The position numbers were made by a program, and so were the translations under genes. The notes beneath the pieces are model-generated. The model saw nothing but the letters and a program-made list of their open reading frames with translations. It made no database searches and was not told the origin of the DNA. Of a stretch of 45,669 nt of DNA, positions 1-45,669 are shown piece by piece; position 1 is the stretch's first letter; each line of letters starts with the position of its first letter. This stretch comes from a virus, in IMG/VR virus record IMGVR_UViG_3300031416_000018, positions 1 to 45,669 of that record. The stretch is one strand, 5' to 3'.

Positions 1-127
1 GTTTTCAAAGAAAGAATTTGACAGTTTAAAAGAAATAATTGCCGGTAAAAATTCATTATTGAATTTTAAAGATGTTCAAATATCAGCTATTACAAAATTA
101 AATATGTCGATTAGAGATACTTTAAAA
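1..127. repeat. Terminal direct repeat copy A (identical to 45543..45669); assembly-style overlap closing a circular map
   Basis: Compared base by base: 1..127 equals 45543..45669 with no mismatch; a reading frame runs straight through the join. Confidence 0.95.
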
Positions 128-601
128 CTTGAAAGATTGGAAAAAGACGAGTTGAATAACAAAATTTGGAGGTTTGAAAAAACGTATAAAGACGGAACTA
201 AAACCAAAATAGTAATGTATGAAAAAGATACTACAGCAACTCAGGAAACGGATTTAAATGTTTATGTTACGGATTATTCAGTAAAACAAAAAGGAAAGCG
301 TTTGAATTATGTTGATGTGGTATCACAAAATAAAAACTTTACCTTAAACGGTTCCCAGGTATTGAGAATCCCAGTAAAAGATCCAAAGGATTTATTGCGT
401 ATCAATTGGGCGTCAGACTTTACAAAGGGTATAGGCAATAATGTTAACTTTATTACCTCAGAAATTAATCTACAAATTTTGCCAGATGGGAATATTGTTC
501 CTAAATTAGGATCTGGAATTATTTGGTTTACTGGGGATGGAAAAGTTTACCCATATTATAAAATAGGTGTAGACATTAATTTAAAAAGAATCAGTAAATA
601 A
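2..601 (+). CDS. C-terminal part of junction-spanning ORF (starts at ATG 45364; about 259 aa once the overlap is collapsed); N-terminally membrane-anchored lysis-cassette protein, function unknown
   Basis: The frame of listed ORF 59..601 is open back to base 2. It is the same frame as the ATG ORF at 45364 (45364..45542 + 1..601 = 780 nt). It lies between multi-TM proteins and the amidase. Confidence 0.7.
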   Translation, partial: FSKKEFDSLKEIIAGKNSLLNFKDVQISAITKLNMSIRDTLKLERLEKDELNNKIWRFEKTYKDGTKTKIVMYEKDTTATQETDLNVYVTDYSVKQKGKRLNYVDVVSQNKNFTLNGSQVLRIPVKDPKDLLRINWASDFTKGIGNNVNFITSEINLQILPDGNIVPKLGSGIIWFTGDGKVYPYYKIGVDINLKRISK

Positions 602-618
602 TTTAAAAATCAAATATT

Positions 619-1161
619 ATGATTTATTTATCAGCGGGGCACCATAATGCAGATCCTGGAGCAGTATCCGGAAATTATGTTGAAAGGGATCTAACAAAAG
701 AAATGAGAGATTTTATTAATCAAAGTTTGCCAAAAGGCCAGGTGATTAATGATAAAGATTTTGAGACAAATTCAGTTTATCAAAGCAGAATTAAACCTGG
801 GTCAGGTTCGGTAGTTTTGGATTTGCATTTTAATGCAGGGCCACCAACGGCCACCGGGACTGAGGTATATGTAAATAAAGCCGATTTTAATAATAAAAAC
901 TCTCTGTCTTATAAAATGGCCACGGAAATATGTTCCGTTACTTCAACGATCCTGGGGATACCTAACAGAGGCGTAAAGATCGAATCTAGTAGCCAACATA
1001 CTAGATTAGGTATTTTGAATTTAGGGTCAGGAGTTTCAGCCCTTTGGGAAATTTGTTTTATTTCAAGTGTATTAAATATGCAGAAATACACGGAATGCAA
1101 AAAAGAACTATCTAAAAAAATCGCTGAAATACTTATTAAGTACGATGCACTAAAACAATAA
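619..1161 (+). CDS. N-acetylmuramoyl-L-alanine amidase (Amidase_3 / MurNAc-LAA type) endolysin
   Basis: LSAGHHNADPGAVSGNYVERDLTKEM and LDLHFNAGPPTATGTEVYV match the GH..DPGA...E / H.N....G.E zinc-amidase signature; located in the lysis cassette. Confidence 0.85.
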   Translation: MIYLSAGHHNADPGAVSGNYVERDLTKEMRDFINQSLPKGQVINDKDFETNSVYQSRIKPGSGSVVLDLHFNAGPPTATGTEVYVNKADFNNKNSLSYKMATEICSVTSTILGIPNRGVKIESSSQHTRLGILNLGSGVSALWEICFISSVLNMQKYTECKKELSKKIAEILIKYDALKQ

Positions 1162-1172
1162 ATTTTTATATT

Positions 1173-1388
1173 ATGCCAAAACCACCTAAAGAAACGATGG
1201 GAGGATTCGTTGACACTATGATGTCGTTAGAAAAAACTAGAATTGAATCAGAAATACTAGTTGTAAAAGAATTAACTTTAACAAAAGAATTTGAAACCTA
1301 TGATGAGGATTTCAAATTAGCAGTTAAAAATAGACTTAAAACAATGGAAAAATATAACACTGAATTAGGTCTAACATTGTCTAACTAA
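1173..1388 (+). CDS. Hypothetical 71-aa protein, last gene of the lysis/late unit
   Basis: ATG start 11 nt after the amidase stop, followed by an intrinsic terminator; no motif recognised. Confidence 0.6.
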   Translation: MPKPPKETMGGFVDTMMSLEKTRIESEILVVKELTLTKEFETYDEDFKLAVKNRLKTMEKYNTELGLTLSN

Positions 1389-1414
1389 AAAAATGAGATG
1401 TAAATTATCTAAAT

Positions 1415-1445
1415 GGTCCAGGTTTAAAGCCTGGATCTTTTTTTT
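1415..1445 (+). terminator. Intrinsic terminator ending the late/lysis transcription unit
   Basis: GGTCCAGG-tttaaag-CCTGGATC stem followed by T8. Confidence 0.8.
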
Positions 1446-1475
1446 GTCTAAAAAGTAAAATAAATAACAATTTCT

Positions 1476-1541
1476 TTTGGTAGTTTAAATAATTGTTATA
1501 TCTTTGACATATCAAAACAAAGCGATTAGGCGTTTTCCTAA
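1476..1541 (+). promoter_or_regulatory. Early promoter-leader cassette P1: TTTG(1476)-N19-TATCTTTG(1499-1506), CAAAACAA box (1513-1520), hairpin TTAGG-CGTTTT-CCTAA (1526-1541)
   Basis: Exact match to the Bacteroidota -33/-7 consensus with a 19-nt spacer; one of four homologous cassettes. Confidence 0.8.
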
Positions 1542-1561
1542 AAATTAAAAACATTAAAATC

Positions 1562-1879
1562 ATGTTTACAACAACTTTAAAATCAGTGATGCAGTTAGCT
1601 TGGCAGTTCGTAAAAACTAACGGTTTTAGTATGTCAGAAGCTTTAAAAATGGCTTGGAAAAACATTAAATTACAATCTGAAATGAGAAAAGGAATTGTAA
1701 AGTTTTATTTCCAAAAGGTTGACGGATCAATTAGAGAGGCTTACGGAACTTTAAAAGCTGAATTATTACCAGAATTAAAAGGAACAGATAAAAAGAAAAA
1801 TGAAACGGTTCAGGCGTATTTTGATACAGAATCAAATTGTTTCAAGTCTTTTAAAAAAGCTAATTTACAATCAATATAA
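1562..1879 (+). CDS. Early protein, first gene of the P1 unit; C-terminal half possibly DUF2693/SH3-like beta-barrel phage family
   Basis: IVKFYFQKVDGSIREAYGTL...YFD...FKSF resembles that family from memory; not verifiable here. Confidence 0.5.
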   Translation: MFTTTLKSVMQLAWQFVKTNGFSMSEALKMAWKNIKLQSEMRKGIVKFYFQKVDGSIREAYGTLKAELLPELKGTDKKKNETVQAYFDTESNCFKSFKKANLQSI

Positions 1880-1881
1880 TC

Positions 1882-2076
1882 ATGAGTAATTATAAAGGCG
1901 GTATGACGGCCGCAAGGCTTCAATTTATGATCGATCTACAATACGATAAGGATTATATAGAACATAAAAATAAGGCGTTAAAATATGGTGCTATTCACGT
2001 TGTTGACAATGATCAGTATTCAGACGGTAAAAAAATATCACAAATAGTAAAAAAATATTTAAATAAAAAATCATGA
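1882..2076 (+). CDS. Hypothetical early protein (64 aa)
   Basis: ATG 2 nt after the upstream stop; ATGA overlap with the next gene. Confidence 0.6.
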   Translation: MSNYKGGMTAARLQFMIDLQYDKDYIEHKNKALKYGAIHVVDNDQYSDGKKISQIVKKYLNKKS

Positions 2077-2306
2077 AAAAAGGCAAATATTTCTACAGCA
2101 AATTAAGTTTAAGCCAAAAGGTAAATTTCAAAAATGAAGTTTTAAGAGTTTGGAAAGACGCACCGGACCCAATGAAGTATTTTAAACTGCAATTGGAAAT
2201 GAAATACGTTGATTTATATACAATGCTTATTGGATCTTTTTATTTTGAAGATACAAAGCAATGTTTTGAATATTGGGATCGCTTATCAGTAAGAAAAATT
2301 AAATAA
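2073..2306 (+). CDS. Hypothetical early protein (77 aa)
   Basis: ATGA start-stop overlap with the upstream ORF. Confidence 0.6.
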   Translation: MKKGKYFYSKLSLSQKVNFKNEVLRVWKDAPDPMKYFKLQLEMKYVDLYTMLIGSFYFEDTKQCFEYWDRLSVRKIK

Positions 2307-2310
2307 TATT

Positions 2311-2583
2311 ATGGAAACAAATACACGTCCTTTACTTGAATTATGGTTAATCGTAGAGGAAAATTTTGACGAATTGTTTGAAACTGGAATTTGCAATATT
2401 GTATTTAAATTAAGGTATATAGTAATTTTCACAATGCAAGAGGAAAAAGTTTTGATTAAAATAGTAGATCATTACATAACCGATGAATTAAATATATTTA
2501 GTATTTACGGTTGGCCATCTGGAGAAAAAGAACCACGAAAACAATTTATACAGGATCAAATATTAAACGAGTTGAGAAAATGA
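2311..2583 (+). CDS. Hypothetical early protein (90 aa)
   Basis: Tightly packed ATG ORF. Confidence 0.6.
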   Translation: METNTRPLLELWLIVEENFDELFETGICNIVFKLRYIVIFTMQEEKVLIKIVDHYITDELNIFSIYGWPSGEKEPRKQFIQDQILNELRK

Positions 2584-2837
2584 AAAGGTATAGTAAATCA
2601 GAACAAAATGCCAGAAACTTGCGTTATAATCGTTTCCGGAAAAATGAACTTCAATTATTAGCATTAGATTATGATGTTTATCCAGGTGCTAAAAACACAT
2701 TTATGTTTTGGTTTATTCATGAAATATATGGTAAGGTTATAATTTATCCAAAGAGTAATAAATTACAAACCGAGTCCGGTTCCTGGCATAATGATGCTAA
2801 TTATTTTTTAAGGAAATTTATAATTAAGGAAAAATGA
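2580..2837 (+). CDS. Hypothetical early protein (85 aa) with arginine-rich N-terminus
   Basis: Start moved from the listed 2511 to ATG 2580 (ATGA overlap with the upstream stop). N-terminus MKRYSKSEQNARNLRYNRFRKN has 8 K/R in 22 residues. Confidence 0.55.
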   Translation: MKRYSKSEQNARNLRYNRFRKNELQLLALDYDVYPGAKNTFMFWFIHEIYGKVIIYPKSNKLQTESGSWHNDANYFLRKFIIKEK

Positions 2838-3085
2838 ATAATAAAACAAAGTATGTTTGGAGACGTTGGAGGGGTAACGGTTCAATAATAGCGGATATAA
2901 TGAAACCTAAATATTATGATTATCCAAAACACAGACACAAAAGGCCATTTTTATTAAGTGAAGTTTTTGTAAAAGAAATAACACGAGAACAATATTTTGC
3001 AGAAAAAGAAATGTTATCGTGTACGGATTATTTGAAAAAGATTCAACTAATGAAAGAATATGATTCTAAGTTTAATAAAAAATAG
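2834..3085 (+). CDS. Hypothetical early protein (83 aa)
   Basis: ATGA overlap upstream; followed directly by a terminator. Confidence 0.6.
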   Translation: MNNKTKYVWRRWRGNGSIIADIMKPKYYDYPKHRHKRPFLLSEVFVKEITREQYFAEKEMLSCTDYLKKIQLMKEYDSKFNKK

Positions 3086-3113
3086 AACCCGCTTTTTTAA
3101 GGCGGGTTTTTAT
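3086..3113 (+). terminator. Intrinsic terminator ending the P1 unit
   Basis: AACCCGC-ttttttaag-GCGGGTT then a T-run. Confidence 0.75.
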
Positions 3114-3205
3114 ATTTAGAATCAATGTGAGCGTTACATTGACGTCTGACAAAAGTACGTAAAAAAAATAATTTCAAAAAAATATTTCAACATATAAACA
3201 AAACC

Positions 3206-3268
3206 TTTGGTAATTTAAATAAAAGTTATATATTTGTAAGACAAAACAACGACATGGCGATTTCCATG
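3206..3268 (+). promoter_or_regulatory. Early promoter-leader cassette P2: TTTG(3206)-N19-TATATTTG(3229-3236), CAAAACAA (3242-3249), hairpin CATGG-CGATTT-CCATG (3253-3268)
   Basis: Consensus Bacteroidota promoter; the leader is 35 nt identical to cassette P4. Confidence 0.8.
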
Positions 3269-3287
3269 AAACTAAAATATCATTATC

Positions 3288-3686
3288 ATGACTATTAAAA
3301 ACACTAAAGTATTATACAATTTGTCAATTTTAGCACAAATGCCAGTATATGATTTTACAGAACTTTTAATTTCTGAACTTGAAAAAAAAGAACTTGTATT
3401 TAACGATTCAGATAATTACGGTAAAACCATAAAAACGGTAATGGATGGAACTTTAGGTTATTTAAATTTTGTTTCTGTTTTAGAGGCGGTTAATTTACCT
3501 AAAAGATCAGCAATAATCGCAGAAATATTGGATCTTATTTTGTGGGGTGATGGTGATTGTATTGAATGCGGTGGAGAAATGGAGGTTGTAGACGGTGAGT
3601 ATAGAGAGGATAAAGATACTGGTGAAAAAATACCAGTATGGGAGGTGAAACAATGCCAGTGTTGTGGATTTAAAACAAGTAAATAA
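3288..3686 (+). CDS. Hypothetical protein with C-terminal zinc-ribbon (CxxC...CxxC)
   Basis: CIECGGEMEVV...CQCCGFK four-Cys motif; first gene of the P2 unit. Confidence 0.6.
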   Translation: MTIKNTKVLYNLSILAQMPVYDFTELLISELEKKELVFNDSDNYGKTIKTVMDGTLGYLNFVSVLEAVNLPKRSAIIAEILDLILWGDGDCIECGGEMEVVDGEYREDKDTGEKIPVWEVKQCQCCGFKTSK

Positions 3687-3700
3687 TTAAAAATAAAAAT

Positions 3701-3955
3701 ATGTTAGTATTAAGAGTAAATGAAGCAATTGCGCGAGCGCAAACAAACGGTAAAAATGTAAATAAAAAAGTTATTGCCGCGTTATTGTGGCCAGATTCGA
3801 AAGAATCAACACAGCAGGTTAATATGACGTTCCTATCAAATGGTAGGACATCATCTATTAAATTTGAATGGATCACAATTTTATGTAGAGAATTAGATTG
3901 TACACCAAATTACTTATTTGGATTTAATGAAGAAACGGAAAACGATGAGCAATAA
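3701..3955 (+). CDS. XRE-family helix-turn-helix transcriptional regulator
   Basis: KKVIAALLWPDS...ITILCRELDCTPNYLFGF resembles the HTH_3 helix-turn-helix with the typical ..YL.G ending. Confidence 0.55.
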   Translation: MLVLRVNEAIARAQTNGKNVNKKVIAALLWPDSKESTQQVNMTFLSNGRTSSIKFEWITILCRELDCTPNYLFGFNEETENDEQ

Positions 3956-4118
3956 ATATCATGACCGACTTTGGATTAAAGGAATGATTTATTTCTTTAT
4001 GTTCCTTACTGTAGTATGTATAATTGCGGGGTTTTATAATCCCTGGCAATGGGGTTTGGCTGTTTTATTCAGCTTTATGATAGCGATAGGAGTTAGTGAG
4101 TTAAAAAATTTAAAATAA
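3945..4118 (+). CDS. Small two-TM membrane protein (57 aa)
   Basis: Start moved to ATG 3945. Two hydrophobic helices: IYFFMFLTVVCIIAGF and GLAVLFSFMIAIGV. Confidence 0.5.
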   Translation: MSNKYHDRLWIKGMIYFFMFLTVVCIIAGFYNPWQWGLAVLFSFMIAIGVSELKNLK

Positions 4119-4128
4119 AATAAATCAA

Positions 4129-4761
4129 ATGGCAGCAACAAAATTAAATCTTTTAGAGAAAATCCAATTAGTAGCAAATGAAATTGGTAACATTGAAAAA
4201 ACAATGCAGGTTGGAAACGGGTCATATGCTTATAAGGCGGTAAGTGATTTGGATGTAACATTAGCAGTTAAAAAAGCTGAAACAAAACACAGGATTTTAA
4301 GTATTCCAATAAAACAAGATCTGGTAAATTCAGAAATTGTAAGAACGGTAAAGGGTAAAGACCTCGTAGAAAGTGTTACGTATGTAGATACTATTAAAAT
4401 GACTGTTAAAATTTGGGATTTGGATGATGTTACCCAATTTATAGAGGTTGAAAGCTTTGGGCGTGGTATTGATAATGGCGATAAAGGTTTTGGAAAATCA
4501 TCAACATATGCAAGAAAGTACGCCCTTTTGAATGCTTATAAAATTGCTACAGGTGCAGATCCAGACGCGAATAAAAGTGAGGAAATTTTGGTACCTAAAA
4601 CAGTATCAGATAAAAGAAAAGCAATTGAAAATTATTTCAATCAGGATGTTACCAGACTTCAAAATATGTTAAGTCATTATAATATTAGTGAGGTTAGCGA
4701 TTTAACAGAAACGCAGATTAAGGAACTATACAATACGTACAACACAAAAGGCAAATTATAA
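4129..4761 (+). CDS. erf: ERF-family single-strand annealing recombinase
   Basis: GRGIDNGDKGFGKSSTYARKYALLNAYKIATGADPD matches the conserved ERF core motif. Confidence 0.75.
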   Translation: MAATKLNLLEKIQLVANEIGNIEKTMQVGNGSYAYKAVSDLDVTLAVKKAETKHRILSIPIKQDLVNSEIVRTVKGKDLVESVTYVDTIKMTVKIWDLDDVTQFIEVESFGRGIDNGDKGFGKSSTYARKYALLNAYKIATGADPDANKSEEILVPKTVSDKRKAIENYFNQDVTRLQNMLSHYNISEVSDLTETQIKELYNTYNTKGKL

Positions 4762-5552
4762 TGATATTAACGATAGGTAGCGGTGATATCTCATATTTAA
4801 CTATGAGTAAAGACACAAAAGGATATCAGGATTTATTGAGGCGTTTTGTAGCTGAATACAGGCCTTATTGGAATTCATTTGCGAGTCCTATAGATGCATT
4901 AAGAACGGGCGCAATATTAGAAATTAATTATTTGAAACATTTGCCGGATGGTTACATATTTCAAAAGAAAGTCGAATTTGAGGAAATGGATGTTTTTGTT
5001 AGTTCTATTGATTTTGCAAAAATAGAGAATGGAAAAGTTGTTGATTTTGATGAGTTGAAAACAATATTTTTAACTGATTATATAGATTTGATTATTCCGT
5101 TTAAAGATACTCCAGAAGAAATTTATTTGCCTATGATCAAAAAGAATTTCAAAAAAAACTATAATCAAATTCAGGCTCAATTAATGTGCGCAAAACTTAA
5201 GGCTGCTAATTTAGTTTTTATGTCTGCAACAACTTATGAAGATGATGAAAACGAAGTAAGAGAAATAAGTGAAAAAGATTACGTTAAATTTAGAATCAAT
5301 AGGGATGAGGATATAATATCAGAGATCAAAGAAAAAGGAAAGTTTTTCCAGATGATCAAAGATAATTTTAAGACTGAGAAAAAACAGAAAAAAAAGAAAG
5401 CAACTAAAAAGACCGAAACATTGCCAAAAACAGATGAAATTGTTATTGATGAGGTGTTTGTACGTGAAGGCATAAAAGAGCCTGAAATTGAGCCTGAAAT
5501 GCCTGAAATTTCAATTGTAAATAGTTTGCTAGATACTACAGATGATTTTTAA
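4761..5552 (+). CDS. Putative PD-(D/E)XK (YqaJ/lambda-Exo-like) recombination nuclease with Lys-rich/acidic tail
   Basis: SSIDFAKIENGKVVDFDELKT gives D...(D/E)xK spacing; directly downstream of erf (TAATG overlap). Confidence 0.45.
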   Translation: MILTIGSGDISYLTMSKDTKGYQDLLRRFVAEYRPYWNSFASPIDALRTGAILEINYLKHLPDGYIFQKKVEFEEMDVFVSSIDFAKIENGKVVDFDELKTIFLTDYIDLIIPFKDTPEEIYLPMIKKNFKKNYNQIQAQLMCAKLKAANLVFMSATTYEDDENEVREISEKDYVKFRINRDEDIISEIKEKGKFFQMIKDNFKTEKKQKKKKATKKTETLPKTDEIVIDEVFVREGIKEPEIEPEMPEISIVNSLLDTTDDF

Positions 5553-5563
5553 AACTTTATGAC

Positions 5564-5956
5564 ATGAAAAATAAAACAGACAAAAAGCAATTAAAAGAAG
5601 TCAATAACCCAGGTTCACGAACTCAGAAATTAAAAGACATTAAAAACGCCCAGGATGTTCTGGAGTTTATAAAAAACAATCTTACCTGTATTGGAAATAC
5701 TTTTTTACAGCAAGGCGAATCATGTTTTTCCAGGAAAGAAAAAGTAAATAAAAAGCCTGAAATTTCATTAGAGGGTAAATATAGTATTCCAGAGGCAGCC
5801 GAATATCTAAAATTAAAAGAAGGAACTTTTGCAGCCAGGACCAGAACATTTAAATTACCTTTTGAAAAGGTTGGAAAGATGAAGTATTTCACCCAGGAAA
5901 CATTGGACCATCACAAAGCAACTACAGTTTTTAAACCTCGAAATGAAAAATATTAA
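5564..5956 (+). CDS. Excisionase/MerR-like helix-turn-helix DNA-binding protein
   Basis: YSIPEAAEYLKLKEGTFAARTRTFKLPFEKVGKMKYFTQETL resembles the excisionase-type HTH. Confidence 0.45.
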   Translation: MKNKTDKKQLKEVNNPGSRTQKLKDIKNAQDVLEFIKNNLTCIGNTFLQQGESCFSRKEKVNKKPEISLEGKYSIPEAAEYLKLKEGTFAARTRTFKLPFEKVGKMKYFTQETLDHHKATTVFKPRNEKY

Positions 5957-5968
5957 AACTTATTAATA

Positions 5969-6859
5969 ATGGATCATCATTTTAATATTAAAATAGCTAA
6001 AAAGTTAGATGTTGAAAGTGCTATTCTAATCCATAATTTTTATTTCTGGATTAAAAAAAACGAGGCAAATAAAAAACATTTTTACGATGGTTATACATGG
6101 ACTTATAACTCAGTTTCAGCATTAGAAGAATTGTTCCCTTATTGGTCACGTAGACAGATAGAAAGAATAATTAATAATTTAGTTTCAAAAGGAATTTTAT
6201 TTAAAGGAAATTACAATGAAAATAAATATGATCGTACTACGTGGTATGCATTACACCAAAGAGTGGAAAGCATTTACACTAATGGGGAATTGCATTCCAC
6301 CAAACGGGGAAATGGAATCCACCAAACGGTGGAACCTATACCATATAGTAAACTAGATAATAATACAGTTAATAATGTTTTTGTCTCAGGGAATAAATTC
6401 CCATCGACCGACCAAGAAAAAAAAGAAGAGAAAACGGGAGAATTATTTGGAGATGAAATAGAGGTAAATATCAATTATGATTACGGTGAAGAAATACCCA
6501 AAAAAGTTGCGCGAAAAAAGGTAGGGGATAAAACGTTTTTATTTAGAAATTCTGATGTTTATAAATTAGTTAATTTTGATGATGAGAATAATCCAAATTA
6601 TTCAAACTTTGAAAATCTTTTTAAAGGCCCAAATTTCGACTCAATTGATTTGGTTTACTATTTTCACAGCGTTTTAGATTGGAGCGATACAAGGGATAAA
6701 AAAACACTACGTAGCAATAAAGGATGGATTGCGACGGTTAGATCATTTATCCGTGGAGACATTGGAAAAGATAAGTTGAAATTAAAAGTAGAGTTTCAAC
6801 AAAGCCATCAAAAAAGCGATTCGGATGCAATGTTGAAATTTTTAAATAATAACTATTAG
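5969..6859 (+). CDS. Replication-initiator-like DNA-binding protein (N-terminal winged helix; lambda O-like role inferred)
   Basis: The N-terminus (AILIHNFYFWIKK...WTYNSVSALEELFPYWSRRQIERIINNLVSKGIL) is typical of phage replication-organiser HTH domains. Iteron-like repeats lie inside the gene. Confidence 0.5.
   Translation: MDHHFNIKIAKKLDVESAILIHNFYFWIKKNEANKKHFYDGYTWTYNSVSALEELFPYWSRRQIERIINNLVSKGILFKGNYNENKYDRTTWYALHQRVESIYTNGELHSTKRGNGIHQTVEPIPYSKLDNNTVNNVFVSGNKFPSTDQEKKEEKTGELFGDEIEVNINYDYGEEIPKKVARKKVGDKTFLFRNSDVYKLVNFDDENNPNYSNFENLFKGPNFDSIDLVYYFHSVLDWSDTRDKKTLRSNKGWIATVRSFIRGDIGKDKLKLKVEFQQSHQKSDSDAMLKFLNNNY
6253..6334. repeat. Three phased iteron-like repeats (consensus CACCAAAnnGTGGAA) at 6253, 6297 and 6319, followed by an AT-rich tract
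   Basis: ACACCAAAGAGTGGAA / CCACCAAACGGGGAAA / CCACCAAACGGTGGAA; spacing 44 and 22 bp; AT-rich 6341-6385. Confidence 0.6.
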
Positions 6860-6860
6860 T

Positions 6861-7781
6861 ATGGAAAATTTACCACAAAAAAAAGAAAACACTTTTTTAG
6901 AGTTAAGGAAACCAGGTGTTAAAGCAATTGACAAAAGACGCCAAATGATAGAGATACCAGAAGTTACAAAAAACCTCAACACAATAGAAAAGTATATTTT
7001 TCAGGCTTCAACAAAAACATTGATTTCTGAAATGTATGATACTGATTTGGTAAATGAGACGAAAAATATTTTTAAGTTTATTGCAAAAGATGTTGGCTTT
7101 AGGATTCCAACAGATCAGAATGAATGGCAATACATTTGCGCCCGCCTTTTAAAGTATTTGAAAATGTATCATTCGGGTTTGGCGTTGTCTGAAATACCAT
7201 TGGCATTTGAATTGGCTGTAAATGGAACTTTAGATGAGTTTTTGCCAAAATTAAAAGATGGGTCACCGGACCGGAATCATTACCAGGAATTTAACATTGA
7301 TTTTTTTTCAAAAATTCTTAAGGCTTACAAAGAGAAACAAGGCAGTGTAGTAAGCAAGGCATCTGATAATATACCGCTTATTGAGTATGTTCCAAACCAG
7401 GAGGAAATAAAGCAAAATTATAATTCAACGGTTGAAAGCTGCAGACAATGTTTTATTGAATACAAAGAAACTGGAGTTTTAAAATTGGATGGATTAAAAT
7501 CAATGTTTGTATGGGAATGGCTCCAAGGTCATAACCTCATCAAGGAACCAAAAATAACTGATGAGGTACGGGAGCAGGCCTTAAATGAATTTTTAGGAAA
7601 AGCGGCATTAGGATTTGTAAACCGATACACAGCATCAGTTGTAAAAAATGAGGGATCAAATTCTAAAGCATTGGATTTTCCATCCCTGGAAATTGCGCGG
7701 AGCAATCAGATAAAAAGAGTTTTTGACGCTATGATTAAAAAAGACATAGACGTAACTAAATATTTAAATTACAAATTATGA
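6861..7781 (+). CDS. Hypothetical protein downstream of the initiator (possible replication accessory protein)
   Basis: ATG 2 nt after the upstream stop; no catalytic motif recognised. Confidence 0.6.
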   Translation: MENLPQKKENTFLELRKPGVKAIDKRRQMIEIPEVTKNLNTIEKYIFQASTKTLISEMYDTDLVNETKNIFKFIAKDVGFRIPTDQNEWQYICARLLKYLKMYHSGLALSEIPLAFELAVNGTLDEFLPKLKDGSPDRNHYQEFNIDFFSKILKAYKEKQGSVVSKASDNIPLIEYVPNQEEIKQNYNSTVESCRQCFIEYKETGVLKLDGLKSMFVWEWLQGHNLIKEPKITDEVREQALNEFLGKAALGFVNRYTASVVKNEGSNSKALDFPSLEIARSNQIKRVFDAMIKKDIDVTKYLNYKL

Positions 7782-8305
7782 ATACAAAAATAGATTGCAT
7801 CATTGGAATAGATCCGGGAGCCTCAGGAGGTATTACGGTTTATAGACCAAACAATAAAGAGGTTTCAATAAAGAATCCCAAAAATATATCTGATTTACGG
7901 GAATATCTGGATTATTACAAAGGTATTTCAAGCCCTTTAGTTTTCCTGGAGAAAGTACAATTTCATAAAGAGGATGCAGCGTCAGGAAAAACATTTGGGA
8001 TTGAGAAGTTAGTCAGGAATTTCGAGCAACTGAAAACAACTATAGAGGTGATGGATATACCTTTTATTTTAGTGCATCCTATAACCTGGCAAAGTAGATT
8101 AAACATAAGGCTTAAAAAAGAGGAAAAAGCCGCCAGAAAAAAGAGATATAAAGAACTCGCACAACGGTACTATCCAGACTTAAAAGCAACTATGTATAAT
8201 TGTGATGCGACATTGATCATGCATTTTGGCCGATGGGCTTTAAGAAATGATGTTAAATGGATTATGGAAAATTTACCTCAAAGAAATCATGATAAATTAT
8301 TTTAA
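7778..8305 (+). CDS. RuvC-like Holliday junction resolvase
   Basis: N-terminal IIGIDPGASGG (RuvC catalytic Asp motif), VFLEKV (Glu), CDATLIMHFG (C-terminal Asp). Confidence 0.65.
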   Translation: MNTKIDCIIGIDPGASGGITVYRPNNKEVSIKNPKNISDLREYLDYYKGISSPLVFLEKVQFHKEDAASGKTFGIEKLVRNFEQLKTTIEVMDIPFILVHPITWQSRLNIRLKKEEKAARKKRYKELAQRYYPDLKATMYNCDATLIMHFGRWALRNDVKWIMENLPQRNHDKLF

Positions 8306-9550
8306 ATGGAAAAGTTAAAAATAGGCACCGTTTGTAGTGGTATAGGATCACCAGAAATGGCATTAAAAAATTTGGGTGTGGATCATGAAATATCTTTTGC
8401 ATGTGAAATTGATAAATATGCTAGAAAATCATATTTAGAAAACTTCATGCCTAATCTAATGATTAACGACATGACCAAACAAAAATGGGAAAATAATAAT
8501 TTGTATTCTGATATTTTTATTGGTGGGATTCCTTGCCAGGCGTTTAGTTTGGCCGGTAAACGATTGGGAGAATTAGACCCTAGGGGGTTGTTATTTTTTG
8601 ATTTTTATAGGTATGTTGATAATCAAAGACCTAAATATTTTATTATTGAAAATGTAAAAGGTTTGTTAAGTATGGATAGAGGCAGAGTATTTCAAAATTG
8701 GAAAGATCTTTTAGGTAGAAGTGAAAACGGTATTGAGTATTTTTTTAAAAATCCGGATTCTTTAAATTACAACTTACATTGGCAAGTATTGAACACAAAA
8801 GATTACGGATTGCCTCAAAATAGAGAACGTGTTTTTTTAATAGGAATAAGAGAAGATTTACCAAATGATTTTATTTTCCCAAAAAAGAAAATATTAAAAT
8901 TGAGATTGAAACATGTATTAGAAAAGGAAGTTGATGAAAAATATTATTTGAGTGATAAAATGATAAATTATTTAGTTTCACAACAAGACAAAAGAGCAAA
9001 TAAATTTACTGATGTTGAATATAAAAATATTGCTAATTGTATTACTTCAAATTATTCAAAACAATCAACTGACTGCGAGTATATAATTGGAGCAATGAGA
9101 GGTAGAAATCCAGACAATCCAAAGGCAAGAGTTCCCGGACAATCGCACCAACAAATGTTGGAAATTAATGAAAATGGAATATCAAATTGTTTGTCAACTG
9201 TTCAAAAGGATAATCTGGTTATTGAATTTGATTTTCCAAAAGTAGAGTATCAATTAACAGGTGGTAAATGGGATAAAACACATGAACAATCAGGCAGAGT
9301 ATATAGTAAAAATGGAATTGCACCAACTATTCACACTATGGGAGGTGGAAATCAAGAACCAAAAATTTCAGAGGGTATAAATGTTAGAAAATTAACCCCT
9401 TTGGAGTGTTTCCGTTTGCAAGGTTATTCAGATGATTTTTTTCATAAATGCAAAAATGTTAATTCTGACACCCAATTGTATAAACAGGCAGGGAACACAA
9501 TTAGTGTTCCAGTCATTCAAGCAATTTTAAAGAATATTTTAAAAATATGA
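8306..9550 (+). CDS. DNA (cytosine-5)-methyltransferase, orphan
   Basis: Motif I GTVCSGIGSPE, IV GGIPCQAFSLAG, VI ENVKGL, VIII QNRERVFLIG, X GNTISVPV, all in canonical order. Confidence 0.95.
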   Translation: MEKLKIGTVCSGIGSPEMALKNLGVDHEISFACEIDKYARKSYLENFMPNLMINDMTKQKWENNNLYSDIFIGGIPCQAFSLAGKRLGELDPRGLLFFDFYRYVDNQRPKYFIIENVKGLLSMDRGRVFQNWKDLLGRSENGIEYFFKNPDSLNYNLHWQVLNTKDYGLPQNRERVFLIGIREDLPNDFIFPKKKILKLRLKHVLEKEVDEKYYLSDKMINYLVSQQDKRANKFTDVEYKNIANCITSNYSKQSTDCEYIIGAMRGRNPDNPKARVPGQSHQQMLEINENGISNCLSTVQKDNLVIEFDFPKVEYQLTGGKWDKTHEQSGRVYSKNGIAPTIHTMGGGNQEPKISEGINVRKLTPLECFRLQGYSDDFFHKCKNVNSDTQLYKQAGNTISVPVIQAILKNILKI

Positions 9551-9747
9551 TCATGGAGAATGATAAAAAAGATGTAGAAACGTTAACCTTAAAAGATTTT
9601 ATTATTCTGGTAAAAGAAATGAGATTTAACCAAAGGCGTTTTAGAAAATCATCAAAACAGGCTATAAAGGAAACTTTGGAACCTTTGGAAATTGAGGTTG
9701 ATGATTTGGTTGCACGGTATTTAGAAAGACAATCTAAATTATTTTAA
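9547..9747 (+). CDS. Hypothetical protein (66 aa)
   Basis: ATGA overlap with the methyltransferase stop. Confidence 0.6.
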   Translation: MIMENDKKDVETLTLKDFIILVKEMRFNQRRFRKSSKQAIKETLEPLEIEVDDLVARYLERQSKLF

Positions 9748-9765
9748 TAAAAATATAATAAATCT

Positions 9766-9826
9766 TTTGGTAGTTTAAATAAAAGTTATATATTTGACAA
9801 AACAAAACGATGTGGCGTTTTCCACA
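9766..9826 (+). promoter_or_regulatory. Early promoter-leader cassette P3: TTTG(9766)-N19-TATATTTG(9789-9796), CAAAACAA (9798-9805), hairpin TGTGG-CGTTTT-CCACA (9811-9826)
   Basis: Consensus promoter; the hairpin stem differs from other copies but stays paired. Confidence 0.8.
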
Positions 9827-9847
9827 AAACAATAAAAATTCAATACA

Positions 9848-10054
9848 ATGACAACATCAGGAATGAAAATTTGTCTAAATCAAAACAATAATAATTTTTC
9901 AATTAGTGATAATGAAAATGAGTTAAGTTTTGTTTTTAGTGATCACTTAAATAAATATTTGGTCATTTTCAATAGCAAGGTAATGGCAAGTTCTAAAACG
10001 ATTAATTGGCCATTTATAAAATTCAATCAATTAAAAGAAAAGTATAATCTATAA
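9848..10054 (+). CDS. Hypothetical protein (68 aa), first gene of the P3 unit
   Basis: ATG about 20 nt after the leader hairpin. Confidence 0.55.
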   Translation: MTTSGMKICLNQNNNNFSISDNENELSFVFSDHLNKYLVIFNSKVMASSKTINWPFIKFNQLKEKYNL

Positions 10055-10065
10055 AAAAATAAATC

Positions 10066-11418
10066 ATGCACATTAAAAAGCTAGAATTGTTAAATTTCAA
10101 CGGAATAGAATCATTTAATTCCGAATTTACCGGGGGAATATATTTCCTAACAGGTGATAACGAGGTTGGAAAGTCAACTTTATTAAATGCAATAGGCACT
10201 TTATTAGATGGCAAAAGGGGTGAGGTTTTGAAAAATGGTGAGGAAAAAGGTTTTGCTAAAATGGTAATAGGCGATGATCAAAAAGAATATGAAGTTGATT
10301 TAAAGTTTAGTAAGGCAAACCCACGCGGAACACTTTCAATAAAATCTGATGATGGGATGAAGTCCGAAAACGTTAGTATGCTACAAAAGATTTTCGGGTA
10401 TACGGATTTTGATGCTGTAGAGTTTTCCAGATGGTCTGAAACCGTGGAAGGTAGACGTAAGCAAATCAAAGTTGTTAAATCTTTACTTTCTGATGATATT
10501 CAAAAAAGGATCGATGAAATTGATTTAGATGTTGAGAAAAAAAAGGAGGTTAGAAAGGATCTAAATTCAGAGGTAAAAACATATACTGCAATAGTTAAAA
10601 ACGCAGCCGTTGGACTAAAGCAGGAAGATATAAAAACCTATTCGAAAAAGATTGAAATTGATGCCTTAATGCAAAAGCAATCCGAAAACGCTCAACTAAT
10701 TGAAAAAGCAAAAACGGTTCGCACTTCATTGGCTCAAAGGATTCAACAATTGGAAGATATTCCACAAAGAAAAATAAAAATAGCAACTGATTTTGAAGAA
10801 TTTGAAAAAGATCTTTTAGATAAAATTGCAGAGGCAAAAGAAAAAGCCGAAAAAGAATTAGCATTTATTGATAATGAAAGATTGGATTTTGAAACTAAAA
10901 AAACAAATGCTGAAAAATGGTTAGAAGCTTATGAGGCTAATAACCCAGAAAAAACAAATATTGCTGAACAGCTAAAAGAAGCCCAGGAACATAATGAAAA
11001 ACACACTAAGGTGTTTGACTATGTTACTAAGAAAAAAGAATTAACAAGCGTTGAAGCAAAGGCGAAAACATATGATGATGATATTGCAGCATTGTTGGCA
11101 GAACGTGAAACAATTATTTCTACCTCATCATTACCAATTGAGGGATTAACATTCACTGAGGATGGATTAGAATTAAAAGGAATCCCGTTCGTACCTGGTA
11201 AAGTTTCCGATTCACAAATTATGGAAGTTGCTTTAAAATTAACTGTAGCCGTAAATAAAAATGCTAAAATAGTCAAAGTTGCCAGAGGTGAAAGTTTAGG
11301 CGCGGCCAGGTTACAAGAAATCATAAACTTTGCTAAAAAAGAAGGCTTCCAGGGATTCATTGAGAATGTTGTTAGAGGCCAACAGGAATTGAGAGTTGAG
11401 GAATATATTGAAAAATAA
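10066..11418 (+). CDS. SMC/SbcC/RecF-like AAA ATPase with long coiled coil
   Basis: N-terminal KLELLNFNG...LTGDNEVGKSTLLNAI (Walker A); central heptad-rich region; C-terminal VSDSQIMEVALKL (signature-like) and IVKVARGESLG. Confidence 0.7.
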   Translation: MHIKKLELLNFNGIESFNSEFTGGIYFLTGDNEVGKSTLLNAIGTLLDGKRGEVLKNGEEKGFAKMVIGDDQKEYEVDLKFSKANPRGTLSIKSDDGMKSENVSMLQKIFGYTDFDAVEFSRWSETVEGRRKQIKVVKSLLSDDIQKRIDEIDLDVEKKKEVRKDLNSEVKTYTAIVKNAAVGLKQEDIKTYSKKIEIDALMQKQSENAQLIEKAKTVRTSLAQRIQQLEDIPQRKIKIATDFEEFEKDLLDKIAEAKEKAEKELAFIDNERLDFETKKTNAEKWLEAYEANNPEKTNIAEQLKEAQEHNEKHTKVFDYVTKKKELTSVEAKAKTYDDDIAALLAERETIISTSSLPIEGLTFTEDGLELKGIPFVPGKVSDSQIMEVALKLTVAVNKNAKIVKVARGESLGAARLQEIINFAKKEGFQGFIENVVRGQQELRVEEYIEK

Positions 11419-11846
11419 TGATCAATCAAAAAATCCAAATAGGCAGCATAGATAAAAACGGTAATTTGGCAATGTACATGCAAGAACTAAACGAGTTCTT
11501 TGCTAAAAATAAAAGTTCCAAAGTAATATGCCAATTTACCGTTTTAAAAAAAGATGCATCCGAGGCGATAAAAGGATATTATTTCCTTTCTGTAGTGCCT
11601 CAGTTTAAGAAGGCTATTTACGAAAGTGGCGATGTAAAGACCCATGAACAAACAGATTTATTTTTACGCAGTTTGTCACCAATTACGCGGGAGGAATTTA
11701 TTGACCCATCGACCGGAAAGTACGAACACAGGATCAAAGAAATAAACGAACTTTCTAACCCTGAATTAGTCGATCACATTGAATATTTAAAACAGATTGC
11801 CGCTGAGGAATACGGCATGTTTATCGAAGACCCAAAACAATTTTAA
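11418..11846 (+). CDS. Hypothetical protein (142 aa)
   Basis: TAATG overlap with the ATPase gene. Confidence 0.6.
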   Translation: MINQKIQIGSIDKNGNLAMYMQELNEFFAKNKSSKVICQFTVLKKDASEAIKGYYFLSVVPQFKKAIYESGDVKTHEQTDLFLRSLSPITREEFIDPSTGKYEHRIKEINELSNPELVDHIEYLKQIAAEEYGMFIEDPKQF

Positions 11847-11849
11847 ATC

Positions 11850-12131
11850 ATGGAAAAGAAAAACGGAGATAAATCCATAAATCCACAAATCCAAAGTAAC
11901 ACTAATAAAGATCATTTACTATCTGAAATATGGCACGATGAAAAAAACCAAGGATTAACAAAAAGAGAATATTTTTCCGGGCTTTTTATTCAGGGTATTT
12001 TATCCTCTCAAACCGAATTAAGAGCAAACGGAAATGATAACCATACTTTTGGCGGATCAGTTGAAAATATAGTTACAGAGGCTTTAATAATTACAGACGA
12101 ACTTTTAAAACAATTAGAAAAACAATTATGA
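11850..12131 (+). CDS. Hypothetical protein (93 aa)
   Basis: Tightly packed ATG ORF. Confidence 0.6.
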   Translation: MEKKNGDKSINPQIQSNTNKDHLLSEIWHDEKNQGLTKREYFSGLFIQGILSSQTELRANGNDNHTFGGSVENIVTEALIITDELLKQLEKQL

Positions 12132-12340
12132 ATAAAAACGAAATTCTAACAGATGATAGCTTAATGCCTACAGGTAAATATAAAGGTGATAAAATGGAAA
12201 CGGTCCAGGCCTGGTATTTACTTTGGTTGTACGATCAAAACATGTGCCCTCAAAACGTAAAGGATTATATTGATGATAATCGGCAGGTTTTGGAGAAACA
12301 AAATGATGATGAAAGCAAGTATAAACACAAAAAATATTAA
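12128..12340 (+). CDS. DUF3820-like small protein
   Basis: MPTGKYKGDKMETVQAWYLLWL resembles the MPFGKYKG....YL.WL motif of DUF3820, a domain often attached to exonucleases. Confidence 0.5.
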   Translation: MNKNEILTDDSLMPTGKYKGDKMETVQAWYLLWLYDQNMCPQNVKDYIDDNRQVLEKQNDDESKYKHKKY

Positions 12341-12342
12341 TT

Positions 12343-12939
12343 ATGTACTCAATAGATCAAGTTTTATGTTTCGATGCTGAAACAACCGGATTACCTGAAA
12401 AGGGACATAAATACGAAACACATTTTATGCAGTTCCCGGACATTGTTTCCCTGGCATGGAGTTTAGGCGGTATAAATAGATTTTATATTATTAGGCCAAA
12501 CGGTTGGGAAATTCCAGAAGCTGCAACAAATATACACGGTATCACAACTGAAATGGCATTAGAAAAAGGTGAAGACATTGAAATCGTATTGGAGCAATTT
12601 TATTTGGATGCATTATCAGCACCTTTAATTTGCGCCCATAACATTTATTTTGATACATCAGTGATAAAAGCTAACACATTAAAGTATATGGGTCAAACAT
12701 ATTACAATGATGTTTCTGAGCCTGCATTAAGTAAAGAAAAGCGTATAGATACGATGATGAAGACAATTAAATTTGTAGGTGCTTTAAAAGCTAATGGAAC
12801 GCCTGGTAAATTTCCAAAACTGGAGGAACTTTATGATAAATTATTTCCAGGTGAAAAATTTGTTGCTCATGACGCATTGGAAGATGTAGGCGCTTTGAAA
12901 CGATGTTTACCTGAATTAGTTAAATTAGGAATAATTTAA
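12343..12939 (+). CDS. DnaQ-like DEDDh 3'-5' exonuclease
   Basis: ExoI CFDAETTGL, ExoII AHNIYFDTSVI, ExoIII HDALEDVGAL. Confidence 0.85.
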   Translation: MYSIDQVLCFDAETTGLPEKGHKYETHFMQFPDIVSLAWSLGGINRFYIIRPNGWEIPEAATNIHGITTEMALEKGEDIEIVLEQFYLDALSAPLICAHNIYFDTSVIKANTLKYMGQTYYNDVSEPALSKEKRIDTMMKTIKFVGALKANGTPGKFPKLEELYDKLFPGEKFVAHDALEDVGALKRCLPELVKLGII

Positions 12940-13170
12940 TTAAATCAAAAAGATTATTCCGAACAAACCAAAGTAGATTTCAAAAAAACCTCATCAAAGC
13001 CAATTATTAAAGATTCCATTATATTTGATGATCCAAATCCAATTGTTGTTGCAGATACAACGCAGATGGATGATTTTATAGATGGAATAAAAGAATTTGG
13101 CCTAAGTATTAAACAGGCAAAAGATGCCTTACAATATAAAAATCCATTATTAGGAGAAAACGATTTTTAA
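12940..13170 (+). other. 76 stop-free codons in the same frame as, and immediately after, the exonuclease TAA. Candidates: read-through extension, split gene, or a 34-aa ATG ORF (13066..13170)
   Basis: Translated by hand: LNQKDYSEQTKVDFKK...QMDDFIDGIKEFGLSIKQAKDALQYKNPLLGENDF*. The only ATG is at 13066 and there is no GTG/TTG start upstream. Confidence 0.45.
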
Positions 13171-13199
13171 ATAATATATTAACATTAAAAACAAACATT

Positions 13200-13961
13200 A
13201 TGTCAAACAAAACAATGTCTATTCCAACGAAAAATCAGTTCTCATTATCCAAAGTTAAATTAGTTAGTGACGGTGGTTTAATTGTTCACTATGAAGTAAC
13301 TGAGGTTGTAAGTGATCAAGCTTACAGCAATAAATTTCATGTAGAAAGCGCAAAAGATGTGCATCCAGACATGAAAAAATTATTTGATAATTTACGCCCG
13401 GTATTAGGTCGTGTGTTTCATTTGATTTCTTTCCAGTCATTATTGGCAACGCCTGGATTTAAAGCTACTAAAGCCCAAAAAGAATTGGGAGATAGTTACA
13501 CTAGCAAAGTTTTAGATAATATTGAAGCCCGTGGCGTTTCATTTTCTGGCCAGGATGATAACATTGCGGTAATTATTACGGGTTTAATGACAGTAGGTAA
13601 TGGTCAAAAAACAGCTATAAATACACCTCGCATTAAATTCAATAGTGAAACATATGGATTTGAGGAGGAATTAGAAAACATCGTTGATGAAATTGAAAGT
13701 GAGGTTTACGAGTTTTTATTTAATGGTAAAAAAGCGCAATTAGAACTTTTCGGAGCAAACAATGAGCCCGCTATCGATGATGAAAAAGAAGATGAGCACA
13801 CATTATTTGATGAGGATGTAAATGAAGAAAATGACGGTATTTCGGATGATGATGTTTTTCTAGCTTTAGAATCTGAGGATGAGGACCAGGCTATTGATGA
13901 AGATTCAGAAGTTGATCCCCTGGAGGATTCAGATATTATTATTGATGAAGATGAGGAATAA
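13200..13961 (+). CDS. Hypothetical protein with an extremely acidic C-terminal tail
   Basis: In the last 67 residues I count 34 D/E and a single K (…DDEKEDEHTLFDEDVNEENDG…IIIDEDEE). Confidence 0.7.
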   Translation: MSNKTMSIPTKNQFSLSKVKLVSDGGLIVHYEVTEVVSDQAYSNKFHVESAKDVHPDMKKLFDNLRPVLGRVFHLISFQSLLATPGFKATKAQKELGDSYTSKVLDNIEARGVSFSGQDDNIAVIITGLMTVGNGQKTAINTPRIKFNSETYGFEEELENIVDEIESEVYEFLFNGKKAQLELFGANNEPAIDDEKEDEHTLFDEDVNEENDGISDDDVFLALESEDEDQAIDEDSEVDPLEDSDIIIDEDEE

Positions 13962-14419
13962 TGTTCCATATCGAAACATCAGAGGAATTTAATACAATCA
14001 TGCAAAGGGGGTTCAACCCCCTTTTTAATCCTATTTTTACGATTGACATTAAATTAAGGATTCAAATACAACATCAAATATTCGGAAATTCTTTAATAAG
14101 TAAGGGTGATATTCCAAAGGCGAATGAAAAATTTTACAAATACATGTGGCAATATAAACCACATTATTGCGAGGAATGTTTGAAGCCATTACGTAATTAT
14201 TCATCTGTATTTATTTCCCATATATTGAGCCGGGGATCATCGCCTGAAATGGCTCACGATGTTAGAAATATCAACATTCTTTGCATGGATCACCACAATC
14301 AATGGGAAACCGGAAAACGAGAAACAATGCGTATCTATCCATGTAATTTAAAAATTATAAAAACTCTAAAAACAGAATATGCGAATGAAAAAAAACACAA
14401 TTCGGAGATCAACGGCTGA
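13961..14419 (+). CDS. HNH endonuclease
   Basis: CEECLKPL...ISHILSRGSSPEMAHDVRNINILCMDHHNQWE (Cys pair plus H-N-H core). Confidence 0.6.
   Translation: MFHIETSEEFNTIMQRGFNPLFNPIFTIDIKLRIQIQHQIFGNSLISKGDIPKANEKFYKYMWQYKPHYCEECLKPLRNYSSVFISHILSRGSSPEMAHDVRNINILCMDHHNQWETGKRETMRIYPCNLKIIKTLKTEYANEKKHNSEING
14004..14026 (+). terminator. Terminator-like GC-rich hairpin inside the 5' end of the HNH ORF
   Basis: AAAGGGGG-ttcaa-CCCCCTTT followed by TT; 8-bp stem in an AT-rich genome. Confidence 0.4.
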
Positions 14420-14735
14420 TTCAACATTTTTTGGAATGATATCAAAGAATTCAATTAAAAAAGATTTTAAAGATTCAGGAATTAAAAAAGAAGTGGACCA
14501 ACCGCCACAAATGGGAGCCGAAAGGCGTATTATAGGCATATCTGAAAGATCAGATTATTATAAATATAAATACCTCATCGTTGGTAAATTAGTTAAAATA
14601 GTTGATCAATCATCCATCGGATTCAATACATATACTTGCAGCTTTGTATTTGATGAGGATAGGAAAGCTTTAAATAGGGCCTTGGGATATTCAGAAAAAC
14701 AACAATACCTTTTTGAGGGGATAAAATTTAAGTAA
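14379..14735 (+). CDS. Hypothetical protein (118 aa; alternative start ATG 14385)
   Basis: Overlaps the HNH 3' end; TAATG overlap with ssb. Confidence 0.55.
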   Translation: MRMKKNTIRRSTADSTFFGMISKNSIKKDFKDSGIKKEVDQPPQMGAERRIIGISERSDYYKYKYLIVGKLVKIVDQSSIGFNTYTCSFVFDEDRKALNRALGYSEKQQYLFEGIKFK

Positions 14736-15151
14736 TGAGTGTAAACAAAATAATATTATTAGGCTATCTGGGTAAAGATCCAGAAACTAAAACATTTTCA
14801 GACGGGGGACAGGTAACTAATTTTTCACTTGCAACAACTGAAAAAGGATTTACAACAAAAAGCGGTCAACAAATTCCAGATAGAACCCAATGGCATTATA
14901 TCCAGGTTAATGGCAAAATGTCAGAGGTTGCAGATAAGTATCTAAAAAAAGGATCTAAATTATATTTAGAGGGTATTGTGAGATATCGTAAATATACCGA
15001 CTCTAACAATGTTGAAAGACAAATTACGGAGATTCATGCAACAACATTTGATATGCTCACGCCTAAATCAGAGGGAGGCCAAACACCACCGGATAACAGA
15101 ACATCAAATGAAAGTCCTTTTTCTAGTGATGATGATGATTTACCATTTTAA
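14735..15151 (+). CDS. ssb: Single-stranded DNA-binding protein
   Basis: MSVNKIILLGYLGKDPE...W..I...GK.SEVADKYLKKGSKLYLEG OB-fold pattern and the canonical acidic tip DDDDLPF. Confidence 0.95.
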   Translation: MSVNKIILLGYLGKDPETKTFSDGGQVTNFSLATTEKGFTTKSGQQIPDRTQWHYIQVNGKMSEVADKYLKKGSKLYLEGIVRYRKYTDSNNVERQITEIHATTFDMLTPKSEGGQTPPDNRTSNESPFSSDDDDLPF

Positions 15152-15161
15152 TATTTAGGTT

Positions 15162-15461
15162 ATGAAATATGAAATAATAAAAGGATTAGACGGAAAGGCC
15201 CAAAGAGTTGATTTTAAAGAATACAAACCTTTGCCTAAAACGTCAGGACGGATTTTTCAATATCTAATTGAAAGAAAAAATAAAGAATGTCGTGTTGATT
15301 CAATTTGCCAATTCGTATACGGTGATAAATACAACATAACCAAAATAACAGGCTTTAACGCTCAGATATGTTTGAATATAAAACCTATGTGCGAAAGGTT
15401 GGGATATTCTTTAGTTAGAACTAAACATAAAATTAAACTTTTGACTAATGGAAAAGAATGA
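15162..15461 (+). CDS. Hypothetical protein, possibly an OmpR/PhoB-type winged-helix DNA-binding domain
   Basis: RIFQYLIERKNKECRVDSICQFVYGD...ICLNIKPMCERLGYSLVRT loosely follows the Trans_reg_C pattern. Confidence 0.4.
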   Translation: MKYEIIKGLDGKAQRVDFKEYKPLPKTSGRIFQYLIERKNKECRVDSICQFVYGDKYNITKITGFNAQICLNIKPMCERLGYSLVRTKHKIKLLTNGKE

Positions 15462-15588
15462 AAAAAATTACATCAAATGGACCGCTATAGGTTCAGCAAT
15501 TCTATTATTTGTTTTAATAATATCTTTGCTATTGTTAGGGTTTTTCATCGGCTTATTAACTCTTAAACTTTTAGGATATGCAATATAG
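15448..15588 (+). CDS. Unlisted 46-aa single-TM protein
   Basis: Hand translation: MEKNEKNYIKWTAIGSAILLFVLIISLLLLGFFIGLLTLKLLGYAI*. It bridges the gap between its neighbours with short overlaps. Confidence 0.45.
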   Translation: MEKNEKNYIKWTAIGSAILLFVLIISLLLLGFFIGLLTLKLLGYAI

Positions 15589-16063
15589 GAACGTTGATTA
15601 TAACCCGGATTTGCATGACAGGTTCAAGGCTTTGACAGTAAAGCAGCCTTATGCGAATAATTTAATTGATTCAGATGATGGTAAATTTGCTTATAAATCA
15701 ATTGAGGTTCGTAGAAGACCAACAAAATACAGAGGGGATCTTTTGATATGTTCATCAGCCAGTCCCATAATATATGGTCTTGAAAACGGTGTTACTTTGG
15801 GATTTGTTGAATTGTATGATATAAAACCAATATCAGAATTTACCCCAGAAGATTGGGAAAACACATTAATACCAGAAGATAAAAGACACCTTTTTAAAAA
15901 GGGTTTTGGTTGGATGATGAGAAAACCACGCCCAGTGATAGAATATCCAATAAAAGGGCAATTAGGTATCTATAATTTAGTCTATACTAAAGGTGACATT
16001 ATGGAATATCCAAGAGTTATCAAAATGGATAGAAAAGGGTATAACATGGCAAATAAAAAATAA
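15578..16063 (+). CDS. ASCH (PUA-like) domain protein
   Basis: LTVKQPYANNLIDS...KSIEVRRRPTKYRGDLLICSS matches the ASCH N-terminal pattern. Confidence 0.6.
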   Translation: MQYRNVDYNPDLHDRFKALTVKQPYANNLIDSDDGKFAYKSIEVRRRPTKYRGDLLICSSASPIIYGLENGVTLGFVELYDIKPISEFTPEDWENTLIPEDKRHLFKKGFGWMMRKPRPVIEYPIKGQLGIYNLVYTKGDIMEYPRVIKMDRKGYNMANKK

Positions 16064-16261
16064 ATGATACAATTAACATTTTCATTATCAAAATTAGGGT
16101 TTGCAGTATTTGCCAGGACATTTTGGAAGTATAAAGAATTTTATATTATTCCAGGTGTTGTGGTTTCATTTGCGAATTTAGAAAGTAGAAGAAAATTAGA
16201 CATAGAAATCAAAATTCTATGTTTCGGAATCGGTTTTCAATTATATCTGAAAAAGTACTAA
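16064..16261 (+). CDS. Hypothetical small hydrophobic protein (65 aa)
   Basis: ATG immediately after the upstream stop. Confidence 0.5.
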   Translation: MIQLTFSLSKLGFAVFARTFWKYKEFYIIPGVVVSFANLESRRKLDIEIKILCFGIGFQLYLKKY

Positions 16262-16320
16262 ATTTGTCAATGCCTAAAGGATAGACATTTTTATAGCTTT
16301 TTTCAAATGATTTATTTTTG

Positions 16321-16355
16321 ACCACCGTTATTTATTTGACGGTGGTTTTATTTTT
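16321..16355 (+). terminator. Intrinsic terminator inside the early region
   Basis: ACCACCGT-tatttatttg-ACGGTGGT then TTTATTTTT. Confidence 0.75.
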
Positions 16356-16371
16356 AAAAAGAAAAAAAACA

Positions 16372-16578
16372 ATGGAACAAACAGAAATATTAAGCACAGA
16401 AAAAGCGGCATTAATTCAAAAAATTCACAATGAATATAAATGCGAAATCATTGAATTTGGTTTAAGTAGTAATAATATGATACGTATAACAATACAGGGA
16501 ACCGTGGAAGATATTAAGGAATTATTGAATTTTGTAAACAGGCCAAAAGATGAGAATCAAGAAACCTCAAACGTTTGA
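16372..16578 (+). CDS. Hypothetical protein (68 aa)
   Basis: Start moved from the listed 16318, which would run through the terminator hairpin, to ATG 16372. Confidence 0.55.
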   Translation: MEQTEILSTEKAALIQKIHNEYKCEIIEFGLSSNNMIRITIQGTVEDIKELLNFVNRPKDENQETSNV

Positions 16579-16912
16579 TCCTGGCAAAGAGTATAAAATT
16601 GGCGAACGTTGTATTTATAATGGAATGGTTTTGATCCTAACTAAATGGATTCAAATAAACCAAAATGACATTATAAAATATAAACTGCCAATGGAAATGG
16701 TATCAAGATGTTTAAGTTGTAGAGTGCATAATATTTGTAAAGGTCCACATATGCAATGTGATAAATTTAATAGATCAGACCGAAAAAACACTTTTTGGAA
16801 GGTCTTAAGAATTGCTAAAGGTTACGAATCAAAGCGGGTTTTCAGATATAATTTTGATGGTTCAATAAGTGGAGTTAAAATAGAAGCTATAAAAAAAGAT
16901 GAAAATAAATAA
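16550..16912 (+). CDS. Hypothetical Cys-rich protein (120 aa)
   Basis: CLSCRVHNICKGPHMQC cluster; 29-nt overlap with the upstream ORF. Confidence 0.55.
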   Translation: MRIKKPQTFDPGKEYKIGERCIYNGMVLILTKWIQINQNDIIKYKLPMEMVSRCLSCRVHNICKGPHMQCDKFNRSDRKNTFWKVLRIAKGYESKRVFRYNFDGSISGVKIEAIKKDENK

Positions 16913-16920
16913 CAATTTCT

Positions 16921-16984
16921 TTTGGTAGTTTAAAAAATAGTTATATCTTTACTACATCAAAACAACGACATGGCGATTTCCATG
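16921..16984 (+). promoter_or_regulatory. Early promoter-leader cassette P4: TTTG(16921)-N19-TATCTTTA(16944-16951), CAAAACAA (16958-16965), hairpin CATGG-CGATTT-CCATG (16969-16984)
   Basis: 33 nt upstream half identical to P1; 35 nt leader identical to P2. Confidence 0.75.
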
Positions 16985-17004
16985 AAACTAAATAATTTTA
17001 TATT

Positions 17005-17226
17005 ATGAACCGTAAATTAAAAAAAGTCACAAAGCAAAAAGAAGCGAGAGACAAACAGTACAAAGTTGCATTTATTCAATCAATGGCACTTTCAAACTAT
17101 TTGAAATTATGCATTAAATTGAAAGAAGTTCCAAGATTAGACATTGTTAATATGTTGGAAGAATGTCAAGATACAACGCAACTAATGCAATCAAATAAAA
17201 TTTTCGTATCACATTTACAAAAGTAA
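17005..17226 (+). CDS. 73-aa protein with a strongly basic N-terminus; candidate RNA-binding regulator (N-like antiterminator hypothesis)
   Basis: MNRKLKKVTKQKEARDKQYK has 9 K/R in the first 20 residues; it is the only gene between cassette P4 and terminator 17234. Confidence 0.6.
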   Translation: MNRKLKKVTKQKEARDKQYKVAFIQSMALSNYLKLCIKLKEVPRLDIVNMLEECQDTTQLMQSNKIFVSHLQK

Positions 17227-17233
17227 ACTAATC

Positions 17234-17254
17234 ACCGGGGGAAACCCCGGTTTT
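17234..17254 (+). terminator. Intrinsic terminator-like hairpin with GAAA loop
   Basis: ACCGGGG-GAAA-CCCCGGT followed by TTTT. Confidence 0.6.
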
Positions 17255-17266
17255 AAAAATAATCAA

Positions 17267-17572
17267 ATGGAAAGATTCACACAAACTGACTTAATTATTG
17301 GGGGATTATCACAAATTAATAATAACGAATCGGGACATTTAGTTGTCGAATATGATTCTTTTAATCGTTTTTATCCTGAACAAATAGAACCTTATTTAAA
17401 AAACCTTAATTATAAACTTATTTTAAGCAAGAATATTGGAAAAGATTTTGAAATAGGCATTGCTGAATGGATAAAAAAAACCCAGGAGGAATTGGATTCT
17501 GAAAACCTTGATTTACAAATTAAAAGAATTGAAAAACAATTTAACATTACAATCACTTATGAAAAAAACTAA
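17267..17572 (+). CDS. Hypothetical protein (101 aa)
   Basis: ATG 12 nt after the terminator; no promoter between. Confidence 0.6.
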   Translation: MERFTQTDLIIGGLSQINNNESGHLVVEYDSFNRFYPEQIEPYLKNLNYKLILSKNIGKDFEIGIAEWIKKTQEELDSENLDLQIKRIEKQFNITITYEKN

Positions 17573-18128
17573 AATAAATCCAGAATTAACCCCTTATGAT
17601 TGGGATTTAGTCGCAATGATAGAGGGATTAATAAAATCGCCTGTAAGGGTTTTTAAAGATGTAAAAAAGAAAAAGTTCCAACTGTATTGGGATTTAGATC
17701 CAGAAATTGAAGACTTTCAAAAATTACACTTTGCAATAATAGAGGCAATTAAAGGTCGTACCGGAGAAAGGTATTTATCAACTCATCTAGGCAAAACAAA
17801 CATTACATCAATCGAATTTTCAATTGAATCATGGCCAACAGAAAATCGTTATAAAATTGGCCCAGTGTTGGAGGAATATGCATTTGATTTTATTAGCACT
17901 GTAAAGGCTGTTCAATACGATAGAAATGATTCACAACGTTTGGCAATGTTTGTTGGAGGTGGAACAGAAATAATTGAAGTTAGCGGAAAGTCTTCCACTT
18001 TTTCGTTTCCAAATCAAGACGGTGTTTGGATGCACGTAAACGAAAATGATTACGTTGTTTTACAAAATGATTGTTTTCGTGTAATGAACCAGAAAGAATT
18101 TAAGAAACAATTTAAAATCCAATTATAA
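17559..18128 (+). CDS. Hypothetical protein (189 aa)
   Basis: Start moved from 17508 to ATG 17559 (MKKTKINPE...), reducing the overlap to 14 nt. Confidence 0.6.
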   Translation: MKKTKINPELTPYDWDLVAMIEGLIKSPVRVFKDVKKKKFQLYWDLDPEIEDFQKLHFAIIEAIKGRTGERYLSTHLGKTNITSIEFSIESWPTENRYKIGPVLEEYAFDFISTVKAVQYDRNDSQRLAMFVGGGTEIIEVSGKSSTFSFPNQDGVWMHVNENDYVVLQNDCFRVMNQKEFKKQFKIQL

Positions 18129-18541
18129 TGAATGCATTTAGTTTCCCTGAGGCAAATGTGAACCTCGCAGAAAATCAAGAAGAATATCAAACTTTACCCG
18201 CTTATTATGGGGTAATAGGAAGTCAACCAGAACATTTGGGGTATGTAGTATGTTTTGCGTTAACTGAGGATGATATTAATATCATCAATGAGACCAAAAA
18301 AATATGGTTAAGCCAACTAACGTTCAAAGAAAAATTCAATCCGGTTTTGTTTATGGTTCAAAGTCCTTTTGAAGATCCAAAAGAGTACGAAAAAAGCACG
18401 TTTGATAAAAGCGACTTAGTTATGTTCGGAAATATGTTATTAAGTGATATAACGAAAAGAAAGAAGCTTTACGGGGCGGAATTCAATCAAGTACATCACG
18501 CTGATTTAATGAAGTACATAGAATCAATCGAAAATGAGTAG
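18128..18541 (+). CDS. Hypothetical protein (137 aa)
   Basis: TAATG overlap upstream. Confidence 0.6.
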   Translation: MNAFSFPEANVNLAENQEEYQTLPAYYGVIGSQPEHLGYVVCFALTEDDINIINETKKIWLSQLTFKEKFNPVLFMVQSPFEDPKEYEKSTFDKSDLVMFGNMLLSDITKRKKLYGAEFNQVHHADLMKYIESIENE

Positions 18542-18689
18542 CATAAAAGAAGACAATACGAACGGTAAAGTATTTTTTATATTAGTAGTAATTGCTGTAA
18601 TAGTAAGTGTAGTATGTTACATAGGTGAAAGTATGAAAAAAGACAGTTCAAATATTACCACTAGGACGAACTGTTTTCCATTAAAATAA
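18534..18689 (+). CDS. Unlisted 51-aa single-TM protein
   Basis: Hand translation: MSSIKEDNTNGKVFFILVVIAVIVSVVCYIGESMKKDSSNITTRTNCFPLK*; 8-nt overlap upstream. Confidence 0.45.
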   Translation: MSSIKEDNTNGKVFFILVVIAVIVSVVCYIGESMKKDSSNITTRTNCFPLK

Positions 18690-18690
18690 A

Positions 18691-18730
18691 GCGGATGCCG
18701 AAAAGCTAAAGAGTAGGCAAAAATTAATAA
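18691..18730 (+). promoter_or_regulatory. Conserved upstream motif, copy A: CGGA-GCCGAA-N11-TAGGCAAA...TTAATAA
   Basis: Shares CGGA, GCCGAA, AAG, TAGGCAAA and TTAATAA blocks in the same order and at similar distance to the ATG as 19266..19311. Confidence 0.45.
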
Positions 18731-18742
18731 TTAACTATCATT

Positions 18743-18925
18743 ATGAAAAGATTAAAAAAAATCTCAAAAGAAAACATGAAATCAATCAACGGAGGAATGA
18801 AATGGATTAAAGATGGGTGTAGGGATGGAAACGTAGAAGACAGAAGGCCAGGAGCATCACCCGTTTGGTGGCAAAAAATAGAAAATTTTGCTTACAATTT
18901 TTGGAACTGTGATCAACATTTATAA
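18743..18925 (+). CDS. Double-glycine-leader (bacteriocin-type signal) peptide precursor: 18-aa leader plus 42-aa Trp-rich two-Cys core
   Basis: MKRLKKISKENMKSINGG | MKWIKDGCRDG...FWNCDQHL. The leader fits the MKxLxxxxxxxLxxIxGG pattern of class II bacteriocin/GG-motif peptides. Confidence 0.6.
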   Translation: MKRLKKISKENMKSINGGMKWIKDGCRDGNVEDRRPGASPVWWQKIENFAYNFWNCDQHL

Positions 18926-18937
18926 CAAGTAATAAAA

Positions 18938-19255
18938 ATGAAAAATAATCAATTAGGCGACAAGCCGGCAAACATTACATGGCAAGAATTAAAAGATTTC
19001 GCAAACGGAATAGAGCCTCAGTTTTTACACGAAAGGGTGTTAGTTCAGATTTCAGACAACGAATATTGTTCAAGGTTAAATGAGCCTTACAGGGTGCAGA
19101 ATGAAATTTATATTAATAGATATGATTCTGATGATTGTGGGACAATTGAAGAACTGAAAATGATTAAAGAAGATAACGGTGAAGATTTTAATATTGATGA
19201 TTACGTTCTATCATTCAAAAAAGGACATCCTATGTTATGGATTGACGAAGAATAA
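18938..19255 (+). CDS. Hypothetical acidic cytoplasmic protein (105 aa)
   Basis: ATG 12 nt after the peptide gene. Confidence 0.6.
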   Translation: MKNNQLGDKPANITWQELKDFANGIEPQFLHERVLVQISDNEYCSRLNEPYRVQNEIYINRYDSDDCGTIEELKMIKEDNGEDFNIDDYVLSFKKGHPMLWIDEE

Positions 19256-19265
19256 AAAACATAAA

Positions 19266-19311
19266 ACGGAAAGCCGAAGCCGTCAAGTAGGCAAACAACT
19301 TAAATTAATAA
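19266..19311 (+). promoter_or_regulatory. Conserved upstream motif, copy B: CGGA-GCCGAA-N9-TAGGCAAA...TTAATAA
   Basis: See 18691..18730. Confidence 0.45.
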
Positions 19312-19314
19312 ATT

Positions 19315-19701
19315 ATGAAAAAAGCAATTTTAGCTTTAATGATCGGAATGATCACACTATCATGTTCAAATGAGTCTGTAACTGGAACAAATCAGGAACC
19401 TGTACAGAAATCAACTGTTAATAAATATGCTGCCAAGGGTGAAGACGCAAGCAGAGAAAAGCAAGAGGCTATTAATGCCGTTCAAATGGGTGTAACCGGG
19501 AGGATTTATAATGGTGGCGCCATCATCAATTGTCATACTAACTATCTTTCTGACGTAGGTCATGCTTGCGTTTCATCAGGTGGATATTTATTCAATGTAT
19601 CATGGACATCTTATTATAGCTATCCAGGTGGAGAATCTGGTTACTATCCAGATGGTCCGGTTTACACGGCTACTCAGGTTTCATCATGTAATTGCAGATA
19701 A
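19315..19701 (+). CDS. Secreted lipoprotein-type protein (128 aa)
   Basis: MKKAILALMIGMITLSC signal peptide ending in Cys; the mature part has five more Cys and is Gly/Tyr/Ser-rich. Confidence 0.65.
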   Translation: MKKAILALMIGMITLSCSNESVTGTNQEPVQKSTVNKYAAKGEDASREKQEAINAVQMGVTGRIYNGGAIINCHTNYLSDVGHACVSSGGYLFNVSWTSYYSYPGGESGYYPDGPVYTATQVSSCNCR

Positions 19702-19709
19702 ACACTCAC

Positions 19710-19731
19710 GAGGGGAGAAATCCCCTCTTTT
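19710..19731 (+). terminator. Intrinsic terminator with GAAA loop
   Basis: GAGGGGA-GAAA-TCCCCTC then TTTT. Confidence 0.65.
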
Positions 19732-19746
19732 AAACAAAATACAATT

Positions 19747-19860
19747 ATGGAAAATACTTTAGAAAATAAAGCAAAGTTCTTTGGACAATAATACATGGGA
19801 CTTTCGATTGAAAAGATGATTGAATACGGCTGGATTAAGCTTAAAACAAATAGGAATTAA
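19747..19860 (+). pseudogene. Short ORF interrupted by an in-frame TAA (14 + 22 codons); possible gene remnant
   Basis: MENTLENKAKFFGQ*YMGLSIEKMIEYGWIKLKTNRN* read in a single frame. Confidence 0.3.
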
Positions 19861-19877
19861 CCAATAAAAACAAAACA

Positions 19878-20204
19878 ATGAACCAAACATTAACAGCAAA
19901 CAGTGACAACCTATTAAAAAGAGTGTATAACGGTGATAAAGATTTTACCGAAACCGAACTAAGAGACCTTGCAACGGAATTCCCCATATATGATTTAATT
20001 GAAGGCAATAATCGTAGATGGCTAAAAAGTATGAATACAGTCTTAAAAATAGATGATAAATATTTCATGGTATGTTGGCAAGAAGGGCTAACAGAAAGCC
20101 AGGAGAATGAGTTTTACAACCAACCTGTAGAGGTAAAACATACAGTAGAAGTTAAAACAATCACAATAAACCATTACAACCCGGTTAACCAACCAGAAAT
20201 ATAA
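19878..20204 (+). CDS. Hypothetical protein (108 aa), last early gene
   Basis: ATG ORF followed by a terminator. Confidence 0.6.
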   Translation: MNQTLTANSDNLLKRVYNGDKDFTETELRDLATEFPIYDLIEGNNRRWLKSMNTVLKIDDKYFMVCWQEGLTESQENEFYNQPVEVKHTVEVKTITINHYNPVNQPEI

Positions 20205-20226
20205 ACATAACAGATAAACAAGATAA

Positions 20227-20257
20227 AACCATTCTATTTATTTATAGTGGTTTTTTT
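20227..20257 (+). terminator. Intrinsic terminator closing the early region
   Basis: AACCAT-N14-GTGGTT (one G:U pair) followed by T7. Confidence 0.55.
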
Positions 20258-20348
20258 GCCTTTAAAAGCCTTTTGATGAGGTATTGGATCATATATTTTA
20301 AAAAGGCGTAATTTTGATACTTAAATGAAACTTTAAAGACCGTTAACA

Positions 20349-20996
20349 ATGGGAAGACCAAGACAATGCAAAAGAACACCAGAGCAAATTGAATATGATT
20401 TAGCTTTTGAAACTGATCTATTCCTGAAAGGTGCAGCTTATAGGGAAATAGCCCGGAGGCTTAATGATGATCTTAAAAGGCGCGGATTAACCTACACTAT
20501 TACTCACGTAGGTGTTTTCAAGGACATGCAAAAAGCCATGATCGATTGGAAGAAAACGCGATTTAAGAATATTGATGATTATATCCAAAAGGACCTGGAG
20601 AAACTGGATAAAATGGAAATGGCCGCATGGGAGGCCTGGGAAAAGTCATGCACCGGAAAAGAACGTACTAAAAGTAGGAAAAGCAAAAGAGCCAATAAAG
20701 TGGATGCTGATGTTGAAACGCCAGATCATTACGGATATGATGAGAACATGACCGAAACAAGCGCGGGAAACCCTCGTTTCCTGGATATATTACTTAACAT
20801 ACAACAACGTAGGGCTAAACTATTGGGCTACGATGCGCCAATCAAACTGGATGTTGGCGGTCCTAATCGTAACGATGAGTTAACCAGGTATGATTTAAAA
20901 GCCGTACCCGATGATATATTATTTGCTGCTGTTGATGCTATTCAAAACGCTGCATATATACAGGAAATGGAAAATAAAGGAAAGGTAGATGAATAA
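20349..20996 (+). CDS. terS: Terminase small subunit-like DNA-binding protein
   Basis: N-terminal HTH (AAYREIARRLN) and GNPRFLDILLNIQQRRAKLLGYDAP resemble TerS proteins; first gene of the late region. Not adjacent to terL. Confidence 0.45.
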   Translation: MGRPRQCKRTPEQIEYDLAFETDLFLKGAAYREIARRLNDDLKRRGLTYTITHVGVFKDMQKAMIDWKKTRFKNIDDYIQKDLEKLDKMEMAAWEAWEKSCTGKERTKSRKSKRANKVDADVETPDHYGYDENMTETSAGNPRFLDILLNIQQRRAKLLGYDAPIKLDVGGPNRNDELTRYDLKAVPDDILFAAVDAIQNAAYIQEMENKGKVDE

Positions 20997-21056
20997 ATTT
21001 TAATTTTCTCTTTGTTTTCTCGGATACTTGTTTTAACTTTGAGGCAAATAATTAAA

Positions 21057-21317
21057 ATGAAATCATTATTAAGAACTAAAATTGAGAAAAGCAATCATTC
21101 GATTAAGGATGTTGCGGAGCATTGTGATAAAACACAACAGACTTTAAACAACTATTTGAACGGCACCCAAAGCCCAACAATTAAAACATTGGAATGTATT
21201 GCCTTTTTAATAGGTTGTGAAGTTTTTGAACTTATAGAGCCCCCAAAGGGATTTGTTCATGTATACACAGGTAGCGGTGTTTGGATGGGAATCGTTAAAG
21301 ACTATAAAAATCATTAA
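21057..21317 (+). CDS. XRE-family HTH regulator (86 aa)
   Basis: Start moved from TTG 21012 to ATG 21057. IKDVAEHCDKTQQTLNNYLNGTQSPTIKTLECIAFLIGCEVFELI is a classic HTH_3 layout. Confidence 0.6.
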   Translation: MKSLLRTKIEKSNHSIKDVAEHCDKTQQTLNNYLNGTQSPTIKTLECIAFLIGCEVFELIEPPKGFVHVYTGSGVWMGIVKDYKNH

Positions 21318-21319
21318 TC

Positions 21320-21520
21320 ATGAAAATAAAGCCAGTGGGATGCTCCCAATTAACAAACATTCCTAAAGTGGAATGTAATGAAATACCAACAGTGTATGAA
21401 TTAGCAAAAACAATTAATCCGAATGAAAGTAAATTTCATTTTAGTTTAGTGGATATGATTGAAAAAAGAAAAGAGCCAATAGGCCTGTTTAAGTTTAATA
21501 AATCAAAGCACTTTAAATAA
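21320..21520 (+). CDS. Hypothetical protein (66 aa)
   Basis: Tightly packed ATG ORF. Confidence 0.55.
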   Translation: MKIKPVGCSQLTNIPKVECNEIPTVYELAKTINPNESKFHFSLVDMIEKRKEPIGLFKFNKSKHFK

Positions 21521-21529
21521 TATAAAACA

Positions 21530-22006
21530 ATGAGAGCGAATAAATACATTAGGACCGGATTGCGTGACCGTAACGGCATCGAAATAAAAGCCGGGAACAT
21601 AGTTCAAACCAAACGCGTTGGAATCGAATACCAAACCCATACGGGGGATAATATTCCCAACGGATCATATACTGAGCCTTGCGGGGTGATCGTTTACATT
21701 AATCAATATGTTATTGAATTTAAATTAGGTTGTTTTTGTTTGGTCCCTTTAGATGATCATAATTTCGATTCATTCAATGCGTTAGGTTATTTATATAACC
21801 CAGATGGAACAATACAAGAATATACAGAAAAGGAAATCATTCAAAGTTTAGACATGAAGCGAAACCGTGATCCGTGGGATAATGATTATAGTGAGGAAAA
21901 GGAAAGTTTTGAATATCTATTAAAAGATATGGGAATGACGGCCAATGAGTTAATACACGATTGTAAAATTCAAATAATAGCAAAATCTTTAAACCAACTA
22001 CCATGA
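21530..22006 (+). CDS. Hypothetical protein (158 aa)
   Basis: Tightly packed ATG ORF. Confidence 0.6.
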   Translation: MRANKYIRTGLRDRNGIEIKAGNIVQTKRVGIEYQTHTGDNIPNGSYTEPCGVIVYINQYVIEFKLGCFCLVPLDDHNFDSFNALGYLYNPDGTIQEYTEKEIIQSLDMKRNRDPWDNDYSEEKESFEYLLKDMGMTANELIHDCKIQIIAKSLNQLP

Positions 22007-22371
22007 ACGCAAACGAATTTAGAATAGGAAACATTACAGACAAAGGAACTGTAGTAACATTTTATGAAAGTGGTATCCATGTTGGATATGGAAAATGTTT
22101 CAAATTTAGTGAAGTGAACGGAATCGAATTAACTCCGGAGTGGCTTATTAAATTGGGATTTGAGAAATCATCGTATATAAATAGTGAATTTTCATTACAT
22201 GAGAAGGAATGTTTTTGCCTCACATTCAATGAAAATAATTCAGGAGGTATTAGTATTTCGGCCGGGGATTATGCAGAGGATGGATCTTTATTAAGTCACA
22301 TTAAGTATGTGCATCAAATACAGAATCTTTATTTTGCACTAACTAACAAAGAATTAAAACTACAATCATGA
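22003..22371 (+). CDS. Hypothetical protein (122 aa)
   Basis: ATGA overlap upstream. Confidence 0.6.
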   Translation: MNANEFRIGNITDKGTVVTFYESGIHVGYGKCFKFSEVNGIELTPEWLIKLGFEKSSYINSEFSLHEKECFCLTFNENNSGGISISAGDYAEDGSLLSHIKYVHQIQNLYFALTNKELKLQS

Positions 22372-22820
22372 AAGCATCAGAAGCAAGGCAAAAGGCATAC
22401 GTAATAAATATGCAGGAAACGAGCAATCAATACCAGGCAATAATGAGAGAGGTCGAAATTGCTATTCAAAAAGGTAAAACTGATTGTATGTATTTTGACC
22501 CAATTAAAGATGAGGTTTTAACAGAATTGGCAAAGGATGGATATTCAGTTGAATATATTTCAGATGGACGAAACACTACAAATGTTAAAATATCATGGGA
22601 TGATGGATGTGTAAAGGTTGTTGATATGAAAGAACATATATTAAACGGCATAGATGATATGTGTAGTAATTTCTTTTACTATGATAGAAAGAATGATGAG
22701 GAATTAAGTTCTGTGGATATTCAACAGGCTTATGATGATGATGTTATTGCACTTGATGATATGGTATGTAGGTTTAGAAATAATTGTATTGATATTTTAA
22801 ATAATAGAAACGATGGATAA
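22368..22820 (+). CDS. Hypothetical protein (150 aa)
   Basis: ATGA overlap upstream. Confidence 0.6.
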   Translation: MKASEARQKAYVINMQETSNQYQAIMREVEIAIQKGKTDCMYFDPIKDEVLTELAKDGYSVEYISDGRNTTNVKISWDDGCVKVVDMKEHILNGIDDMCSNFFYYDRKNDEELSSVDIQQAYDDDVIALDDMVCRFRNNCIDILNNRNDG

Positions 22821-23145
22821 TCATGAGTCGTATCGTATAGGGGTACTAAAAAAATGGGAGGAACTTAGATGTTTAATTAAAAATGATATTAAATATATGA
22901 AAGGTGTTATTGAAAATAATAAACCAATAAATATTGAAACACATTGCGGTGACTTTGAAAAAGCCCCGTTGTCAATCCATGAAAATTGGAATGTTCAAAA
23001 CGGTTATATTATTGAATCGGATTTAATTGAAATGAGAGTTGCATTAAAAAGAGAACTTACAATCAAAGAACTCCAGATAATGCGAATATTACAAGAGGAA
23101 GGCGTTTTAATGACATTGGATGATTTCAAACCCTTTCCAGGATAA
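22813..23145 (+). CDS. Hypothetical protein (110 aa)
   Basis: 8-nt overlap upstream. Confidence 0.6.
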   Translation: MDNHESYRIGVLKKWEELRCLIKNDIKYMKGVIENNKPINIETHCGDFEKAPLSIHENWNVQNGYIIESDLIEMRVALKRELTIKELQIMRILQEEGVLMTLDDFKPFPG

Positions 23146-23339
23146 TGGCAAAGAAAGCAACAACTAAAAAGCAAATCCCTGTATTTAATAAATGCGTGGA
23201 TTGTTCGCACGGTGAATATTTGGATTATTTAGCCAATATGGATATGAACGGAAAGCCTATTTGTTTAAGGTGCCCGTTCAAAGAGTTTAACGTACCAAGA
23301 TTCGATAAAGCATGTAGTAACTTTAAAAAAAGAATATAA
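23145..23339 (+). CDS. Small Cys-rich (zinc-finger-like) protein (64 aa)
   Basis: CVDCSHGEY...CLRCPF...C. Confidence 0.55.
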   Translation: MAKKATTKKQIPVFNKCVDCSHGEYLDYLANMDMNGKPICLRCPFKEFNVPRFDKACSNFKKRI

Positions 23340-23650
23340 TGAAATACCAAGAATTAAAAGAGAGAGCCGAAAATTTAAGGGAGGATATGCAAAAATATTT
23401 AAGTGAGTATTTAATACCCTTGGCAAGGGGGCATAACTTTGAGAAGTATAATTTTTATATTGAGTGGAAAGATGATACATCAGGGTTGCCGCTTAAAATA
23501 CCTACAAAGGTAATGGAGATTGATTTTCATGGAGATTTGATATTAAACTTTGATGGTAGTTTGGAAGATGTTGAACTAGATTATTTAGGATTCATTGCAA
23601 TTATTGATTTAGTTTGGTTCTTAGAAGAATATGTAAATGAATTATCATGA
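23339..23650 (+). CDS. Hypothetical acidic protein (103 aa)
   Basis: TAATG overlap upstream, ATGA overlap with terL. Confidence 0.6.
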   Translation: MKYQELKERAENLREDMQKYLSEYLIPLARGHNFEKYNFYIEWKDDTSGLPLKIPTKVMEIDFHGDLILNFDGSLEDVELDYLGFIAIIDLVWFLEEYVNELS

Positions 23651-25194
23651 ATGAGGCAACATTAAAAGCCTACGAGGCAATAAAGAAAAACCCGGAAGTA
23701 TTAGTAAAGGCAGCGGCCCGGAAAAGGTTGCAGAATTTTGCCAGGTACGTACAGCCTGATTTGGTTTTAGAGGATTTCCACAAAGTATATTATGAGGTTT
23801 TAAATAGGTTCGCACATGGTAGGATTAAAAAGCTTATTGTTACGATGCCTCCACAGCATGGTAAATCTGAGGGATCAAGTAGAAAGCTGCCGGCATTCAT
23901 GTTAGGTTTGAATCCTGACCTTAAAATATCAATATGTTCTTATGGTGCCAGTTTGGCCCGTGACTTCAACCGGGATATTCAAAAGATCATAGATACCAGG
24001 GAATACCAAGAATTGTTTCCTGACACATTCCTAAACAACTCGAATGCTGTAACCATGTCAAACACATACCTACGAAATAGTGATGTGATTGAAATGGTAG
24101 GTCATAAGGGATCGTTAAGGGTGTTGGGTCGTGGTGGAGCATTGACCGGGAAAAGTATTGATGTTTCTATACTGGATGATTTGTACAAAGATTACGCAGA
24201 AGGAAATTCACCCGTTGTTCGTGAAGCTGCCTGGAAAATGTACACAACAGTAATTAAAAAAAGGCTTCATAATAATTCCCAGGAGTTAATTGTGTTTACC
24301 CGTTGGCATGACCAAGACCTAATTGGAAGGATAGAGAAAAAAGAGCAAATTATTGATGTTGAAACATGGGATGATTTGGATAATATACCAAAGGGTGCTT
24401 GGATTAGAATTAATTTCCAGGCTATCAAAGAGAATAAGCAAACCGAATTGGATAACAGAGAGCCAAATACAGCACTTTGGGAGGGAAAACACTCTTTAGA
24501 AAAGCTTATTTCTGAAAGGGAGTTGGATCCGGTTCAATTTCAATGCTTAAACCAGGGTGACGCGGGAAGCGCAGAAGGTAGATTGTACCAACCTTTTAAA
24601 ACATGGATAGAAAAATCAGATTATGGAACTTACATACGTTCGGGAAGTTATACCGATGTAGCTGATGAGGGAAGTGACTGTCTATTTTCTGCGTGTTATG
24701 ATATATATAAATCAAACAATACTGTATTTAATGAAAAAACAAAGCGATTTGAACCGCTTTTATTTGCTTTAATTACTGATGTTATACTAACAGAAGCAAA
24801 TACGGACGTAACCACAGTAACGGTACCCGCAATGATCAATCGCAATGGGTCCCAATGCTCATGGGTTGAATCAAACGCGGGAGGATCTCAATTTGCTAAA
24901 ACGATCACCAAGAAAGTTAAATCATTAGTAAATCAATTTTATCAATCTGGCAATAAGGAATCCAGAATCGTAACGGCATCAGCTTTGGTAAATCAGCATA
25001 TCATCATGCCATTTGGGTGGGAAACTACGTATAAAGATTTTTATGACCACGTTACCACGTTTTTACGTAATTTCCCCGCGAATACTCATGATGATGCAGA
25101 AGACGGATTGACCGGTATATATGAAAAAGAAATAGCAGACGGAAACATATTGCCGTATCATAATCAAAATAGAGGCGTTAAACGTAGAAATTAG
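23647..25194 (+). CDS. terL: Terminase large subunit
   Basis: Walker A-like VTMPPQHGKSEGSS, Walker B VSILDDLYKD, C-terminal nuclease-type NTHDDAEDGLTG; size and position are appropriate. Confidence 0.85.
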   Translation: MNEATLKAYEAIKKNPEVLVKAAARKRLQNFARYVQPDLVLEDFHKVYYEVLNRFAHGRIKKLIVTMPPQHGKSEGSSRKLPAFMLGLNPDLKISICSYGASLARDFNRDIQKIIDTREYQELFPDTFLNNSNAVTMSNTYLRNSDVIEMVGHKGSLRVLGRGGALTGKSIDVSILDDLYKDYAEGNSPVVREAAWKMYTTVIKKRLHNNSQELIVFTRWHDQDLIGRIEKKEQIIDVETWDDLDNIPKGAWIRINFQAIKENKQTELDNREPNTALWEGKHSLEKLISERELDPVQFQCLNQGDAGSAEGRLYQPFKTWIEKSDYGTYIRSGSYTDVADEGSDCLFSACYDIYKSNNTVFNEKTKRFEPLLFALITDVILTEANTDVTTVTVPAMINRNGSQCSWVESNAGGSQFAKTITKKVKSLVNQFYQSGNKESRIVTASALVNQHIIMPFGWETTYKDFYDHVTTFLRNFPANTHDDAEDGLTGIYEKEIADGNILPYHNQNRGVKRRN

Positions 25195-25202
25195 TAAAAA
25201 TC

Positions 25203-25230
25203 AACCTATCACAAATGATAGGTTTTTTTA
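25203..25230 (+). terminator. Strong intrinsic terminator after terL
   Basis: AACCTATCA-caaa-TGATAGGTT then T7. Confidence 0.8.
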
Positions 25231-25232
25231 TT

Positions 25233-25240
25233 TATCTTTG
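25233..25240 (+). promoter_or_regulatory. Possible -7 promoter box TATCTTTG directly after the terminator
   Basis: Matches TAnnTTTG, but no TTTG lies 19-21 nt upstream. Confidence 0.3.
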
Positions 25241-25311
25241 TACTTAACAATCATGCAATGGGTTAGCAGATTGAAAATCAAATTAATATTTAACGTTAAA
25301 AACATTTTATT

Positions 25312-25965
25312 ATGATTACAGGAGGTTGCCCATGTCCAAGGGGCGCAGCATTAGGAGACATAGACACAGTATTGTGTTTCGAGTCTTTCGGACAAATTCA
25401 AAAAGTAGCATTCCAAAGGCTTTACAAAGACAATGGAGACAAAAACAAGTTTGTTACTGCTACACCTATCACGACATTAGCATCATGGACCGCTTTATTA
25501 ACGGCCGCTGATTCAACAAAGGTTGTTGTTTCGCCTTACATTCAGGCGCCAACAAATGAGGCGGGAGCCGCAAGAACTTTTGGAGGTGGTAACGAAACGT
25601 TAGGGGGTATTGAGGAAATCATTGGCCGTGAACCTACACCGTTTACGGGGGCACTTAGAAGAATCCCACAGGATGTGATAAAGCAGCTTAAAGCATTACA
25701 GTGTGAAACTACAGGAGACGGACTAGGAATTTATCTATTTGATGAAAATGGTCAGATTGAAGCTATTGGAGACGAAACAACACCGGGGACATATTATCCT
25801 ATTCCAATTAGATCATTATTTATTGGTGATAAATCTCACGGAGGTTTGGAGGCACCAGATAGTAACGCTATTCAATGGACATTCATGCCTAACTATTCGG
25901 ATGATTTAAAAATCGTTAAACCTTCGTTCAATCCTTTAACGGACTTGAAAGTAGTAACACCTTAA
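25312..25965 (+). CDS. Hypothetical virion-module protein (217 aa) between terL and portal
   Basis: Long ATG ORF that looks more GC-rich by eye than the early genes; function not recognised. Confidence 0.7.
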   Translation: MITGGCPCPRGAALGDIDTVLCFESFGQIQKVAFQRLYKDNGDKNKFVTATPITTLASWTALLTAADSTKVVVSPYIQAPTNEAGAARTFGGGNETLGGIEEIIGREPTPFTGALRRIPQDVIKQLKALQCETTGDGLGIYLFDENGQIEAIGDETTPGTYYPIPIRSLFIGDKSHGGLEAPDSNAIQWTFMPNYSDDLKIVKPSFNPLTDLKVVTP

Positions 25966-25969
25966 AGTT

Positions 25970-26209
25970 ATGGAAGCAAAAAAACAAATGGTCTCACTAG
26001 AGGCCAACGGACAAAGCCAGGACTTTACGTTTGAACATGCCGAAAAGCTTTTGCAAATGTCAAATAATGGCGGTTGGAAATTGACACAAGATTCACAATT
26101 TAAATTTGAAAACAATGGCCTTAGAATTAGAGAAAATAAAAGAGGAACTGAAATCACCGACAAAAAAGGCGGTGATAAACAGAGCAATACAACAGCAGCA
26201 AAGGATTAA
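25970..26209 (+). CDS. Hypothetical protein (79 aa) overlapping the portal start by 95 nt
   Basis: ATG 4 nt after the upstream stop; the 3' third overlaps the portal frame. Confidence 0.45.
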   Translation: MEAKKQMVSLEANGQSQDFTFEHAEKLLQMSNNGGWKLTQDSQFKFENNGLRIRENKRGTEITDKKGGDKQSNTTAAKD

Positions 26210-27878
26210 ATTTCATGCTCAGGTAAATGTTGCAACCTTTTATTCCCAACCGCTTACAGACTTCTTGCAGTGGGTTGGAACTCTAATCCCAAAGGATAAA
26301 TTAAGAACTTTCAAAAGCCTTTTCCGTTTCCCTGTAAAAACCAATCAGATTACAGGAATTTGTTTTGATAAATTAAGCAGGGTATTCGATGGCCGAAACC
26401 CTGCTTTTAACTATCAATTCTTAAATTCAGAACAGCGTGAGGATTGGGAATACTACAGACAGAATGTATTAGATGAGCCTACAGTATGGCAAACTAAAGG
26501 ATGGGAATATTTTAAAACTGAAATAAATAGTGTTTTAGTTATTGATATGCCATCAGAGCCGGACCCATTCGATAAATATCCACAACCATATTTTTATTGG
26601 CTTACTATTGATAATGTGATATCGTATCAAGCTGATCCAACCACGGGAGTAATGGATTATATTATCTTTAAGCAGGGAAAGGATAAATTAGCAGTATTTG
26701 ATAAAGAACACTTCCAGGTTTATAAGTATGACAGCAGCAAATTAATAGTAGGTGAATTGATTATTGAAAACGAACATGGTTTAGGTTATTGCCCGGCCAG
26801 GTTTTTTTGGGATGAGCCGTTGAGGTTATCAGACCCAGACATTAAATCAAGCCCTTTAACTAAAGAATTAGAATCTTTAGATTGGTTTTTGTTCTTTCAT
26901 ATTTCAAAACGCCATTTAGATCTATACGCACCTTATCCTATATATTCAGGATATGAGCAGGATTGCAGTTATCAAAGTGAAAATGGCGACACGTGTGACG
27001 GTGGATTTATTGCAAATAGTTCTGGTGTTCTTAATGTTGGATTAGATGGTGCATTACAACCATGTCCTAAATGTGGAGATAAAAGGATTGCAGGCGTAGG
27101 ATCATTCATTGAGATCCCTATACCAAAACCAGACGGAAACGGGGGATATTCACCGGACCTTAGAAATCCGGTTCAGGTATTAACAATTGATTCTGGGTCG
27201 CTTCAATATAACGTAGATGAGGTATCAAGATTAAAAAACGAAATAATCACGTCTATCGTAGGAGTTGACAATGAAGCAATGGCAAACTATGCAATGAATG
27301 AAAAGCAAGTTTCTGGAAACTTTGAAAGCCAATCAACTATTTTGAATAGGGTTAAAAAAGGATTCGAAAGCGCTCAGGAGTTTGTTGATGAAACTATTTG
27401 TAAACTCAGGTATGGAAATGTTTTTGTTTCAGCAAAGATAAATTTAGGTACTGAGTTTTACGTACAGGACCCAATGGAATTACGTGAAAGGTATCAATCA
27501 GCCAAAGACAATGGAGCATCTGAAAGCGAATTGGATTCAATGCAGCGCCAAATTATGGAAACGGAACACCGTCATAATCCAACAGAGTTACAACGAATGT
27601 TAATCCTTGCAGAATTGGAACCTTACAGACACCTAACACGCCAGGAGGTTTTGGATTTAAACAGTCGTGGAGTCATAACGAATGACGAATTATATATTAA
27701 ATTGAATTTCGTAAATTTGATCCGTAGATTTGAGAGGGAAAACACTAATATATTGGAATTTGGAACTCAAATAGACTACAATAACAAAATAAATATTATT
27801 AATCAAAAATTATTAGATTATGCTAGTGAAAACACCAGAAGGGGAGAAGGACGTCCAAATCCTGAAACCCAACAGTAA
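26115..27878 (+). CDS. Portal protein (by size and position)
   Basis: 587 aa from the first ATG (the listed start 26106 is TTG); downstream of terL and upstream of scaffold/capsid genes; no motif verified. Confidence 0.5.
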   Translation: MALELEKIKEELKSPTKKAVINRAIQQQQRIKFHAQVNVATFYSQPLTDFLQWVGTLIPKDKLRTFKSLFRFPVKTNQITGICFDKLSRVFDGRNPAFNYQFLNSEQREDWEYYRQNVLDEPTVWQTKGWEYFKTEINSVLVIDMPSEPDPFDKYPQPYFYWLTIDNVISYQADPTTGVMDYIIFKQGKDKLAVFDKEHFQVYKYDSSKLIVGELIIENEHGLGYCPARFFWDEPLRLSDPDIKSSPLTKELESLDWFLFFHISKRHLDLYAPYPIYSGYEQDCSYQSENGDTCDGGFIANSSGVLNVGLDGALQPCPKCGDKRIAGVGSFIEIPIPKPDGNGGYSPDLRNPVQVLTIDSGSLQYNVDEVSRLKNEIITSIVGVDNEAMANYAMNEKQVSGNFESQSTILNRVKKGFESAQEFVDETICKLRYGNVFVSAKINLGTEFYVQDPMELRERYQSAKDNGASESELDSMQRQIMETEHRHNPTELQRMLILAELEPYRHLTRQEVLDLNSRGVITNDELYIKLNFVNLIRRFERENTNILEFGTQIDYNNKINIINQKLLDYASENTRRGEGRPNPETQQ

Positions 27879-28365
27879 CGAATATGACGTTACACCGCAA
27901 AACTACATTGTGCCGGAAGGCGAGGAGGGACAGTTTCACGCTATCGTGGAAATTAAACATTTTAGTTCGGTTGACGGATCTCGCTTGAGTATTCCAAGAA
28001 TCCAGAAGTTTGGCCAAAAATGGTTTGCAGATAATGGAGGAAAAGAAGCTTTAGTAAGACAAGGATATGATGTTATCGTGTTACATGATCCTAAAGCATG
28101 GATTGCTAAAAACGGCAAAAAACTAGAGGCTCAAAAAGCTGAGGCTGCCCAAAAAGCAGCAGAAGAAAAAGCAGCAGCAGCACAAGCAGCAAAGGAGGCA
28201 GAAGATGCAGCATTGCAAGAAAAGATTAGTGCTTTAGTTGCTGAGGGAGTGGCGGCAGCATTAGCGGCACAGTCAAAGCCAGTGGCAACAAAGGTAGTTG
28301 AGAAGCAAACACCAACGGAAGTTAAAACCGAGAAACAAGCCTCAAAGGAAGAGGATAAAAAATAA
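27820..28365 (+). CDS. Head-module protein with an Ala/Glu/Lys-rich helical low-complexity C-terminal half
   Basis: KLEAQKAEAAQKAAEEKAAAAQAAKEAEDAALQEK...; 59-nt overlap with the portal 3' end. Confidence 0.55.
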   Translation: MLVKTPEGEKDVQILKPNSNEYDVTPQNYIVPEGEEGQFHAIVEIKHFSSVDGSRLSIPRIQKFGQKWFADNGGKEALVRQGYDVIVLHDPKAWIAKNGKKLEAQKAEAAQKAAEEKAAAAQAAKEAEDAALQEKISALVAEGVAAALAAQSKPVATKVVEKQTPTEVKTEKQASKEEDKK

Positions 28366-28397
28366 TTAATTACTTAACAATTCAAAGGGTTAGAATT

Positions 28398-29345
28398 ATG
28401 GCACTTACAAACGAACTTTTAAAAGCAAACGAGGTTTTAGCCTCATTAACAGACGAACAATTAACAGCAATCATAACCTTATCAACGAATGATGAAGCGT
28501 CAGTAATTGGAAAGCATACAGGTGAGATTTATCGAAAGATGGATGAGTCTATTTCTTCAATCACAGGGATTCCACGTAACGGGGATGAAAAGACCTATTT
28601 ATATTTAGAGCGTGCAACGACTGGATTGAAAGAAAACGCGGCAAAGGTTACTGAATTTCAAACACAAGTTGATACCCTTACAAAAGAAAAAGTAAGGTTG
28701 GAAAAGGTTATTTCAGACGGGGCCGGGGATGCAGAAACAAAGAAGCAATTAAACCAGGCAATTGCAGATCTAACAAACGTAACCACTCAATACAACACAT
28801 TAAAAGAGCAACATGATACTGTTGTTAAAGGACACGAAAGCGAGTTGTTTAATGTAAGGGTGCAAAATGATTTAACGTCTGCTGTTAGTGGTTTTTCATT
28901 TAAACAAGATTTGCCAGAAAGTGTAACAAAAGTAATGTTAAATCAAGCGGTTGAAAAGATTAAAGGCATGAAGCCTGAGTATATTGACAATGGTCAAGGC
29001 GGAAAGGTTTTAGTTTTCAAAGATGAATCCGGGGCTGTTATGAGAAACCCAGATGATAAGCTAAACCCATATACAGCCGAATCTTTAATCAAAAAAGAAT
29101 TAACCGCCTTTGGTATTCTGGAAACCAAACCAGGTGCCGGAGCAGGAACCAACCCAGGTGCTAACGGTGGTCAAGATGGTCAGGGGGCAATGGTTGTTTC
29201 AAGTGCAAAAACGCAGGTTGAAGCAAATAAAATTATACATGATAGCCTCGTGAGCAAAGGATTGACGTTAGGATCTGATCAATATCAAACGGAAATGACA
29301 GCAGCGTGGAAAGATAACAATGTGGCGTCATTACCTTTACAATAA
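28398..29345 (+). CDS. Scaffolding-like coiled-coil protein
   Basis: Helical heptad-like stretches and a Gly-rich linker (KPGAGAGTNPGANGGQDGQG); immediately upstream of the capsid gene. Confidence 0.45.
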   Translation: MALTNELLKANEVLASLTDEQLTAIITLSTNDEASVIGKHTGEIYRKMDESISSITGIPRNGDEKTYLYLERATTGLKENAAKVTEFQTQVDTLTKEKVRLEKVISDGAGDAETKKQLNQAIADLTNVTTQYNTLKEQHDTVVKGHESELFNVRVQNDLTSAVSGFSFKQDLPESVTKVMLNQAVEKIKGMKPEYIDNGQGGKVLVFKDESGAVMRNPDDKLNPYTAESLIKKELTAFGILETKPGAGAGTNPGANGGQDGQGAMVVSSAKTQVEANKIIHDSLVSKGLTLGSDQYQTEMTAAWKDNNVASLPLQ

Positions 29346-29350
29346 ATAAC

Positions 29351-29384
29351 ATAGCGAGAATGCAAAATTTTCTCGCTATTTTTA
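29351..29384 (+). terminator. Hairpin/terminator upstream of the capsid gene
   Basis: ATAGCGAGAA-N9-TTCTCGCTAT then TTTT. Confidence 0.6.
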
Positions 29385-29443
29385 CAACATAATAATCAGG
29401 GCAAAAGGTAAGCCTAATTTTTAATTTTAATACAATAAAAACA

Positions 29444-30565
29444 ATGAGTTTAATTGCAACAAGAGTTCAGGCGTTAAGAATCGAAAACCCTGAGTTTGAC
29501 AAAAACATGACACGCCCAAGTGAATACGGGGCAATTGATTTTTTCATAGACCAAACAAACGCGGCAAGTAGTATCATTACACCTGAAATGCGTAATGCCT
29601 CGTTAAATTCTATGGGTAAAACCTTGCAAATTCCTGTTATTAACTATGATGCAGGGGTTACAGTATCAAATACACGTACATGTACAATCGCTGATGCTGA
29701 AAATACATCCGCTTTAGTTACTGTAACATATGCAACATTCCAAGTTGGTTTTACCATGGTTCCATCTATGTATAGTAATAACAATATCAGCTACAATCAT
29801 GACTGGAATCGTAAGATTGAGAAGGTTACAAGGGCTTTAGCTGATGCGTTAGATAAGGCAGCGGTGGCAGCTTTAGAGGCTAACAAATCACAGGTGTATA
29901 AAGACTTACTTTATTACACTAAAACGGCAAACGTCATCCAGGTTCCATTTGATATGAGAACTGAAATTCTGGGAGATCTTAATCCAATGATGAGAGCAAA
30001 CGCATATCCTGGTGTTATTCACCTTATTGGAAATGCCGGTATTGACTCAATGATCAGAAAATTAGGTCAGCATGCAGAGTTTAACGATGTAAACAAACGT
30101 CTTGAATATTCAGACAAAATTATGCACTATACTACTAACGTAGTAAACGAGGCGGGTGATTTTGCAACTGCATTTGCTGTAGAGGATGGAAACGTTGCAA
30201 TTCTTACAAGAGTTGATAGAGAATCAGCAAGAGCAGCGGGTCCAGTACAGGGGCACGAATGGGGTATGGTAACATTGCCTTTCATTAACATCCCGGTTGG
30301 ATCTCATTATTACAATGCGGTTGGGGATTGGTCAGCAATCGCGGGTGAGTCTACAGCGGATCTTACTTGTGCTGTTAAGGAGTTCTACGGATTTAGTATT
30401 GATGTTGCTTTCTTGGTGGCTTACAATAGCGATCCAACTACAATTGCAAACCCTATCATTAAGTTTGCAATTGATAGTCCGGTTAACCCTAACGTGGCAG
30501 CGCGTCCAGTTAGAATTGTAAACACTGAAACAAGTCCGGTATTTACACAAGCCGTTACACCGTAA
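29444..30565 (+). CDS. Major capsid protein (inferred)
   Basis: 373 aa, bracketed by two strong hairpins, follows the scaffold-like gene; composition is typical of structural proteins. Fold not verifiable by eye. Confidence 0.6.
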   Translation: MSLIATRVQALRIENPEFDKNMTRPSEYGAIDFFIDQTNAASSIITPEMRNASLNSMGKTLQIPVINYDAGVTVSNTRTCTIADAENTSALVTVTYATFQVGFTMVPSMYSNNNISYNHDWNRKIEKVTRALADALDKAAVAALEANKSQVYKDLLYYTKTANVIQVPFDMRTEILGDLNPMMRANAYPGVIHLIGNAGIDSMIRKLGQHAEFNDVNKRLEYSDKIMHYTTNVVNEAGDFATAFAVEDGNVAILTRVDRESARAAGPVQGHEWGMVTLPFINIPVGSHYYNAVGDWSAIAGESTADLTCAVKEFYGFSIDVAFLVAYNSDPTTIANPIIKFAIDSPVNPNVAARPVRIVNTETSPVFTQAVTP

Positions 30566-30590
30566 TACTTTTTTAAATTTATTATAATCG

Positions 30591-30624
30591 AAGGGATAGG
30601 ATTTTGTTTCCTATCCCTTTTTTA
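30591..30624 (+). terminator. Intrinsic terminator after the capsid gene
   Basis: AAGGGATAGGA-ttttgtt-TCCTATCCCTT then T5. Confidence 0.8.
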
Positions 30625-30638
30625 ATACAAAATCAACT

Positions 30639-31946
30639 ATGTACAGACTAAAAGAAATTCAGGATAATTTGTTGCATGTGGTAGGTTGGGAACAAAGTAT
30701 TAACCCGGCAACAGAAATAGACCCTTTTTTAACTCAGACGGAAAGCGGATTATATTTCCAGGGAGCGCACCCGCTAATGACATTAAATAATGTTGCTGCA
30801 ATTATGCCTGATGATTGGAATACGCAGTACAAAATATGGAATATCAATAAAAGTTACCTGGTAGGTGATAAGGTTAAAAATCTAAACGTTATATACATAG
30901 CAAAAGTAAATAATGTAGGATCTGAGCCAACAGCATCCAATACGGATTGGGCAGTTTACAATATGTTGTCTGATTACCTGGAAAGGGAAACAAGAAAGGG
31001 TATTGCATCAGTTGTTCAAAATTTCATCCAGATCAAGCAATTAAAAGAGGAAACTAAAAATTTGCTTCAAAGATCAACACTTTTTGATACATCAGGACGT
31101 GTAAATAATTTGGTTCCAAACAGCAGCAATTTAGTTGGATTTGAAATTGAGCCTACTAAATCAATGGGAGTAACTACCAAACTAGATAAGGTAGGATTAC
31201 AAATGAGAGGTGGCACGGGTGGAATGGTCCGTCTTTATATTTTCCATTCATCGAAAACAAGTCCAATAAAAACTGTAGATATCAACGTTTCAAATCCTAA
31301 TGGCTCGTTTCAATGGTATGTATTAGATGAATTTTATTTGCCATACATTAATAATTCAATCAATTCCGGTGGACGTTGGTTTTTATGTTATAACCAGGAT
31401 GAATTGCCAGAAGGAATGCAGGCAATAAATGTTGGACGTGATTGGAGCAATACGCCATGTGGAGGATGTAATGCCAACGACATGGCTAACTGGATGAATA
31501 TCACCAAATATATGAGGGTTTCGCCTTTCAGAGTCGGGGCGCCATCTACATTTGAAACATTCCCGGAACTTTGGAATTTGAATTCCATGATTTACACTAA
31601 TACTCAAAACTATGGGATGAATGTTGAATTAACGGTCGGATGCGATTTGACAGATTTTATTATTTCTCAGAAAGAATTGTTTCAAACAGTTATTCAAAGG
31701 CAAATTGCTATGATCCTATTGCGTACAATGGCTATGAACCCGGATGTATTAGTGAATAGAAATCAATCAAATGTAAATCAAATGCAAATCCTATATGAAT
31801 TAGATGGTAATAAACTGGCTGAACGTCCTAGCGGGTTAGGTTATGACCTGGAAAAAGCATATAAAGCACTTAGTTTAGATACTAGAGGAATCGATAAAAA
31901 TTGTTTAAGCTGCAACAATGGAGGTGTAAAGTACCGAACTATATAA
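30639..31946 (+). CDS. Structural protein with a CBM5/12-like carbohydrate-binding motif near the N-terminus
   Basis: WNTQYKIWNINKSYLVGDKVKNLNVIYIAKVNNVGSEPTASNTDW follows the W..Y..GD.V...G..Y.A......P.....W pattern. Confidence 0.55.
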   Translation: MYRLKEIQDNLLHVVGWEQSINPATEIDPFLTQTESGLYFQGAHPLMTLNNVAAIMPDDWNTQYKIWNINKSYLVGDKVKNLNVIYIAKVNNVGSEPTASNTDWAVYNMLSDYLERETRKGIASVVQNFIQIKQLKEETKNLLQRSTLFDTSGRVNNLVPNSSNLVGFEIEPTKSMGVTTKLDKVGLQMRGGTGGMVRLYIFHSSKTSPIKTVDINVSNPNGSFQWYVLDEFYLPYINNSINSGGRWFLCYNQDELPEGMQAINVGRDWSNTPCGGCNANDMANWMNITKYMRVSPFRVGAPSTFETFPELWNLNSMIYTNTQNYGMNVELTVGCDLTDFIISQKELFQTVIQRQIAMILLRTMAMNPDVLVNRNQSNVNQMQILYELDGNKLAERPSGLGYDLEKAYKALSLDTRGIDKNCLSCNNGGVKYRTI

Positions 31947-31990
31947 TTTGAATGTTATTTTGTATATAATAATCTTTAAAAATTGTATTT

Positions 31991-32455
31991 ATGGGACTTA
32001 ATTTAATTGTAAACTTACTAAACAGAACTAAAGATTTTGAATCGAAGTTGAAAGAAGGTGTTTTTATCCGGGAAATAATTTTGGAGAATGAAACATTTAT
32101 TGTGAATCTCAATGCAGAGGACCAATTGTTTGACCATGGTATAAATAGTTTAGGAGTGCATATTGATGATTACGCGCCATACAGTGAGTACACTATTGAG
32201 ATTAAAAAAGCAAAAGGACAGCCATACAATAGGGTTACCTTACATGATGAAGGTGATTTTGCAAACTCTATATTTATTGAGGCGGGTAATGATCAATTTG
32301 AAATAAAAGCGTCCGATTCAAAAACACAGGCTTTAATTAGGAAATATGGCCGTCAGATATTAGGGTTGACAAATGAAAATTTACATGAGGTAATTTGGAA
32401 ATATATTTATCCTGAATTATTAAAAGAAACTAAAAAATACATATATGGAAAGTAA
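31991..32455 (+). CDS. Hypothetical head-tail joining region protein (154 aa)
   Basis: Position between the capsid and tail genes. Confidence 0.6.
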   Translation: MGLNLIVNLLNRTKDFESKLKEGVFIREIILENETFIVNLNAEDQLFDHGINSLGVHIDDYAPYSEYTIEIKKAKGQPYNRVTLHDEGDFANSIFIEAGNDQFEIKASDSKTQALIRKYGRQILGLTNENLHEVIWKYIYPELLKETKKYIYGK

Positions 32456-33014
32456 CGCGCCTAAAATAGATAATCCAAAATTAATTGATAGGACTATTGG
32501 CGACATTCAAGACGGCTTAATCGCCAATTTGCCATGGTTAAATAAAGCATTTGGCCGTGCTCAAAGATTAGTTAAAACGATAAACGGCAAAAAGCATTAT
32601 ACGCCTAACGTTTATTTAAAGGGTAATAATTATTTACCGGTATCGCCTGATTCGAAGATAGGAAACTTTAGTTTCTTTTTTATAGAAGATCCACAGGTAT
32701 TGGAACGTGATATTATTCCAGGGACTACAGGAAATGTTTATACTGACTTCTCGCTTATTTTCTGGTTTGATTTACGGACTATCTTTAATGACCCTGACAA
32801 TCGTAACACTGAGCAAATAAAGATGGATATTTTAAAGGTTTTAAATGGCGGGTTTCATTTGAGATTCGGGAGCCTTAAAATAAATAGGGTATATGAATTG
32901 GCCGAAAACATTTATAAAGGATTTTCTTTGGATGAGGTAGATAACCAATTCTTAATGCATCCTTTTGCGGGATTTAGATTCACAGGAGAAATGACAGTAA
33001 TAGAAGACTGTTAA
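32445..33014 (+). CDS. Hypothetical head-tail joining/tail protein (189 aa)
   Basis: 11-nt overlap upstream. Confidence 0.6.
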   Translation: MESNAPKIDNPKLIDRTIGDIQDGLIANLPWLNKAFGRAQRLVKTINGKKHYTPNVYLKGNNYLPVSPDSKIGNFSFFFIEDPQVLERDIIPGTTGNVYTDFSLIFWFDLRTIFNDPDNRNTEQIKMDILKVLNGGFHLRFGSLKINRVYELAENIYKGFSLDEVDNQFLMHPFAGFRFTGEMTVIEDC

Positions 33015-33045
33015 AAATATTACAATAATTATTAAAAATATTACG

Positions 33046-33303
33046 ATGATGTATTTTTTAATCACAGTTTTAATTGTATCACTTATCGCATCGTTTATTA
33101 TTTTGCTATTAAAGAAATTGAAAATAGTAACATGGATGCAGATGTATGGTAGTAAAATAATATCTGATTTATTCAAGTGTGATTTTTGTTTATCATTTTG
33201 GACCGCTGTAATAATATGCTTAATACCCTCAATATATTTTGGGGATGTTTCGTTTATGGCCGTTCCATTTTTATCAACCCCAATAACCCGTTTAATGATA
33301 TGA
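33046..33303 (+). CDS. Three-TM membrane protein (85 aa) embedded in the tail-assembly region
   Basis: Hydrophobic helices FLITVLIVSLIASFIILLL, CLSFWTAVIICLIPSIYF and FMAVPFL, plus a CDFCLSFW motif. Confidence 0.55.
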   Translation: MMYFLITVLIVSLIASFIILLLKKLKIVTWMQMYGSKIISDLFKCDFCLSFWTAVIICLIPSIYFGDVSFMAVPFLSTPITRLMI

Positions 33304-34055
33304 AACACGTTAAAATAGGAAAACACGATGTGGAAATTTATGATTCAATTGAAGATTTACCAATGATCAGATTTCACAAATACAATAAGATGCTTTTAAT
33401 TGATGGTGGTATAGGTTCTGACTTGTTGGATTTTGATGGTCACATAGAAAAAGCAATTGCGTATTCAAAAAGTAAAAACCCACAATTAGGGGCTATTGAG
33501 TTGGAAAATTTAAGACAGAATATTTATTTTATTCAATCTGAATTAAGTCCAAAACATTTGGCGTTTGCCGTCCTGGTTAAATCTATTGATGGAGTAGAGC
33601 AAACAGATTTATCACCCGAGGGATTGCAAAAGATCCTGGATCACTTTTCATATGTTCCGCAAAATGAAATGACCGCCCAAAGTGAAGCGGTCAAAAAAAA
33701 AATAGATGAGGAATTGCAATTGTATTATCCAAAATTGTTTGAGGATTCAACGGTGAAGGAATATTATGATGAATTACGAAAAAGGAATCTATTAGTATTA
33801 CAATCTATCATTGAAGGTGAAACGCCAGAACTTGAAAAAGAGATTGAATTGATTACTATTTCTTTAATAACATATAATAATCCTATGGTTTTCAATGGGT
33901 CAGAAAACGCAGAAATCCAACATAATAAAAACTTTGAGGATATGAGTTTATTAATTGCACAACATTTACATTTAGACCCTAAAAAATTTACTGTTTTAGA
34001 GTTTTATAGTTCGTTTGAGAGAGTGAAAGAAATGTTAAAACCAAAAAAACAATAG
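33300..34055 (+). CDS. Protein immediately upstream of the tape measure (tail assembly chaperone position)
   Basis: Start moved from 33186 to ATG 33300 (ATGA overlap); ends 1 nt before the tape-measure ATG; contains an A10 run. Confidence 0.55.
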   Translation: MKHVKIGKHDVEIYDSIEDLPMIRFHKYNKMLLIDGGIGSDLLDFDGHIEKAIAYSKSKNPQLGAIELENLRQNIYFIQSELSPKHLAFAVLVKSIDGVEQTDLSPEGLQKILDHFSYVPQNEMTAQSEAVKKKIDEELQLYYPKLFEDSTVKEYYDELRKRNLLVLQSIIEGETPELEKEIELITISLITYNNPMVFNGSENAEIQHNKNFEDMSLLIAQHLHLDPKKFTVLEFYSSFERVKEMLKPKKQ

Positions 34056-34056
34056 A

Positions 34057-37000
34057 ATGGCAGCAAATGAAAACAATCCAATAAAATACAGCGATCTCGT
34101 TAAAGAGGATGGCTCAATTGAAAAATTGATTCAACAGTTGGAGCAATTACGCACAATATACTCATCAACGTTACGCGATATCAATAGGGAGGCTATACAA
34201 TTAGCCAGGAGTCAACAGCAGGTATCTGGCGCAACCCAGGCCGGACAGCGTTCAATAAGATCATCATCAACCGAAGTTGATAGATTGAGCCGTGCATATA
34301 GGGAACTTAATCACGCAGAAAGTGAGAATGCTGTACGTATTGCTGAATTAAGACAGGCACAACGAGAAGCCAACGAAATAAACAGGTTAACCGTTAGATT
34401 AAATCAATCGGCTGAGGGATCATATAACCGATTAAGCGCGCAATATTCTTTAAATAGAATTTACCTTAATAATATGACCAGGGCTGAGCGTGATAACACC
34501 CAGGCGGGGCGTGAATTGACGGAACAAACAAGGGAATTGAGAGCCGAAATGCAGAGGTTGCAAGCTGCAACCGGAAACAACTCTTTAAATGTTGGTAATT
34601 ACCCGGAACAAATTGGTGAGCTAGTAGGTTTAAATAATGAATTTGGTAGATCATTAGTTCAAATGACTCAAAATGAGGGTGGAGTTGCTGCATTCTTTCA
34701 AAATATGGGAACTAATGTTGTTGCCTTTGGTCGTACTTTATTAGGTCTTTTGAAAAATCCTATGTTCCTAGCGTTAATAGGGGTTGCGGCTGGGGTTGCT
34801 GCTTTCAAATGGTGGTTTGATTACAATAAAGGTTTGTTGGAAGCGACCAGGCTAACAAAACAATTTACAGATTTATCCGGCAATGATCTAAAAGCACTAC
34901 GAAATGAAGTTCAGGCAACAGCCGATATGTATAATAAGGATTTCAAAGAGGTTTTGATTGCTTCAAATACTTTATCAAAACAGTTTGGAATTTCGCAGGC
35001 AGAAGCAATTAAAATTGTACAAGATGGATTTGTTGCAGGCGCTGATGCAAATGGTGAGTTTTTAGACACTTTGAAAGAATATCCGGCATACTTTAAGGAG
35101 GCGGGATTGTCGGCCGCTCAGTTCGTAGCTATTACGGCTCAGACAGCAAAATCGGGTATATATTCAGATAAAGGAGTTGATACCATTAAAGAAGGTAATT
35201 TAAGAATCCGGGAAATGACCAAGGCCACCGCAATGGCATTGGAGGGTATAGGTATTAATTACAAGGATGTACAGAAACAGTTACAGGATGGAACATTAAC
35301 AACATTTGATGTGTTACAACAGGTTTCTGCCAAATTAAATGAGTTGCCAGAAAGTAGCGCGGTTGTAGGTACTGCGATTGCGGATATATTTGGAGGTCCT
35401 GGTGAGGATGCTGGGTTAAAATATATCCAAACTTTAAAGGATATTGATTTAGATCTTAGTAACGTAGTTGCGAAATCTGGTGAGTTTGGTAAAACACAAC
35501 AGGAATTGGTGGCAAGCAATGCAGAATTAGCAAACGTAACATCAGCTATATTTGATCAAACAGGGGGTACATTTGAAATGTTAATTTCTAAAGGTAAAAT
35601 TTTAGCGAATGACGTTCTTATTTCCATTGTAAAAGGTTTAATTAATATTGTCAATTGGGGAATAAAAATATATAATAATAACTTACTTCTTAGGGGAGGT
35701 ATTCAGTTGATAATTTCATCTTTACAGGCATTATGGGAAACCACAAAAATTGTTTTTGGGCTTATGGCTGATCAAGCCAAAGCAGTTGGAGACGCTTTAG
35801 TGAGTTTGGCCGTATTTGATTTTAAAGGCTTTAACGATGCTATGAAACGTTTTGCTATTAATGGAGCAAAAGCAGCAAAAAATGTGGTTATGGCTACGGG
35901 TAACGCTGTTTTGAAAGGCATTAAAGATGTAAATAAAAAAATTGAACCAATTGAAATACCGGTATTAACCAAACCTGATGGATATACAGGTCCTACAAAG
36001 GCAAAAACTGGAAAAGCTGCGATAGCCAATTACGATAAGCCTGTAAAAGAAAATAAAGAAAAAGAAGTTGATCCCAACGCGATCTATAAAAAGAATCTTG
36101 ATTTACAACGAAAATATGAGGATGCTGTTTTATCGCTTGAAAGGGATTCGTTTGCAAAGCGTAGACAGGAAATATTATATAATTACCAAAGACAAAGCCA
36201 GGATTTACAGTTTCAATTGAAAACTGAAAAAGATTTAACAACCCAGGGTAGATTGGCAATCATTGGAATTATTTTAAATCTGGATAATCAGCAACGCCAG
36301 GAACTTGAAAAGCTAGATAATGAGCATAACATTTTTATGTTGAATCAACAGAAGGATGCTATACAGTTACGTTTGGATGCTGTTAAAAAAGGCACTGAGG
36401 CTGAATATTTATTAAGGGTTCAATTACTTGAAAAGGAAAGGGAGTTGGAATTGGCCCAAAATGCAGCAAAGCCAATTTCAGAACAAAAAAGCCATGAAGA
36501 TATAAAAGCCAGGTTTGCGGCTAATAAATCGGCTTTAGATGATGAATTTCAACAAATATCATTATTGCGTTTTGATCATCAACAAGCATTGGAACAATCT
36601 GAATTTGATTTATTGTATAACTCAGAAGCTCGTAAAACTAAATTTAGACTAGAAGCCGAAAAGAAACGCTTACAAAAGATTTTAGAACTAAATCAAACCA
36701 TGGGTAATAAATTGTCTGACCAGGAGGTGCAGACAATAAAAAACACTATTTCTAAAATAGATCAAGAAATTAAAACAGGTGATAAAGGCGGAAAAGATAT
36801 TTATGATTTAGTAGGTCTTAATTTAGATGATGATGCTAAAAATGCTATAAATGAAAGCGTTAGTTTTGCGTTAGGGCAATTATCAAATATTTTAGCGGCT
36901 AAAGTTGCAGCAGCGGATCAGGCAGTGCAGGCAGCTGATAAAGAGGTTGAAAGTTCACAAAAACTTTTAGATGCGGAATTACAAGCCAGGGCAAACGGTT

Positions 37001-37683
37001 ACGCGAATAACGTTTTGTACGCTCAAAAAGAATTGGATCAGGCTAAAAAAAATCAAGATAGAGCGAATAAGGAAAAAGAAAAAGCAGTTAAACAACAGCA
37101 GGCTTTAGACACTATTACACAAACTTCATCGTTAATTACTGCATCTGCTAATATATGGGCCTCTCTTTCGGTAATTCCTATTTATGGTACCGCGTTAGCG
37201 TTAGCGGCTATTGGTTTAATGTGGGGATCTTTTGCGGCATCTAAAATTAAAGCAAGGTCATTGACGAAATCTGACGGTGGTTCTGGGTCTGAATCATACG
37301 GTGATGGTACCGTTGAATTATTAGGCGGTGGGTCTCATCAATCTGGCAACGATGTTGATTTAGGTAGCACACCAGATGGTAAGAAAAGACGCGCGGAGGG
37401 TGGTGAATTCTTTGCTGTTATAAATAAAAGGAATTCCCGTAAATATAGACATGTTATCCCGGATGTGATAAAGTCATTTAATAACGGATCTTTTGCAAGT
37501 AAGTATTTAGGTGCATATGATGGCGCTAAAAATGTTTCAGTAAGTGTTGGAGGTGATAATATGGATGTTAGTCAAATAAAAGATGATGTGAGAGCAATTA
37601 AAAACAGAAGACAATATGTAAAAGACGGAAACGGAAATACTATTGAGATTTATAAAAACCTTAAAAGAACTATTAAAAAATGA
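34057..37683 (+). CDS. Tail tape measure protein
   Basis: 1208 aa, with long coiled-coil stretches and internal hydrophobic segments (NPMFLALIGVAAGVAAFKWWF; VIPIYGTALALAAIGLMWGSFAA); position is appropriate. Confidence 0.8.
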   Translation: MAANENNPIKYSDLVKEDGSIEKLIQQLEQLRTIYSSTLRDINREAIQLARSQQQVSGATQAGQRSIRSSSTEVDRLSRAYRELNHAESENAVRIAELRQAQREANEINRLTVRLNQSAEGSYNRLSAQYSLNRIYLNNMTRAERDNTQAGRELTEQTRELRAEMQRLQAATGNNSLNVGNYPEQIGELVGLNNEFGRSLVQMTQNEGGVAAFFQNMGTNVVAFGRTLLGLLKNPMFLALIGVAAGVAAFKWWFDYNKGLLEATRLTKQFTDLSGNDLKALRNEVQATADMYNKDFKEVLIASNTLSKQFGISQAEAIKIVQDGFVAGADANGEFLDTLKEYPAYFKEAGLSAAQFVAITAQTAKSGIYSDKGVDTIKEGNLRIREMTKATAMALEGIGINYKDVQKQLQDGTLTTFDVLQQVSAKLNELPESSAVVGTAIADIFGGPGEDAGLKYIQTLKDIDLDLSNVVAKSGEFGKTQQELVASNAELANVTSAIFDQTGGTFEMLISKGKILANDVLISIVKGLINIVNWGIKIYNNNLLLRGGIQLIISSLQALWETTKIVFGLMADQAKAVGDALVSLAVFDFKGFNDAMKRFAINGAKAAKNVVMATGNAVLKGIKDVNKKIEPIEIPVLTKPDGYTGPTKAKTGKAAIANYDKPVKENKEKEVDPNAIYKKNLDLQRKYEDAVLSLERDSFAKRRQEILYNYQRQSQDLQFQLKTEKDLTTQGRLAIIGIILNLDNQQRQELEKLDNEHNIFMLNQQKDAIQLRLDAVKKGTEAEYLLRVQLLEKERELELAQNAAKPISEQKSHEDIKARFAANKSALDDEFQQISLLRFDHQQALEQSEFDLLYNSEARKTKFRLEAEKKRLQKILELNQTMGNKLSDQEVQTIKNTISKIDQEIKTGDKGGKDIYDLVGLNLDDDAKNAINESVSFALGQLSNILAAKVAAADQAVQAADKEVESSQKLLDAELQARANGYANNVLYAQKELDQAKKNQDRANKEKEKAVKQQQALDTITQTSSLITASANIWASLSVIPIYGTALALAAIGLMWGSFAASKIKARSLTKSDGGSGSESYGDGTVELLGGGSHQSGNDVDLGSTPDGKKRRAEGGEFFAVINKRNSRKYRHVIPDVIKSFNNGSFASKYLGAYDGAKNVSVSVGGDNMDVSQIKDDVRAIKNRRQYVKDGNGNTIEIYKNLKRTIKK

Positions 37684-40178
37684 TACTGAGATATTTTATA
37701 TACTTAAATGAGGACAACACGGTTAAAACCCGTGTTCGTCCAAATTATAAAGATGATATTGCACTGGAAACTGAGTTGGAAAACAATCAAAGATTTTACA
37801 GGAATAAGTTATCAGGAAAAATTACATTCCAAAATGTAACAAACCAAAAGGATTTTGATTTTATAATGTCTCAGCCTTTCGATACTCAGTATAATTTGTT
37901 AGTTGAAAAATCGGATGATTACGGGCAAACATGGCAAACGGAACATTTATCAAAATTCTTTCAAACAGATTGTGATATTAATTTTGACGATGGCAATCTA
38001 GAGGTTCAGCCGGACCCAGTCGATGATTACACATTAACGTTGGCAAGTTTGGATAAAGAAATAAATTTAGCTGATTTTCCAATTGAAATACAGTCAATAC
38101 ATTTACAGAAAAGGCCATTGATTCAAATTTATATACCTGGTGATGAAATTGTTTCATGTTTTCTTTCAGGTATGGCATGGGAGCAGGATGTTAGAGAATC
38201 TACAACTGATTATGATTTATTAGTCAATCAATATCATTTTTCATTTACATCTGTTATTCGAAGTTTATATATAGAGATAGATGGTACCCCGGCAGATATA
38301 GCCGGAACATATTCAACTAAAACCCCAAATACAGCCCCATATACTGGCGAATTAATAGGTAATAATGGGTACAAAGTTACAATAGCGTCAGGACCGGACC
38401 CAAATGATCCTAATAGGTATATTATTGAACTTGTTATTTATAGGATTTCAGATAATCAGCCGTTATTTTTCTCATATTATAGTAGTGTTTTTCCTGGATT
38501 AATTGAAGACTATCCTATTATTTTTAATCCATTTACACCACATGGCACCGGCCAAGCGGTTGGAACATTTTCAACAAAACCAATTTATGCTCGTTATTTA
38601 TTAGATGTGCCAACTATTAGCGGTGTTAATACATATCCAATACCATCTGATGATTTAGTAGATAATAATAGAAACTATCATAGAATTATTGGTTATGCTA
38701 TAGATGTAGTGAGTGTATCTGAAAATTTTTCAGACACCCCAACTGAATGGGGTAAAAATTCAGCAGGTAAATATTTTTTACCGCCTTATTCGTTGTTTGG
38801 TGATAAGTTTTATCCGGTTGCTCGTAGTTTATGGGAAACATCATCTTATTGGTTTGCTTTTCATATAATGGATGAGTTTTTGGAAGTTAAAGGCCGGGCA
38901 CCTGTATTGCTTAAAGATTCATATCCTATTAGTTCTGTTATATCTGTTTTATTAAAACAATTTGCACCGGATATAATACATGAAGGAACACCGGAATACA
39001 GTCAATTTTTATATGGAGATACTAATCCGGTTGAAGGTAGAGCATTTAAAATATTCATGTCTCAAAAAACTAACTTATTAAATATTCAATATCAAAACCC
39101 GGCACAAAAAACACCAATGACGTTTGGTAAAGTAATGAATATGTTACGCGATTGTTTAAGATGTTATTGGTATATAGAGGATGGTAAATTAAAAATAGAG
39201 CATGTTAAATTTTTCATGAATGGAGGATCTTACGATGATACCCCGGTAATATCATATGACATAACTAAAATGATAAATCCGAGGAATGGTAAAGATTGGG
39301 GATTTGCTACATCAAAAATAACATTCGATAAAATGGATATGCCTGAAAGGTTTCAATTTAAATGGATGGATGATGTGAGTGATGCATTTGAAGGTTTGCC
39401 TATACAGGTGGTTTCACGTTATGTTATGCCTGGAAAGATTGAAGAAATAAATTTATCTTCTTTTAATTCTGATATTGATTATTTATTGCTTAATCCTGAT
39501 GATATCAGCAAAGATGGTTTTTGTCTTATGGGAGCGGTTGATTGGGAGGGATTCAAACCATTAGATTATGGTGATTATAGTTTTGAAGCAAATGGGGGTC
39601 CATCACAAACATATGAGATTAAACCAGAATTTGTTGGTCAAAACGCAAAAATTAAATTATTTGCCGAACAACTTTCGGGGACAGGATCAACATTTATATT
39701 TTTCTATGATTCAGGAGGAACCGGAATCCCAACGGTATTTCCATTTGTTCCATCTGGGGAAATTACTATTGATGTTTTAGTCCCTAATGGGGCTGCAAGC
39801 GTTGGAATTTATTCAAATGCTGACGTGGTCGGTCGTTTTATTTCATTCACGGTTCCCGGTGAATATGAATTACCGTTTGTTAAAGTACAGGCCAACGGGG
39901 TAACATCTATTTTACAAAATGGAATGCTAGCGTTTTCAACCTTACAGCCTAATTTTTACGTTTATGATTTGCCCGCTAAAAAAGTTATAATAAATGGTAT
40001 TGAAAGGTTTGTTGAAACTGACAGGAAAAGAAAACAAACATTTAGTTTTCCTGTATATGGTGACTTTGATCCAATGAAATTGGTTAATACTCACTTAGGA
40101 TTGGGACAAATAGATAAGATAAGTTTAAATTTGCATAGTAGAAGTGCTAAAACAACATTAAAGTATGACACAGAATAA
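37680..40178 (+). CDS. Distal tail / tail-tip protein (by position)
   Basis: 832 aa, ATGA overlap with the tape measure. Confidence 0.5.
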   Translation: MILRYFIYLNEDNTVKTRVRPNYKDDIALETELENNQRFYRNKLSGKITFQNVTNQKDFDFIMSQPFDTQYNLLVEKSDDYGQTWQTEHLSKFFQTDCDINFDDGNLEVQPDPVDDYTLTLASLDKEINLADFPIEIQSIHLQKRPLIQIYIPGDEIVSCFLSGMAWEQDVRESTTDYDLLVNQYHFSFTSVIRSLYIEIDGTPADIAGTYSTKTPNTAPYTGELIGNNGYKVTIASGPDPNDPNRYIIELVIYRISDNQPLFFSYYSSVFPGLIEDYPIIFNPFTPHGTGQAVGTFSTKPIYARYLLDVPTISGVNTYPIPSDDLVDNNRNYHRIIGYAIDVVSVSENFSDTPTEWGKNSAGKYFLPPYSLFGDKFYPVARSLWETSSYWFAFHIMDEFLEVKGRAPVLLKDSYPISSVISVLLKQFAPDIIHEGTPEYSQFLYGDTNPVEGRAFKIFMSQKTNLLNIQYQNPAQKTPMTFGKVMNMLRDCLRCYWYIEDGKLKIEHVKFFMNGGSYDDTPVISYDITKMINPRNGKDWGFATSKITFDKMDMPERFQFKWMDDVSDAFEGLPIQVVSRYVMPGKIEEINLSSFNSDIDYLLLNPDDISKDGFCLMGAVDWEGFKPLDYGDYSFEANGGPSQTYEIKPEFVGQNAKIKLFAEQLSGTGSTFIFFYDSGGTGIPTVFPFVPSGEITIDVLVPNGAASVGIYSNADVVGRFISFTVPGEYELPFVKVQANGVTSILQNGMLAFSTLQPNFYVYDLPAKKVIINGIERFVETDRKRKQTFSFPVYGDFDPMKLVNTHLGLGQIDKISLNLHSRSAKTTLKYDTE

Positions 40179-41025
40179 TAACATTAGCGTTTTGCCATGG
40201 TATAAAAATATAGATGAGCAAAACCACCGTAAATGGTACGCGTATAATTCAGTGTACCCATTGTTTACGCCTAAAGATAAAATTTTACCTTTCCAGATCA
40301 TTAGACCAACAAGGACAAACGTTATCACAGAGGCTAAATTGTACACTAAAGATGATGTTTTATTTGCAGATATAAAACAGCCTCTAATTGATACAGGATT
40401 ACAGATAGTTCCCTTCCCTGTCTTTGGGTATGATGTTATTGTTTATCCTGGTGTTTTACCAATGTCGATAAATACATCACCGGGCCAGTATTATGCTAAA
40501 ATATCAGATGGGGTTGACACCTGGATATCCGACATTTTTACAATTGTAATGAATATCAATAATTACACAAAAATAGAATGGTATGATCTGGATAATTTAG
40601 TTTTTGATCAGGGGCAAATAGTATATAAGGAACCATTATTTAAAAATGCTGTTTACTTTATTCCAGAAGTTGGAAAGCCTGAATATGAATTTCAAGAGGA
40701 AGGGGAAACGAGAGACGGATTTTTTTTCCCAGAAAAACAAATTTCGGAAAAAACATATAAAATGATGATAACGGCACCGGAATACCTTTGTGATGTTATG
40801 CGATTTATAAGGATGAGTGATATAGTAACGGTAACTGATAGGTATGGTAGGATTTACAATTGTGACACGTTTTTAATAACGCCTAAATGGGAGGTGCAAG
40901 GAGATATTGCAAATGTTGAAATAGAGTTTCAAACAGATACAGTTGTGAAGAAATTAGGCAAAGGGGTAATTATGGGTAATGGTGGCGATTTTAATGATGA
41001 TTTTAATGATGATTTTAGTAACTAA
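40165..41025 (+). CDS. Tail-tip/baseplate protein (286 aa) with a DFND repeat at the C-terminus
   Basis: 14-nt overlap upstream; C-terminal GGDFNDDFNDDFSN. Confidence 0.55.
   Translation: MTQNNNISVLPWYKNIDEQNHRKWYAYNSVYPLFTPKDKILPFQIIRPTRTNVITEAKLYTKDDVLFADIKQPLIDTGLQIVPFPVFGYDVIVYPGVLPMSINTSPGQYYAKISDGVDTWISDIFTIVMNINNYTKIEWYDLDNLVFDQGQIVYKEPLFKNAVYFIPEVGKPEYEFQEEGETRDGFFFPEKQISEKTYKMMITAPEYLCDVMRFIRMSDIVTVTDRYGRIYNCDTFLITPKWEVQGDIANVEIEFQTDTVVKKLGKGVIMGNGGDFNDDFNDDFSN
40987..41022 (+). repeat. Tandem 12-bp repeat x3 (GATTTTAATGAT, GATTTTAATGAT, GATTTTAGTAAC)
   Basis: Read directly; encodes DFND-DFND-DFSN. Confidence 0.9.
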
Positions 41026-41039
41026 TAAATTTTAAGGCA

Positions 41040-44000
41040 ATGAATAATGAAATTTTAAAACAGTCTGTCAGAGATCAGATTAAGGAAAACGGTAATAAGG
41101 AAATAACAGGCCCTATATTACAAAATACAATATTGGCTGTTATCAACCAATTTGGCACCGGGTCGGTTTATGGGGGCTTTGCGGTGCCAACTACAGTCCC
41201 GGCCAATACTGATGTAAATTTATTTTATCTAGCTAAAACACCGGGAACATATACAAATTTTGCATCATATGTTTTGACAGAAGGAAAGACAGTTGTATTT
41301 ACTAATAAAACAGGTGTTTGGGTTGCAGAGGAATATATTTCTGTTAAGTCAATTAAAACTATAGCAAAAACAGGTACGGTTGGTTTAGTAGATACATATA
41401 CGATAACTTATACTGATAACACTATTTTTACATTTACTGTAACTAATGGAGTTAAAACGGTTGATTGGTCAGCAACTTCATTTGTATCTGGTGTACAGGT
41501 TTTTAAAGATGGTCAAATATATGAATCAAACGCGGCAACGGTGGCGGGTGATGTGCCTGGTGTTTCTAGTAAATGGATTGTTAAAACAACGGCTTTTTCA
41601 GAGGAAAATTTTGATAATGCCGCAAAAGAATATATAACAAGCGAACTTATATCGCGTGATTTATCTACTGTAAATATGCCTAATAAAATTACAGCAGGTA
41701 CAGGATCTTCTATTTATACCTTATTATTGACTGAAAATGTAAAACTTAGCAAAATACGAGTAAAAGTAGCAAACAATGGTTTAGGCAACCTAGTATATAA
41801 AAGAGCCGGTGTTATTACTCCAATAGCATCAAATGTTAATTTAGTTGCCGGATGGAATGATGTTCCGGTTAGTTTTGATGCTTTAGTTTCTGATTATATA
41901 GGATATAGTACACAGACGTCAACAAGTGAATTGTATTTTGCGGACGGTACTGGCGGCACATACTATGCTAATACAGGACAGGTATTTAACGGAAATATTG
42001 CCGTTGAGGTTTACAAGGAGTCTAAAAAAGTAAATACTTTTGAAGAATTAGTAACGGCTGATTTAACAGGATCGGACAGTAATAATCAAGCTTTGGGAAC
42101 GTCTGTTTTTTATGGCCTCGAAGGTCTTTCAAAGCCAAAATTAAGGGATTTGGATTACGGGGTTGTTTCTTATTTCTTGCTTCCAGAAACTAAAGATGCG
42201 TTAGGAAATAATAAAATAAATTATTCAGCAAGTGGAGTAACTGGAAATTTCGCAATTGATTCTTATAATTTTTCATTTGGGTTTGTGATTAATTTTCCTA
42301 ACCTATATACAAGTGATAAAAATGTTGCAACCATAAATCTGGGATCATATACCGTGGTTATAAATGTTAGTCCGACAAAAATAGGTGCAACAATTGGTAC
42401 TCAATCAAATTCAATAACGTATGATTACAGCAATAAAAAAGTAGCTTTTGCTGTGGTAGGGGATGCGAGATTTTTAAATGTATATGCAAATGGCCAAAGG
42501 ATAGGATTTTTAAATGTTGGAAAAAAAGCGTCCAAAATAGAATTTACATTGAATCAACAAGACTCAAAACCAGTTGACAGTGTTGTGTATTGGGATCGTG
42601 ATATTTCAGCTGAAAGGGCTGCAAAATACTCAACAGATTACAACCCTTTTGATATTACATCACATAAAGACAAACTTTATCCATCAATAGGAAATCAATT
42701 AAGTAATAATTTTTTAGTTGGAAACCCTTATTTCGATGTTCCCGCTGAGCAAACTATTGTAAAATTTAAAGGAAAATATTTTCTATACTTTACTGCGGCA
42801 AAGTCAACCCCTACTAATTTTATAGAGTCAGGAGTTGCCGTTGCTACATCAAACAGGATTGACGGTGGTTATATGATGTACACAAATGATGTTGTGATAG
42901 GAGGTCTTAGAAATAAGGCAGGAGTAACCAGGGCCATGGCTTCCTGGGCGGGTGTAATAAATGATACTGTTTATGTATTTGCCGCAATGGATTATACGGC
43001 ATCAAACGCAGGAGGTAAAATATTTAAAAGTACGGATGGATTCAATTTCACCCTTGTTGGTGATTTTATACCTACAGGCATACCATACCTTGCAAACATT
43101 GGTATTTTCCCGGAAAAACAATCAAATAATTATTATTATGGAGTAGTTGAAGGAAAACCCGGAGGTGGTCCAACATGGGCGTTATACCTGGTTAGATCTT
43201 TAAATATAGAATCAGGATGGCAAGTTGTTCAAACGCTTCCAACTTTAGCAGTAAACGCTACAGGAATGTATGGAGGTGGTGATATTTTCAAATCATCAAA
43301 TGGGGACAGATGGATGATGATTTATCATTCTGCATATGAGTTGCCAGGAAACGCGCCAACAGCTTTATTTTATGCTGAATCAACAGAAGTTGAGCCAAAA
43401 ACATGGGTTAAAAAAGGAAAACTTTTGGACATTAATGATGAGTTGCCGTTTTACAATGCCTTTAATTGTGACCAGGTAGCTACACCTCAAATAATAGAGG
43501 ATAACGGCAAAACTTATATTTCTGAGGTCCTGGCGCAGAACGCACCGGAATTGCATTGCCAAATAAGATTGTTGGAATTTGACGGAAATAAGGAGGAATT
43601 ATTTGGCGTTGTCCCTTTAGAATATAACAAACAACCTTTGAATTTCTCTGTACAAAGTAAAGCACAATTAGTATTGGCTGATACTGGATTTGCAAAAATA
43701 CCTGTAGACTTTACAAAAATATTAGCGTTAGGATCATCCATAACAAATGGTGTTGGATCTGATGGAGCATCGGGAATTGATATTACAAAGGCTTGGAGGA
43801 CTCTATTACAAGTAACCTTAACAAATGTTTTGGGTAGAGCAATAACCGTTATAAATGGTGGGGTTAATGGTCAGAATACAACAAGTATGAATACTGCATT
43901 GCCTGGGTTGATTACTGCAAATTCACCACAGATAATAATTATAGAAGCAAGTATAAACGATGCTCAAACATCAGGGGTTGGGATAACAGTTGCGCAAAGT

Positions 44001-44294
44001 GTATCAAATATTAGCAATATGATTAATTTGGCTAAAAATGCCGGGGCGGTTCCTATATTGCTAACACCAATGCCAATTGATAGAAGTGTTTCAGCCGTTG
44101 GGACAGCTTATACAGATCAAAAAAGAAGTGATTTAGCTTTTGCGGTTAGAATGCTTGCAAAAAGAAAAGGAGTTAGATTAATTGATTTAGATAAGTTAGT
44201 TAACAACGATTATACATTACTTATTGATGGACTTCACCCGAATCCAAAAGGACATTTATTTATGAGTAATTCTATAAGTTCAGAATTCGTTTAA
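41040..44294 (+). CDS. Tail fibre / receptor-binding protein with a C-terminal SGNH (GDSL-like) esterase domain and a central propeller-like region
   Basis: Block I ILALGSSITNG, II NGGVNGQNT, III IIIEASINDA, V DGLHPNPKGH in order at the C-terminus. Central motifs GKYFLYFTAA, KSTDGFNFT and GDRWMMIYHS. Confidence 0.7.
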   Translation: MNNEILKQSVRDQIKENGNKEITGPILQNTILAVINQFGTGSVYGGFAVPTTVPANTDVNLFYLAKTPGTYTNFASYVLTEGKTVVFTNKTGVWVAEEYISVKSIKTIAKTGTVGLVDTYTITYTDNTIFTFTVTNGVKTVDWSATSFVSGVQVFKDGQIYESNAATVAGDVPGVSSKWIVKTTAFSEENFDNAAKEYITSELISRDLSTVNMPNKITAGTGSSIYTLLLTENVKLSKIRVKVANNGLGNLVYKRAGVITPIASNVNLVAGWNDVPVSFDALVSDYIGYSTQTSTSELYFADGTGGTYYANTGQVFNGNIAVEVYKESKKVNTFEELVTADLTGSDSNNQALGTSVFYGLEGLSKPKLRDLDYGVVSYFLLPETKDALGNNKINYSASGVTGNFAIDSYNFSFGFVINFPNLYTSDKNVATINLGSYTVVINVSPTKIGATIGTQSNSITYDYSNKKVAFAVVGDARFLNVYANGQRIGFLNVGKKASKIEFTLNQQDSKPVDSVVYWDRDISAERAAKYSTDYNPFDITSHKDKLYPSIGNQLSNNFLVGNPYFDVPAEQTIVKFKGKYFLYFTAAKSTPTNFIESGVAVATSNRIDGGYMMYTNDVVIGGLRNKAGVTRAMASWAGVINDTVYVFAAMDYTASNAGGKIFKSTDGFNFTLVGDFIPTGIPYLANIGIFPEKQSNNYYYGVVEGKPGGGPTWALYLVRSLNIESGWQVVQTLPTLAVNATGMYGGGDIFKSSNGDRWMMIYHSAYELPGNAPTALFYAESTEVEPKTWVKKGKLLDINDELPFYNAFNCDQVATPQIIEDNGKTYISEVLAQNAPELHCQIRLLEFDGNKEELFGVVPLEYNKQPLNFSVQSKAQLVLADTGFAKIPVDFTKILALGSSITNGVGSDGASGIDITKAWRTLLQVTLTNVLGRAITVINGGVNGQNTTSMNTALPGLITANSPQIIIIEASINDAQTSGVGITVAQSVSNISNMINLAKNAGAVPILLTPMPIDRSVSAVGTAYTDQKRSDLAFAVRMLAKRKGVRLIDLDKLVNNDYTLLIDGLHPNPKGHLFMSNSISSEFV

Positions 44295-44299
44295 TTTAA

Positions 44300-44327
44300 A
44301 ACCACCTTAACGGGTGGTTTTTTTATA
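44300..44327 (+). terminator. Intrinsic terminator after the fibre gene
   Basis: AACCACC-ttaacg-GGTGGTT then T-run. Confidence 0.8.
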
Positions 44328-44352
44328 ATTACTTGTAAATTAGGTAAATTTG
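44322..44352 (+). promoter_or_regulatory. Candidate promoter of the lysis cassette: TTTA-N19-TAAATTTG
   Basis: The -7 box matches TAnnTTTG exactly; the -33 has one mismatch. Confidence 0.45.
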
Positions 44353-44364
44353 TAAAAAAATAAT

Positions 44365-44778
44365 ATGCCACATAAACTATTACAAAGAATACGACAGTTA
44401 CAACGAAAAGTAATAAAATACAATTTAGCCGGTATTGCTTTAGCGTCTGTAATTTTTATTGTCGCAGGGATTGAGTTAATAAGCTGGAAACTACAAGACC
44501 TAAAAAATTACTGGAAAACAATTTATCCTATTTTAAATACATTAGTTATTTGGGTTTTTGCTTTTTCTTATTTACTTAAATTGATTTTTTTTAAATCATG
44601 TATTTATACTAAAATAGTAGTAGTATTATATTTGGTGATACAAACAATTAATTTAATTGCTATAGGATGTAAAATTAATTGGAATATCTATGATGAAATC
44701 GTTTATCCTATTTTAATAGGTGGGATATTATTATTAACAGTAATAAAATTTGCAAGATGGGTTTTTCAAAATCGTTAG
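44365..44778 (+). CDS. Four-TM membrane protein (holin candidate)
   Basis: Four hydrophobic helices; first gene of the lysis cassette. Confidence 0.45.
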   Translation: MPHKLLQRIRQLQRKVIKYNLAGIALASVIFIVAGIELISWKLQDLKNYWKTIYPILNTLVIWVFAFSYLLKLIFFKSCIYTKIVVVLYLVIQTINLIAIGCKINWNIYDEIVYPILIGGILLLTVIKFARWVFQNR

Positions 44779-45374
44779 GAATATTTGTAATGAAGGTTAT
44801 TTTTTTTAAAAAAGGCGCTTCATTGGTTTTTTCTTTTATAAGTAGTTATTTTTTAACTGTAAGTACAAAAGCCCTTTTTGATTTACTTGTAAAAGATGCA
44901 AATAAAAAGCTATTAATTTTCCCGTTTTTGTTTCAAATGTTCCATATGGGAATTTATACATTACTTACTATTATTGATTATAATTTTGGGAAAAGGGTAT
45001 CTATGAAAATTAAAAATGAGCCGTTTGACCCAAATAAATTAATAGATACAACCGTTAAATATTTAGCTACAGGTATTTTCACATTTATGTTAATGGGAAT
45101 GTCTATTGGCGGGGAGTTGATAGATTATCCATCAATTTGGTTTACTGCATTAATATTTCAGAATGCATTTTGGATCATGTCGAATGGTTATGAATACTCA
45201 TCAATAGGGAGACATTTTAAAGAAATGAGAGGTTACAAGCCTAACATTTTTGTGTTTTGGGATAAGGCTTTGGGTATAATAGAATTTAATTTTCTGAAAA
45301 ATTTAGACAAATCTGTACCAATCACCCCAAAAGAAAAAGAAGAAACTAACAAAACAGAGGAAAATGAAATCTAA
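44757..45374 (+). CDS. Multi-TM membrane protein (holin candidate; alternative start ATG 44790)
   Basis: Several hydrophobic helices and a charged Lys/Glu-rich C-terminus, as in holins. Confidence 0.45.
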   Translation: MGFSKSLGIFVMKVIFFKKGASLVFSFISSYFLTVSTKALFDLLVKDANKKLLIFPFLFQMFHMGIYTLLTIIDYNFGKRVSMKIKNEPFDPNKLIDTTVKYLATGIFTFMLMGMSIGGELIDYPSIWFTALIFQNAFWIMSNGYEYSSIGRHFKEMRGYKPNIFVFWDKALGIIEFNFLKNLDKSVPITPKEKEETNKTEENEI

Positions 45375-45669
45375 AAACATTTTAATTGTATTTATTGCGG
45401 CTATATTTATTGCCTCTTTTACATTCGTTTTGAAAAAATGTAGCGAGTTGCCGCCAGAAGTAATTGCGGGCAAATTAGAGCAGGTAAAGGACAAAAACGG
45501 AAACACGCATTTTAGAAAAGAAGTTGTAAAAAACACAACTGAGTTTTCAAAGAAAGAATTTGACAGTTTAAAAGAAATAATTGCCGGTAAAAATTCATTA
45601 TTGAATTTTAAAGATGTTCAAATATCAGCTATTACAAAATTAAATATGTCGATTAGAGATACTTTAAAA
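45364..45669 (+). CDS. N-terminal part of the junction-spanning ORF (continues at base 2..601)
   Basis: ATG 45364. MKSKNILIVFIAAIFIASFTFVLKKC is a signal-anchor. The frame is open to the window end and matches the frame at the window start. Confidence 0.7.
   Translation, partial: MKSKNILIVFIAAIFIASFTFVLKKCSELPPEVIAGKLEQVKDKNGNTHFRKEVVKNTTEFSKKEFDSLKEIIAGKNSLLNFKDVQISAITKLNMSIRDTLK
45543..45669. repeat. Terminal direct repeat copy B (identical to 1..127)
   Basis: See 1..127. Confidence 0.95.

Follow-up and report, generated by a model that had tools for sequence, protein, structure and literature searches.

We provide evidence for a small stem-loop in the leaders and intercistronic spacers of early genes in a set of related phages, which ends 18-22 nt before the downstream start codon and whose pairing is maintained by compensatory changes. 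It lies on the gene-sense strand, is restricted to the early genes (early timing being judged from gene content) and occurs with as well as without a promoter. Overall, it might best be explained as a hairpin that acts post-transcriptionally and is most likely bound by a factor, thereby controlling the messages of the early class; our confidence in this explanation as a whole is evenly balanced.

The window, i.e. the whole stretch of 45,669 nt that was analysed, carries four copies. Its bases 1-127 return at 45543-45669 as a direct repeat of the ends, so it represents a circularly assembled phage genome. The G+C content is 33.4%, and the ORF list, as we read it, places every plausible gene on the + strand. 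Megablast of window positions 1-12000 against INPHARED gave no match, and relatives were therefore reached through protein and motif searches. The large terminase shares 72-74% identity with that of Elizabethkingia phage TCUEAP2 and Parabacteroides phages PDS1 and PD491P1, and likewise with that of Bacteroides phages BKO1-3 and C1_85S2P and Alistipes phage AS73P1 (against 55-57% for the B124-14 group). Three close relatives (L394, L395 and L396) were fetched via homologues of the ORF at 9547-9747, a search that returned 8 close homologues only.

Four cassettes, each with a promoter and a hairpin, had been annotated at 1476-1541, 3206-3268, 9766-9826 and 16921-16984, and direct reading of the sequence shows these coordinates to be exact. 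Every cassette consists of TTTG, a 19-nt spacer, TAnnTTT(G/A), an A/C-rich leader that has (A/G)CGA as its last bases, and a hairpin (5-bp stem, 6-nt loop), after which an A-rich spacer runs up to the ATG. The upstream element was originally identified as the Bacteroidota -33/-7 consensus; it does match this consensus and heads blocks of non-structural genes. The features are as follows.

1415..1437, + strand: intrinsic-terminator-like hairpin with T-run, closing the late/lysis block just 5' of cassette 1
1476..1506, + strand: cassette 1 promoter, -33 TTTG at 1476-1479, 19-nt spacer, -7 TATCTTTG at 1499-1506
1526..1541, + strand: hairpin 1, TTAGG-CGTTTT-CCTAA, 20 nt to ATG 1562 (start of a WYL_2 Sm-like protein)
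3206..3236, + strand: cassette 2 promoter, -33 TTTG, -7 TATATTTG, preceded by a strong terminator at 3084-3110
3253..3268, + strand: hairpin 2, CATGG-CGATTT-CCATG, 19 nt to ATG 3288
9766..9796, + strand: cassette 3 promoter, -33 TTTG, -7 TATATTTG
9811..9826, + strand: hairpin 3, TGTGG-CGTTTT-CCACA, 21 nt to ATG 9848
16921..16951, + strand: cassette 4 promoter, -33 TTTG, -7 TATCTTTA
16969..16984, + strand: hairpin 4, CATGG-CGATTT-CCATG, 20 nt to ATG 17005
17234..17251, + strand: GNRA-tetraloop hairpin, ACCGGGG-GAAA-CCCCGGT, 15 nt before ATG 17267 and followed by UUUU

The -7 boxes TAnnTTT(G/A) end at 1506, 3236, 9796 and 16951. The initial annotation had the hairpin starting 15-20 nt past the -7 box; the actual values are 19, 16, 14 and 17 nt. 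The spacer between hairpin and ATG, absent from that annotation, measures 20, 19, 21 and 20 nt. The hairpins fall at about +10 to +30 of the transcripts predicted from the four near-identical promoters. A 30-nt degenerate promoter word (TTTGGTARTTTAAAWAWWWGTTATATMTTT) finds no sites other than those at 1476, 3206, 9766 and 16921, each of them on the + strand, and yields 0 matches in 100 shuffles. With a covariance model the four copies score 38-43 bits (being members of its seed) and no fifth copy is found in the window, the next match reaching 13.9 bits (E = 0.18). Folding energies range from -3.0 to -5.1 kcal/mol with z-scores of -0.65 to -2.4; since the hairpins are thermodynamically weak and their energies unremarkable, the case for structure rests on covariation. 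On the sense strand the stem is followed by an A-run (AAA) and by no U-tract, so that none of the four hairpins has the combination of G+C-rich hairpin and sense-strand U-run that marks an intrinsic terminator. The minus strand of the hairpins gives weak terminator-like scores.

Promoter and A-rich box turn out to be much more widespread than the hairpin. The extended promoter word TTTGGTAGTTTAAAnnnnnGTTATAT was found at 14 unrelated IMG/VR loci, 5' of unrelated genes and a tRNA, and at none of these loci (unrelated Bacteroidota phage contigs) does this hairpin accompany the promoter. Likewise, a -7 box followed by a short gap and CAAAACAA is present at no fewer than 118 unrelated IMG/VR loci with promoters of the Bacteroidota type, again in all cases without the hairpin. 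Because both elements recur at unrelated loci that have no hairpin, they can be regarded as generic. Judged by these comparisons, the promoter is a strong, generic Bacteroidota consensus and the A-rich CAAAACAA box an ordinary leader of Bacteroidota, with the hairpin as the specific part. In an alignment of 38 sequences, not selected for pairing of the outer stem, only A-richness and the ACGA adjoining the stem are kept in the columns of the 5' leader. The proposal that the CAAAACAA box is boxA-like was rejected on these grounds: it is generic leader and is not conserved among the relatives that bear the hairpin.

The hairpin itself was searched for in IMG/VR with the pattern ACGA-NNN-GGCGWTTTCC-NNN-AAA, which leaves the three outer stem positions free. 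More than 120 loci were obtained which, one unrelated coding sequence excepted, are gut phage contigs with cassettes, many of them of about 45 kb. Their outer triplets are CCG/CGG, CCC/GGG and CGG/CCG, besides a few G.U or single C.A variants. A scan of genome contigs contained 7 paired sites among the 121 matches listed, and the real ones are phage contigs binned into gut MAGs. As to isolated relatives, four promoter cassettes are situated at the homologous positions of TCUEAP2, and in two of these the stem contains G.U pairs (CGGGG/CCTCG). Three to four copies per genome were counted in PDS1 and BKO1-3, among which the loop variant CGGGUU is represented. The hairpin is absent from B124-14 and from Riemerella phage RAP44. 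Phage-host pairs with the hairpin are TCUEAP2/Elizabethkingia anophelis, PDS1/Parabacteroides distasonis, BKO1-3/Bacteroides koreensis and AS73P1/Alistipes shahii. The consensus over the isolated relatives and more than 100 IMG/VR contigs is xxxGG-CG(N)(N)UU-CCxxx. Loops are CGUUUU and CGAUUU in the window and CGGGUU, CGCAUU, CGGAUU and CGUAUU among the relatives, and loop positions 1, 2, 5 and 6 (CG..UU) are constant across phages of Flavobacteriales and Bacteroidales hosts.

The stems drift while the loop is kept. In the close relatives, the stem of hairpin 1 is identical at the orthologous site (L394-L396), the orthologue of hairpin 3 reads TGGGG/CCTCA in the AT-rich L395 and L396 (U-A replaced by G.U), and the orthologues of hairpin 4 in L394 and L395 have the loop CGUUUU. 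Other relatives contain further paired stems, such as TGCGG/CCGCA and TACGG/CCGTA, and even the closing pair can be flipped (CCGGC/GCCGG). Preservation of pairing in the homologous cassettes of relatives had been named beforehand as a test, and pairing is indeed preserved, with at least nine distinct, fully Watson-Crick stems (TTAGG, CATGG, TGTGG, TGCGG, TACGG, CCGGG, CCCGG, CGGGG and CCGGC).

To count pairing, sites of the form NNNGG-CGNNTT-CCNNN were taken without regard to their outer stem. Of the unique sites with an ORF-starting ATG located 18-22 nt 3', 65 out of 76 pair at all three outer positions, 4 more pair via G.U and 5 have one mismatch. Full pairing is seen for 4 of the 68 sites that have no ATG at this distance (about 1 in 64 would be expected by chance). 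In the 38-sequence alignment 96.3% of the cells pair, 5 cells being G.U and 7 non-standard (including several C.A), and all three variable stem pairs change on both sides. Double changes occur in 26 cells against 6.7+-1.8 after shuffling (none of 500 shuffles reaches the observed number), though, with many copies drawn from closely related gut phages, independent events are fewer than these counts suggest. The alignment has a covariation score of 0.418, compared with 0.099 for the shuffles and at most 0.112 for slid registers. The asymmetry between G.U and C.A, used as a strand test on this alignment, gave no strand discrimination. The earlier claim of a selected stem pairing is borne out by the compensatory changes at all three variable pairs among relatives, which indicate that the hairpin is under selection for pairing. 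A pseudoknot between the 5' flank AAAACG and the loop CGUUUU was considered and rejected, as the arms would interleave without a connecting loop, so that flank and loop, which can pair, could form no more than a mutually exclusive alternative helix; the statistics are only suggestive.

The element keeps a tight distance to the next start codon. In 95 of the 115 unique copies the hairpin is followed, after 18-22 nt, by the ATG of an ORF with 40 codons or more, the spacers measuring 18 nt (14 copies), 19 nt (21), 20 nt (28), 21 nt (25) and 22 nt (7). Spacer sequences diverge although their length is kept. Promoters, on the other hand, are optional: among the 97 copies with a nearby ATG, 50 have a -33/-7 promoter upstream and 47 do not, and where a promoter is present the distance from -7 box to hairpin (14-20 nt) is more variable than the spacing to the ATG. 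When recounted, copies without a promoter numbered 44; most of them begin 5-14 nt past the stop codon of the preceding ORF, and loops other than CGWUUU are confined to this group. Since the spacing is kept while about half of the copies have no promoter, the constant partner of the hairpin is the downstream start codon and not the promoter. Hairpins precede first cistrons or genes that follow a gap, and are not seen where stop and start codons overlap. In the window and in TCUEAP2, PDS1 and BKO1-3, covariance-model matches of at least 25 bits share the orientation of the genes and fall within the early/replication half; the structural and lysis genes contain none.

Other hairpins are seen at the same place. 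When perfect hairpins 12-25 nt before the ORF starts of relatives were surveyed without constraint on the loop, the main loops were CGUUUU, CGCAAU, CGGGUU, CGAUUU, GAAA, GCAA and UUCG(U), each of which is much rarer away from starts. The GNRA-tetraloop class, present in the window at 17234-17251, is also located 14-17 nt before ATGs in TCUEAP2, PDS1 and BKO1-3. GNRA and UUCG loops are stability motifs specific to RNA. From these RNA-type tetraloops at equivalent positions, the sense orientation and the association with the start codon, we infer that the hairpin acts as RNA rather than as single-stranded DNA.

The conserved unit would accordingly be a small sense-strand RNA stem-loop with two closing G-C pairs and the loop CG(N)(N)UU, with ACGA on its 5' side and A-rich sequence on its 3' side, formed in the 5' leaders of certain early genes or in the spacers between cistrons. 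An initiating 30S subunit has the upstream edge of its footprint about where the hairpin ends, so that an end at 18-22 nt before the start codon would coincide with the 5' edge of the region occupied by the 30S. In the window the hairpin is, as it happens, joined to four copies of a strong -33/-7 promoter of the host type; its own action would be post-transcriptional, on the downstream cistron. We propose that it serves as an operator, or 'early-mRNA tag', for a factor that reads the loop, and that the bound factor may change how ribosomes reach early messages and/or how these decay, across the entire early class. That the function is exerted at the RNA level and tied to the start codon is quite probable. 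Its action on translation or stability is what we infer from the geometry, and the narrower proposal of an operator bound by a factor is tentative, falling somewhat short of an even chance. What favours an operator or class tag is that the loop and the ACGA flank are kept while stems drift, that the stems in the window are too weak to act alone, and that the element is confined to the early class, suggesting class-wide control. Weak stems and a CG..UU loop kept across host orders are more in keeping with recognition by a factor than with a passive thermodynamic block.

Several alternatives can be weighed against such an operator. The hairpin might be a factor-free structural element that forms the 5' boundary of an A-rich landing pad free of structure (an insulator from structure further upstream, a ribosome standby site or a ruler), which we consider unlikely. 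The tight spacing of 18-22 nt despite diverging spacers would be expected from such an element, as would the presence of hairpins at sites that require de novo initiation (first cistrons and genes behind gaps), and Bacteroidota ribosomes work without Shine-Dalgarno pairing, as indicated in PMC7797042. Moreover, GAAA, GCAA and UUCG hairpins sit at equivalent positions, 14-17 nt before ATGs; these generic stable tetraloops suggest that any stable hairpin may do, in favour of a structural role. Pure structure nonetheless fails to explain why the CG..UU loop and ACGA flank are kept while stems drift, highly expressed late genes are entirely without the element, and stems of -3 to -5 kcal/mol are weak for an insulator. 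As a ruler, the hairpin would place the Shine-Dalgarno-independent Bacteroidota 30S on an AUG about 20 nt downstream. The particular form in which the 30S, or S1 plus platform proteins, dock on the stem-loop and so bring the P site to 18-22 nt downstream has in our view a distinctly low probability. We regard it as rather improbable, too, that the hairpin guides or blocks a ribonuclease and thereby sets the half-lives of early messages, either as a 5' cap after cleavage at ACGA or as a 3' barrier for the upstream cistron. Intercistronic copies that begin 5-14 nt past stop codons, the conserved ACGA directly 5' of the stem, the restriction to early genes and the precedent of stable intercistronic hairpins in T4 and T7 would all agree with this; the promoter-proximal copies 1 and 2, however, lie behind terminators (1415-1437 and 3084-3110), which leaves no preceding cistron for them to shield, and a weak stem is a poor block to exonucleases. 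Compared with a 5' stabiliser of the ompA type, the hairpin starts 14-20 nt past the -7 box and the predicted leader leaves about 8-14 unpaired nt on its 5' side, so that it would not be a 5'-terminal stabiliser unless the RNA is processed.

The four cassettes were initially compared to boxA/boxB, and hence to a nut-like site of the lambda type, at which the nascent hairpin and the upstream box recruit a factor of phage or host origin that enables RNA polymerase to resist terminators. The resemblance is real as far as it goes: as in a nut site, there is a 5-bp nascent-RNA stem-loop (the size of boxB) shortly 3' of early promoters, in several copies and in A-rich surroundings, at about +10 to +30 of the transcripts of four promoters. 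Terminators to be read through might also be present, as unit 3 contains a terminator-like hairpin (16320-16347) and a GC-rich hairpin followed by a U-run comes just after the first small gene of unit 4 (17234-17251, UUUU; in TCUEAP2 39014-39031). BoxB, however, combines its 5-bp stem with a purine-rich, GNRA-like pentaloop, in contrast to the pyrimidine-rich hexaloop CG(N)(N)UU seen here. A conserved boxA-like word (the NusB/S10 site) is absent, the A-rich box being generic, and no conserved arginine-rich or N-like protein was found after the cassettes: no Pfam or PHROG match to an arginine-rich antiterminator was obtained, the products of the first genes after the hairpins differ between phages, and of the small basic ORFs at 17005-17226 and 9547-9747 the former is not conserved. 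Many copies are far from a promoter and, which weighs most, about half of those in relatives are intercistronic with a strict 18-22 nt to the next ATG, a spacing for which antitermination has no need. Strong terminators directly 5' of promoters 1 and 2 (1415-1437 and 3084-3110) bound those units, and because they separate units with their own promoters, read-through is unneeded there. Given these differences, the analogy is not supported, and antitermination becomes a minority reading of low probability. Least probable of all would be a role at the DNA level, whether as PeSL-like recombination modules that shuffle ORFans, as an operator for a protein or as a terminator for the antisense strand. 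One subclass of PeSL (promoter-early stem-loop) does have its stem-loop 3' of the -10 box (PMC2839356), the genes that directly follow cassettes 3 and 4 lack homologues among the isolated relatives, and on the minus strand the hairpins are weak terminator-like sites. Still, recombination leaves the compensatory changes, the asymmetric conserved loop and the ATG spacing unexplained, and an antisense terminator would have little to stop, as the genes all share one orientation. A single genome contains three different stems, which is incompatible with a single dimeric operator protein and excludes a dimeric dsDNA operator as the cause of the complementarity. A recombination module would be compatible with a simultaneous function as RNA.

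For the operator that we prefer, profiling of gene content and Pfam and PHROG searches gave no convincing candidate for the binding protein. Proteins common to the hairpin-bearing phages and absent from the hairpin-less B124-14 are numerous and unannotated. The WYL_2 Sm-like protein encoded after cassette 1 is tempting given the U-rich loop. As a universal partner it was rejected: the gut relatives do not encode it, and Riemerella phage RAP44, which has no hairpin, does.

The element does not seem to coincide with any described family. No Rfam 15 family overlaps any cassette, at the gathering score or at E<=10, and the phiPDS1 genome paper makes no mention of promoters or hairpins, in line with the initial annotation, whose author was aware of no described equivalent in Bacteroidota phages. 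Neither did literature on TCUEAP2, on Bacteroides phage promoters and stem-loops, or on translation in Bacteroidetes yield a description of it. In kind, on the other hand, cis-acting RNA hairpins of leaders and intercistronic regions are known; it is the sequence family and the positional rule that appear to be new. The stable intercistronic hairpins of T4 have tetraloops of the C(UUCG)G type, and the GAAA, GCAA and UUCG classes in relatives, as well as 17234-17251 in the window, look alike; the four window hairpins differ by their sequence-specific hexaloop and weak stems.

Closest in logic are the translational operators of phages. The gp43 operator of T4/RB69 is a hairpin at the ribosome-binding region (PMC3014915). 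Like this operator, the T4 RegA sites and that of the MS2 coat protein, the present element is small (a hairpin of 16-18 nt), keeps certain loop bases and is located near the ribosome-binding region; the 95 copies that end 18-22 nt before an ATG, with their constant loop positions, are, as in operators of the gp43, coat-protein or thrS type, conserved-loop hairpins within or adjoining that region. RegA and RegB of T4 in addition exert class-wide control (PMC3014915), as proposed here for the early messages. In sequence the element is unlike T4 RegA, RegB and gp43, with which it would share its logic. It further differs from translational operators in being present in 3-7 copies per genome before unrelated genes, which is not autogenous, and in overlapping neither the start codon nor a Shine-Dalgarno sequence (unused by the host phylum). 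In T4-type phages, PeSL cassettes also combine a strong early promoter of the host type, a stem-loop and a start codon in repeated units of about 100 bp that carry variable ORFans (PMC2839356). A repeated promoter with stem-loop is present in the window as well, and the sense U-tract is absent. PeSL stem-loops are, however, terminators or attenuators with G/C runs and a variable position relative to the promoter (PMC2839356), whereas the hairpin described here has no U-tract, co-varies, has a conserved loop and is found also without a promoter.

How starts are marked and how regulation proceeds after transcription is largely unexplained in Bacteroidota, which use no Shine-Dalgarno pairing, and in their phages. 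A compact motif backed by covariation, with a strict start-codon rule and several cultured phage-host pairs, makes the question directly testable. If a factor binds the hairpin, it would constitute a new RNA-protein pair for the control of early genes, and possibly a portable part for expression and regulation in Bacteroides engineering. If the ribosome reads the hairpin, it would be a new initiation signal; and should the ruler be true, the early mRNAs of these phages would have privileged access to host ribosomes, a bacterial solution resembling an IRES.

The exact 127-nt terminal duplication (positions 1-127 are identical to 45543-45669) is a circular assembly overlap, and the window therefore represents a complete genome of ~45.5 kb. 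Three AT-rich Logan contigs of ~46 kb each (L394, L395 and L396, from assemblies SRR29078265, SRR29026056 and SRR13089932, respectively) are closely related to it. Their position-specific stems at cassettes 1-4 (the units of promoter, leader and hairpin) match those of the window; cassette 2 is missing from L395 and L396, as is the block of small ORFs that follows cassette 1.

The hairpin loop CGUUUU is complementary to the hairpin's own 5' flank, (A)AAACG:

1516-1536 and 9803-9821, + strand, flank-loop pairing (alignment A2, columns 4-9 with 16-21)

This alternative helix is mutually exclusive with the hairpin, and for copy 1 it is the minimum-free-energy fold. Across relatives 75.9% of the alignment cells are paired, where slid registers (control pairings shifted along the alignment) give 35-46%. 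Copies with the loop CGGGUU have a 5' flank changed to (U/A)CCG. Judged from sequence, the flank-loop helix may mean that the element has two states, or it may be a chance result of composition rich in A and in U.

Further hairpins and promoter-like boxes are located elsewhere in the genome:

17234-17251, + strand, GNRA hairpin ACCGGGG-GAAA-CCCCGGT, followed by UUUU, 15 nt 5' of ATG 17267
18688-18719, + strand, DUF805b RNA (Rfam RF02914), strong match (46.8 bits; gathering score 35.6)
25203-25240, 30590-30620 and 44298-44352, late-region terminators (classical hairpin and U-run)
25233-25240, lone -7-like box TATCTTTG, 3' of a late terminator
44345-44352, lone -7-like box TAAATTTG, 3' of a late terminator

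The GNRA hairpin, very high in G+C for a 33% G+C genome, could be an attenuator that follows the small gene opening unit 4 (the block behind cassette 4); its class is seen again in phages TCUEAP2, PDS1 and BKO1-3, 14-17 nt 5' of ATGs. The DUF805b RNA match is a further small structured element shortly 5' of a start codon in the same phage, with 23 nt separating it from ATG 18743. This ATG opens a 60-aa ORF whose N-terminus resembles a double-glycine leader (…SINGG). The -7-like boxes, within ~10-25 nt 3' of two late-region terminators, both lack a -33 element and may be late promoters dependent on a phage factor.

The following genes lie directly behind cassettes 1, 3 and 4:

1562-1879, + strand, WYL_2 (PF10902) Sm-like SH3-barrel protein gene, first 3' of cassette 1
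9848-10054, 17005-17226 and 17267-17572, ORFs directly 3' of cassettes 3 and 4

The WYL_2 protein shares 74% identity with its TCUEAP2 counterpart at the matching position, and is also present in Riemerella phages without the hairpin. For the three ORFs behind cassettes 3 and 4 no homologue was found in TCUEAP2, PDS1 or BKO1-3, whereas the genes on either side are conserved; this sequence pattern suggests gene replacement at the cassettes, resembling the modular shuffling of the PeSL type.
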